Source of the DNA: Maledivibacter halophilus | GTDB taxonomy: Bacteria > Bacillota > Clostridia > Peptostreptococcales > Caminicellaceae | Direction: 5' to 3' | DNA length: 32,000 nucleotides | Assembly (NCBI RefSeq): GCF_900167445.1 | Contig: NZ_FUZT01000009.1 | Location: forward strand, 169,058 to 201,057 | Shown: positions 1 through 32,000 of the stretch, piece by piece | Layout of the letters: every line of letters starts with the position of its first letter | Numbering within the stretch: position 1 is the stretch's first letter | Position numbers and translations under genes: made by a program | Notes under the pieces: generated by a model | What the model was told of the DNA's origin: nothing | Database searches by the model: none | What the model saw: only the letters and a program-made list of their open reading frames with translations

Positions 1-1
1 G

Positions 2-1441
2 AAATATGGAAGCAAGGCTGTAGTGTCATGTATAGGTCAGGGAGGAGAAAATCTTGTAAAGTATGCATCAATTATGAATGATGGACCAGAAGCTAGATGT
101 ATAGGGAGATCAGGAATGGGAGCAGTTATGGGTTCAAAAAATCTAAAGGCTTTGGTTGTATATGGCAGTAAAAAATCCAATATTCTATATGAAGAAGAAC
201 TGATTGAAGATATAAAAAATATTTCAAAGAAGTTAGGTAAGGACTTGAAGGAGCATCCCTTTAGGAAGTATGGAACTCCCTTTGCATATGCAGGTTCTTT
301 AGCTACCGGAGATTTACCTATTAAAAATTGGCAGCTTGGAGCTTATGAAGGGATGAATGAATTATCAGCATCTGCTATAGAAAGGAAAATGGAGATAAAA
401 CCATATTTTTGCAGCCAGTGTATCCTTGGCTGTGGTATTACTGTACATGTTAAAGAAGGGAAATATGCCAGCATAAAAACTGGTGGACCAGAATATGAAA
501 CCCTTGGAATGCTGGGAGCTAATTTATTAATTACAGATCCACAAGCTGTTCAATATGGGAATGAATTATGTAATAGATATGGCATAGATACCATTTCCTG
601 TGGAAGCACAATAGCTTGGGCCATAGAAGCCTTTGAGTATGGATATATTACGAAAAATGAAACCCAGGGACTTGAACTCAGATGGGGAGATTCTGATATG
701 ATGATAGAGCTTATTGAAAGAATTGTTTTTAGAAGGGACATTGGTGATATTCTTGCAGAAGGAAGCTATAGAGCATCCCAGGCTATTGGTAATAATAGTG
801 AAGCCTTTGCTGTACATGTGAGAGGTCTAGATTTGCCTGCCCATGATCCAAGGGCCCATGTCTCAAGTGCCGTTGCATATGTTACCACTCCAAGGGGAGC
901 ATGTCATCAGGCAGGAGCCCATAGTTCAAATAGCAAACCTAATGCTATTGAGACAGTTCGGTGGAGTAAAGAGATGGTACCAGGAAAACCAGAAAATGTA
1001 GGTTCATGGGTGGCAGAATTGCAAAATGCCATGAATATGGCAGATTCTTTGGGAGCATGTAAATTTTCTGGTCTTGTATTAGGAGGAAGTCCTATCTCAA
1101 AACATGCTGAGTGGATCAATTTGATTACCGGGTGGAATATGACTCCTACGGACATAGCTGAAGTGGGTGAAAGAATTCATAATTTAAAATGGCTTTATAA
1201 CTATAGATGTGGTACTACTCGTAAGGATTTGGCAATGCCTACAAGAATATCGACCCGTAAACGGGGGGAAGGAGTAAATGGAAATGAACTTCCAGCAATT
1301 GATATTATGTTAAGTGATTATTTTTATCAGCGTGGCTGGAGTGAATTTGGAATTCCGCTTCCCGAGACCTTGGAAAAATTGAAAATTATTGAATACATGC
1401 CTGAAAATTATACTGCTGGACCTAAGCTTTCAAAGGGTTAA
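2..1441 (+). CDS. aor: Aldehyde:ferredoxin oxidoreductase (tungsten/molybdopterin AOR family); 5' end cut by the window edge
   Basis: The frame stays open from base 2 (KYGSKAVVSCIGQGGENLVKYASIMNDG..RSGMGAVMGSKNLKA). The long C-terminal region is typical of AOR-family enzymes. The stop codon ends at 1441. Confidence 0.85.
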   Translation, partial: KYGSKAVVSCIGQGGENLVKYASIMNDGPEARCIGRSGMGAVMGSKNLKALVVYGSKKSNILYEEELIEDIKNISKKLGKDLKEHPFRKYGTPFAYAGSLATGDLPIKNWQLGAYEGMNELSASAIERKMEIKPYFCSQCILGCGITVHVKEGKYASIKTGGPEYETLGMLGANLLITDPQAVQYGNELCNRYGIDTISCGSTIAWAIEAFEYGYITKNETQGLELRWGDSDMMIELIERIVFRRDIGDILAEGSYRASQAIGNNSEAFAVHVRGLDLPAHDPRAHVSSAVAYVTTPRGACHQAGAHSSNSKPNAIETVRWSKEMVPGKPENVGSWVAELQNAMNMADSLGACKFSGLVLGGSPISKHAEWINLITGWNMTPTDIAEVGERIHNLKWLYNYRCGTTRKDLAMPTRISTRKRGEGVNGNELPAIDIMLSDYFYQRGWSEFGIPLPETLEKLKIIEYMPENYTAGPKLSKG

Positions 1442-1478
1442 TTTATTATAGAACTATTAATCGGAGGTTAAAATTATT

Positions 1479-1697
1479 GTGCTAAAAGTAAATGGAGACG
1501 ATATTTGGATTGAAAAAAGTATGACTATATCGGAAATTATATCTAAACTTAGAGAAGAATCCTATAATGATATACTTCTTAATCAACCCTTTATAATATT
1601 AGTCAACAAAAAATATATTCCTGAAGATAAATACAATAAATACAAACTAGACTTTGGAGACGAAGTTACAATAATTCCTTATATTGCAGGAGGATAA
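1479..1697 (+). CDS. MoaD/ThiS-family ubiquitin-like sulfur-carrier protein
   Basis: 72 aa ending in the diagnostic C-terminal Gly-Gly (..IIPYIAGG). GGAGG lies about 11 nt upstream of a GTG start. The gene sits directly downstream of the AOR gene. Confidence 0.7.
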   Translation: MLKVNGDDIWIEKSMTISEIISKLREESYNDILLNQPFIILVNKKYIPEDKYNKYKLDFGDEVTIIPYIAGG

Positions 1698-1829
1698 AAG
1701 ACTGTTCCATTAAATAAAGTGAGGTAATAGTGAACTTTAAACTATAATTATTATGAAACTCAACCAATTTAGAATTATGCAATTTCTTGATTTATATAAA
1801 TTATTAAATAATAAGAGGAGGAAACAACC

Positions 1830-2726
1830 ATGAAAAAAATAGGCGTTTTAGGTGCAGGGGCAATGGGCAGAGGCATGATTAAAAATTTAATAGAATCAGG
1901 ATACGAGGTTTATGTATACGATCCATCTTCCAAGGCCCAGGAGATATCCAAAAATATGGGAGCTGATGTACTTAATTCTCCAAGGGAAGTTGGAGCAGTA
2001 GTTGAAATTTTATTAGCTAGTTTACCAACAAGTCAGGCTGTAAAGGATTCTATATGTGGAGAAAATGGTGCTCTGCAATCATTAAAAGAGCAATCAATTA
2101 TATGTGATATGAGTACTACAGCCGTTTCTACTGAAAAGGAATTGTATGCACTATGTAAGGAAAAGGAAATTGGTTACTTAGATTGTCCAGTTAGTGGTGG
2201 ACCAATGGGAGCAGAAAATGCTACTATGTCTATTATGGTTGGAGGAGATAAGGAGATTTTTGATAAGTCAAAGGAAGTTTTTAATATTATTGGAGGCAAT
2301 ATTTTCTATTTAGGTAAATCTGGTTCAGGTCAGACTATAAAAATATGCCATAATATGGTGTTAGCCGTAACAACCATATCCCTTGTGGAATCCTTTATAA
2401 CTGCTGTTAAAGCGGGGGTTAACCCTAAAACCCTTGCCGATGTATTTAAGGTGAGCGTAGCTAAAAGTGGTACTTTAGATGTATTTGGCGATAATTTGGT
2501 AAATGGTACCTATGAAAAAACTATATTTGCCCTGAGCCATATGCATAAGGATGCAAATCTTTATATGGGATTGGCTGATGAATTAAAAACACCGTCTCCA
2601 GTTAGTAGTGTTGTATATCAATTATTTAATGCTGCTATAAATAAGGGACTGGGTTCTAAAGATCAAACTGCGGTTGCAGAAGTTTTAGAAGAAATGTCAG
2701 ATTTCAGAATAGCTTTTAATCAATAG
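1830..2726 (+). CDS. NAD(P)-dependent beta-hydroxyacid dehydrogenase (3-hydroxyisobutyrate / 2-hydroxy-3-oxopropionate reductase family)
   Basis: N-terminal Rossmann motif IGVLGAGAMGRGM. The DCPVSGGP and GSGQTIKICHN motifs are typical of the HIBADH/GarR family. A strong RBS AGGAGG lies upstream. Confidence 0.85.
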   Translation: MKKIGVLGAGAMGRGMIKNLIESGYEVYVYDPSSKAQEISKNMGADVLNSPREVGAVVEILLASLPTSQAVKDSICGENGALQSLKEQSIICDMSTTAVSTEKELYALCKEKEIGYLDCPVSGGPMGAENATMSIMVGGDKEIFDKSKEVFNIIGGNIFYLGKSGSGQTIKICHNMVLAVTTISLVESFITAVKAGVNPKTLADVFKVSVAKSGTLDVFGDNLVNGTYEKTIFALSHMHKDANLYMGLADELKTPSPVSSVVYQLFNAAINKGLGSKDQTAVAEVLEEMSDFRIAFNQ

Positions 2727-2792
2727 TCTACAGTTTATTATGAATTTATAAGTAAGATTGTAAAAAAATAATTCTTTAATTTGAGGATCAAT

Positions 2793-2829
2793 AAAGCGGA
2801 TTTTTCTATGGGAAATCCGCTTTATTATA
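2793..2829 (+). terminator. Rho-independent terminator after the dehydrogenase gene
   Basis: Perfect 11-bp stem AAAGCGGATTT / AAATCCGCTTT with a 9-nt loop, followed by a T-rich tract. It lies inside the spurious N-terminal extension of ORF 2781. Confidence 0.75.
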
Positions 2830-2873
2830 ACAAGCTTATATATAGACGGATGCTAAAAAGGAGAGGATATGCG

Positions 2874-4061
2874 ATGAATTTGCCATTAGAAAATATTAAG
2901 GTTTTAGACTTAACTAGGGTATTGGCAGGCCCATATTGTACAATGATTTTAGCTGATTTGGGAGCCGAAGTCATTAAAGTTGAAAGGCCCTATACTGGAG
3001 ATGATTCAAGGGCATTTGGTCCATATGTGGAAAATGAGAGCATGTATTTTATTAGTATAAATAGAAATAAAAAAAGTATTACAGTTAATTTAAAAAGTGA
3101 TAAAGGAAAGGATATTATTAAGGAATTAGTTAAGAAGGTTGATATAGTAGTTGAAAACTTTAAGCCCGGAACGATGGAAAGATTAGGGCTGGGATATGAT
3201 ACATTAAAATCAGTAAACGAAAAAATTATTTATGCCGGATTATCAGGATTTGGCCATTATGGACCTTATAGCAGCAGACCAGCCTATGATGGAGTAGTTC
3301 AGGCCATGGGTGGGATAATGAGTATTACAGGTCAAGAAGGAGGAGAACCAACGAGGGTTGGCTCTTCAATAGGAGATATATTTGCTGGGATTTTTGGTGC
3401 TATAGGGATATTATCAGCAATTAATAAGAGAAAAGTTGACAGGCTAGGAATGAAAGTAGATGTATCTATGCTGGACTGCCAGGTTGCAGTACTTGAAAAT
3501 GCTATTTCTAGATACTTTGCAACGGGAAAATCTCCAGTACCTATGGGTAATAAACATTCTTCCGTTGTTCCCTTCGAACCTTTTAGTACAAAAGACGGAA
3601 AAATAATGATAGCAGTAGGAAACGATAATTTATGGTTGAAGTTTTGCACATCAATAAACAGGGAGGATTTAAAAAAGGATGGAAGGTTTAAAACAAATCT
3701 TTTAAGATATAATAATTATGATTATCTAAGGCCAATAATCCAAAAGGAATTAATTAAAAAGACTACGAAGGAATGGGAAAAAATCCTGATAAATGAAGGA
3801 ATTCCTAGTGCACCTATTAATAATATAGAGATGTTGGTCAATAATGAACAGGTAATTGCGAGAAAAATGATTCAGCAGATAAAGCATCCTAAAGCCGGTA
3901 GGGTAAGTATTCCTGGAGTTCCTATTAAGATAAGTGGGTGCTCTGATGACATAAGGTTTTCTGCTCCAGTGCTTGGGCAGCATACAGAGGAAATTTTAAA
4001 GGAATATTTAAGTATATCTAGTGACAATCTTGAGATAATGAGAAAGGAAGAAGTTATATAA
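2874..4061 (+). CDS. Family III CoA-transferase (CaiB/BaiF family)
   Basis: The sequence MNLPLENIKVLDLTRVLAGPYCTMILADLGAEVIKVE is the canonical family III N-terminus. I chose the start at ATG 2874 because it has a GGAGAGG RBS and lies downstream of the terminator hairpin. The track start at 2781 is rejected. Confidence 0.88.
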   Translation: MNLPLENIKVLDLTRVLAGPYCTMILADLGAEVIKVERPYTGDDSRAFGPYVENESMYFISINRNKKSITVNLKSDKGKDIIKELVKKVDIVVENFKPGTMERLGLGYDTLKSVNEKIIYAGLSGFGHYGPYSSRPAYDGVVQAMGGIMSITGQEGGEPTRVGSSIGDIFAGIFGAIGILSAINKRKVDRLGMKVDVSMLDCQVAVLENAISRYFATGKSPVPMGNKHSSVVPFEPFSTKDGKIMIAVGNDNLWLKFCTSINREDLKKDGRFKTNLLRYNNYDYLRPIIQKELIKKTTKEWEKILINEGIPSAPINNIEMLVNNEQVIARKMIQQIKHPKAGRVSIPGVPIKISGCSDDIRFSAPVLGQHTEEILKEYLSISSDNLEIMRKEEVI

Positions 4062-4072
4062 AGAAGCTATTC

Positions 4073-4136
4073 TAACCTGTTGTGCTAGTAAATGAAATAT
4101 TAAAAACTCCGGTATAGGAACTAGCACAACAAGTTA
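4073..4136. repeat. Palindromic intergenic repeat element, short copy (A)
   Basis: TAACCTGTTGTGCTAGT (4073-4089) pairs with ACTAGCACAACAAGTTA (4120-4136) with 1 mismatch. The arms enclose AAATGAAATATTAAAAACTCCGGTATAGGAA. Both the arms and the core recur at 11706-11888. Confidence 0.7.
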
Positions 4137-4179
4137 TTTTAAGGAGTAGGGTAATTTTATGCTGCTGTTTGTATTTCAA

Positions 4180-4902
4180 TTAAACAATTTTTCCAATTAA
4201 ATTTATAGGAACTGAAAAGTCCTTATTTAGTTTACCCTCACTAATAGCTATTAGTGTTGTACATGGTCCAGCAGATTTATAAATATCTATCTCGAAATTA
4301 TCTTCAAATTGAATTTCTATACCTTGATATTTACACAGCTTATCTAGCTCACCCTTTATTCCGGAGGAGCCAACAGGTATAATTTCTTTTATATTTTTTA
4401 ATTTCAATATCTTCTCTAATATTTTTATATCACATATAAGTCCTTGATTTTCTAAGACCTCATTTCCAATACTTGGGATACCTATAGAATAAATGGAACT
4501 ATTCTTGTAAATACTATCTATCACAATATCATCTTTATTTATAATTCCAAAACCAGTTATACCTAAAGCAGTCATTGAAGTTTTCATGTTTTTTTCTGTA
4601 CTTATTGTAATTGGAATATTAAATTCTAGTTCTGATATTTCATTTTGTACTCCTTTTAAAATTTCATCTCCAGTTGGATTAGGCTCATTGGAAATATTAG
4701 CGGTAATACCTATAGGTTTAGCACCTATAGATATAATTTCCATAAGACATACTCTGGTTGTATACTTTCCAGTAATATTGTATGGAACCTTTACAATATC
4801 ATTTTCTTTTAATCCTATGGCTCCACATGAATCACAGGCTATAACTAAGTATTGAGATTCATTGAGGCTGATAAAATTCACATCTCTATGTTTATAAATC
4901 AT
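4180..4902 (-). CDS. AIR-synthase-related (PurM/ThiL-like) ATP-binding protein; possibly a CblS-like kinase
   Basis: 240 aa. The motif LVIACDSCGAIG and the overall pattern resemble short AIR-synthase-related proteins. The gene lies 3 nt downstream of the ECF S-component gene on the same strand. The CblS assignment rests on recalled gene pairing only. Confidence 0.55.
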   Translation of the reverse strand: MIYKHRDVNFISLNESQYLVIACDSCGAIGLKENDIVKVPYNITGKYTTRVCLMEIISIGAKPIGITANISNEPNPTGDEILKGVQNEISELEFNIPITISTEKNMKTSMTALGITGFGIINKDDIVIDSIYKNSSIYSIGIPSIGNEVLENQGLICDIKILEKILKLKNIKEIIPVGSSGIKGELDKLCKYQGIEIQFEDNFEIDIYKSAGPCTTLIAISEGKLNKDFSVPINLIGKIV

Positions 4903-4905
4903 TTT

Positions 4906-5409
4906 CTAACTCCTTTGTTTATTAAATAAAGTGTTTTTTAAGGGTATGAATACTAAAGCTGAAAGAATAACGTTTAAGGTGCTTCCTATTAATAAAAATG
5001 GAGCTATTCCAAGGAAAAAAGGCCATCCAAATTGAGGAAATATAAGTAATATGAGGGGGGATACAATTCCATTTAATAATATTCCAACAAAGGCACCTAT
5101 AAATATATTGGTTTTTTTATATACAAACCCATATAGATAAACTGAAATAAACATCATAATTGCGACTATTAAATGAACTGGTAATGAAAGGGGAAAACCA
5201 ATGCTTGCAGAAGTTAAAATATGACCTAAAAATCCAATTGTTCCACCTGTAATTCCTCCCAAAATTAGACCGGATAAATAACCGGCAGTAGAGTCAAAAG
5301 CAATTGTTCCCAAGGGGCTTGGAATCTTAATATAAGAGCCTACAAAGCTTAGAGCAATAAACATTGCCATAAGAACCAATTTTTTTGTATTACCTTTCAT
5401 CAAAGACAC
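4906..5409 (-). CDS. ECF-transporter substrate-specific (S) component; possibly CblT-like
   Basis: 167 aa, with about 5-6 hydrophobic helices and glycine-rich segments (LILGGITGGTIGFLGH) typical of small ECF S components. An RBS GGAGGTG lies upstream. Confidence 0.6.
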   Translation of the reverse strand: MSLMKGNTKKLVLMAMFIALSFVGSYIKIPSPLGTIAFDSTAGYLSGLILGGITGGTIGFLGHILTSASIGFPLSLPVHLIVAIMMFISVYLYGFVYKKTNIFIGAFVGILLNGIVSPLILLIFPQFGWPFFLGIAPFLLIGSTLNVILSALVFIPLKNTLFNKQRS

Positions 5410-5644
5410 CTCCTAAATATAGATTTAATAATGTAGATTTATAAATGCATTGTATATAGTATAGTATCTTTTATTTATAAATTCAATTCTATATAATATT
5501 TTATGCTATATAAATTATAAAATATTGCAATAATATAAAGATATACAAGAATATAAAGTTTATATAATTTAACTTTATATGGTGGAATAATGTATAAATT
5601 AGCCTATGAGTTTGTTTCACTATAACCAATGAAAGGATGAAAAG

Positions 5645-6340
5645 ATGGAGCTAGAATTTATAGGGAAGTTAACCCTTCAATTGATTTTAGGTTTTTTTTC
5701 ACTTTTAATTATTACAAAGATATTAGGGAAAACTCAAATAAGTCAGGTAACGCCCTTTGATTTTATTTCTTCTTTGGTATTGGGAGAGCTTTTAGGAAAT
5801 GTAGTTTATGATAAAGAAATTCATATATTTGTATTTTTATATGCAATTTTTATGTGGACATTTTTAATATATATTATAGAAGTAATAACACAAAAATTCA
5901 GACGTACTAGAAGTTTTTTTGAAGGCAATCCTTCAATTTTAATTAGAAATGGACAAATTGATTTTCATCAGTTAAAGAAAGAAATGTTAGATATAAATGA
6001 ACTTATGAGCCTTCTAAGAGGAAGAGATATTTTTTCAATTAGGGAAGTGCAATATGCCATTTTAGAACCAAATGGATCACTGAGTATATTAAAAAAATCT
6101 AAATATGATACTCCAACAAAGGAAGAATTAAATATTGTTAATAAGGAGGTATATTTGCCTGTAGCCTTTATACTGGATAAGGAAATTATATGGGAAAACC
6201 TTAATGCTTGTGGATTTGATGAAAGCTGGCTTAGAAAAGAACTTGAAGCTAGTGGTATAAAGGACATAAATGAAATTTTTTTTGCAGAATGGAAATATGA
6301 TGAGGGCTTACATATTGTTCCATTTAGGGAAAAGAAATAA
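5645..6340 (+). CDS. DUF421 (YetF-like) membrane protein
   Basis: N-terminal TM helices plus the ISQVTPFDFISSLVLGELLGN motif, and a C-terminal soluble domain ending ..FAEWKYDEGLHIVP. Confidence 0.8.
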   Translation: MELEFIGKLTLQLILGFFSLLIITKILGKTQISQVTPFDFISSLVLGELLGNVVYDKEIHIFVFLYAIFMWTFLIYIIEVITQKFRRTRSFFEGNPSILIRNGQIDFHQLKKEMLDINELMSLLRGRDIFSIREVQYAILEPNGSLSILKKSKYDTPTKEELNIVNKEVYLPVAFILDKEIIWENLNACGFDESWLRKELEASGIKDINEIFFAEWKYDEGLHIVPFREKK

Positions 6341-6365
6341 TAAAAATTTTTGGAGGATTATGTTA

Positions 6366-7052
6366 ATGAAATATTTAGATACGGTAATGGAATTAGTCAT
6401 AGGTTTTATGGCTCTTTTTATTATTACAAAGATGATTGGTAAAAGACAAATTAGTCAGATTACTCCTTTTGATTTTATTTCTGCCATAGTATTGGGTGAA
6501 CTTTTAGGCAATGCCATATATGATAAAGAAATTGGATTACTATATATTATAAGTACATTGTTATTATGGGGAGTTCTTATGGTATTAGTTGAATTAATCA
6601 CACAGAAATTTAGAAAAACAAGGGGATTTTTAGAAGGCAATCCTTCTATAGTGATTAGGCAGGGATTAATTGATCGTAAGGAGTTAAACAAAAATAAGAT
6701 AGATATTAATGAATTACTAAATATGCTAAGACAAAAAGATGTTTTTTCAGTTCGTGAAGTTGAGTATGGAATTTTAGAAGCTGATGGAAAAATGAGTGTT
6801 TTGAAAAAATCTAAATATACACAGCCTACAATCGAGGATTTAGGGCTAACTAAAAAACCTTCATATTTGCCATTTGCATTAATTATTGATGGAGAGATTG
6901 TATTGGACAATCTAAAGAATAGTGGATTTGATGAAAAATGGCTCCAGATACAATTAAATAATCAGGGGTTTGATAGGGCTAAGGACATATTCTATGCTGA
7001 ATGGAAACAAGACGAAGGAATGCATATTGTACCTATGAAAGAAAAAGCATGA
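6366..7052 (+). CDS. DUF421 (YetF-like) membrane protein; tandem paralog
   Basis: The same motifs as the upstream gene (ISQITPFDFISAIVLGELLGN ... YAEWKQDEGMHIVP). I chose the start at ATG 6366 (or 6360) behind GGAGG at 6353-6357. The track start at 6270 overlaps the previous gene. Confidence 0.8.
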   Translation: MKYLDTVMELVIGFMALFIITKMIGKRQISQITPFDFISAIVLGELLGNAIYDKEIGLLYIISTLLLWGVLMVLVELITQKFRKTRGFLEGNPSIVIRQGLIDRKELNKNKIDINELLNMLRQKDVFSVREVEYGILEADGKMSVLKKSKYTQPTIEDLGLTKKPSYLPFALIIDGEIVLDNLKNSGFDEKWLQIQLNNQGFDRAKDIFYAEWKQDEGMHIVPMKEKA

Positions 7053-7409
7053 TGAGTTTACAAAAATTCACATATATAAAACCACTATTTTGTATAGACA
7101 GTATTAATGTTTAGCAAATATTATAGTAAAAGCTTAAATACCTCTTTGCTACCTGTTGAAATACTTGTTTTAGATCTTTCAAAGTAGATTTAATTCAATA
7201 ATATTCCATTGATTTGACATAATTTATTGGTTATTTGTCAATAATACTAAACTGATGGTGGATTTAAAGCAGAAAATTTTAAAAAATTTTTTGCTTTCAT
7301 CTTTAGGATATCCTAGAAGAGTTGTTTGTTCAAATAATTAAAATGTAGATTTATTAAACTTTAAAGTTGTTTATGTTTGGAGAATTTTATATGGAAGGGA
7401 GAAAAAAAT

Positions 7410-8396
7410 ATGAAAGAATGTTATTTAGGAGTGGATGTGGGGTCTGTTAGTACTAATATTGTTGTAATGGATTCAAATAAAAGTGTAGTAGACACTTTAT
7501 ATATAAGAACGAAGGGTAAGCCTATAGAAGCTTTGAAAATGGCACTTAGACAAATGAAAGATAGACTAGAAGATGATGTGACTATATCAGGACTAGGAAC
7601 AACAGGGAGTGGAAGACATCTAGCAGCCACCATGCTGGGAGCCGATATTGTTAAGAACGAAATAACGGCCCATGGTGTGGCGGCTCTAAATATTGTACCC
7701 GATGTTAAGACTATTATTGAAATAGGTGGACAGGATTCAAAAATTATTTTACTTAGAGATGGGATCATATATGATTTTGCTATGAATACAGTTTGCGCAG
7801 CTGGAACTGGGTCTTTTTTAGATAGACAGGCTGAAAGACTGGGAATTCCAATACGGGAATTTGGAAGCCTTGCATTAAAATCAAAGTCTCCCGTAAGGAT
7901 AGCAGGTAGATGTGCAGTTTTTGCAGAATCAGACATGATACATAAACAGCAGCTTGGACATAATCAAGAAGATATTATAAATGGGTTATGTGAAGCAATG
8001 GCAAGGAACTATCTCAATAATCTTGGTAAAGGAAAAGATATAAAGCCTCCAGTTGTTTTCCAAGGGGGAGTTGCAGCTAATATAGGAATAAAAAGAGCAT
8101 TTGAAAAATTATTGGGATGTGAAATAATTGTCCCCAAGTTTGCAGGAGTAATGGGGTCAATCGGAGCATGTCTTTTAGCTAAGGACGAGGTAGAAAAAAC
8201 CGGTAAAACTAAATTTTTAGGGTTGGATATTGCAGATAGTACATTCAATGTAAAAAGCTTTGAATGTGATAACTGTCCTAATATGTGTGAAGTAGTTGAG
8301 TTTTATAGAGATGAAAAATTAGTTGCAAGATGGGGAGATAAATGCGGCCGATGGAGTAATGCCCAGTTGAGTCGTGGAGATGAAAAGCTGGCGTAG
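7410..8396 (+). CDS. BadF/BadG/BcrA/BcrD-type ATPase (acyl-CoA dehydratase activase-like, HgdC family)
   Basis: LGVDVGSVSTN, GTTGSGR, IIEIGGQDSK, NTVCAAGTGSF and GRCAVFAESD are the actin-fold ATPase and cluster-Cys motifs of activases. A C-terminal Cys-rich tail (CDNCPNMC...GDKCGRW) follows. The start at ATG 7410 has a GGGAG RBS. Confidence 0.85.
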   Translation: MKECYLGVDVGSVSTNIVVMDSNKSVVDTLYIRTKGKPIEALKMALRQMKDRLEDDVTISGLGTTGSGRHLAATMLGADIVKNEITAHGVAALNIVPDVKTIIEIGGQDSKIILLRDGIIYDFAMNTVCAAGTGSFLDRQAERLGIPIREFGSLALKSKSPVRIAGRCAVFAESDMIHKQQLGHNQEDIINGLCEAMARNYLNNLGKGKDIKPPVVFQGGVAANIGIKRAFEKLLGCEIIVPKFAGVMGSIGACLLAKDEVEKTGKTKFLGLDIADSTFNVKSFECDNCPNMCEVVEFYRDEKLVARWGDKCGRWSNAQLSRGDEKLA

Positions 8397-8426
8397 AGGT
8401 CAGAAGTTAAATTACGGAGGTGGGAT

Positions 8427-9434
8427 ATGTTTGTAAAAGTTGGTATTCCAAGGGCACTTCTTTATTATGAATATTGTAAATTATGGATATCTTTTTTTGA
8501 AAATCTAGGTACCAAGGTTATAATATCAGAAAAAACAAATAAGGAAATTCTTGATAGAGGGGTAAAAAATACTGTTGATGAGGCATGTTTACCAGTTAAG
8601 ATTTACCACGGGCATGTTTTGAATTTAAAGGACAAAGTTGATTTTATTTTTACGCCGAGAATAGTAAGTGTTAATAAATATGAATATATTTGTCCTAAAT
8701 TTTGTGGACTACCTGAAATGATAAAATATTCCGTTAAGGGGCTGCCTCAGTTTATTGATACTACAATAGATTATAGAAAGTCAAGAAAAAATTTTAATAA
8801 GACAATTATGGAGATAGGAAATTATATTACCAAGGATAAAAATAGGATCAAATTTGCCTTTGAAAATGCCCTCAAAAAGCATAATGAATATAAGTCTCTC
8901 ATAAAAAAAGGTTTATTACCTATTGATATATTAAAAGGAGAGAACTATGAAGAAAATATTAATGAGGGTAAAGAAAAAGTTGTACTTTTAGGACATCCAT
9001 ATAATATATATGATTCCTATTCAAGTATGAATATTGTCGAAAAGCTCAGGAAGTACAATCTTTCAGTTGTAACTTGTGATACTTTAGATGAAGATGTTAT
9101 TAATCACAAAGCAAAAGAGTTAAATAAGAAGATGTTTTGGAGTTTTGGAAGAAAGATTCTTGGAACTGCTTTGTATTCAATTGATGATGAAGAAGTTTGC
9201 GGAATTATTTACCTTTCGTCCTTTGGATGTGGGTTGGATTCTGTTATAGCTGATGTTGCTGAAAGAAGAATAAGAAGAAACTCGAAAAAACCCTTTACCA
9301 TGCTAACCATAGATGAACATACTGGAGAAGCAGGGTTAGATACAAGAATAGAAGCTTTTGTAGATATGATTAAATGGAGGAAAAAAAATGAAAATAACTT
9401 TTCCCCACATAGGGAATACATATATCCCCATTAA
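8427..9434 (+). CDS. Activase-associated protein (DUF2229-like / 2-hydroxyacyl-CoA dehydratase-fold subunit)
   Basis: The N-terminal motif VGIPRALLYYEY..W..FF..LG is typical of the domain that follows the ATPase in long 'CoA-substrate-specific enzyme activase' proteins. The C-terminus TIDEHTGEAGLDTRIEAFVDM is paralogous to the end of the next gene. Confidence 0.7.
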   Translation: MFVKVGIPRALLYYEYCKLWISFFENLGTKVIISEKTNKEILDRGVKNTVDEACLPVKIYHGHVLNLKDKVDFIFTPRIVSVNKYEYICPKFCGLPEMIKYSVKGLPQFIDTTIDYRKSRKNFNKTIMEIGNYITKDKNRIKFAFENALKKHNEYKSLIKKGLLPIDILKGENYEENINEGKEKVVLLGHPYNIYDSYSSMNIVEKLRKYNLSVVTCDTLDEDVINHKAKELNKKMFWSFGRKILGTALYSIDDEEVCGIIYLSSFGCGLDSVIADVAERRIRRNSKKPFTMLTIDEHTGEAGLDTRIEAFVDMIKWRKKNENNFSPHREYIYPH

Positions 9435-10488
9435 AGCAATGTTTGACGATTTGGGGGTAGAAACGGTGATTCCACCGAGATGCAGTAAGAAGACATTAGA
9501 ACTAGGAACAAAATATGCTCCAGAGTTAATATGTTTGCCTCTTAAAATAAATTTGGGAAATTATTTAGAAAGTATTGAAAAGGGAGCAGATACAATAGTG
9601 ATAACAGGGGGCTGCGGTCCTTGTAGATTTGGTTATTACTCCGAAGTTCAAAGGGAGATATTAAAAGATTTAGGCCATGATGTTGATATAATTGTACTTG
9701 AAGCACCTCAGGGAGATAAAAAGGAATTTTTCCGTAGAGTTAGCAAAATTTCAAATACAAAAAATATTATTAAAATAACTAAAAGCTTAAAAAATGCAAT
9801 TGTAATATTAAAAAAGTTAAATAAGCTTGAGGAGATAGTTCTTAAAAATAGGCCATATGAGATTAATAAAAATGAAATTAACAATTTATATAGTGGTCTT
9901 ATTAAAAAATTAGAAAAGAGTACTGGCTCTAAGGAAATGACATATTATCTCAATAAAGCCTTGAAGGAAATAGATGAAATACCACTGGATAAAAATAGAG
10001 ATGTTTTAAAAGTTGGTATAGTTGGTGAGATATATACAGTAATAGAAGATTTTTCAAATTTGGACATCGGTAAAAAGTTAAATGAAATGGGTGTAGAAGT
10101 CCATAAATCCCTTAGCACTGGAGAATGGATTACTGAGATGTTGTTTTATAGAAGTTTAGGGCTATCAAATGAAAGGAAAATATGGAATGCAGCAGATCCC
10201 TATGTAAAAACCTGTATTGGGGGACATGCCAGAGAGACAGTTGGCAATACAGTATTGTACTCTCAAAAAGGATATGATGGAGTTATACAGCTAATGCCTT
10301 TTACTTGTATGCCAGAAATTGTTGCAATGAGCCTTATGCCAAGTATACAAGCTGAAAACAATATTCCCGTACTATCTCTAATTATAGATGAAATGACTGG
10401 AGAAGCAGGATATCTTACAAGACTTGAGGCATTTATTGATTTACTTAGGAATAGGAAAGAAAATCCAAAATATAACAGAGCTTTGTAA
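9388..10488 (+). CDS. 2-hydroxyacyl-CoA dehydratase family protein (HgdB/D-component-like)
   Basis: MKITFPHIGNTYIPIKAMFDDLG, CLPLK and GGCGPCRFGYY motifs, with C-terminal IIDEMTGEAGYLTRLEAFIDL. GGAGG precedes ATG 9388. The gene overlaps the upstream gene by 47 nt. Confidence 0.75.
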   Translation: MKITFPHIGNTYIPIKAMFDDLGVETVIPPRCSKKTLELGTKYAPELICLPLKINLGNYLESIEKGADTIVITGGCGPCRFGYYSEVQREILKDLGHDVDIIVLEAPQGDKKEFFRRVSKISNTKNIIKITKSLKNAIVILKKLNKLEEIVLKNRPYEINKNEINNLYSGLIKKLEKSTGSKEMTYYLNKALKEIDEIPLDKNRDVLKVGIVGEIYTVIEDFSNLDIGKKLNEMGVEVHKSLSTGEWITEMLFYRSLGLSNERKIWNAADPYVKTCIGGHARETVGNTVLYSQKGYDGVIQLMPFTCMPEIVAMSLMPSIQAENNIPVLSLIIDEMTGEAGYLTRLEAFIDLLRNRKENPKYNRAL

Positions 10489-10512
10489 ATATTTAATTTG
10501 TAAAGGTTTAAT

Positions 10513-10570
10513 ATGAGACTCTTATTTCAGTTTCATCTGATATATAAGAGAGTCTCATTTTTTATTTTCT
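10513..10570 (+). terminator. Rho-independent terminator after the activase-related cluster
   Basis: ATGAGACTCT (10513-10522) pairs with AGAGTCTCAT (10549-10558) and is followed by TTTTTTATTTT. The loop is long, so the structure is somewhat atypical. Confidence 0.65.
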
Positions 10571-10681
10571 TTTCTATGGAATTACCGTAATGATTATATT
10601 GTATTAGTATAAAAAGTATGGTAAAATGACATTTAAAAATGTATATCTATAAACTGAATTTAATTATAGTGAGGTGGGGTT

Positions 10682-11032
10682 TTGAAGATTCTTAGGCAAT
10701 TAGCTATTATATTAATCATTGCTTTTTCTGGAGAAGTGCTTAGCAAGATATTTCACTTGCCTTTACCGGGAAATGTTCTTGGAATAGTAATATTGTTATG
10801 TCTTCTTTCATTAAAAATTATTAAATTAGAAATGATAGAGGATATAAGTAAATTTTTGTTAGATCATTTGCAATTCTTTTTTATACCTGCTGGAGTTGGA
10901 TTAATTTCTAATCTGGAATTGCTTAAAAGCAAGGGTGTAGCTATTTTATTAATATGTGTAATTTCTACGATTGTTGTTATGACCGTTACGGGATTGACTA
11001 TTGAGTTTCTAAAAAGGAGTTTTAAAATATGA
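10682..11032 (+). CDS. lrgA: LrgA/CidA-family holin-like membrane protein
   Basis: 116 aa with 4 predicted TM helices. TTG start after GAGGTGGGG. A 4-nt ATGA overlap with the downstream LrgB-like gene is the classic lrgAB arrangement. Confidence 0.8.
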   Translation: MKILRQLAIILIIAFSGEVLSKIFHLPLPGNVLGIVILLCLLSLKIIKLEMIEDISKFLLDHLQFFFIPAGVGLISNLELLKSKGVAILLICVISTIVVMTVTGLTIEFLKRSFKI

Positions 11033-11721
11033 TTGATTTGTTACATACACCATTATTTGGAGTTATTATTTCAATAATAGCTCTTGAAATAGGATTATAT
11101 ATAAATAGAAAAACAAAAATTTCTCTATTAAATCCTTTATTAATTAGTATAGTTCTAATTATAGTAATTCTTATTAAGTTTGATATATCCTTAGAGGCAT
11201 ATAATGAAGGTGGAGGTCTAATATCCTTTTTTCTAGGTCCTGCCACGGTTATATTAGCGGTTCCCTTATATAAACAGTTTGAAATTTTTAAAGCTAATAT
11301 ACTTCCTATAATTGTTGGTATAACTGTAGGATGTCTTACTTCAGTAATTAGTGTGGTATTTTTATCAAAATTATTTGGTCTATCAGATGATATACTTAGA
11401 TCATTGATTCCTAAATCAATAACTAATCCTATAGGAATTGAATTATCAAAGCAAATAGGGGGGATACCTTCTATTACTGTAACAGCAATAATCATTACAG
11501 GAATATTCGGATCTATAATTGCACCTTATGTATTTAAAATATTTAGAATTAAAGACAAAGTTGCTATTGGCGTGTCTTTGGGTACCTCATCCCATGCATT
11601 GGGAACGACAAAGGCCATAGAGATGGGGGAAACAGAAGGGGCCATGAGTGGTCTTTCTATTGGTTTAGCGGGATTAGTAACGGTGATTTTAATTCCTTTA
11701 TTAATTAACCTGTTGTGCTAG
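11029..11721 (+). CDS. lrgB: LrgB/CidB-family membrane protein
   Basis: 230-aa polytopic protein with GPATVILAVPLY and SLIPKSITNPIG motifs typical of LrgB. The last 5 codons lie inside repeat element B. Confidence 0.85.
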   Translation: MIDLLHTPLFGVIISIIALEIGLYINRKTKISLLNPLLISIVLIIVILIKFDISLEAYNEGGGLISFFLGPATVILAVPLYKQFEIFKANILPIIVGITVGCLTSVISVVFLSKLFGLSDDILRSLIPKSITNPIGIELSKQIGGIPSITVTAIIITGIFGSIIAPYVFKIFRIKDKVAIGVSLGTSSHALGTTKAIEMGETEGAMSGLSIGLAGLVTVILIPLLINLLC

Positions 11722-11888
11722 TTTCCATATCAGGAGTTTTAATATTTCCTTTTAGTTCATGCTATAAACCTGTTTTTTCATATAGCTTTTAAGGAAGAAA
11801 CAGGTTCATAAAAATCACTCAAATGAAATATTAAAACTCCCTAAGTTATATTTTAAACAAAAATTTGATTTACTAGCACAAAGGGTTA
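11706..11888. repeat. Palindromic intergenic repeat element, long nested copy (B)
   Basis: The outer arms are TAACCTGTTGTGCTAGT (11706-11722) and ACTAGCACAAAGGGTTA (11872-11888). A perfect 16-bp inner inverted repeat GGAGTTTTAATATTTC (11733-11748) / GAAATATTAAAACTCC (11825-11840) lies inside them. A central hairpin AACCTGTTT (11767-11775) / AAACAGGTT (11798-11806) lies inside that. Confidence 0.7.
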
Positions 11889-11946
11889 ATTGAGATAATT
11901 GTATAATTCTAATTTGGGACAATTGCATAATATATACAGTAGTTTT

Positions 11947-12168
11947 CTAAAGATTTTTATTATAATTCATTAATTCTTTTTCTCCCATTTCAACCAGCTT
12001 TTTAGTCATATGTCCACCTACATATCCTCCATAAAAAACATTTTTACCAGAATCAAGACCACTTTCATTAGTTAAAAGATTCTTAGTTATTCCCAATTCA
12101 TTAGCTATTTCATACTTCATTTCATTTAATGCCTTCATTGCGTTTGGATCTACAGGACCTTTAGCCAT
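11947..12168 (-). CDS. Alpha/beta-type small acid-soluble spore protein (SASP)
   Basis: 73 aa. MKYEIANELGI and GGYVGGHMTKKLVEMGEKEL are hallmark alpha/beta SASP motifs. An RBS GAGAGGTG lies upstream. Confidence 0.9.
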   Translation of the reverse strand: MAKGPVDPNAMKALNEMKYEIANELGITKNLLTNESGLDSGKNVFYGGYVGGHMTKKLVEMGEKELMNYNKNL

Positions 12169-12416
12169 TATATTTTCACCTCTCTTATCAATATTTCTTA
12201 TATATTATTTTTTTAGGATTTCCTTTTGTTCATACTAGGTAATAAAAGGTTATTAATGATATCATAATGAATATAAATTTTTCATTACTGCTATTTTAAT
12301 CTTTTGATATAGTGAAACTAATTCAAAGATAGATTTATAAATCTTAAAAAATTGCAGAAGCATCGATATTTTTAAAATCTATAAATTAAGTTTTGAGATT
12401 GTTTCACTATATTAAG

Positions 12417-12445
12417 TTGAAGGAAAAAAGTAAATGTGTTATAAT
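12417..12445 (+). promoter_or_regulatory. Sigma-A-type promoter of the yhfZ-like operon
   Basis: TTGAAG (12417-12422), a 17-nt spacer, then TATAAT (12440-12445) with an extended -10 TGT at 12437-12439. It lies 50 nt upstream of ATG 12495. Confidence 0.6.
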
Positions 12446-12453
12446 AATTATAC

Positions 12454-12477
12454 AATATACAAAAGAATGTATATTGA
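12454..12477 (+). promoter_or_regulatory. Palindromic operator-like motif, copy 1 (AATATACAAAAGAATGTATATTGA)
   Basis: Inverted repeat CAATATAC-N8-GTATATTG between the -10 box and the RBS of yhfZ. It matches the copy at 13449-13472 at 22 of 24 positions. Confidence 0.5.
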
Positions 12478-12494
12478 TGAGAGGTTGAATATTT

Positions 12495-13433
12495 ATGAGT
12501 AATTATAAAAAGAAGCTGATGTCTAAAAATGGAAAAATAACAATGCAGCTTGCAAAGGAAATGCTAACTTTTCAAGTTGGAGATAGAATAAGTACGGTTG
12601 GTCAATATTCTAAAAGATTTGATACTGCTAGAGGAACTGTTCAATCTGCATTGAAGTTTCTTCAAGAAATTAAAGCAATAGGATTAGAATCTAGAGGGCA
12701 TTTAGGAACATATATTATTAAAATAAATTATAAAAAGCTTTGGGAAGTATCGGATTTTGGGGTTATAATGGGAGTAATGCCTTTGCCCTATTCAAAGAGG
12801 TATGAAGGCCTTGCAACTGGACTTTATAGTGCATTTGAAAAAGGTGGTATACCATTTAGCTTGGCATTTATGAGAGGTGCTGCAAAGAGAATAGAAGCAC
12901 TGACATCAGGAAGATATAATTTTGCTGTTATATCAAAATTAGCAGCCACATTAGAAATGAGAAAATCCTCTGATATAGAAATTGTTTATGAATTTGAAGA
13001 AGGTAGTTATGTTGGAAATCATGTTATTATTTTTAGAGATGACAAGGAAAGTAAAATATGTGATGGAATGAGGGTAGCATTAGATACAACATCTATAGAT
13101 CAAATTATATTAACTTCCTATGAGTGTGAAGGAAAGGATGTAGAATACATCGATACTCCTTATAATCAGATTTTACAAAAGCTAAAAAATGATGAAGTTG
13201 ATGCAGCAATTTGGAATGTGGATGAAATACAAGAAAAAAATCTTGAGTATAATATCTATCCTTTAACAAATCCTAAGACGAGGGAAATTGATAAAGAAGA
13301 CACCATTGCTACTATAGTTATAAGTAAGGGTAATCTAGAGTTTAGAGACATTTTTAAGAAATTTATTAAAATGAAAGAAGTAGAAGAAACACAAAAAAAG
13401 GTTATAGATAATCATATGATTCCTATATATTAA
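12495..13433 (+). CDS. yhfZ: YhfZ-family regulator (GntR-like winged HTH plus YhfZ C-terminal ligand-binding-like domain)
   Basis: The N-terminus ..RISTVGQYSKRFDTARGTVQSALKFLQEIKAIGLESRGHLGTYI fits a GntR-type wHTH. Size (312 aa) and operon context (followed by yhfY/U/T/S/X/W homologs) fit YhfZ. Confidence 0.75.
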   Translation: MSNYKKKLMSKNGKITMQLAKEMLTFQVGDRISTVGQYSKRFDTARGTVQSALKFLQEIKAIGLESRGHLGTYIIKINYKKLWEVSDFGVIMGVMPLPYSKRYEGLATGLYSAFEKGGIPFSLAFMRGAAKRIEALTSGRYNFAVISKLAATLEMRKSSDIEIVYEFEEGSYVGNHVIIFRDDKESKICDGMRVALDTTSIDQIILTSYECEGKDVEYIDTPYNQILQKLKNDEVDAAIWNVDEIQEKNLEYNIYPLTNPKTREIDKEDTIATIVISKGNLEFRDIFKKFIKMKEVEETQKKVIDNHMIPIY

Positions 13434-13448
13434 GTTTTTTTTAAAATG

Positions 13449-13472
13449 AATATACAAAAAAATGTACATTGA
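13449..13472 (+). promoter_or_regulatory. Palindromic operator-like motif, copy 2 (AATATACAAAAAAATGTACATTGA)
   Basis: The same 24-nt motif as at 12454-12477. It again ends 15-17 nt upstream of a start codon (yhfY, ATG 13488), immediately before the RBS. Confidence 0.5.
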
Positions 13473-13487
13473 AAAGGAGAAAAGAAA

Positions 13488-13853
13488 ATGGATAAACCAT
13501 TAAAGGAAAGATTAGAGATTCTAAAGCAGGCAGGAGAAATAAGTGATGAAATAATGGGTGTTGTTATAGAATTTATAAAAAATTTTGAGAAAAAATATTC
13601 ATTAGAAATTAATGAAGAAAATGGATCTATGCTTATTACTCACCTTTCCATGGCCCTGGCAAGGATAAAAAGAGGAGAAGAAATTGATGGAATGGATGAA
13701 TCAGTTCTAAATGAAATAAAACAAAATCCAATTTATGGGGAACTTCCTGAGTTTTATGATGAGATTGAGAAAAAATTACAAATTAAGATACCAGATTCTG
13801 AGAGAGGATTTATAGCAGCCCATGGATCTATATTAATAGATAAATGCAAATAA
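13488..13853 (+). CDS. yhfY: YhfY-like PRD-domain protein
   Basis: 121 aa and helical. The segment ...LITHLSMALARIKRGEEI... resembles a PRD. Position after yhfZ matches the E. coli yhfZ-yhfY pair. Confidence 0.65.
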   Translation: MDKPLKERLEILKQAGEISDEIMGVVIEFIKNFEKKYSLEINEENGSMLITHLSMALARIKRGEEIDGMDESVLNEIKQNPIYGELPEFYDEIEKKLQIKIPDSERGFIAAHGSILIDKCK

Positions 13854-14020
13854 TCTACAGGTGTTAGTATAGATCAAAATTTGATAATAAAAAAGCCACA
13901 TATGTTTTTTCATAGAGATTATGTTTTTTATAAATTTATAATACTTTAGAGTTAAACATCTATTGGTAGTTATGTAGCATTTAAAAATAAACTAAAATAG
14001 TCAAGGAAAGAGGTGAGTAT

Positions 14021-14383
14021 ATGATTAAGATTGTAGTTGGTGGAGCAATTGATAAACAAAATATTGCTAAGATTATAGAAGGAATAGGAGGGAAAGATGT
14101 AAAGGTTGAAATAAAATCAGATATAGAAGCTGCAATGGCAGTTAAAACTGGTACTGCTGATTATTACTTTGGGGCATGTAATACAGGTGGTGGCGGAGCT
14201 CTTGCAATGGCAATAGCTTTGTTAGGAGCAGGTAAATGTGCTACCCTATCGATGCCTGGTAAAGCACCAGAGGAAGAGAAAGTTATTGAAGCAATAAATA
14301 AAGGTAAAGTTGCATTTGGATTTACAAATGAACATATTAATCAAGCAGTACCTATGATTTTAAAGCTTATAATAAATAAATAA
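14021..14383 (+). CDS. yhfU: YhfU-like protein (DUF2620)
   Basis: 120 aa. AAMAVKTGTADYYFGACNTGGGGALAMAIALLG closely resembles the recalled E. coli YhfU core (..YYIGACNTGAGAAL..). RBS GAGGTGA. Confidence 0.75.
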   Translation: MIKIVVGGAIDKQNIAKIIEGIGGKDVKVEIKSDIEAAMAVKTGTADYYFGACNTGGGGALAMAIALLGAGKCATLSMPGKAPEEEKVIEAINKGKVAFGFTNEHINQAVPMILKLIINK

Positions 14384-14397
14384 AGAGAGGGATTGTC

Positions 14398-15681
14398 ATG
14401 AGGTATATTCTAATTTTTTTAACAGGAGCAGTGGCTTCAATGTTAGCAAATAGAGGAATAGCAATATTTAATGATGCGGTTAGGCCTATTATTCCCGAAT
14501 TCAAAGAAGGTAGAATGAAAAGATCAGAATTAGCAGCTACAACATTTGCTTTAAGTATTGGGTTGGTTATTGGATTTGGTATTCCTTTTTCTATAATGTC
14601 CCCAATTATTTTGATTCATTCATTATTTTTAGGCACAGATATAATTGGAACATTTTTTCATGGAGAACCAAGCAATAATTGGCTAAAGGATAAGAAAAGT
14701 GTAAGGGGATTCATATTATCAGGACTTGCCGGTGGAGTTTATGGACTTCTATTACTCATAGGATTAAAGTGGTTTGTTGATGGAATTCAAAAATTACCGG
14801 TAAATGTGTTTGATGCTTTAGGTGGACTAGGAGATCCAGTTATATTTGCATTTGCTGCCTTTCCTCCCTTGGCAATAGCATTTGAATATGGCTATAAAAA
14901 GGGGATATTTTCTTTGGGGATTGTTTTACTAATAAGACAGATTATTGAAAGGTTAGGATATGGAAGTCCTGATGGATGGGCATTATTAGCAGGATTTATA
15001 ATTCTTATGTTATTTGCTATAAAAGAAAAGAATGAAAGTAACGTAGATACTGCATCCTTATTTGTTGATAGGGTTAAAAATATAAGAAAGAATATGGTAT
15101 GGATTGCTATTATGGGTGCTTTATATGGTATGTCCTGTAATATAAATCTATTGATGGAAGGACCACAATCTTTATTAGCTTTAAAAGAAGGGTTAAAATC
15201 TGATGCTGTAAACTTTAGCTTAGCGAGAGCATTATCCTTCATACCATTAAAAGGGACAACTTCTTTGGCAACTGGGACATTTGTTACTGATGGTTTTGGA
15301 TTTGTTGCTACAGTTGGTATATTAGCACCTAATATTATAATAGCTGGTATCTTAGGTGCTGCAGTAATTTCTTTGGAGGCATCTAGTTTATTGGTATTTG
15401 CAAGATTTTTTGATAGATTTCCTGGAATCAGAAAAGCGGCAGATAATATAAGGAGTGCAATGTCCAAATTATTAGAGGTGGCTTTAATTGTGGGATCAAT
15501 GCTGGCTGCTAATAATATTGCACCAGGGGTTGGATATTTTGTTGTGGCAGGATTGTACTTGCTTAATGAAACTGCAAAACGACCATTGGTTAAGATGGCA
15601 GTTGGACCTATTGCAGCTATTCTTGTTGGAATCATAGTTAATATTTTAGCGTTAATAGGATTATATATGCCAGCAGCTTAA
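14398..15681 (+). CDS. yhfT: YhfT-like polytopic membrane transporter
   Basis: 427 aa with about 10-12 TM helices. The N-terminus ..ANRGIAIFNDAVRPIIPE resembles YhfT (..AHRSAAVFHDGIRPILPQ). It follows yhfU with a 14-nt gap. Confidence 0.75.
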   Translation: MRYILIFLTGAVASMLANRGIAIFNDAVRPIIPEFKEGRMKRSELAATTFALSIGLVIGFGIPFSIMSPIILIHSLFLGTDIIGTFFHGEPSNNWLKDKKSVRGFILSGLAGGVYGLLLLIGLKWFVDGIQKLPVNVFDALGGLGDPVIFAFAAFPPLAIAFEYGYKKGIFSLGIVLLIRQIIERLGYGSPDGWALLAGFIILMLFAIKEKNESNVDTASLFVDRVKNIRKNMVWIAIMGALYGMSCNINLLMEGPQSLLALKEGLKSDAVNFSLARALSFIPLKGTTSLATGTFVTDGFGFVATVGILAPNIIIAGILGAAVISLEASSLLVFARFFDRFPGIRKAADNIRSAMSKLLEVALIVGSMLAANNIAPGVGYFVVAGLYLLNETAKRPLVKMAVGPIAAILVGIIVNILALIGLYMPAA

Positions 15682-15723
15682 TTTATCTAATCAAATTATT
15701 AGAATAGTAGAAAATATACTTAG

Positions 15724-15761
15724 CTACAAAACCATGGAACTGCTAGTCCGTGGTTTTGTAG
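15724..15761 (+). other. Intra-operon stem-loop between yhfT and yhfS
   Basis: CTACAAAACCATGG (15724-15737) pairs with CCGTGGTTTTGTAG (15748-15761): 14 bp with 1 mismatch and a 10-nt loop. No U-tract follows. Confidence 0.5.
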
Positions 15762-15802
15762 TTGAGAATAGTATATAAAGAAACTTTTAAGGAGAATTAA
15801 TT

Positions 15803-16897
15803 ATGAAAACATATCCAATAAAAGCAATAGATTTTGAGAAAGCAAAAAAAATGCAATTTAAATTAGTAGACATTATCCATCAAAATTTTGATGGATATGA
15901 ATTTCTTCAAGATGGAGATTATGGAGTTGTACCAGGAGTTGGGCAGCCAAGATATACCCAAAAAGTAGAAAGAGTTTTAGCACAGTTTTTTGGAGCAGAG
16001 GAGGCTGTATTAGTTAGAGGATCTGGAACAGGTGCTATTAGAAATGTAATGAATGGAGTATTAAAGCCCAATGGGAAAATATTACTTCATAAAGCTCCCA
16101 TTTATCCTACAACTAAAATTATTGTGGAATCAATGGGACTTGAACCCCAATATATAGATTTTAATAAAATTTGTGATATAAAAATTGAAGATCTTTCTCA
16201 TATATCCTTTGTACTTATTCAACATTCAAGACAGAAGCTGGAGGATAGATATGACTTAAATGAAGTTATTAATAAACTAAAGAGTGTAAATAATGATATG
16301 ACCATATTGGTTGATGACAATTATGTAGTTATGAAGGCAGAAAAAATAGGAGTACAGCTTGGAGCAGATGTAAGTGCTTTTTCACTTTTTAAGCTTTTAG
16401 GGCCTGAAGGGCTAGGGTGTGTTGCTGGCAAAGGAAGCATAATAGATAAAATAAGACAAATGAATTATTCAGGAGGGAGCCAGGTTCAGGGACATGAGGC
16501 GATGAATGCTTTAAGGTCATTAGTATATGCTCCAGTATCCTTAGCAATACAAGCTGAAGAAGGAAATAAAATAGTCTATAGATTAAACTCAGGAGAAGTA
16601 AGGGGAATAAAATCTTCATTTATTGCAAATGCACAATCAAGAGTTGTTTTAGTAGAATTTGAAAAACCAATAGCTAAAGATGTGCTTAAATATAGCTCTA
16701 AGTTAGGGGCGGCTCCTTATCCAATAGGTGCTGAATCAAAATATGAAGTAACGGCTATGTTCTATAGAGTATCTGGAACTTTTCTCAAATCAAATCCTAA
16801 ATTAGAGGATTATATGATACGTATTAATCCAATGAGGGCAGGTGCAGATACTGTTATTCGAGTATTAAAGGAAGCAATTGATAAGGCATTAGAATAG
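15803..16897 (+). CDS. yhfS: YhfS-like PLP-dependent enzyme (aminotransferase-fold)
   Basis: 364 aa. MKTYPIKAIDFEKAKKMQFKLVD...GVVPGVGQPRYTQKVERVLAQFFGAEEAVLVRGSGTGAIRN parallels the recalled E. coli YhfS N-terminus. Confidence 0.75.
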   Translation: MKTYPIKAIDFEKAKKMQFKLVDIIHQNFDGYEFLQDGDYGVVPGVGQPRYTQKVERVLAQFFGAEEAVLVRGSGTGAIRNVMNGVLKPNGKILLHKAPIYPTTKIIVESMGLEPQYIDFNKICDIKIEDLSHISFVLIQHSRQKLEDRYDLNEVINKLKSVNNDMTILVDDNYVVMKAEKIGVQLGADVSAFSLFKLLGPEGLGCVAGKGSIIDKIRQMNYSGGSQVQGHEAMNALRSLVYAPVSLAIQAEEGNKIVYRLNSGEVRGIKSSFIANAQSRVVLVEFEKPIAKDVLKYSSKLGAAPYPIGAESKYEVTAMFYRVSGTFLKSNPKLEDYMIRINPMRAGADTVIRVLKEAIDKALE

Positions 16898-16908
16898 GGG
16901 GAAACTCA

Positions 16909-18084
16909 ATGTTTTTAGATATGACATTAAAAAGAAATCCAAAGTTAATAAAATATGCTGTTGAATTCCATAGAAAAGCTGAAATTAGACCTAATTCATA
17001 TATTCTAGATATGGATACGATAAAGAGTAATACAGGAAAATTAGTAAAAAGTGCAAAAAAATATGGCATAGAGCTCTATATGATGACAAAGCAAATAGGA
17101 AGAAATCCTCAGATAGCAAGTATTATTGCTGAGGCTGGAATAGAAAAGGCTGTGGCAGTAGATCCATGGGAAGCATTGGCTCTTGGAAGAGCAGGAATAA
17201 AGCTTGGCAATGTAGGTCATTTAGTTCAAATTCCCTTTGGAATGATAAAGGAAATTTTAACCTACAAGCCTGAAGTAATTACAGTATTTACTTTGGAAAA
17301 GGCAGAGGAAATTTCTAAATTAGCCCTAGAGATGGGAAAAAAGCAGGATATTCTTTTAAGAGTTACAGGAACTAAAGATACGGTTTATGAAGGGCAAGTA
17401 GGTGGATTTAAAGAAGAGGAGCTTATACAAAAAGCTGAGGCAATAGAAAAACTAAAGGGAGTAAATATAGTAGGAGTAACTGCTTTTCCATGTTTTTTAT
17501 ATGATTCATATGAAGGGAAGATCCATGAAACAGAAAATGCATATACAGTGGTTAGATGTGCTGAGAAGCTAAAGAGTAAATTGAATATTGATGTTAAACA
17601 GATTAATATGCCGAGTGCAAATGCAATAGCTTCTCTACCTTTAATGAAAGAATTGGGAGCTACCCACGGGGAGCCTGGGCATGCTATAACTGGTACTACT
17701 CCATTACATGGAATTAAAGAACTAGATGAAATTCCTAGTATCGTATATGTTAGTGAGATATCCCATTGCTTTGAAAATAAGGCATATGTATATGGTGGTG
17801 GACATTATAGAAGATCTAATGTAGATAAGGCTATGGTAGGTAGGGATTTTGAGACTATGAAAAATAATGTTTTAAAAGCCCAAGATATATCTCCTGAAGC
17901 TATTGATTATTATGGGACTTTAATAATTGATAATAAGAAGGCCTTAGTAGGAGATACAGCAATTTATTCATTTCGCACCCAAATTTTTGTAACAAGAAGT
18001 GAAGTTGTTCTAGTTGAAGGAATACAAAAAGATATGCCTAAAATAATAGGAATATATGACAGCTTGGGAAAGAAGCTTAGATAA
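16909..18084 (+). CDS. yhfX: YhfX-like alanine-racemase-fold (type III PLP) protein
   Basis: 391 aa. ..YGIELYMMTKQIGRNP.. and ..GHLVQIP.. match recalled YhfX motifs (YGIELYLMTKQFGRNP, GHLVQIP). Confidence 0.75.
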   Translation: MFLDMTLKRNPKLIKYAVEFHRKAEIRPNSYILDMDTIKSNTGKLVKSAKKYGIELYMMTKQIGRNPQIASIIAEAGIEKAVAVDPWEALALGRAGIKLGNVGHLVQIPFGMIKEILTYKPEVITVFTLEKAEEISKLALEMGKKQDILLRVTGTKDTVYEGQVGGFKEEELIQKAEAIEKLKGVNIVGVTAFPCFLYDSYEGKIHETENAYTVVRCAEKLKSKLNIDVKQINMPSANAIASLPLMKELGATHGEPGHAITGTTPLHGIKELDEIPSIVYVSEISHCFENKAYVYGGGHYRRSNVDKAMVGRDFETMKNNVLKAQDISPEAIDYYGTLIIDNKKALVGDTAIYSFRTQIFVTRSEVVLVEGIQKDMPKIIGIYDSLGKKLR

Positions 18085-18097
18085 AGGTCGTGGTAAT

Positions 18098-19321
18098 ATG
18101 AAAAAACGAGCTATTGTATTGATAATAGACAGTTTAGGAATAGGATATATGGATGATGTTAAAAGGGTTCGCCCTCAGGACGAAGGTGCAAATACCTTTT
18201 ATCATATTTTAGATAAATCAAAGGATATAAAAATACCCAATCTAGAAAGATTAGGAATAAATAGAGTCCTTAGACATCCAAGATTAAAGAAAGACATAGG
18301 AATTGCTAGCTATGGAATACTCAATTTACAGCATTATGGTGCTGACAGCTATGCAGGTCATCAGGAGATAATGGGAACTAAACCTAAAAAGCCTTTGATG
18401 AAACCCTTTGTATATTTTATGGATAATGTAAAGGCTGCCCTTGAAAAACAAGGATATAAAGTAGAAATACCTAATACCTATAGACCCTATTTATTGGTGA
18501 ATGAACTGGTTGTAGTTGCAGATAATATAGAAACTGATTATGGACAGATTTATAATATTACAGCACCACTGGATCATATATCCTTTGATGAAGTATTAAA
18601 GATAGGGAAGATTGTTAGGAAGAATGTAAAGGTAAATCGCGTAATAGCTTTAGGTGGAAAAGATGTCTCTATAAAAGAAATTATTGATAGTATAGAAAGA
18701 CGAGAAGATGGACTTATAGGAGTAAATTCGCCAAAATCAGGGGTATATAAAAAAGGATACCAGGCAAGACATTTAGGCTTTGGTGTAAACCCAGAAAAGC
18801 AGATTAGTAGTATTTTATCAAAACTAGGAAAAGAAATTACTCTTATTGGCAAAATGCAAGATGTTATCAAATGTGATAAAGCAAAAAATATACCAGCAGT
18901 GGATACACAGCTGGTTATGAAAGAAATAATAAAACAACTTCACCAAATGAATGAAGGATTGATTTCAGCAACAGTTCAAGAAACTGATTTGGCAGGGCAT
19001 GCCCAGGATGTTGAGCTTTATGCAAAGAGAATAATGTTAGTAGATAAATATTTAGGTATCATCATAGAAAATATGACTAAGGATGATTTGCTTATAATTA
19101 GTGCTGATCATGGTAATGATCCTACAATTGGTCACAGCCAACATACTAGGGAAAAGACTTTTTTACTGGCATATAGTAAAAGATTAAGTAGTAATTATAT
19201 TGGAGAAAGAAAAACACTATCGGATATAGCTGCAACAATTGGTGAGTATTTTAATTCATTATCACCAGAGAATGGACAGAGTTTTTACAGTTCATTAAAT
19301 AAAAAATCTGATATAAGATAG
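18098..19321 (+). CDS. yhfW: YhfW-like phosphopentomutase-family metalloenzyme
   Basis: IVLIIDSLGIGYMDD at the N-terminus and SADHGNDPTIGHSQHTRE near the C-terminus are the alkaline-phosphatase-superfamily/DeoB-like metal-binding motifs. I chose the start at ATG 18098, after the yhfX stop at 18084. Confidence 0.8.
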   Translation: MKKRAIVLIIDSLGIGYMDDVKRVRPQDEGANTFYHILDKSKDIKIPNLERLGINRVLRHPRLKKDIGIASYGILNLQHYGADSYAGHQEIMGTKPKKPLMKPFVYFMDNVKAALEKQGYKVEIPNTYRPYLLVNELVVVADNIETDYGQIYNITAPLDHISFDEVLKIGKIVRKNVKVNRVIALGGKDVSIKEIIDSIERREDGLIGVNSPKSGVYKKGYQARHLGFGVNPEKQISSILSKLGKEITLIGKMQDVIKCDKAKNIPAVDTQLVMKEIIKQLHQMNEGLISATVQETDLAGHAQDVELYAKRIMLVDKYLGIIIENMTKDDLLIISADHGNDPTIGHSQHTREKTFLLAYSKRLSSNYIGERKTLSDIAATIGEYFNSLSPENGQSFYSSLNKKSDIR

Positions 19322-19340
19322 TAATAATAAAATCATATGA

Positions 19341-19378
19341 AAAAAGACCTCTTTTATTTTGACAAGAGGTCTTTTTCT
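19341..19378. terminator. Bidirectional rho-independent terminator
   Basis: AGACCTCTT (19345-19353) pairs with AAGAGGTCT (19364-19372). An A-run lies on the left and a T-run on the right. It sits between convergent yhfW and ORF 19394..19603. Confidence 0.8.
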
Positions 19379-19393
19379 ATTTAAGTAGAAATC

Positions 19394-19603
19394 CTATTCA
19401 AAATCTGAATCTTCATAAAATCGTGATGGGTCTATTATATCTTCGTCCTTTTTCATTGACCAAGGCATAACATATGCGTTTTGCTGTTTGGGTATAATAT
19501 CATAATCATGGGAATTATAACTTTTATCTATTAGATTCATGGCTTCCTTGGCACTAGTATAATCCTTATCCTTTGTGTTTTTTTGTTTTGTCATCTTATT
19601 CAC
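19394..19603 (-). CDS. Small acidic hypothetical protein (69 aa)
   Basis: A good RBS (AAGAGGTGA) lies 7 nt upstream of the ATG, and the terminator is just downstream. I recognise no family. Confidence 0.55.
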   Translation of the reverse strand: MNKMTKQKNTKDKDYTSAKEAMNLIDKSYNSHDYDIIPKQQNAYVMPWSMKKDEDIIDPSRFYEDSDFE

Positions 19604-19907
19604 CTCTTTATTTTAATGGAGTAAGATAATTGCATAATGTATATAAATTTCTAACTGAAATCCCTACAATATTTATTTGTAAATATGAATTAAATATGCA
19701 ATTTTCTCAAATAGTATTTATATTATATTATTTCTTATAAAATAAAAATTATTATAGATAAAACAATTGCATGATTATTCAGATAAATAGTTTTAACTTG
19801 ATTTCTCTATGATTTAAAAATTTTGGTATAATAGTTATATATAACTATGTTGAAATTTAGATTGTGGAGGCTAAATATTATTATGTAAAATTTAAAATTT
19901 TTAGGAG

Positions 19908-20228
19908 GTGAAGAAAATTACATATAATTCTAAATTAGTCACGGATTTTTTAGATGAGTTGTTTGATGCTATTTTACTACTAAAGGATAGAGAAGAATGT
20001 TACAGGTTTTTTGAAGATATTTGTACTATTAAAGAGCTGCAGGCAATATCCCAAAGGCTGCAGGTGGCAAAGCTGCTAAGAGCAGATAAAACTTATCATG
20101 AAGTAGAGAAAATAACCGGTGCAAGCACAGCAACAATTAGTAGAGTAAATAAATGTCTTCTTTATGGTGCAGACGGATACAATATAATATTAGACAGAAT
20201 TGATAAAATGGAAGGGGAAAGTAAATAA
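19908..20228 (+). CDS. yerC: YerC/YecD-family TrpR-like DNA-binding protein
   Basis: LFDAILLLKDREECYRFFEDICTIKELQAISQRLQVAKLL..TY.EVEKITGASTATISRVNKCL matches YerC almost motif for motif. The exact start is uncertain because GTG 19908 abuts AGGAGG. Confidence 0.85.
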   Translation: MKKITYNSKLVTDFLDELFDAILLLKDREECYRFFEDICTIKELQAISQRLQVAKLLRADKTYHEVEKITGASTATISRVNKCLLYGADGYNIILDRIDKMEGESK

Positions 20229-20449
20229 TTGAGTAAATTGCATAATATATGTAAAGAATTTTAAAATTAATAATGTTAATTATGCAAGTTTCTTAATTAA
20301 GTACAATTGAATAAAGGAAAAAAGAGGAGCAGAAATTAGTTTGCAGAAAAAATCTTATAGTGAAAAAGCATGAGGATATCGTAGTCTGTATTAATAATTT
20401 TATATTTATTGAATTTTAGGTATTTATATTTTTAGTATTCATAAAAGTT

Positions 20450-20480
20450 TTTATAAAAGAAGGAGGCAAAATGCCTCCAA
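20450..20480 (-). terminator. Terminator of the thi operon
   Basis: GGAGGCA (20462-20468) pairs with TGCCTCC (20472-20478). On the minus strand TTCTTTTAT follows. It begins 4 nt after the thiE stop. Confidence 0.65.
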
Positions 20481-20483
20481 ACT

Positions 20484-21083
20484 TTAGATGCTTTTTACTT
20501 TTTCAGATAATTTTCTAGCTGATGAATATGGGTCAAGGGATGACATTATATATGACATCACTGCCACTCCATCTGCTCCTGCTTTAATAATATCTCGAAT
20601 ATTTTTTTCATTAATTCCCCCAAGGGCTATAACGGGAATATTGACTTTAGATTTAATATTTTTTATTAAATTAATTCCTTTAGGTTTAAGTCCTTTTTTA
20701 CAATCAGTTTCAAAAATATGACTGGCTAAAATATATTTAGCTCCATATTTTTCAGCATCTATTGCTTCCTTTACACTATGGACTGATAATCCAAACAGTA
20801 CTCCATTTAAATCTGGTTTGTGGTTTTCAAAATCCTTAATACCTATATGAAAAAAGTTAGCATTAGAAATTATAGCGGATTTTAAGTTCCCATTAATTAT
20901 TAATTGAGCACTAAAGGAATTAGTTATATTTCTCAGTTTGAATACAATGGGAAGCAGTTCTTTATATGCTAAATCCTTTTCACGAAGTATGACTGCTTCG
21001 GTTCCACCCCGTAGAGCTTCTAAAACTACACTGTATAGATTACCAGATTTTATTAATTTCCTATTGGTTATGAGATAAAGCAC
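20484..21083 (-). CDS. thiE: Thiamine-phosphate synthase
   Basis: 199 aa with LYLITNR, ILREKD and PVIALGGI..N motifs. It is the last gene of the thiSFGHCE operon. Confidence 0.9.
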   Translation of the reverse strand: MLYLITNRKLIKSGNLYSVVLEALRGGTEAVILREKDLAYKELLPIVFKLRNITNSFSAQLIINGNLKSAIISNANFFHIGIKDFENHKPDLNGVLFGLSVHSVKEAIDAEKYGAKYILASHIFETDCKKGLKPKGINLIKNIKSKVNIPVIALGGINEKNIRDIIKAGADGVAVMSYIMSSLDPYSSARKLSEKVKSI

Positions 21084-21084
21084 A

Positions 21085-22398
21085 TTAGTCGTCCTCTCTC
21101 AATATATTAATATTTTTTCCTTTCATAACTTTATTCATATTTCTCATTGAACACATTTTCCCACACATTGTACAGCTATCATCGTGCTCTGGAGTAGATT
21201 CCTTCCTATATCTTCTTGCTTTTTCCTCATCAATTGAAAGATTAAACATTTTTTCCCAATTCAGATTTTGTCTTGCCTTACTCATTTCATAATCCCACTG
21301 CTTTGCACCAGGAATATTTTTGGCTATATCTGCTGCATGGGCTGCAATTTTAGTGGCAATAATTCCTTCCTTCATATCTTCAAGATTAGGTAATCTTAAA
21401 TGTTCTGCCGGTGTAACATAACAAAGGAAATCGGCACCATTAGAAGCTGCAATGGCCCCACCTATGGCACTTGTAATATGATCATATCCTGGAGCTATAT
21501 CAGTTACAATAGGTCCTAATACATAGAAAGGAGCACCATGGCAAAGCTTTTTCTCAATAAGCACATTAGCTTTTATTTCATTTATAGCCACATGACCTGG
21601 GCCTTCTATCATTACTTGAACATTTCTTTCCCATGCTCTTTTAGTTAGTTCTCCAAGTATCATTAATTCTTTGATTTGGCTTGCGTCGGTTGCATCATTT
21701 ATACTTCCGGGACGGCAAGCATCTCCAAGGCTAAGGGTAACATCGTATTTTTCACAAATATCAAGAAGCTCATCATAATACTCAAAAAATGGGTTTTCTT
21801 CATTATTAAGTTCCATCCAAGCATAAATAAGAGAGCCACCCCTTGAAACTATGTGATTAAGTCTTCTATTTCTCTTGAAAACCTCAGCAGTTTCTCTGTT
21901 GATTCCTGCATGAATTGTTATAAAGTCAACACCATTTTCAGCATGTTTATGGGCTACGTCTAAGAATTCTTTGGCAGTAATATCCTTAAGCTCTTTATCA
22001 TAGAAACCTACAGCATCATAGATTGGTACAGTTCCAATCATGGCTGGTGACATATCAACAAGCCTTGTTCTAAATTCTTCAGTTTTTCCATAGGAGCTTA
22101 AGTCCATAATGGCTTCTACATTAAATTCTAGAGCTCCTTTTACCTTTTCAAGCTCTTTTTCTATATTATAGCAGTCCTTTGAAATACCAAGATTCACATT
22201 TATTTTTGTTCTTAGTCCTTCGCCAACTCCTTCAGGATTTAAGGACTTATGATTCTTGTTTGCAGGGATTACTATTTTTCCCTCAGCTATTCTTTTTCGT
22301 AATATGTCTATATCCATACCTTCTTTTTTAGCTACTATTTTCATTTCTTCAGTGATAATTCCTTTTTTAGCAGCATCCATTTGAGTTGTATAATTCAT
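21085..22398 (-). CDS. thiC: Phosphomethylpyrimidine synthase
   Basis: 437 aa with typical ThiC motifs ([26 protein letters not shown], and the C-terminal CTMCGKMCS cluster). Confidence 0.95.
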
Positions 22399-22422
22399 AT
22401 GTAAATCATCCTTTCATTTATT

Positions 22423-23526
22423 TTATATTTGCAACCAGTCTTTAAACACTGGTTGATAGCCTTTACTTAATAATATTCTTTTCATTTCTTCTACACTGCG
22501 TTTGTCAGAGATTTCAAACTGACTGTCGCTTTTTGTCTTAGAAGAATGACCTCCTACTTCAGTAGATACTCCCCCAGACATTTTGGTAACTCCTAGGGGA
22601 ATAAGATTATCTCTAAAATTTTGACTTTCTCTTGTTGATATTGTTATACCAGCCCTTGGCAGAAAAAGTCTCAGTGCCAGTAATATTTGTACTAAGCTTT
22701 TATCATCTACTAGAAAAATATCGTTAAAGCTTCCTACATGGGGTCTAATCCTTGGAAGGGATACACTTATCTCTGTATCGGAATATTTATTCTGGAGATA
22801 TAGGGCATGAAGTCCTGTGAAAAAGCCTTCCTTTCTCCAATCGTCTAATCCTAAAAGTGCTCCAATATTTACACTATGGATTCTTGCTTTACATGCTCTT
22901 TCCGGTGCATTTAATCTAAAATCATAATTTTTCTTTGGACCGGCTATATGAACCCGATCATATATTTCTTCATTGTAAACTTCCTGATATATTGTAAGGG
23001 AGTCAACGCCAGCCTTTACAACTTTGCTATATTCTTCTTCAGTTAATGGATAAATTTCTATGGCAATAGAATCAAAATATTTTTTAAGAATTTTTACAGC
23101 ATCAATAATATATGACACTGGACTATCCTTTTTTGATTCACCGGTTAATATTAAAATATGTCTCAAACCTGTTTTAGAAATTGCCTTGGCTTCCTGCTCT
23201 ATTTCTTCTAGAGTCAGCTTTTTTCTTATAATATTATTTGAAACATTGAATCCACAGTAAGAGCATTTATTGACACAATGATTAGCAATATACATGGGAG
23301 TAAATAAGTGCATTATTTTACCAAAATTCTGTACCGTTAATCTATGGGATTTTTGGGCCATTTCTTCTAAAAAGTTTTCAGCTGCTGGAGATAATAAAGT
23401 TAAAAAGTCATATTTATCTAGTTTTTCTTTATTAATTACTCTTTGAATATCTTGCTTAGTTATTTCACTAAAGAAATTAGAAAAATCAAAATCCTTTATT
23501 TTGCTGTATTCATTATAGAAGGACAT
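22423..23526 (-). CDS. thiH: 2-iminoacetate synthase (radical SAM)
   Basis: 367 aa with the radical-SAM motif [10 protein letters not shown]. It sits between thiG and thiC. Confidence 0.92.
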
Positions 23527-23539
23527 TTTAATACCACCT

Positions 23540-24307
23540 TTACTTATTCAGAAATCCTGTTAATGGAGAAGAAGCCTCTGCAAATTCTTTCTCTGGGGCT
23601 GTTTTTGAAAGATAGGCTATTCTTCCAGCTTTGACACTCAAATTGAAGGCTTTACCCATATTTATAGGATCACCGGCAGTTGCTATTGCAGTATTGACTA
23701 AAACTGCATCTGCTCCTATTTCCATAGCCTCGGCAGCATGTGAGGGCTTACCTATACCTGCATCTACAATAACTGGCAGATTAATTTCATCTATTAGTAT
23801 TCTGATTAATTCCTTAGTTTCGAGTCCCCTATTTGTACCTATTGGAGCTCCTAGGGGCATAACTGCTGCGGCTCCAGCATTTACTAGATTTTTGGCAGCC
23901 ATTAAGTCAGGACTCATATATGGAAGAACTACAAAACCTTCTTTAGCTAAAGTTTCTGTGGCTTTTATGGTTTCATAGTTATCTGGAAGAAGATACTTAT
24001 TATCAGAAATAACTTCGATTTTTATCCAGTTACCACATCCCATAGCCTTTGCAAGTCTTGCTATTCTAACTGCTTCATCGGCATTTCGTGCACCAGAAGT
24101 ATTGGGTAGTAAAATGTAGTCCTTTGGAATATAATCTAATATATTTTCCTCCTTTGATTTCAAATCTACTCTTCTAAGGGCCATTGTAATTACCTTAGAC
24201 TCAGAGCTTTTTATTACGTCTGGAATAATTTTTTTGTTTGGAAATTTTCCTGTGCCTATAAAGAGCCTATTATCAAGTTCTACATCACCAATAATTAATT
24301 TGTCCAT
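23540..24307 (-). CDS. thiG: Thiazole synthase
   Basis: 255 aa with [30 protein letters not shown] and VLVNTAIA motifs. Confidence 0.95.
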
Positions 24308-24309
24308 TT

Positions 24310-25116
24310 TTACACATCCTTTTCTCCCATTATTATTCTCAAAACTGTATTGGCTTGATGGTTAGCAGCAATTGCAACTCTAGGAGACATAAGTCCACAT
24401 CCGGGTTTTGCTTCAGATACATCATCCCCTATTAAATAAAAATTTTCTCTAATTTTTTTTGTTGCTATGGTATTGCTGGAAAAATAGCCTGCCAATCCAG
24501 AGGCTGCCACTATCTTTTTTTCAGGCATTTTCTGTAATACAATATTTATGAGCTTCGCCTTGGATCTGGGATTATCAAAGGCTTCAACTATTATGTCTAC
24601 ATCAGAGAAAATTTCTTCTACATTGTTTTCATCTATATAAGTATCTTTAGTTTCTATTTTTACAAAGGGATTGATTTTTGAAATTAAATCTTTCATAGCT
24701 TCAGTTTTTTTCATTCCCAAATGCTTTATAAAGTATTGCTGTCTGTTTAAATTACTAGGTTCAACTATATCAAAGTCTATGAGTTTTAAATATCCTATTC
24801 CAATTCTAGCCAGTGAAATTGAAGCATTTGAGCCCAAGCCTCCAAGTCCAGCAATTCCAACTCTGGCTTTTTTTATTTTTTCATGAACTCCCGGCGTATG
24901 ACGTGATATCATAAGGGCTTCAAGCTCTTCATAGGATGGTATTTCGCCTTTTTTTATAAGGCTTATTCTATCCTGCTTTTTAAGGGGAATATCTTCACTT
25001 ATGATAAATCCGTTGTGAATTACTATATCTGCATTGGGTCTATAGCTTTCTTTTATAGAAAAAGCTGTAGCCTTATTATCTACAATAATGAGTTTTTCGT
25101 TAAGGAAGATTTCCAT
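24310..25116 (-). CDS. thiF: ThiF-family sulfur-carrier adenylyltransferase with an extra N-terminal domain of about 85 aa
   Basis: [23 protein letters not shown] is the E1-like nucleotide-binding motif. I prefer ATG 25116, behind GGTGG. The track start GTG 25125 would overlap thiS. Confidence 0.85.
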
Positions 25117-25117
25117 T

Positions 25118-25309
25118 CTAACCACCGCCTACTAGACTAATAATTTCAATTTTATCTTTTTTGTTAAGCATAAAATTTTTATAGTTTTCCCTGGAAATGA
25201 TTTTAAAGTTTACTTCTACAACTACTTTATTCATGTCGAGATTTAGATTTTTAAGCAGATCGAGAATTGTAATATTTTGAAAATCCATTTTCTTGTCATT
25301 TACTATCAT
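25118..25309 (-). CDS. thiS: Sulfur-carrier protein ThiS
   Basis: 63 aa ending in ..SLVGGG. A strong RBS AAGGAGG lies upstream. Confidence 0.88.
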   Translation of the reverse strand: MIVNDKKMDFQNITILDLLKNLNLDMNKVVVEVNFKIISRENYKNFMLNKKDKIEIISLVGGG

Positions 25310-25351
25310 GCCGGACCTCCTTTCATTGATTGATGGTTAAAGTAAAATAGT

Positions 25352-25372
25352 TAAAGTTAATATATAACTTTA
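25352..25372. promoter_or_regulatory. 21-bp palindrome P1, TAAAGTTA-ATATA-TAACTTTA
   Basis: Perfect 8-bp arms. It lies 43 nt upstream of the thiS start (minus-strand gene). Confidence 0.5.
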
Positions 25373-25411
25373 TATATTTATGTAATCATTGAAAAATGTT
25401 ACCTTCATAGC

Positions 25412-25432
25412 TAAAGTTAAAGTTTAACTTTA
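25412..25432. promoter_or_regulatory. 21-bp palindrome P2, TAAAGTTA-AAGTT-TAACTTTA
   Basis: Perfect 8-bp arms, exactly 60 bp from P1. Confidence 0.5.
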
Positions 25433-25590
25433 AGTATAGAGAAACAATTTATACATCATAAACAATCCTAGGAGCATAGATGTTTTTAAAATCTATAAAT
25501 AAACCTTTTAATCAGTTAAATTTAGATGGTTTAAGTTAATATGGAGCTTTAGGTATCTAGATAGTTGTTGGAAAACCTCATTTTCAAGGT

Positions 25591-25611
25591 TAAAGTTAAA
25601 TTTGAACTTTA
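25591..25611. promoter_or_regulatory. 21-bp palindrome P3, TAAAGTTA-AATTT-GAACTTTA
   Basis: 8-bp arms with one mismatch. It lies just downstream (in the minus-strand sense) of the second leader terminator. Confidence 0.45.
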
Positions 25612-25623
25612 AATTGTGAATAT

Positions 25624-25657
25624 GAAATAAAAAAGGAAGCAGATAATCTGCTTCCCT
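25624..25657 (-). terminator. Second rho-independent terminator in the thi leader
   Basis: GGAAGCAG (25635-25642) pairs with CTGCTTCC (25648-25655) around a 5-nt loop. On the minus strand TTTTTTTATTT follows. Confidence 0.7.
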
Positions 25658-25721
25658 CATAACACTCATAGTATAAGAATATAGTAAGTGAAAATAAATG
25701 TTTTTAATGTTTAACAAGCTT

Positions 25722-25757
25722 TAAATAAAAAATCACAAATTCTAGGAATTTGTGATA
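25722..25757 (-). terminator. Expression-platform terminator of the TPP riboswitch
   Basis: The stem ATCACAAATT / AATTTGTGAT lies at 25732-25756. On the minus strand TTTTTTATTT follows. It is about 40 nt downstream of the aptamer. Confidence 0.75.
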
Positions 25758-25796
25758 AGTAATAAACTATATTATATAAAAATACTTACTATAACA

Positions 25797-25886
25797 CACT
25801 TCCCTACGGTGGGATTAACCACGTCAGGTTATGAGGGTCAGAAATAACATTTCTATCTCAGCCTATTATATAGGCTCCCCTAGTTA
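25797..25886 (-). promoter_or_regulatory. TPP (THI-box) riboswitch aptamer
   Basis: The minus strand reads ACTAGGGGAGCC..GGCTGAGA..ACCCTCATAACCTGACGTGGTTAATCCCACCGTAGGGA, which contains the conserved CUGAGA, ACCCU..AACCUGA and CGUAGGGA elements. Confidence 0.9.
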
Positions 25887-25910
25887 CTATTAAATTTTTT
25901 CTTCAAAGGA

Positions 25911-25939
25911 ATTATAACATGTTTTGAAGAATTTTACAA
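25911..25939 (-). promoter_or_regulatory. Sigma-A promoter of the thi leader
   Basis: On the minus strand: TTGTAA (25939-25934), a 17-nt spacer, then TATAAT (25916-25911). It is about 25 nt upstream of the riboswitch. Confidence 0.65.
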
Positions 25940-26009
25940 CATAAATGATTAGTCTAAAAGAAAAAAATTCTTAAAGTACAAATTATTGTAAGAAAATAAT
26001 GGAGGGAAA

Positions 26010-26390
26010 AGATGGAATATGTAGAATTATAGAAACATACAGAATTTAACATTCTATTATTTATATGTTAGCCAGGCATTAAGTTCTATTAAATTTTTAT
26101 ATAAATATGTTTTAAGCAAGGAAAGAAAAGATAGATATACAATTCTTTCCCAAATAGTTTTAAATATTCTTAGGGAATATGCAAAATATGAAAAACCAGA
26201 AGATTGGTTATTTACAGGAGGAAAAGAAGGTGAATATTTAAAGGAACGATCAGTTCAACTCTTAGATATATACAAGAAGTATTAGGGCATACAAGTTCAA
26301 AGACCACCGAAATATATACTCATGTGAGTAAAACAAACTTAACAAAAATAAAAAGTCCTTTAGATAAAATATTAAAAAAAGACAATTAAT
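26010..26390 (+). pseudogene. Tyrosine recombinase (integron-integrase/XerC-like) pseudogene with internal deletions and frameshifts
   Basis: Fragments lie in different frames: ..SQALSSIKFLYKYVL / SKERKDRYTILSQIVLNILREYAKYEKPEDWLFTG..ERSVQ / LRYIQEVLGHTSSKTTEIYTHVSKTNLTKIKSPLDKIL*. These are N-terminal SAM-like, KDRY, and catalytic HxxR..Y-region motifs. Most of the catalytic domain is missing. Confidence 0.75.
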
Positions 26391-26435
26391 ATTACTAATA
26401 GAAAGGTTTTAAAGGTATATACAGCTATAGGAAAG

Positions 26436-26517
26436 CATTACCGACATAAATAGTCGCGTAACATACTTATCTAGAAGTATTAGCGACATGGGTTAGTCGG
26501 TAACGCATTAGTTAGAT
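26436..26517 (+). other. Complex palindromic recombination-site candidate (attI-like or attC-like) ending in the GTTAGAT core
   Basis: A 71-nt imperfect palindrome: GCATTACCGAC..GTCGCGTAAC-ATACTT-atctag-AAGTAT-TAGCGAC..GTCGGTAACGC. It is followed by CGGTAAC, 6 nt, and GTTAGAT (26511-26517). It contains four TAAC/GTTA-type boxes. Confidence 0.5.
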
Positions 26518-26635
26518 AAAATTCCCAACTCATTTCGGAGATTACTATTGGGTTATTTAATATTGGATTAGAATATGAGTTGTGAATAATCAATAGATGA
26601 AGTATATTTATGAAGATTGAGGGGATGGTTTGATT

Positions 26636-27586
26636 ATGTATCTAAAAAGAAAATATATTAGTCTATTATATGTATTAATAATTGCTCTTACTGTTGGGTG
26701 TAGCAACAGTATGGAAGAAATTGTTTACAATTTTCCTTTAGAAAGAGATGTAGTAGAGCAAGTAATATTAGAGAAACAATTAACTTGGCGCATAGAAGAT
26801 GAACAATCTCTTAACGAAGGCCAATCAAATTTCTCATTAAGAGATGAAGATAACGTTTTTTGCAGTATAAATAGTACAGACGGAGAATGGGGAAGAGTTA
26901 TAATATTACAATTCCATTTTCCACTAGATTATACAACAGAGCAAATACAGCAGTTTAATAAAGAAGAATGGCCTAGTATATTTGAACTTACCTGTACTTT
27001 TTACGGAAATAGTAAAAATGCAAAAAAAATCTATAAAGAGTTTTTAGGTTATTTAAAAGGCAGGAACAGTAATGAATATGATTATGGATACTTTACAAAA
27101 CGTATAGACGATACTCATTTTAGAGTAAAATTAGCTCCATTCACAAATAATAGCAACTATTATCAAATAGCTACTTTAGAAATTTTAAATAGTGAGACTT
27201 ATGAAAAAAGAGCATTTGAATTTGCAAAAGGATGGATAAATAGGGCAAAAAGACAAGGAATAAAAGTATTAGACAATATTAGTGTTTCTGATATTATAGA
27301 AATTAAAACAGAAGATGAGGAATTACGGTTAATTGTTGAAGGTCATTTAGAGGATATTCAAGAATTAAAAAATATACCTAAAAATCTTCAAGAAGTACTT
27401 ACCCATCACGCACATAAGGACGACTATTTTACCGCCAAGTTAGTGGACGATACTAGTAGTATGGATGTGTTTGTTCTTGCTACTTCTCTTAACTCTAGAG
27501 AATTAGGACAAGATAGAAGTCATCATATTAATTATTATACTAAAGGGAAATTAAGTGTTATAAATTTTAGTCCATTAAATGAATAA
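26636..27586 (+). CDS. Hypothetical lipoprotein
   Basis: Signal peptide with lipobox (..LIIALTVGC SNS). No family recognised. The start could be ATG 26636 or TTG 26630, both after GAGGGGA. Confidence 0.7.
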   Translation: MYLKRKYISLLYVLIIALTVGCSNSMEEIVYNFPLERDVVEQVILEKQLTWRIEDEQSLNEGQSNFSLRDEDNVFCSINSTDGEWGRVIILQFHFPLDYTTEQIQQFNKEEWPSIFELTCTFYGNSKNAKKIYKEFLGYLKGRNSNEYDYGYFTKRIDDTHFRVKLAPFTNNSNYYQIATLEILNSETYEKRAFEFAKGWINRAKRQGIKVLDNISVSDIIEIKTEDEELRLIVEGHLEDIQELKNIPKNLQEVLTHHAHKDDYFTAKLVDDTSSMDVFVLATSLNSRELGQDRSHHINYYTKGKLSVINFSPLNE

Positions 27587-27745
27587 AGAATATTTGAATA
27601 ACAAGTATGAATATAAAGTTGCTACTTCTTAAAACATAAAGAAAAATTTACTATTTTCAACTATCATAAAGGTTATTTTAATATAAATGATTTAAAAGAT
27701 ATTTATTTACATTAAATTGAGAATAAAAAATTAAGGAGATTAATA

Positions 27746-28411
27746 ATGAATGAAAAACAATTAATTGCAGAAAAAGCAGTTGATTTTATCAAGGATGGAA
27801 TGATTGTTGGCTTAGGAACAGGTTCAACTGCTTATTGGGCAATTACAAAAATAGGTGAATTAGTTCGAAATGGTATGAATATTAAAGGTGTTCCAACATC
27901 TATAAATACAGAAAAATTAGCACAAAATTTAAATATTCCTTTAGTGAATATTTCTGAGATTAAAAAAATAGATATAACAATTGATGGGGCTGATGAGTTT
28001 GATGAAAATAAAAATGTTATAAAAGGTGGTGGAGGTGCACTTTTAAGAGAAAAAATTATTGCTTCAATTACTAATTATTATATTATAATAGCTGATTCTT
28101 CTAAAAAAGTAGAAGTTTTGGGAAACTTTCCATTACCTATAGAAGTAACTCCTTTTGCTCATGAGATAACAATTTATCAATTAAAACAGTTAGGATGTTC
28201 AACGAATTTAAGGTTAGAAAATGACAAACCATTTATAACTGATAATAAGAATTTCATAGTTGATTGCAAATTCAATAGGATTAACAAACCAGAAGAATTA
28301 GCAAATAAATTAAATAGTATTCCAGGTGTTGTAGAGCATGGATTATTTTCAAATATGGCAGATATTCTAGTTACCGTAAATAATTGTGGAGAAATTTCAA
28401 TTATTGAATAG
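27746..28411 (+). CDS. rpiA: Ribose-5-phosphate isomerase A
   Basis: 221 aa with GLGTGSTA, DGADE and KGGGGALLREKI motifs. A strong RBS AAGGAG lies upstream. Confidence 0.92.
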   Translation: MNEKQLIAEKAVDFIKDGMIVGLGTGSTAYWAITKIGELVRNGMNIKGVPTSINTEKLAQNLNIPLVNISEIKKIDITIDGADEFDENKNVIKGGGGALLREKIIASITNYYIIIADSSKKVEVLGNFPLPIEVTPFAHEITIYQLKQLGCSTNLRLENDKPFITDNKNFIVDCKFNRINKPEELANKLNSIPGVVEHGLFSNMADILVTVNNCGEISIIE

Positions 28412-28474
28412 CATTATATGATAGCTTATTTAAATTACTATGGAGGCGGTTTTCATAGGTCGAGCGACCACATC

Positions 28475-28510
28475 ATCTAACATTGTGTTTAGCGTAAAGG
28501 TGCGCAGAAG
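28475..28510 (+). repeat. attC-like repeat, 5' half only (truncated)
   Basis: ATCTAAC (RYYYAAC) followed by att-GTGTTTAGCG-TAAAGGTGC. This parallels the 5' end of the 30156 copy (GTCTAAC-aac-GAATTTACG-TAAAGGTGC). No matching 3' half or GTTRRRY core is present. Confidence 0.5.
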
Positions 28511-28514
28511 AATT

Positions 28515-28790
28515 GTACGCGTTGGAACACATACTGGACATGATAACCTTAAGACTAGATTATATTCACATTTTAGAGGAAAAAATCAAAGAAGTAGTAT
28601 TTTTAGGCGGAATATTGGTCGGGTTTATTTAAATAAAGATAATAAGAATTATTTACCAATTTGGAATTCCAGTAGAAATAATAAGAGTTCAACTCTTAGA
28701 TATATACAAGAATTATTAGGACATAGAAGTTCAAAGACAACAGAAATATATACTCATTTAGAAGTATTAGCGACATATGAGAGTCGGTAA
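28515..28790 (+). pseudogene. Mosaic remnant: fragment of a GIY-YIG-like cassette gene fused to a second copy of the recombinase 3' tail and half-palindrome
   Basis: VGTHTG..LKTRLYSHFRGKNQRSSIFRRNIG resembles GIY-YIG-type proteins (weak). Positions 28686-28757 repeat 26252-26323 with 5 mismatches in 72 nt (LRYIQELLGHRSSKTTEIYTH). Positions 28758-28793 repeat the right half of the 26436-26506 palindrome. Confidence 0.6.
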
Positions 28791-28832
28791 CGTAACATAT
28801 GCCTATATTTGTTAAACCGAGGAGGTCAAAAA

Positions 28833-29426
28833 ATGAGATATATTTTTGCAATTGGTGGAGGAGAAATAAGTGAGTTAGAAACATTTGGTATAGATAAAAA
28901 GATAGTTGAAGCTGCTAAAAAGGCTAAACCGAATGTATTATTTATACCTACAGCTAGTGGAGAACCACAAGGATATATAGATTCATTTAACAACGTATAT
29001 GGTAAAAAGCTTGGATGTAAGACAGATGTCCTTTTATTGTTAGAAGGTAAAATACTTTGTGGTTTAAGTGCTGGCTCAATTTGCTGGTTTAAAAGTGGCC
29101 ATGGTGACTCTGAAAGTTTTGAAACAGAAGGTAAATGGAATTATATAAGGGTAGAAGGAATAAACCTATTAGATGCTATGCACTGTCCACACTATAATGA
29201 AGATAATAGAGAAGAAGATTTTTCAAAGAAGATATTAGAATATGATGAGATTGGTATAGCTATTGATAACAACTGTGCAATTGAATTTAAAGAAAATAGC
29301 TATAGAGTACATAAAACAGAAAAAGAAGCAAAAGCTTACAAAGTTTATCTAGACAAGGGACAAATTATAAAAGAAGAGTTGGTTAATATAACAGAGTATA
29401 AGTCAGTTAAAAGAGTTGTTTTGTAA
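28833..29426 (+). CDS. Peptidase S51 (dipeptidase E-like) family protein, probably with an in-frame internal deletion
   Basis: IFAIGGGE, LFIPTAS and the nucleophile motif CGLSAGSICWF are present. The Ser lies at about residue 79 instead of about 120, and the GGGNT segment is absent. ATG 28833 follows GGAGG and the core GTTAAAC (28811-28817). Confidence 0.65.
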   Translation: MRYIFAIGGGEISELETFGIDKKIVEAAKKAKPNVLFIPTASGEPQGYIDSFNNVYGKKLGCKTDVLLLLEGKILCGLSAGSICWFKSGHGDSESFETEGKWNYIRVEGINLLDAMHCPHYNEDNREEDFSKKILEYDEIGIAIDNNCAIEFKENSYRVHKTEKEAKAYKVYLDKGQIIKEELVNITEYKSVKRVVL

Positions 29427-29441
29427 GTAGGGCATACGATC

Positions 29442-29581
29442 ACCTAACAATGCCTTACCGTTCGCTACGTGAAGTAAGTTTCTAGGGTTAGTGAAGCACA
29501 TGTTTTCACTGGGTGCAATCACCACCAAGGAGTATTCTTTATGGGTCCGTTCAAGCACGTAGGCAAGCCGAGATGTTAAGC
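29442..29581 (+). repeat. attC-like repeat (140 bp, subfamily 1)
   Basis: Starts with ACCTAAC (RYYYAAC) 15 nt after the stop codon and ends with GTTAAGC (GTTRRRY). Inner boxes GCCTTACC / GGCAAGCC have asymmetric spacers (3 vs 5 nt). It is much more GC-rich than the flanks. Confidence 0.6.
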
Positions 29582-29621
29582 GAAAATTAGTGGTAACTAC
29601 ATTTAAATGAAGGTGGTTTAT

Positions 29622-30125
29622 ATGAAAATCTTAATATTTCTTCATGGAACAATAATAATGCATAAAAATGGTCTTGATAAAAGTAGAGAAGAAAGAGTAA
29701 AGCAAGTTTTGAGTGATGATAACTCAATTCATGATTTTTTAAATTATATTCCGATTGGTAAGTCATATGAAAAATTAAAAATTTGGGTTAAGCAAGAAGT
29801 GGAAATTTTCTATCTCAGTTCCAACCAGTTACTTGATGATATAAATAAAGATCTTTTTGTTTTGAGAAAATATGAATTTCCAAAAGGTAAATTGTTATAT
29901 AGAAAAAATGGTCAAAGTTACAAAGATATTGCAGAAGAAATAATACCAGACATTCTGATTGAAGATAATTGTGAAAGTATTGGTGGAACAGCTGAAATGG
30001 TTTACCCAAATATGTCAAGTTTAATAAAAAAACAAGTTAAATCTATTGTATTAAAAGAATTTGAAGGAATAGATAAGTTACCAACTAATGTTGAAGATTT
30101 AAAAGACTGGTATAAAATAGTTTGA
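29622..30125 (+). CDS. Hypothetical protein (167 aa)
   Basis: RBS GAAGGTGG precedes ATG 29622. No family recognised. The gene is bounded by attC-like repeats on both sides. Confidence 0.6.
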   Translation: MKILIFLHGTIIMHKNGLDKSREERVKQVLSDDNSIHDFLNYIPIGKSYEKLKIWVKQEVEIFYLSSNQLLDDINKDLFVLRKYEFPKGKLLYRKNGQSYKDIAEEIIPDILIEDNCESIGGTAEMVYPNMSSLIKKQVKSIVLKEFEGIDKLPTNVEDLKDWYKIV

Positions 30126-30155
30126 ATCTTTGTGTCATGGGAATCACTAACCATC

Positions 30156-30278
30156 GTCTAACAACGAATTTACGTAAAGGTGCTTTTAGAGAAGATTATT
30201 GAGGTAGATGAACCACATTTCTTCACTAAGGGTAGCCGCCTTAGAGTTCAGAGACGTCGCAAATACAAAACGTTATCT
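30156..30278 (+). repeat. attC-like repeat (123 bp, subfamily 2)
   Basis: GTCTAAC-aac-GAATTTACG ... CGCAAATAC-aaaac-GTTATCT. The 5' core matches RYYYAAC. The 3' core deviates from GTTRRRY (GTTATCT). The central segment GAACCACATTTCTTCACT is shared with subfamily 1. Confidence 0.55.
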
Positions 30279-30340
30279 AACATTTTATTTCATTTTTTAT
30301 TTATAGAATTATTTGAGCTTGTACAGGAGGCGATTAAATA

Positions 30341-31134
30341 ATGGGCAAATTTCATGATGTCAATTTTATTAATCTACCATATAAATTAAAATCAATGCAT
30401 TGTTGGAAAAAGATACTATTGGTTGTTCTAGTTCAGAGATATTTTTTCTTGAAGGTATCTCAAGTGGAGGAAATGCATATTTGAAAGTCTGTAGTAGTGA
30501 AAGTGATTCTATGGAAAAAGAAAAAAATATTTTAAATTGGCTGGATGGGAAAGTACCTGTTCCAAAGGTGCTTCATTATAATGTTTTCGATAATAAACAA
30601 TTCATGCTAATTTCAGAAATAAAAGGTTTAAATGCAGCTCATTATTATTATACTTCTAAACCAGCCACAGTTGACACAATGTTAGCAAGATCTCTTAGAT
30701 TAATTCATGATATAGATATAACGTGCTGTCCATTTGATAGTAGGCTTAATATAAAGATTGGTGAAGCCAAAAAACGTGTTGATTGTGGATTAGTGGATGA
30801 AAATAACTTTGAAGAAAATTATATATGAAAGGCAAGTGAAGAATTATATAAAATGGTTTTAGAAAAGAAACCTGATAATGAAGATTTTGTTTTTACTCAT
30901 GGTGATTATTGTATGGCTAACATAATATTATTGGGTAATAAATTGAGTGGATTTATTGATTTAGGAAGAGCAGGAGTTAGTGATAGATATCAAGATATAG
31001 CATTAGCAGTACGTAGTTTTGAACATAATTTTGGAACAGACAAGTGGAATGATTTATTTTATAAAGAATATGGCATTGAAGATGTGGACTATTCTAAAAT
31101 AGAATTTTATATTTTGCTTGATGAATTGTTTTAG
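30341..31134 (+). pseudogene. aph(3')-like aminoglycoside phosphotransferase pseudogene
   Basis: NWLDGKVPVPKVLHY, FTHGDYCMANI, GFIDLGRAGVSDRYQDIALAVRS and the C-terminal YILLDELF closely parallel APH(3')-III. The reading frame shifts near 30395-30405. An in-frame TGA lies at 30826-30828. Confidence 0.8.
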
Positions 31135-31158
31135 AAAAAGGGAATGAAATAAAACGTC

Positions 31159-31300
31159 AGATAATAATACCTTGCCGTTCACTGTGTAAAGCAAGTTTTT
31201 AGGGTAAGCGCAGCACATACCTTCACTGGGAGCAAGCTCCACCAAGAGAGCATTCCTTACGGGCCCAGTTCAGGCACGTCGGCAATCCGGGACGTTAGCT
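31159..31300 (+). repeat. attC-like repeat (142 bp, subfamily 1)
   Basis: Colinear with 29442-29581, at roughly three-quarters identity by eye. The 5' core is degenerate (AGATAAT). It ends in GTTAGCT. Inner boxes are TTGCCG / CGGCAA. Confidence 0.55.
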
Positions 31301-31441
31301 GACATCGGACAAAAAGATAGCCGCGCGTCCATGTGCAGATTTGATAGGGATGAACTATGTAGAAGTTTAACTCAATAGTTAGATATGACTAAATAACAAA
31401 TGATTATAAAATTAATACTATTTAAATTGGAGGTAAAATCA

Positions 31442-31933
31442 ATGGAAGCAAAAGTAAGACAAGCAGTAGATAGTGATAGAGATATTTTTGTTGATTACAC
31501 AGTAAAATTAAGTAAATTCAATCGAAGTAATCATGCTAATGAATCAAAAAATGATGATTATGAATCAGTTTTAAATGCAATACAAAGAAAAGCTGAAAAA
31601 ACATTCTGTAATAGAAATGAAGAGACTTTAATCTTAATTGCAGAATTAGAAAATAAACCTGTAGGATATGCATTAGGCAGAATATATGAACAGGATGAAA
31701 CAGCTGATAATGGAACAGGTTTAATGGGATTATTTGATGAGTTATTCGTTGATGATATAGCAAGAGGGCTTGGATTAGGACAAAAACTATTAGATAAAAC
31801 GATTATCTGGATGAAAGAAAAAGGAATTAATAGAGTTAAATTACATGCTTATTCTTGGAACAGTAATGCTAAAAAAGTATATGAACGAAATGGTTTTAAA
31901 GAATATGCAGTATCGTATGAAAAGTTTATCTAA
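31442..31933 (+). CDS. GNAT-family N-acetyltransferase
   Basis: ..LFVDDIARGLGLGQKLLDKTIIWMKEKGINRVKLHAYSWNSNAKKVYERNGF is the acetyl-CoA-binding motif A/B region of GNATs. ATG 31442 follows GGAGG. Confidence 0.85.
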   Translation: MEAKVRQAVDSDRDIFVDYTVKLSKFNRSNHANESKNDDYESVLNAIQRKAEKTFCNRNEETLILIAELENKPVGYALGRIYEQDETADNGTGLMGLFDELFVDDIARGLGLGQKLLDKTIIWMKEKGINRVKLHAYSWNSNAKKVYERNGFKEYAVSYEKFI

Positions 31934-32000
31934 TTTTATCGCATCATGAATATATTTTTAATCATAGTATTTTAGCTAATATTATTTATACTATATGAAA

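Follow-up and report, generated by a model that had tools for sequence, protein, structure and literature searches.

At positions 12,495-19,321 of the 32,000-nucleotide stretch of Maledivibacter halophilus DNA analysed here (the window) lies a complete seven-gene yhf-type operon, which represents a distinct yhf subtype in that a YhfT type of its own is paired with a missing php gene. The seven plus strand open reading frames, in the order yhfZ-yhfY-yhfU-yhfT-yhfS-yhfX-yhfW, had been placed at these coordinates and matched to the non-php yhf members by a preliminary description of the sequence, an assignment borne out by the family models and by the 28-50% identity of the encoded proteins to their E. 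coli K-12 counterparts. All seven families were found contiguous on one strand, each above its family-specific cut-off in profile searches, and rather than drawing the reading frames into other families, the HMM searches matched the family-specific yhf models. The genes on either side of the seven are unrelated to yhf. Upstream of yhfZ, a promoter-like site (TTGAAG-17-TATAAT; 12,417-12,445, plus strand), recognised by consensus match only, has the joint top score in the region (10/12) and is the sole such site with an extended -10 TG, while an intrinsic terminator composed of a 12-bp stem and a U run (19,342-19,378, plus strand; dG -16.3, z -2.76) follows 21 nt past the yhfW stop. The operon is accessory in the lineage of its host and patchily distributed, YhfT occurring in 425 species out of about 185,600 and in 0/40 genomes from the host's own family or order. 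In agreement with the preliminary description, no pathway was found assigned to the yhf operon in the full-text literature searched, and PDB entries 4KBX and 4J8L were both deposited as uncharacterised.

The E. coli K-12 cluster (yhfZ-yhfY-yhfX-yhfW-php-yhfU-yhfT-yhfS, b3383-b3376) shares with the window seven families, a same-strand array led by yhfZ-yhfY and the adjacency of yhfU and yhfT, but the order Z-Y-U-T-S-X-W differs from it, as was previously claimed, and php is absent, no gene of the PTE family (PF02126) being found in the window. The genome's one PTE-family gene is found on a different contig, where its neighbours are a glucitol-type PTS and an oxidoreductase. In the comparative set, consisting of the best 80 of 425 yhfT loci, php, where present, always adjoins yhfU-yhfT. 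In a YhfT tree derived from a quick search, the window's YhfT falls in a clade of 16 rows (SH-aLRT 100) whose members come from php-less clusters or are orphan T genes or second copies of T; E. coli K-12 YhfT belongs to another clade (35-37% identity, versus 56-76% inside the window's clade), and php accompanies this E. coli-type clade in 57/57 rows whose loci extend far enough for its presence to be assessed. In the trees of YhfX, YhfS, and YhfW, made with FastTree only, the php-less loci do not group together, and the enzymes nearest to those of the window come from a php-bearing cluster, L033. Given that the YhfT clades track the php split and the three enzymes do not, php is linked to the uptake module. 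The absence of php from the locus was correctly described, but its stated bearing on a minimal module is not borne out, as the absence marks one YhfT clade and not random loss. Nor do the seven genes themselves help to define such a module: among the best 80 of 425 loci, yhfS is missing from clusters of the Vibrio type, and those of the Yersinia type have neither yhfS nor yhfW, so that the constant core is reduced to Z-Y-U-T-X. Because the window's YhfT clade never occurs with php, which elsewhere is always beside yhfU-yhfT, this subtype probably imports a form needing no Php hydrolysis; purely by conjecture, such a form might be open-chain instead of lactone- or lactam-like.

Two further systems invite comparison. 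Firmicute-type Z-Y-U-T-php-S-X-W clusters, such as L033 (a Tissierellia MAG) and L038 (Thermoactinomycetaceae), share the window's gene order bar php as well as its operator consensus, and the former has the closest S, X, and W proteins; they differ in having YhfT proteins of other clades and php directly after yhfT. The EF_0829/AHA_3910 cluster of Enterococcus and Aeromonas has a parallel overall architecture, comprising, by its TIGRFAMs descriptions, a PRD-only protein, a glycine-rich SFCGS protein, DUF4310/4311/4312 membrane proteins, a SelA-like PLP enzyme, and an amidohydrolase. The cross-matches to it are weak and consistent (YhfY to TIGR03582, E 6.6e-5; YhfU to Gly_rich_SFCGS, E 0.023 over nearly the full length; YhfS to TIGR03576, E 1.9e-10), whereas the membrane components are different. 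Since all cross-matches fall under the family cut-offs, the yhf operon is regarded as an analogue or distant relative of this cluster and not as a member.

Three modules, for control, uptake, and enzymes, may be envisaged in the operon. The product of yhfZ (12,495-13,433, plus strand) is of the GntR-family YhfZ type, uniting a winged-helix (HTH_41) DNA-binding domain with a binding-protein-like effector domain (YhfZ_C); it scored 406 bits with NF041241 (cut-off 260) and matched PF14502 and PF14503, the latter with 261 bits. A weak SBP_bac_3 match (E 3e-4) suggests by sequence that the effector domain resembles amino-acid-binding proteins, and R132, D197, S200, D202, and W240 are invariant in the C-domain. 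A palindrome, TATAC-N8-GTATA, lies past the -10 box and ahead of the yhfZ ribosome-binding site (O1, 12,454-12,477) as the proposed YhfZ site, and a second copy, TATAC-N8-GTACA, lies 37 bp ahead of the yhfY start (O2, 13,449-13,472), the two being identical at 22/24 positions; a third operator-like site, weak and uncertain (13,854-13,871; 9/10 half-site positions), is found directly past the yhfY stop. The yhfY-yhfU spacer showed no significant RNA structure (z -0.16). In 26 loci drawn from all three YhfT clades, exact or 9/10 versions of the palindrome precede yhfZ, Y, U, or T, at 18-50 bp from yhf genes that include orphan yhfT genes, and their density upstream of yhf genes is 0.27 per kb as against 0.034 per kb elsewhere in the same loci (8x). 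This AT-rich element, seen only in Firmicute-type loci and thus a further difference from E. coli K-12, is likely to be the YhfZ operator. Bound to palindromes after the promoter and before yhfY, YhfZ would repress its own operon until occupied by an effector, which may be amino-acid-like and fill the binding-protein-like domain.

The second regulator, YhfY (13,488-13,853, plus strand), was rightly described as a stand-alone PRD protein: its 121 residues hold a single PRD (PF00874, residues 28-112) and no RNA-binding domain, and all 65 homologues share R8, H52, R59, and E105. A role as a BglG/LicT-type antiterminator, a group defined by an N-terminal CAT RNA-binding domain together with two PRDs, was rejected, given the one PRD and scores of 20-36 bits with antiterminator models whose cut-offs are ~300. 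With its one invariant histidine, YhfY might instead add input from the HPr/sugar phosphotransferase relay.

The DUF2620 protein YhfU (14,021-14,383, plus strand; 159 bits) is predicted to have the ribose-5-phosphate isomerase B (RpiB) fold. Its AF2 model (pLDDT 96.5) matched RpiB/LacAB chains with Z 12.4-9.1, the top match aligning 112/120 residues and PDB 3SDW, 3PH3, and 2BES lying at Z 12.4-10.9 over ~112 residues, and Foldseek likewise returned the RpiB fold (TM 0.72). The runners-up were EIIB-Mtl, EIIB-Lac, EIIB-Cel, and EIIB-Gat (Z 8.8-6.6); on the earlier query of whether YhfU is PTS EIIB-like, structure prediction points instead towards RpiB (Z 12.4 versus 8.8 for the best EIIB). In the YhfU alignment, C53 is invariant and is the sole invariant cysteine, with Thr or Ser at position 55, and profile alignment sets C53-N-T55-G56 upon the conserved CGTG loop of RpiB. 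In EIIB proteins, the phospho-cysteine sits in an N-terminal P-loop, whereas C53 of YhfU comes after strand 3. YhfU may simply be an isomerase, as its cysteine occupies the RpiB catalytic position and not that of the EIIB phospho-cysteine. It nevertheless differs from RpiB/LacAB in its length (120 aa versus about 150), in its genetic tie to a membrane protein, and in having no LacAB_rpiB (PF02502) match, Pfam at E up to 10 giving only DUF2620 and Gly_rich_SFCGS; profile matches to RpiB in the PDB reached E 0.27-0.8.

The presumed permease YhfT (14,398-15,681, plus strand; PF10797, 462 bits) is a polytopic membrane protein whose gene begins 14 nt after yhfU. Judged by its AF2 model (pLDDT 87), YhfT appears to resemble no known EIIC and no solved fold: against the PDB, Foldseek gave TM <=0.22 and VIA gave Z <=6.3 with partial helices, the 427-residue model exceeding the aligner's recommended size, and against the Atlas, TM was <0.4 outside its own family. 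The companion query of whether YhfT is EIIC-like, also put to structure prediction, accordingly found no match to a known EIIC fold. The yhfT-yhfS spacer contains a perfect hairpin (15,715-15,770, plus strand) with a 20-bp core stem and no U tract after it (dG -33 kcal/mol, z -5.55), unique in the genome and possibly an mRNA stabiliser or attenuator between the uptake and enzyme genes. Hairpins unrelated to it occupy the same spot in locus L005 (z -5.97) and, in weaker form, in locus L007.

Of the three enzymes, YhfS (15,803-16,897, plus strand) is a fold-type I PLP enzyme (PF22475, 156 bits; E 4e-111 versus PDB 4J8L, "uncharacterized protein YhfS") with invariant K197 and D171, and would remove or transfer an amino group. 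YhfX (16,909-18,084, plus strand), a fold-type III PLP enzyme of the alanine-racemase fold, matched PF21279, PF01168 (Ala_racemase_N), and PDB 4KBX (E 1e-90), followed among solved proteins by alanine racemase and the D-threonine and D-3-hydroxyaspartate aldolases; K61 is invariant, the PLP lysines of the operon's enzymes being conserved. Its reaction, whether a racemisation or a D-specific elimination or aldol reaction, may take place at a centre resembling that of an alpha-amino acid, and YhfX is the sole enzyme found in essentially all complete clusters among the best 80 of 425 loci. The phosphopentomutase-like metalloenzyme YhfW (18,056-19,321, plus strand) more likely starts at 18,098, where an ATG is preceded by AAGG, since the NCBIfam alignment begins at residue 17. 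It scored 571 bits with NF009049 (cut-off 254) and retains the DS.GIG and ADHGNDP motifs, ADS replacing the KDT of Bacillus cereus phosphopentomutase; it would move or remove phosphate, probably via a serine nucleophile. Its identification as the phosphopentomutase DeoB was rejected (TIGR01696, 148 bits versus a cut-off of 341), the true deoB (578 bits) residing on another contig of the same genome. The order in which the enzymes would act is likewise conjectural.

The earlier hint of PTS-linked control is supported by locus L023 of Anaerocolumna xylanovorans, in which genes for HPr and a full Enzyme I directly follow yhfW. HPr also follows yhfW in L036. Enzyme I is encoded in the window's genome and in 5/5 distant yhf genomes. 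Against the link, HPr/EI stands beside yhfW in only 2/80 loci (best 80 of 425), and Firmicutes commonly carry PTS genes in any case. The pairing of a small Cys-bearing alpha/beta protein with a polytopic membrane protein and a PRD protein recalls the PTS EIIB/EIIC pairs (mannitol, lactose/cellobiose, galactitol) and BglG/LicT, as do the appended HPr and EI genes and the second-tier EIIB likeness of YhfU. The position of the YhfU cysteine, the apparently unmatched fold of YhfT, and the lack of an EIIA domain or gene among the seven window genes set the operon apart from those pairs.

The explanation preferred here, which is given about an even chance of being right, is that of a self-contained, horizontally acquired operon, autoregulated and PTS-linked, that takes up and degrades an amino-bearing compound of sugar-like or sugar-acid-like character; the "phosphorylated amino compound" of the preliminary description is a plausible substrate. 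YhfT would work with the soluble YhfU, whose RpiB-type Cys-x-Thr-Gly loop may bind or carry a phosphoryl group, and the substrate would probably enter phosphorylated or at once be handled as a sugar phosphate. A bolder form of this explanation, speculative and rather unlikely, makes YhfU and YhfT an undescribed type of PTS-fed uptake, in which HPr would phosphorylate C53 of the RpiB-fold YhfU without an EIIA and the substrate would be moved by YhfT with its unsolved fold, the php-less YhfT clade forming a second specificity class that imports a ring-opened form of the same nutrient family. A realistic if doubtful alternative is that YhfT is an ion-coupled secondary permease and YhfU a cytoplasmic RpiB-type sugar-phosphate isomerase, the PTS acting through YhfY in catabolite control and with no group translocation. 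The RpiB/LacAB likeness of YhfU and the coincidence of its loop with CGTG agree with this, as do the pentose-phosphate-type character of YhfW, the PfkB or PRK-type kinases beside some clusters that could provide the phosphate, and the finding of no EIIA in the best 80 of 425 clusters, in a scan covering part of the small ORFs. It accounts less well for the near-constant position of yhfU directly beside yhfT, which suggests a YhfU-YhfT complex, for the ~30 residues by which YhfU is shorter than RpiB, for its escape from the LacAB_rpiB model even at relaxed thresholds, and for the one cluster with HPr and EI appended.

That the operon degrades a simple D- or basic amino acid, or a small amino-acid derivative, lacking any sugar moiety is improbable. 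YhfX would then act as a racemase and YhfS as an aminotransferase or lyase, while YhfW would assist in the manner of a phosphatase. This is in keeping with YhfX being the only constant enzyme, with alanine racemase and ornithine racemase as its nearest named relatives, and with the amino-acid-binding-protein likeness of the YhfZ effector domain. Against it stand the sugar-phosphate-type folds or families of YhfU and YhfW, and elsewhere of Php, whose characterised relatives are phospho-sugar lactonases; the PRD protein and the HPr/EI adjacency, moreover, point to carbohydrate-type control, and in 4 loci of the best 80 of 425 the gene after yhfW or yhfT is of the NagB/Pgl type. Less probable still is a biosynthetic or salvage role, for instance the production or reuse of a modified amino sugar destined for the cell envelope. 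Amino-sugar biosynthesis often involves phosphomutases and PLP aminotransferases, and the cluster encodes no terminal aldolase or dehydrogenase; yet inducible catabolism is what a dedicated permease, a repressor that senses the substrate, and PRD/PTS control typically accompany, the distribution is patchy and accessory, and no glycosyltransferase or nucleotidyltransferase stands alongside in the best 80 of 425 loci.

For the yhf family, what is new here comprises the php-less YhfT clade, the Z-Y-U-T-X core, an apparently RpiB-like YhfU beside a YhfT whose model matches no solved fold, the recurrent palindrome, and the HPr/EI genes after yhfW.

The seven consecutive yhf reading frames proposed in the preliminary description were all recovered on the plus strand (12495-19321) at exactly the coordinates claimed, and the family names given to them held as well, with Pfam and NCBIfam placing each frame in its own yhf family well over the curated cut-offs. 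YhfZ, built from HTH_41 and YhfZ_C domains, scored 406 bits against NF041241 (cut-off 260), YhfT scored 462 bits against PF10797, and YhfU is a DUF2620 protein. YhfX combines YhfX-like_C with Ala_racemase_N, while YhfS carries YhfS-like_C and shows weak matches to the Cys/Met-metabolism and class-V PLP families. YhfW reached 571 bits with NF009049 and just 148 bits with the true deoB model, whose cut-off is 341; a bona fide deoB is located elsewhere in the genome. As had been suggested, YhfY is a PRD protein devoid of an RNA-binding domain, having one PRD (residues 28-112 of 121) and staying far under the cut-offs of the antiterminator models. The proteins share 28-50% identity with their E. 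coli K-12 counterparts, and the order of the genes (Z-Y-U-T-S-X-W, by the last letter of each yhf name) does differ from the Z-Y-X-W-php-U-T-S of the K-12 reference region. Placing the yhfW start at 18056 entails a 29-nt overlap with yhfX; the ATG at 18098, preceded by AAGG, suits the family alignment better. Searches of full-text literature yielded nothing beyond gene lists and B. subtilis genes that share the names without being related, with no functional assignment of yhf genes, and no function was assigned there under the operon spellings, DUF2620, SFCGS, DUF431x, or PF10797. The operon is a php-less form of a known but functionally orphan yhf system, a solid and moderately interesting case whose chief use is as comparison material.

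The unit is bounded by a promoter-like site at 12417-12445, the sole one with an extended -10 element, and by a terminator at 19342-19378, where a 12-bp stem precedes a run of U. Its flanks are unrelated, with lrgA/lrgB and a small minus-strand frame on the 5' side and, on the 3' side, a Trp-repressor-family (yerC-like) gene and a convergent thiamine operon. The small frame (11947-12168, minus strand, between lrgB and yhfZ) encodes 73 residues that by eye resemble an alpha/beta-type small acid-soluble spore protein, and upstream of lrgAB, at 7377-10488, a BcrAD/HgdC-type activase split over three genes is followed by two DUF2229/HGD-D proteins. A second yhf cluster in the same genome was ruled out, as only a single YhfT is encoded. 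YhfT was found in none of 40 genomes of the same family or order and in 425 of about 185,600 species, which marks the yhf operon as a rare accessory module.

Comparison with the best 80 of the 425 YhfT loci, in which the eight families were mapped by tblastn and ORF clustering (with rough ORF calling that partly mis-called high-GC loci, L012 among them), revealed several arrangements. The enterobacterial order is Z-Y-X-W-P-U-T-S, where P denotes php, and that of most Firmicutes is Z-Y-U-T-P-S-X-W; S is missing from Vibrio and several Clostridia, and both S and W from Yersinia. The seven genes had been put forward as the minimal module, a claim that has to be narrowed, the constant core across these 80 loci being Z-Y-U-T-X, with divergent PRD proteins occupying the Y slot of L017 and L027. 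The reported absence of php was borne out, and is shared with eight other loci (two of the php-less loci, L007 and L017, end at a contig edge), which belong to Tissierellales, Clostridia, two Hungatella species, Allofournierella, and an Anaerolineaceae MAG. No recurrent substitute for php was present among the php-less loci: a NagB/Pgl-like gene and a PfkB kinase lie 3' of the cluster in L003 only, where a suspected KDG-aldolase turned out to be RNase H, and the other neighbours are transposases, ABC transporter parts, an aminotransferase, and an EamA exporter. A displaced, trans-acting php was likewise rejected, since the sole PTE-family gene of the genome lies on another contig beside a glucitol-type PTS, with genes for GutM, an RpiR regulator, and a GFO/IDH oxidoreductase in the same neighbourhood, and thus forms part of another system. 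In that locus (L084:5991-10909) the hydrolase gene lies about 600 bp downstream of the PTS genes (EIIC, EIIBC, EIIA, GutM) and the oxidoreductase, with the RpiR regulator divergent; it possibly represents a phospho-sugar-lactone pathway.

Where present, php always directly adjoins the U-T pair, and its distribution follows the transporter. A quick maximum-likelihood search divided YhfT into three groups. The E. coli-type clade comprises 58 rows, with php in all 57 whose loci are long enough to allow judging, and a small intermediate clade is php-bearing too. The YhfT of the window falls into a 16-row clade (SH-aLRT 100) to which all php-less clusters belong, along with four orphan yhfT and, from three loci that combine two transporters with a single php, the second yhfT copy. 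In FastTree trees of X, S, and W the php-less clusters do not group together, and the nearest relatives of the window's enzymes come from L033, a php-bearing cluster. Because the php-less loci are united in the YhfT tree and scattered in the enzyme trees, the absence of php goes with the type of transporter and not with the descent of the enzymes. The cluster acts like a set of three interchangeable modules, Z-Y for control, U-T (alone or together with P) for uptake, and S-X-W as the enzymes, and on these gene neighbourhoods and trees php appears to belong functionally with the transporter and not with the enzymes. L011 and L019 (Negativicutes/Bacillota MAGs) and L014 (Solobacterium), each with two yhfT of different clades, one php, one S-X-W set, and an amidase-like gene, look like natural dual-transporter forms of the system.

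With regard to control, a 24-nt palindrome occurs in two copies in the window, before yhfZ (12454-12477) and before yhfY (13449-13472), the extended consensus being TATACAAAATATTGTATA. A scan of all loci for the core TATAC-N8-GTATA, accepting exact matches or 9 of 10 half-site positions, found it in 26 loci from all three YhfT clades, including the orphan yhfT of Erysipelotrichaceae, and mostly 18-50 bp upstream of yhfZ, yhfY, yhfU, or yhfT; its density was 0.27 per kb near yhf gene starts versus 0.034 per kb in the remainder of these loci. The lone yhfT of three Erysipelotrichaceae MAGs (L015:9821, L016:9832, L018:9820) have no yhf partners nearby, carry an exact core 120-180 bp upstream, and neighbour riboflavin kinase, LOR, DUF2500, and DUF885 genes. 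The copy before yhfZ is placed as expected for the site of an autorepressor, with the -10 box on one side and the ribosome-binding site on the other, and we infer YhfZ to be the probable binder. Its effector domain bears a weak likeness to amino-acid-binding proteins (SBP_bac_3, E 3e-4), and the invariant Arg, Asp, Ser, and Trp therein would be in keeping with a ligand of the amino-acid type. The yhfY-yhfU spacer is no more structured than shuffled versions of it and Rfam gave no match near threshold across 11700-20300, so that neither a RAT-type nor a terminator-type target of the PRD protein is evident. A 20-bp perfect stem with no U tract does stand in the yhfT-yhfS spacer (15715-15770; dG -33 kcal/mol, z about -5.6) and could adjust how abundant uptake transcripts are relative to enzyme transcripts. 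It occurs nowhere else in the genome, which excludes a genome-wide repeat, and sequence-unrelated hairpins take the corresponding position in L005, where the hairpin is strong, and in L007, where it is weaker.

The hint of PTS-linked control gained substance from the neighbours of yhfW. In Anaerocolumna xylanovorans (L023), the order Z-Y-U-T-P-X-W is continued directly on the same strand by ptsH, encoding HPr, and then ptsI (the two at 14865-16881), whose Enzyme I product is complete, with three PEP-utiliser domains and 49% identity to that of M. halophilus; in L036 an HPr gene lies 3' of yhfW. After ptsI, L023 carries a partial signalling domain of a methyl-accepting chemotaxis protein. M. 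halophilus itself also encodes Enzyme I, as do five distant carriers of yhf genes, Chloroflexota and Spirochaetota MAGs among them, and YhfY retains one invariant histidine, H52, along with invariant R8, R59, and E105. No EIIA was seen in any of the best 80 of 425 clusters. Adjacency and co-occurrence support a functional tie of the yhf system to a phosphotransferase relay, and are compatible with YhfU as a phosphocarrier or as an isomerase alike.

The main rival, in which YhfT is a secondary permease and YhfU a true isomerase, we consider possible but somewhat doubtful. The very confident AF2 model of YhfU (pLDDT 96.5) ranked RpiB chains top in Foldseek (TM 0.72), and an independent aligner placed RpiB/LacAB at Z 12.4, 11.0, 10.9, and 9.1 over about 112 of 120 residues, ahead of PTS EIIB domains at Z 8.8-6.6. 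The CGTG loop of RpiB is the site of its catalytic Cys and Thr, and the family profile aligns Cys53-x-Thr55-Gly of YhfU with this loop, conserved in RpiB/LacAB; D34, G51, C53, G56, G58, G95, and G100 are invariant in the YhfU alignment. The LacAB_rpiB Pfam model gave no match to YhfU, the sole second Pfam match being Gly_rich_SFCGS (E 0.023, nearly full length). For YhfT (AF2 pLDDT 87, pTM 0.84), a known fold was sought without success, neither Foldseek, VIA-align wide, nor PDB sequence profiles returning a credible PDB relative and the ESM Atlas offering nothing outside its own family (TM < 0.4).

Two proteins of the E. coli operon have solved structures, PDB 4KBX and 4J8L, which are matched by YhfX and YhfS, respectively, and were both deposited as uncharacterized. 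The next profile matches of YhfX, all weak, are alanine racemase, D-threonine aldolase, D-3-hydroxyaspartate aldolase, and D-threo-3-hydroxyaspartate dehydratase, with ornithine racemase its sole NCBIfam match, under cut-off; the putative PLP lysines, K61 of YhfX and K197 of YhfS, are invariant. YhfW retains the phosphopentomutase motifs DS.GIG and ADHGNDP. In phosphopentomutases these motifs hold metal ligands, and the Thr of KDT is the phosphorylated nucleophile; since YhfW has ADS at the position of KDT in the B. cereus enzyme, it may use serine instead. Sugar-phosphate genes recur in related clusters, with NagB/Pgl-type genes in 4 loci and PfkB kinases in several; PRK-type kinases accompany some clusters, and 4 loci have an amidase-like gene.

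Taken together, the model that requires the fewest assumptions, which we regard as an evenly balanced proposition, is that yhf constitutes an inducible, autoregulated, PTS-linked uptake and breakdown system, every functional statement past family membership being inference. Its substrate would unite an amino-acid-like centre with a sugar-like or sugar-acid-like, phosphorylatable part in one compound, which in the php-less subtype would enter in a form without need of hydrolysis by Php. Presumable parallels are the D-glucosaminate (dga) pathway and Php-related phospho-sugar lactonases. The yhf operon is among the larger unexplained gene blocks of E. coli, and comparison with the best 80 of 425 loci sharpens the question through the modules for control, uptake, and enzymes and the tie of php to the transporter. 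The palindrome provides a concrete operator sequence that is testable for YhfZ, and clusters that occur in nature with php, without it, or with two transporters lend themselves to parallel substrate screens. Should YhfU and YhfT prove to be a phosphotransferase-driven transporter, they would represent a new PTS family.

Follow-up and report, generated by a model that had tools for sequence, protein, structure and literature searches.

The region from 26.5 kb to the end of the window (the whole stretch of 32,000 nucleotides of Maledivibacter halophilus DNA that was analysed) is, with good though not full confidence, the beginning of an array of mobile gene cassettes in the chromosome, part of an integron-like system for site-specific recombination; neither recombination nor a circular cassette has been observed. 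We read the system as an insertion-less integron variant, in the absence of experimental recombination data. In the proposed scheme, a cassette would consist of a gene followed by an imperfect-hairpin recombination site of ~130 nt, and the partner enzyme would be a tyrosine recombinase encoded immediately upstream and co-directionally with the cassettes. Cassettes would insert at an attI-like double palindrome 3' of the recombinase gene by strand exchange at G|TT, so that the bases past the G would be those of the following cassette, and a basal stem of ~19 bp would be rebuilt on excision. Use of the folded bottom strand as substrate is inferred from integrons and has not been shown, and resolution by replication is likewise assumed from integron precedent.

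Array extent and gene order

All genes between 26.5 kb and the end of the window lie on the + strand, with GC-rich structured sites of ~130 nt between them that end in xxTAAC...GTTAxx (GC 0.43–0.55 at the sites vs ~0.27 in the surroundings). The + strand gene run and open reading frames listed in an earlier note on this DNA were all found where it had placed them, as were its repeat cores (ATCTAAC 28475, ACCTAAC 29442, GTCTAAC 30156, AGATAAT 31159, GTTAAGC 29575, GTTATCT 30272 and GTTAGCT 31294), with the corrections that the first repeat is truncated and that the S51 and APH genes are pseudogenes. The first cassette (26512..28542, +) is probably two fused cassettes, since it carries two genes, a lipoprotein-like ORF (26630-27586, +; lipobox present, no Pfam match) and RpiA (27746-28411, +; Pfam), with no repeat between them. 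It ends in the truncated attC-like site C1 (28469-28542, +), which breaks off after CACATACTGGACATG and whose R'' core ATCTAAC at 28475 is complementary to GTTAGAT at 26511. An unrelated fragment (28543..28685, +) with weak GIY-YIG similarity lies within the spurious ORF 28440-28790 (GIY_YIG_2 at E = 0.0049; the precomputed Pfam annotation of the called gene is GIY_YIG_3).

The S51 peptidase cassette (28801..29575, +; gene 28833-29426) gave a Pfam S51 match split into two stretches, which indicates an internal deletion, and on account of this in-frame deletion the gene is a pseudogene; its site C2 (+) extends from R'' core ACCTAAC (29442-29448) to GTTAAGC with the crossover G at 29575 (154.9 bits with the covariance model described below). 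It is followed by a cassette with a hypothetical 167-aa gene (29576..30272, +; gene 29622-30125) and site C3 (+; R'' GTCTAAC 30156-30162, GTTATCT with crossover G 30272, 108.6 bits). Frameshifted and interrupted by TGA at 30826, the APH(3')-like gene (30343-31134, listed as an ORF at 30400-31134) of the next cassette (30273..31294, +) is a pseudogene, and its Pfam APH matches fall on two separate ORFs; site C4 (+; R'' AGATAAT 31159-31165, GTTAGCT with crossover G 31294) scored 160 bits. A GNAT acetyltransferase cassette (31295..32000, +; GNAT 31442-31933, Pfam) reaches the window end, and its attC-like site C5 starts 94 nt beyond it, at 886-1048 of locus L001, which overlaps the window from 31209; six further cassettes follow. 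The window contains four attC-like sites, and rightward extension into L001, a check proposed earlier, added seven more, with genes and sites all in a single orientation. The integron-like cassette array inferred at the outset is supported by these at least seven additional cassettes and by cassette boundaries that fall at G|TT.

Site structure

A covariance model was trained on six repeats. The three complete window sites were matched at E = 1e-36 to 4e-24, well beyond chance, and even unfiltered the search gave no other match below E = 0.3 in the 32 kb. Core-to-core length is ~110-140 nt in the window (median 132 nt, range 83-198, over all loci). The cores follow xxTAAC / GTTAKNYG and not a strict RYYYAAC / GTTRRRY, with which the earlier note compared them. 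In the proposed structure, these cores form a conserved outer stem; beyond it come an asymmetric unpaired spacer and a covarying inner stem of 7-9 bp, one arm has additional unpaired bases, and the apical module is conserved. Pairing was seen in 88.2% of cells vs 77.5% in shuffles (0 of 500 shuffles reached the observed value), slid controls were 25-56% paired, and compensatory changes were present in 24 of 25 pairs; these covariance counts derive from an alignment fitted to the model. L-box stems covary across genomes. Bottom-strand G.T pairs are conserved at two places (115/144 and 118/144 sequences), in 40 of 44 pairs the basal stem has a bottom-strand G.T at position 11, and wobbles overall number 79 on the bottom strand vs 37 on the top strand.

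This asymmetry bears on an alternative that we regard as unlikely, namely that the adjacent recombinase moves cassettes by recombining ordinary duplex core sites (GTTAKNYG and an inverted copy of it) in the manner of Xer/dif, without a folded single-strand intermediate, the long hairpin interior having another role or being merely a large palindromic binding site. Such a mechanism would suit a recombinase that stands nearest to XerA, an enzyme acting on dif as a duplex, and that is without the IntI domain reading extrahelical bases, and it would suit an attI-like site resembling classical duplex core sites. However, the conserved G.T pairs and the position-11 wobble become C.A mismatches on the other strand, an asymmetry that is meaningless in duplex DNA; moreover, compensatory changes keep pairing over ~130 nt and bulges are restricted to one arm. 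Folding of isolated window sites in array form was no better than that of shuffled sequence (z -1.06 to +1.0). Sites folded better in excised than in array form, with bottom-strand z values of -4.4 vs -0.8 (C4), -7.7 vs -3.3 (C6), -7.4 vs -5.3 (C9) and -3.0 vs -0.7 (C7); of eight sites reconstituted, however, C3 and C10 were only weakly stable, and C10 prefers the top strand.

Cassette boundaries and mobility

The 20 nt that precede TAAC in a site are complementary to the beginning of the cassette to which the site belongs (after the upstream GTT) and not to the sequence following the site's own GTT, as is characteristic of integron-type crossover at G|TT. For C3-C11, the 21 nt left of R'', taken as reverse complement, best matched the upstream junction of the same cassette at eight of nine sites (11-18 of 21 at the eight fitting sites; own junction 5-12 of 21). 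C8 is the exception, with 11/21 for the upstream junction vs 12/21 for an unrelated junction (ungapped count). For C3 the values were 12/21 at upstream junction J2 vs 5/21 at its own, and the start of the C4 cassette (30273-30313) is complementary to 31124-31164 (inverted repeat I1; 18/21). Across ~30 other arrays, the match was 12.1/20 for the upstream junction, 7.75 for the own junction and 6.98 for random ones, and upstream beat own in 52 of 60 neighbouring pairs (Wilcoxon p = 2e-9). One cassette is 99.6% identical between L011 and L081, the homology extending from the G of GTTAGGTG to the CGTTA of its own site; it is joined exactly at the attI-like G|TT in L011 and is third in the array in L081. 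Strain comparison, another of the checks suggested earlier, did reveal polymorphism, a related strain being without 7.9 kb (eight cassettes) at this locus, but the junction is one of microhomology and not G|TT, which fits a dead integrase in M. halophilus.

We give almost no credence to the repeats being generic elements of intergenic DNA without a role in gene mobility, whether REP- or MITE-like, terminators or RNA motifs: their intergenic position, GC richness and structure would agree with this, as would array-form window copies no more stable than shuffles, but the boundary rule and the shared G|TT-ended cassette would remain unexplained, copies on both strands occur in 0 of 79 loci, and the window's 26 kb of core genes contain no copy. 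Nor did the sites have an Rfam match even at E = 1, and no T-tract terminators were found at them.

Recombinase remnants and attI-like platform site

At the array head, ~365 nt are left of a tyrosine-recombinase (integrase) gene (26025..26390, +) that measures ~1100 nt in relatives (full-length relatives: L035 5571-6677; L013 443-1300). The remnant translates into three pieces, the SAM-like domain end SQALSSIKFLYKYVL, RKDRYTILS...ERSVQ and, after a frameshift, STLRYIQEVLGHTSSKTTEIYTHVS..KSPLD (stop 26388-26390); deletions have removed the stretches that hold HxLRH and the first catalytic Arg. Within the array, a second platform remnant (28686..28800, +) comprises a recombinase C-terminal fragment (28686-28757; Phage_integrase C-terminus match; 93% identity to 26252-26323, direct repeat D2) and an attI-like right palindrome (28767-28792), this half-site copy being 86% identical to 26463-26505 (direct repeat D3). 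Because the integrase gene is destroyed and cassette genes (S51, APH) have decayed, the M. halophilus array is a fossil, now changing by ordinary deletion only.

The attI-like platform site (26438..26522, no strand assigned) consists of two imperfect palindromes, TTACCGAC-N7-GTCGCGTAA (26438-26461) and TTAGCGAC-N8-GTCGGTAAC (26480-26504), followed by GCATTAG|TTAGATAAAAT with a putative crossover after G26511. A strong hairpin is predicted for this region as single-stranded DNA (z = -5.7). The same layout recurs 3' of the recombinase stop codon in L005, L013, L037, L038, L065, L069 and L081; sites of this kind have inverted arms of 8-9 bp around spacers of 4-8 bp.

The catalytic R, K, H, R, H, Y are invariant in 24 homologs. 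The best NCBIfam match was NF040815 and the NCBIfam XerA model was passed; TIGR02249 stayed below cutoff and matched in two pieces. The recombinase has 18 aa where VchIntIA has 60 aa (the IntI-specific domain), alignment with VchIntIA is good over its C-terminus, SPLD motif included, and an extra N-terminal domain of ~70-85 aa is conserved in the family. Its best solved relatives are archaeal XerA, and it is related to both these and IntI. The earlier note was right about a decayed tyrosine recombinase at the array head, but identification as IntI was rejected on the evidence of intact relatives beside arrays, which are without the IntI-specific insertion; a genome search for an intact, insertion-bearing intI is therefore probably the wrong test. 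It counts against the proposed reading that the only attC-hairpin recombinases characterised by structure and genetics need the domain absent here (Messier and Roy 2001, as cited in PMC9668308).

Distribution and recombinase linkage

The covariance model gave 297 matches in 79 loci, and all 34 loci from named genomes were Clostridia or Bacillota. At 10 loci a recombinase of the same family stands immediately 5' of the array and in its orientation (the window, L005, L013, L034, L035, L037, L038, L065, L069 and L081), two of which (L037 and L038) were picked by recombinase homology alone and both had arrays immediately downstream. The recombinase family is very large (7342 matches at E < 1e-40), and genomic context was inspected for about a dozen members only.

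Linkage is relevant to a further possibility, which we hold to be very improbable, that the array is a remnant canonical integron or CALIN with the true IntI elsewhere and the XerA-like neighbour an unrelated passenger. Counted in its favour were the identical cassette grammar and the R cores TCTAAC / GTTAGA, which match classical attC cores. Integrase-less arrays, moreover, are common in surveys (PMC4889954). Against this stand the insertion-less recombinase upstream and co-oriented in 10 independent loci, the prediction of arrays on 2/2 contigs by recombinase-anchored choice, the conserved site after the recombinase stop codon that is the cassette-joining junction, and the failure to find an IntI-type gene in 85 loci examined, IntI being almost never found in Firmicutes by published surveys (PMC9024848).

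The genome, described beforehand as Clostridia-like, is that of a member of the class Clostridia, and the statement that integrons are nearly absent from Firmicutes agrees with the literature (PMC4889954, PMC9024848). The suggestion that an array here would be taxonomically unusual did not hold, as the same site type and the same recombinase co-occur in many Clostridia. Among Firmicutes, IntegronFinder 2 reported 'a few CALIN' (PMC9024848); some may be arrays of this clostridial kind. An earlier description of such an insertion-less integron system was not found in the literature searched.

Comparison with known systems

With classical integrons (class 1, Vibrio cholerae chromosomal) the clostridial arrays share one-gene cassettes, each with an imperfect hairpin site at its end, whose outer cores are TAAC...GTTA and in which an unpaired spacer leads to an inner stem, a single arm carries unpaired bases and the tip varies; a G|TT crossover that makes the last bases of a site part of the next cassette; a platform site beside the integrase gene as cassette entry point; and unrelated cargo including aph and GNAT genes and a reversed ParE/Phd pair. 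They differ in a recombinase without the IntI-specific domain (18 vs 60 aa) and with an extra N-terminal domain, an integrase gene co-directional with the cassettes, longer sites (median 132 nt, up to ~200) with a conserved internal module, an excised-cassette basal stem that reaches ~19 bp and has position 11 fixed as G.T, cores departing from GTTRRRY, and clostridial hosts. An integrase transcribed in the cassette direction is also found in the 'inverted' integrons of Spirochaetota (Treponema) and in archaeal integrons, the latter with attI immediately downstream of the integrase gene as in the clostridial arrays (PMC9668308); however, integrases of both groups keep the IntI-specific additional domain (archaeal: PMC9668308), which the clostridial family does not have. 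Like a CALIN, the window holds an array of sites without a functional integrase, but CALIN is an operational label and not a mechanism, and clostridial arrays elsewhere have a dedicated neighbouring recombinase, which would fail the IntI test of IntegronFinder. Xer sites are 28-bp duplexes (11-6-11), and the pdif modules of Acinetobacter plasmids carry sites in alternating orientation, whereas the sites described here are ~130-nt hairpins in direct orientation with strand-asymmetric pairing, arrayed beside a recombinase gene.

Gene content and extent of the array

The first 25.9 kb of the window (1-25.9 kb) contained ordinary chromosomal genes, e.g. for aldehyde:ferredoxin oxidoreductase, CoA-transferase, 2-hydroxyacyl-CoA dehydratase activators, LrgAB, a yhfZ-yhfX cluster and a TrpR-like protein, and a thiSFGHCE-type operon on the - strand headed by a TPP riboswitch at 25784-25891. 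This riboswitch (- strand, 78 bits) lies ~130 nt from the recombinase remnant, and two YetF/DUF421 paralogs were found in tandem and overlapping at 5645-7052. The encoded ThiC has the same sequence as the M. halophilus (class Clostridia) protein at NCBI. From 26.6 kb to the window end all credible ORFs were on the + strand, in the order lipoprotein-like ORF, RpiA, S51 peptidase, 167-aa hypothetical ORF, APH and GNAT; the S51 peptidase gene carries an internal deletion and the APH gene is disrupted by a frameshift and a stop. The earlier note had placed four GC-rich repeats after genes of this stretch and read the whole as an integron-like cassette array; the repeats were present where it had located them, the first in truncated form, and the reading was supported by the analyses below. 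On its question of how far the array extends, the same sequencing run supplied a contig of 7.8 kb (L001), which also encodes the GNAT protein, overlaps the window from 31209 and continues the array rightward with at least six + strand genes (455-aa unknown protein, HD-domain protein, 300-aa membrane protein, second GNAT, glyoxalase and PHP-domain protein) and seven sites with xxTAAC...CGTTAxx ends, one of which (L001 2477-2617) differs in its interior and forms a simple hairpin.

Distribution of the sites

Genomes were searched with a 26-nt degenerate pattern taken from the conserved internal module of the sites. Matching stretches numbered 34 in species-representative genomes, all from Clostridia or Bacillota (including Alkaliphilus, Tissierella, Anaerovorax, Vallitalea, Herbinix, Proteiniborus, Serpentinicella, Anaeromonas, Pseudobacteroides and Clostridium), and 42 additional stretches came from metagenomes. 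Neither the pattern in viral contigs nor a DNA search of plasmids with one site gave a match. A covariance model made from six sites of the M. halophilus array gave 147 matches in genome loci and 203 in metagenome loci, corresponding to 297 distinct sites in 79 loci; in the window it scored the three complete sites only, even with filters off. Within each locus all matches were on a single strand (mixed strands in 0/79), with a median spacing of 946 nt and 16 sites in 12 kb at the densest. A REP- or MITE-like element would be scattered in both orientations; copies were instead confined to same-strand arrays in the 79 loci, and the window's 26 kb of core genes had none, the rest of the M. halophilus genome not being covered. 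Rfam, which holds no attC family, returned the TPP riboswitch only (gathering and E-value thresholds; window and three loci), and promoter and terminator scans of the sequences gave counts at chance level.

In six loci (L067, L020, L042, L057, L063 and L064) some matches spanned model positions 19-95 only, with a GC content of 60-68%; judged from L067, these are the same site in a long form (~200 nt) whose 5' arm has a bigger insert. Contigs binned into two metagenome-assembled genomes (MAGs) of one study, Anaerovorax odorimutans (L003) and Clostridium thermobutyricum (L035), are 100% identical over 5.5 kb, so at least one bin assignment is doubtful.

Cassette boundaries

Integron crossover takes place at G|TT within the 3' core, which puts whatever follows the G into the next cassette; those bases are then expected to be complementary to the 5' core of that cassette's own site. 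The 21 nt left of TAAC were reverse-complemented and compared with all junctions of the array, whose sites are numbered C1 to C11 (C1-C4 in the window). For 8/9 sites (C3-C11) the best match, with 11-18/21 identities, was the junction upstream of the site's own cassette, the exception being C8, for which an unrelated junction scored 12/21 vs 11/21 for the upstream one (ungapped count); the own downstream junction of each site in this array scored 5-12/21. Sixty neighbouring site pairs from other genomes gave means of 12.1/20 for the upstream junction, 7.75 for the own junction and 6.98 for random ones, and the upstream junction exceeded the own junction in 52/60 pairs (p = 2e-9).

Boundaries were also read from a cassette with a 115-aa gene that is 99.6% identical between Firmicutes bacterium UBA2058 (L011) and a metagenome MAG contig (L081). 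In both, homology runs from the G of GTTAGGTG to CGTTA of the site that belongs to the cassette. The L081 array has this cassette in third position, behind another site; in L011 it comes first and is joined to a homolog of the L081 attI-like region (...GATGAAAGKAGTAG|TTA), as predicted by insertion at a platform site. In the pairs L062/L066 and L064/L076 similarity is lost exactly at the 3'-side junction. Taken together, these alignments establish G|TT as the cassette boundary at the level of sequence.

The L011 copy of the shared cassette has a 143-nt AT-rich insertion between stop codon and site, and the attI-like sequence in L011 (2575-2650) has no recombinase gene upstream, a 715-aa ORF (188-2335) stopping 240 nt before it. 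Other pairs were rejected as boundary tests: the HD-domain cassette of L001 and L024 shows conservation (78%) in its coding part alone, which makes it uninformative on boundaries, and the 2.1-kb block common to L009 and L023, both co-assembly MAGs, does not end at cassette boundaries. L009 5341-5446 corresponds to a 106-nt loss at L023 1968/1969 inside a site, which would fuse two cassettes and is reminiscent of the window, where no site separates the lipoprotein gene from rpiA.

Folding of the sites

Folded as they stand in the array, the four window repeats were no better than shuffles, because the 3' core of each belongs to the next cassette. When the excised form was rebuilt (site up to the G plus the start of its own cassette), the result was long hairpins that outdid both dinucleotide shuffles, by a wide margin, and the array form: bottom-strand z changed from -0.8 (array) to -4.4 (excised) for C4, from -3.3 to -7.7 for C6, from -0.7 to -3.0 for C7 and from -5.3 to -7.4 for C9.

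In an alignment of 147 sequences, paired cells amounted to 88.2% vs 77.5% in shuffles (0/500 as high) and 25-56% in slid controls, and 24/25 pairs had both partners changed; these pair counts are somewhat inflated, since the alignment had been fitted to the covariance model. The outer (R) stem was 91% paired, and the inner (L) stem of 7-9 bp covaried, its sequence varying between genomes with pairing kept. The spacer measures 5-7 nt on the R' side vs 3-4 nt on the R'' side, and an unpaired bulge of 1 to >17 nt occurs on the 5' ('') arm only. Two pairs are nearly always G.T on the bottom strand (115/144 and 118/144) and thus C.A mismatches on the top strand. The basal stem, rebuilt for 44 clear cassettes, consists of paired GTTAKNYG, two often-mismatched positions, position 11 (bottom-strand G.T in 40/44) and ~8 bp that are specific to each cassette yet complementary. 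Such asymmetry of pairing argues that a single strand folds, namely the bottom strand; bottom-strand energy was lower in 5/8 reconstituted sites. The structure of array and sites can be regarded as demonstrated by these comparisons, and use of the folded bottom strand as recombination substrate is inferred.

Platform site and recombinase

Two imperfect palindromes on CGAC...GTCG are common to eight loci downstream of the recombinase stop codon, and ~6 nt past them lies xAG|TTAKA, the point where the first cassette begins. In the window this platform site is at 26438-26522, with the putative crossover after G26511, and gives a strong hairpin as single-stranded DNA (z = -5.7).

The recombinase gene beside it is a remnant in three pieces (26025-26390): the end of a SAM-like domain, RKDRYTILS...ERSVQ, and, in another frame, a C-terminus that keeps LLGH, the tyrosine and KSPLD. 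The stretches for the first Arg and the HxLRH motif are missing, and the spacing from KDR to ERSVQ is Xer-like. A second C-terminal fragment lies at 28686-28792, fused to half of the platform site. Searches with the remnant had given short fragments only and had suggested a mini-recombinase, an idea that was dropped once full-length neighbours were found. Related recombinase genes lie directly upstream of arrays and co-oriented with them in L005, L013, L034, L035, L065, L069 and L081; of three recombinases looked up by protein similarity only, those of Tindallia californiensis and Natronincola peptidivorans both had arrays just downstream, and the third (P0133) had no record. Gene neighbourhood thus demonstrates the linkage of array and recombinase; catalysis of cassette excision and integration by this recombinase is inferred.

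Full-length members of the family have ~350-390 aa and pass NCBIfam NF040815 (XerA, 'site-specific tyrosine recombinase/integron integrase'); R, K, H, R, H and Y do not vary among 24 of them. With 208 and 220 bits, intact array neighbours stayed below the cutoff (265) of TIGR02249 'integron integrase', and their match to it was broken into two pieces. The alignment to the solved Vibrio cholerae integron integrase (VchIntIA, 2a3v) was likewise split, query residues 264-281 (18) standing opposite IntI4 residues 180-239 (60); as aligned, this gap is the IntI-specific domain. An AlphaFold model (pLDDT 79.7) matched XerA and VchIntIA about equally (3e-16 and 5e-16) and contained an extra N-terminal beta/alpha domain, confidently modelled and without Pfam match, for which any role would be inferred. 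In the member P0121 (L035 5571-6677) this domain (residues 1-66) is confidently predicted as beta-beta-alpha-beta-beta-alpha-beta and is conserved in the family, with invariant W35 and W42.

Decay and variation between strains

The integrase of the M. halophilus array is dead. Of the cassette genes two are pseudogenes, and the sites include a truncated one; the first 'cassette' consists of two genes without a site between them, and a second platform remnant interrupts the array. A contig of a related, M. halophilus-like strain (L084; Logan SRR31549800) is 99.8% identical over window 20271-30036 and lacks 7.9 kb with eight cassettes (window 30036 vs L001 6745). The polymorphism between strains that the earlier note had proposed to look for at GTT junctions therefore exists, but by ordinary deletion: the breakpoint falls within the 167-aa ORF and 42 nt beyond a site, and it coincides with the A-rich microhomology TTTAATAAAAAAAC, not with G|TT.

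Possible wider reach

The Chryseobacterium sp. SNU WT5 plasmid NZ_CP041688.1 (L085, 6983-11300) carries a recombinase homolog (40% identical) followed by co-oriented genes (Crp/Fnr+RidA, hypothetical, metallophosphoesterase) with attC-like sites between them. Complementarity to the own 5' core was seen at three cassette starts, e.g. GTTATACGATATTTT against GTTATACGATGTTTT, each with A/G at position 11 as in Clostridia, and the system may, on this evidence, reach Bacteroidota and plasmids. A truncated homolog (~235 aa, 53.6% identical), whose annotation is TnpF or tyrosine recombinase, is widespread on plasmids of Acinetobacter (H6-H25), where it appears to lie beside resistance genes. Cassette cargo includes aph and acetyltransferase genes, and the Chryseobacterium and Acinetobacter homologs suggest a route of gene flow outside current resistance surveillance.

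The evidence supports reading the M. halophilus element as one decayed representative of an integron-like system that is widespread and whose integrase lacks the insertion. We give an even chance to the further reading that this is a separate ancient integron branch whose integrase never had or has lost the IntI domain, the main cassette system of anaerobic Clostridia and present on Bacteroidota plasmids, undetected because integron finders require that domain. If true, the reported 'absence' of integrons in Gram-positive bacteria would be partly a detection artefact, and the IntI domain would not be required for hairpin-site recombination. The data suggest that many Clostridia have their own cassette platform with a different integrase; this would alter the known range of integron-type gene capture, give a natural test of the need for the IntI domain in recombining folded sites, and offer candidates for IntI ancestry and a possible cassette-shuffling tool for low-GC anaerobes.

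Comparison with known systems

In the literature outside subscription journals no account of these arrays or of an insertion-less Clostridia integron integrase was found, and an earlier description is not excluded. According to surveys, complete integrons are essentially missing from Firmicutes, a gap that they call puzzling (PMC4889954, PMC9024848) and that a review puts down to unknown host factors (PMC8946536); the IntegronFinder authors list 'a few CALIN' in this phylum, with that of Limnochorda as the only complete integron (PMC9024848). CALIN would at best be the IntegronFinder label for the Clostridia arrays. Smyshlyaev et al. mention a subgroup of 'integron-like' recombinases whose insertion 'is not fully conserved', without a link to arrays (PMC8138268).

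A ParE/Phd toxin-antitoxin pair in the L013 array (3894-4464) is on the strand opposite to the other cassettes; reversed pairs of this kind are frequent in large chromosomal integrons. Xer/dif and pdif systems use 28-bp duplex sites (11-6-11), with modules flanked by sites in alternating orientation, a description not met by the Clostridia sites, which are ~130 nt long, all direct and strand-asymmetric in pairing. The 'inverted' integrons of Spirochaetota and archaeal integrons share the integrase orientation of the Clostridia arrays; archaeal integrases differ in that they retain the IntI domain (PMC9668308), which the Clostridia recombinase lacks.

The integron was defined sensu Mazel 2006 and Cury et al. 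2016. An attI beside an integrase receiving cassettes is present (eight loci, with the L011 cassette joined there), as are the imperfect-hairpin architecture of attC and crossover at G|TT of R' (boundary matches and both homology ends of the shared cassette). The sites deviate from attC in length (83-198 nt), in their xxTAAC and GTTAKNYG cores and in a conserved internal module. The IntI-specific additional domain around patch III is absent; the literature regards it as both required and defining (PMC9668308, with reference to Messier and Roy 2001; PMC8138268). The Clostridia arrays thus resemble integrons on every sequence-level criterion that could be tested and fail on the defining protein criterion.

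Follow-up and report, generated by a model that had tools for sequence, protein, structure and literature searches.

The long repeats in the window, by which we mean the whole 32,000-nt stretch of Maledivibacter halophilus DNA analysed here, are very probably attC-type sites at the 3' ends of cassettes in a sedentary, integron-type chromosomal array, with the mechanism and the cognate enzyme proposed below. Three complete sites (w1, w2 and w3) and a truncated one (w0) lie in the window and at least 11 sites on the contig, within a co-oriented array of at least 12 cassettes that runs beyond the window end and is extended by seven further sites in locus L001.

Sites of the array and their conserved helices

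The sites and their parts, all on the forward strand, are as follows.

w0, 28475-28537, +: attC cut short, retaining its 5' half: R'' ATCTAAC, spacer ATT and L'' GTGTTTAGCG, with TAAAGGTGC and a damaged strand of the extended stem, AACACATACTGG, after them
w1, 29442-29581, +: attC of 140 nt, subfamily 1 (nhmmer E = 3e-29); feature map from the site alignment, helices backed by covariation
w1 5' arm, +: R'' ACCTAAC 29442-29448; L'' 29453-29460; bulge TTCGCT and variable arm; extended-stem 5' strand 29498-29512
w1 apical region, 29513-29546, +: includes GGTG-caat-CACC
w1 3' arm, +: extended-stem 3' strand 29547-29560; L' 29561-29568; spacer 29569-29574; R' GTTAAGC 29575-29581
w2, 30156-30278, +: attC of 123 nt, subfamily 2, with a short apex (nhmmer E = 9e-18; covariance-model match)
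w2 5' arm, +: R'' GTCTAAC 30156-30162; L'' 30167-30174; TAAAGGTGC arm; extended-stem 5' strand 30215-30229
w2 apex, +: stem running on into CTAAGG/CCTTAG, with a 7-nt loop
w2 3' arm, +: extended-stem 3' strand 30243-30257; L' 30258-30265; spacer 30266-30271; R' GTTATCT 30272-30278
w3, 31159-31300, +: attC of 142 nt, subfamily 1 (nhmmer E = 6e-34; covariance-model match)
w3 5' arm, +: R'' AGATAAT 31159-31165; L'' 31170-31177; extended-stem 5' strand 31215-31229
w3 apical region, 31230-31264, +: includes GGAG-caag-CTCC
w3 3' arm, +: extended-stem 3' strand 31265-31279; L' 31280-31287; spacer 31288-31293; R' GTTAGCT 31294-31300

These sites are placed 3' of co-oriented ORFs and stand out as GC islands (39-54% GC against a background of about 27%), and the nhmmer E-values of the window sites, from 1e-17 to 1e-34, are far beyond chance. 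The covariance model matched w1-w3 only, in a single orientation, within the 32 kb window; it gave 36 matches in 316 kb of Firmicute loci, all in one orientation and downstream of a recombinase gene, and only one weak match in 646 kb from other phyla. A naive regular-expression attC finder was discarded as far too permissive in AT-rich DNA.

The boundaries proposed for w1, w2 and w3 in the initial annotation proved exact, and its division into two subfamilies held: w1 and w3 are colinear, alignable end to end with 78% identity over an ungapped first 90 nt, and w2 has ATCTAAC/GTCTAAC..TTTA(G)CGTAAAGGTGC in common with the partial copy at 28475. The central block CACATnnCTTCACTGG is shared, as had been claimed, but is not a separate motif, since it is the 5' strand of the extended stem, the 3' strand being GGTCCRGTTCAGRGAC. 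The high homogeneity once attributed to the repeats is only moderate, at about 78% within subfamily 1. The partial site that starts at 28475 extends to about 28537, its damaged central block included; in place of the 3' half of this site (w0) there is a GIY-YIG fragment and, after it, duplicated recombinase/attI sequence.

The terminal inverted cores match RYYYAAC/GTTRRRY (ACCTAAC/GTTAAGC, GTCTAAC/GTTATCT and AGATAAT/GTTAGCT), with AAC/GTT almost constant across 24 sites, slight departures from RRRY and a variable site interior; the off-consensus cores AGATAAT, AGAGAAG and GTTCTCT were counted against the attC reading. The outer and inner pairs of inverted boxes noticed earlier were both found, the inner helix being an L box behind an unequal unpaired spacer. 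The asymmetry of this spacer is constant, its 3' side being 2 nt longer than its 5' side in all family members (3/5, 4/6 or 6/8, according to the starting point chosen for the L box). Extrahelical bases, which the initial annotation had predicted, occur on the 5' (double-prime) arm, the arm that carries the extra bases of attC sites (PMC5027507), either as a one-nt A bulge within L'' (w0, L1, L5 and L7) or as a bulge of 6-11 nt (TTYGCT...) immediately 3' of L'' (w1, w3, L3 and the minimal sites).

The comparison of 24-36 site copies from about 11 Firmicute genomes revealed many compensatory changes in the L box and the extended stem. When 24 sites were aligned with plain MAFFT, the L box was 88% paired, with double changes in 7 of 8 pairs, and the extended stem 92% paired, with double changes in 9 of 12; overall pairing reached 84%, compared with 71% in shuffles and 30-41% in slid registers. 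The model-fitted alignment of 36 sites was 89% paired, with compensatory changes in 28 of 36 pairs. The stem already reported to covary, GGTG..CACC in w1 and GGAG..CTCC in w3, adopts a third state in L034 (GGCG..CGCC), and its pair 100:235 occurs as UA in nine cases, CG in six and AU in five. Because the covariation backs helices anchored on the terminal cores, and no unrelated RNA fold, what the initial annotation had set down as speaking against its attC reading did not appear, and that reading is supported at the level of sequence.

Folding of single sequences fared otherwise than that annotation had anticipated, as the attC fold of w1-w3 was neither recovered nor favoured under unconstrained folding with DNA parameters. 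These folds were no more stable than those of shuffles (z from -0.6 to +0.8), and forcing the consensus helices on w1-w3 cost 3-11 kcal/mol above the free minimum-energy fold. The sister sites L1, L2 and L5 folded as expected (z from -3 to -5.5). RNAalifold recovered no structure from a heterogeneous MAFFT alignment of nine sites, and a structure emerged only from five minimal sites.

Complementarity between neighbouring sites

The strongest argument for the attC reading, unforeseen by the initial annotation, concerns the relation of each site to the one before it. Across the window and the L001 array, the 5' core R'' complements the R' of the preceding site at 34 of 36 variable positions and its own R' at 21 of 36 (permutation p = 6e-5, with four variable R-box positions per site). 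The flanking 10 nt beyond the core likewise match the preceding site (63/90, p < 1e-5). The R'' of w3, for instance, complements the preceding R' GTTATCT at all four variable positions, and the same rule applies in L034 (5/5), L025, L033, L043 and L050. As far as sequence can tell, this chain is the footprint of cassette-by-cassette recombination within the core. A strain comparison for attC x attC excision yielded one difference only, a 7.9 kb deletion with loss of seven cassettes, the junction of which is an A-rich microhomology within an ORF, away from any attC core; no integrase-mediated event was directly observed in this comparison.

In the mechanism we propose, one strand of the site, probably the bottom one, would fold into a long imperfect hairpin, its R helix formed by the terminal RYYYAAC/GTTRRRY cores together with about 10 nt outside them, and followed in order by the unequal unpaired spacer, the L helix, the bulge of the double-prime arm, the extended stem and the variable tip. 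A tyrosine recombinase would then cut within the conserved GTT/AAC core and exchange strands with either the attI-like site just past the recombinase gene or another attC, and cassettes would be inserted and excised singly as a result. The choice of the bottom strand is suggested by its consensus energy (-36.1 kcal/mol, compared with -25.5 for the top strand) and by a G·T to C·A ratio of 116 to 30, in a test biased by its model, which was derived from the bottom strand and permitted G·U, and with 65 of the 116 G·T cells coming from three conserved columns.

The conserved covarying helices would form in RNA too, and the sites occupy transcribed intergenic positions; a role as structured RNA (3'-UTR stabilisers, insulators or sRNAs, for example), read in the sense or antisense direction of the cassette genes and with incidental cores, is nevertheless very improbable for the repeats. 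No Rfam family (Rfam 15) was matched at the gathering threshold or at E <= 1, the only match in the window being a TPP riboswitch elsewhere, and L001, with its seven sites, gave nothing at E <= 1. Moreover, terminator-like T-runs are absent, the better-pairing strand is antisense to the genes, and an RNA function gives no account of a 5' core and flank that complement the preceding site instead of the site's own 3' core, nor of the attI-like site behind the recombinase gene.

There is likewise very little likelihood that the array is a tandem pile, at a hotspot, of small non-autonomous transposons of the MITE/REP type with 17-bp terminal inverted repeats. Such elements would fit the inverted 17-mers that flank each cassette and the GC content of the units, which is unlike that of the host, but the L helix and the extended stem are confined to one side of each junction, and their covariation is that of a hairpin across the core next to the junction. 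In addition, the units all point the same way from one starting site behind a tyrosine recombinase gene, no scattered copies occur in the 32 kb window, and a transposase is absent.

The recombinase remnant and the related loci

The reading of the repeats as attC-type sites extends to the region upstream of w0 and to the cassettes, with the following features.

26076-26386, +: decayed tyrosine recombinase gene, in two frames (26076-26258 and 26255-26386)
26439-26517, +: attI-like site, with short palindromes TACCGACAT..AGTCGC / TTAGCGACAT..AGTCGGTAA, then the crossover core GTTAGAT at 26511-26517
26512-28474, +: first cassette, bounded by the attI-like core and w0, with two ORFs
26630-27586, +: putative lipoprotein ORF of the first cassette (ORF call)
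27746-28411, +: RpiA ORF of the first cassette (NCBIfam, 283 bits)
28689-28817, +: duplicated C-terminal recombinase fragment (28689-28760) joined to a second copy of the attI-like site's 3' half (repeats D3, 93% identity, and D5, 86%)
28833-29426, +: cassette ORF, peptidase S51 family (Pfam PF03575, E = 2e-29)
29622-30125, +: cassette ORF, hypothetical protein of 167 aa (exact match to WP_079493537.1)
30341-31134, +: cassette ORF, pseudogene of an APH(3')-family aminoglycoside phosphotransferase, in pieces 30341-30484, 30400-30828 and 30853-31134
31442-31933, +: cassette ORF, GNAT acetyltransferase (Pfam PF00583)

The attI-like site lies downstream of the recombinase gene and is co-oriented with it, whereas the class 1 arrangement is divergent. 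Reverse-complementing its core GTTAGAT gives ATCTAAC, the R'' of the attC that comes next (w0, 28475), and the duplicated half-site ends in a core of its own, GTTAAAC, at 28811-28817. The cargo is typical of integrons (GNATs, APH(3'), glyoxalase and ParE): both halves of the APH(3') pseudogene are matched by NCBIfam NF033068 (117 and 135 bits), and the attC of the GNAT cassette, AGCTAAC...GTTAGCT, falls just past the window (32100-32250 in merged coordinates). A scan for the cassette promoter Pc found 38 promoter-like matches, compared with 36.3 in shuffles, and a scan for terminators found no enrichment.

The N-terminal two thirds of the window recombinase gene are gone and the first part of its catalytic domain carries an internal deletion. 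The remnant matches Pfam Phage_integrase and the C-termini of the NCBIfam models for XerA, XerC and integron integrase, and it is 52% identical to P0001 and other members of its family; taken alone, it is too decayed to be classified. In about 11 Firmicute genomes, and also in other phyla, members of the family directly precede arrays whose orientation they share; the same platform is present in Bacteroidota, Spirochaetota, Nitrospirae and Archaea. Every intact orthologue has an attI-like site and an array after it, with chains of up to 12 cassettes; the scan for cassette pairs does not discriminate between strands, given the symmetry of the relation. Intact genes occur, for example, in Desulfitobacterium sp. 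Sab5 (CP172056, 2.38-2.40 Mb), which has an attC of 75 nt, in Clostridium formicaceticum and in Alkaliphilus metalliredigens. In all related loci the attI-like layout lies 60-130 nt past the recombinase stop codon, with a GTTRRRY core in every locus examined, and the complement of its 17-mer recurs downstream at 14 or more of 17 positions in 28 of 43 loci, the maximum in controls being 13.

Full-length genes of the family encode 345-385 aa, with a core-binding domain of SAM_4 type and, in intact orthologues, an N-terminal HARP-like domain; the family's best matches, in sequence and in fold, are XerA (5hxy) and VchIntIA (2a3v). Aligned with VchIntIA, intact orthologues have 26 aa where IntIA has 68 (residues 175-242), and thus lack the IntI-specific insertion; TIGR02249 matches them in two pieces, skipping profile positions 176-234, with a score of 205 that is below the cut-off of 265. 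The genes are frequently pseudogenised, and single MAGs may hold two copies (L010/L016 and L055/L058). A 'mini' recombinase, suggested by a search with the 105-aa remnant in which all matches were ORFs of up to 182 aa, was rejected when the DNA showed broken genes and fragments. Dimer resolution of the Xer/dif kind, with a single housekeeping recombinase, one dif site and no cassettes, was rejected in view of the attI-like site, the arrays, the two copies per MAG and the pseudogenisation.

The cognate enzyme of the array is most likely of the family of the decayed gene at 26076-26386, that is, XerA/IntI-related and without the IntI insertion, and its HARP-like N-terminal domain is predicted to bind DNA in a structure-specific manner. 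It is unlikely, by comparison of the loci, that the array is an ordinary CALIN left by a classical integron whose true IntI was lost or lies elsewhere, with the Xer-like remnant as an unrelated neighbour. The sites do fit the canonical attC description, CALINs have been reported from 'different genera' of Firmicutes (PMC9024848), and the window remnant is uninformative alone; however, the same recombinase family stands immediately 5' of arrays, co-oriented, in these Firmicute genomes and other phyla, a conserved attI-like site lies between gene and array, its core and flank complementing the end of the first cassette at the frequency given above, and an IntI-type gene is absent from all these loci.

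In M. halophilus itself the platform is dead: the recombinase gene has become a pseudogene, one of the attC sites is incomplete, and some of the integrase/attI region exists in duplicate. Barring trans action by an intact copy located elsewhere, the array is thus a fossil.

Significance and relation to known systems

Integrons are the main cassette-capture system of bacteria. In surveys they are essentially absent from Firmicutes, with one complete element in 22% of RefSeq genomes, and this absence has been described as unexplained (PMC4889954; PMC9024848). The present loci are real attC-type cassette arrays in Clostridia. Their sequences bear the footprint of site-specific exchange, and they are linked to a recombinase that is not classed as IntI by current integron finders. 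Should this enzyme be the cognate integrase, the definition and the taxonomic range of integrons would need widening, many CALINs would turn out to be complete elements, it would become an open and testable question whether folded attC sites can be recognised only with the IntI extra domain, and a large cassette reservoir would be revealed in anaerobes, here with GNATs and an APH(3') gene. More tentatively, and as a possibility rather than an expectation, the window could be a decayed case of a widespread, unrecognised class of integrons, defined by a XerA/IntI-related integrase without the IntI insertion, an N-terminal HARP/XPB-DRD-like domain for structure-specific DNA binding and an attI just downstream. 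Such a class would explain many 'orphan' CALINs in Firmicutes, Bacteroidota, Spirochaetota, Nitrospirae and Archaea, Gram-positive anaerobes would not be integron-free, and it may represent the ancestral state of, or an independent route to, folded-attC recombination. A literature search found no prior description of the link between recombinase and array, which is not proof that none exists.

The initial annotation had likened the repeats to those of chromosomal superintegrons. The platform is not a classical one, given that the recombinase gene is decayed here and that its intact relatives lack the IntI-specific domain. The sites nonetheless share with the attC sites, or 59-base elements, known from sedentary integrons of chromosomes, among them the Vibrio cholerae repeats (VCRs), the RYYYAAC/GTTRRRY cores, the unpaired spacer, the L box, the extra bases on the double-prime arm and the variable tip, as well as the position of each site 3' of a promoterless, co-oriented ORF (PMC5027507; PMC4889954), the hybrid nature of sites within an array, whose last core bases come from the next cassette, and the similarity of sites within an array and lineage. 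They differ in a helix that runs about 10 nt beyond the R box, in a conserved extended stem with a large bulge of 6-11 nt across genera, where model attC sites have two or three single extrahelical bases, in lengths of up to 182 nt, and in a low-GC Clostridia host with a linked recombinase other than IntI.

Archaeal integrons (Ghaly et al., 2022; PMC9668308) resemble the present platform in having attI directly downstream of the recombinase gene and co-oriented with it, and in arrays that are mostly CALINs; the taxa overlap too, as loci of Altiarchaeota, Micrarchaeota and Methanosarcinales carry the recombinase family found here. However, six archaeal IntIs possess the IntI-specific domain (PMC9668308), which this family lacks. 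The integrase gene is also co-oriented with the cassettes in the reverse-orientation integrons of Spirochaetes (Treponema type), whose integrases are true IntIs with the extra domain according to the literature as cited in PMC9668308.

With the Firmicute CALINs detected by IntegronFinder (PMC4889954; PMC9024848) the window shares the operational definition of an attC cluster without a recognisable IntI, for which two sites suffice; the window holds 3.5 attC sites and no IntI-type gene. In relatives, by contrast, the recombinase family and the attI-like site accompany the clusters, which are thus complete platforms and not orphans. Finally, XerA and the 'Integron-like' simple tyrosine recombinases (Smyshlyaev et al., 10.1101/542381) share the SAM_4 core-binding domain and have no IntI insertion, whereas the family described here adds the N-terminal HARP-like domain, can be present in several copies per genome, and is always followed by GTTRRRY and cassettes, in place of activity on a dif site or inside an IS91 element.

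The cassette array and its platform

The window is AT-rich (~27% GC), and exact protein matches assign it to Maledivibacter halophilus, a halophilic member of the Clostridia. Every gene beyond ~26.4 kb, up to the end of the window, is on the + strand, with GC-rich islands (39-54% GC) between neighbours. The features are as follows.

Features of the platform and array (window positions)
25336-25433 and 25515-25612: AT-rich block of direct and inverted repeats of GTTAAAGTTAA-like units; 98-nt copies, 72% identical
25784-25891, - strand: TPP riboswitch (78 bits), preceding the thiS/thiF/thiG operon
26076-26386: decayed tyrosine recombinase gene, immediately upstream of the array; two frames, most of its length missing
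26439-26517: attI-like site with short palindromes, 3' end GTTAGAT
28475 to ~28537: w0, truncated repeat
28689-28817: partial second copy of the recombinase C-terminus and the 3' half of the attI-like site, fused to w0
29442-29581: w1, ACCTAAC...GTTAAGC
30156-30278: w2, GTCTAAC...GTTATCT
30341-31134: APH(3')-family aminoglycoside phosphotransferase cassette, a pseudogene in three separate ORFs
31159-31300: w3, AGATAAT...GTTAGCT

The initial annotation placed w1, w2 and w3 exactly and w0 correctly at its start, the end of w0 lying at ~28537 rather than ~28510. Its two subfamilies also hold, w1 and w3 being colinear and w2 and w0 having a common 5' arm unlike that of w1/w3; the block CACATnnCTTCACTGG is common to all four. 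A public contig (L001), identical where it overlaps the window end, contributes seven further sites and a sister strain (L089) at least four beyond those, so the array comprises well over a dozen cassettes. Its cargo is of the kind usually found in integron cassettes: GNAT acetyltransferases, the broken APH(3') gene, peptidase S51, glyoxalase, HD and PHP domain proteins, and ParE. The APH(3') cassette is a resistance-type gene within an environmental clostridial array, and the first cassette (26512-28474) holds two ORFs with no attC separating them, one encoding full-length RpiA, a housekeeping-type enzyme. The platform starts right after the leader region of the TPP riboswitch, and the GTTAAAGTTAA-like block lies between the riboswitch and the thi operon.

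The GTTAGAT of the attI-like site is the exact complement of the outer core (R'') of w0. An annotated 116-aa ORF (28440-28817) is a chimera that combines w0 with a GIY-YIG_3 fragment (28524-28631), the second recombinase C-terminus (93% identity to 26252-26323) and an attI-like 3' half ending in GTTAAAC, which points to an earlier duplication or rearrangement of the platform within the array. Relatives of the recombinase are present in many Clostridia, broken in several (L002 from Clostridium bovifaecis, L005, L007, L033) and intact, at 345-385 aa, in many others (L025, L029, L032, L034, L038, L042, L043, L045, L048, L050). Gene and array always share one orientation, and 60-130 nt past the stop codon of the gene stand two to three palindromes of type CGACAnnnnTGTCG followed by GTTRRRY-GAAAT.

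Architecture and folding of the repeats

Layout of a site (5' to 3', top strand)
Outer flank: ~10 nt, consensus ..aYrTC
R'': RYYYAAC
5' spacer, between R'' and L'': 3-4 nt
L'' (inner box): 8-9 nt
Extra bases, L''-side arm only: a single A within L'' (w0 and sister sites L1, L5, L7), or a 6-11 nt bulge starting TTYGCT (w1, w3, sister site L3 and minimal sites)
Optional insertion, between the extra bases and the extended stem
Extended stem, 5' strand: CATCTCTTCACYGG
Small apical region, including hairpin GGNGC..GCNCC
Extended stem, 3' strand: CCRGTTCAGAGAYRT
L': after the 3' strand of the extended stem
3' spacer, between L' and R': always 2 nt longer than the 5' spacer
R': GTTRRRY
3' flank: GAAAT..

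The spacer asymmetry first read from the window thus recurs as a constant difference, and the arm between L'' and the extended stem is the main difference between the subfamilies. The central block singled out initially is indeed conserved, not as a separate core but as one strand of a helix, its partner GGTCCRGTTCAG being equally conserved.

Pairing was assessed on 24-36 copies from ~11 Firmicute genomes, collected with nhmmer and a covariance model, all of which have a single orientation. On a plain MAFFT alignment, fitted to no structure, the L box was 88% paired with double (compensatory) changes in 7/8 pairs, and the extended stem 92% paired with such changes in 9/12; overall, 84% of cells paired, a share that column shuffling lowered to 71% and sliding partners by 1-3 columns to 30-41%. 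The model-fitted alignment gave 89% paired, with 28 of 36 pairs compensatory. The stem proposed to covary (GGTG/CACC versus GGAG/CTCC) does so through three states. Pairing is better on the bottom strand than on the top: consensus energies were -36.1 versus -25.5 kcal/mol, and bottom-strand G·T outnumbered C·A by 116 to 30, a count biased by a model built on that strand and by three conserved columns that dominate the G·T total.

The folding check suggested with the initial annotation lent no support in w1-w3. Unconstrained folding with DNA parameters did not return the attC fold and gave structures no more stable than shuffles (z -0.6 to +0.8), while forcing the consensus helices cost 3-11 kcal/mol; both results count against the attC reading. 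Sister sites L1, L2 and L5 give the expected fold (z -3 to -5.5), and the window copies may simply share in the decay of the whole platform.

The crossover footprint

Recombination in integron arrays takes place within R' (G|TT), which assigns the final six core bases of a site to the cassette that follows; R'' of a cassette should consequently complement the R' of the preceding site, its own 5'-end core, rather than the adjacent R'. At the variable core positions, R'' matched the preceding R' in 34/36 cases versus 21/36 for its own (permutation p = 6e-5). The rule extends to the 10 nt that flank the core on its outer side (63/90 matching the preceding site, p < 1e-5), and it holds as well in loci L034 (5/5), L025, L033, L043 and L050. 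This match is the decisive footprint expected of an integron array, and RNA, terminator and simple-repeat models all fail to explain it. In agreement, an Rfam scan gave no family match for the repeats even at E <= 1, and a terminator scan found no terminator-like sites. By all sequence-level criteria the repeats qualify as attC sites, the architecture originally proposed.

A Xer-like recombinase and the limits of the integron definition

The intact proteins carry Phage_int_SAM_4 and Phage_integrase domains, their nearest solved structures by sequence and fold being XerA (5hxy) and the Vibrio cholerae integron integrase (2a3v). The insertion specific to integron integrases (IntI) is absent from them, 26 residues standing where VchIntIA has 68 (residues 175-242). 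Their alignment to XerA is continuous, and the TIGR02249 match falls into two pieces that skip profile positions 176-234, scoring 205 against a cut-off of 265. An additional N-terminal domain of ~60 residues (F.Y....V.KIK.I.GR.W....K.W.IP) is conserved from Firmicutes to Bacteroidota and Archaea. It matches Pfam HARP weakly (E = 4e-5, below cut-off), and its confident model (pLDDT 91) is structurally similar, at weak E-values of 0.07 and above, to Mfd, to the XPB damage-recognition domain and to the HARP substrate-recognition domain of SMARCAL1 (probability 0.95, TM 0.54 for the last). These three are structure-specific DNA binders, and we infer that the domain could help recognise folded or branched attC, replacing the IntI insertion. 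Two recombinase copies occur on different contigs of single MAGs (L010/L016 and L055/L058), which argues against a housekeeping Xer role.

A genome scan found the family in Spirochaetota, Nitrospirae, Atribacteria, Bacteroidota, Aminicenantes and several archaeal phyla, with a GTTRRRY site 3' of the stop codon in all loci examined from them. Downstream DNA was long enough in 43 loci; in 28 of these the 17-mer of this site had its reverse complement downstream at >=14/17, matched controls reaching <=13. Tiled cassette chains follow the gene in Desulfitobacterium sp. Sab5 (12), Flavobacterium terrisoli (~11), a Spirochaetota MAG (5) and Arundinibacter (4), their inter-cassette sites folding into hairpins that show an R box, an L box and a spacer on one side. 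The window's own attC sequence family is restricted to Firmicutes (36 matches/316 kb versus one weak match/646 kb in other phyla). Inter-cassette sites of L069 and L046 (Bacteroidota) and L058 (Spirochaetota) have a single-base bulge and a long spacer on the prime (3' top) arm, whereas the window family bulges on the double-prime arm; lineages might therefore not all recombine the same strand. In an Atribacteria MAG (L024, 10640-10800), very short units (GTTAAGC...GCTTAAC, GTTAGGC...GCCTAAC) in succession directly 3' of the attI-like site may be empty or minimal cassettes. Desulfitobacterium sp. Sab5 (L048, 10675-20432, from a complete genome), in which at least 12 cassettes with a mixture of 75-nt attCs and two 128-nt attCs of the window type come after an intact recombinase, offers a good experimental model.

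The M. halophilus system itself appears dead, with a pseudogene for the recombinase, one truncated attC, one broken cassette gene and, as the sole inter-strain difference found, an illegitimate deletion. The sister strain L089 (99.9% identical) lacks 7.9 kb, or seven cassettes; its junction (L089 6398-6412, equal to window 30019-30033 and to 37953-37967 of the window joined with L001) lies not at an attC core but at A-rich microhomology inside ORF 29622-30125, and thus reflects illegitimate deletion rather than integrase-mediated excision.

Many family members are named 'site-specific tyrosine recombinase/integron integrase' by NCBI through NF040815, and no paper linking the family to cassette arrays was found in the limited set searched. 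Among simple recombinases, an 'Integron-like' subgroup lacking the IntI insertion has been attributed to IS91/IS3 elements (Smyshlyaev et al., 10.1101/542381), and a set of 539 archaeal attCs was reported with only six IntIs, the attI lying directly 3' of intI (Ghaly et al., PMC9668308). In published surveys Firmicutes have almost no integrons, an absence described there as unexplained (PMC4889954, PMC9024848); the present locus suggests that this gap is partly a matter of definition. A defining feature of classical integrons is an IntI with its specific insertion; the recombinase family of this locus lacks that insertion, so the platform is not to be filed as a classical integron. Operationally the locus is a CALIN (an attC cluster without IntI), while its mechanism is most likely that of an integron with a different, Xer-like integrase.
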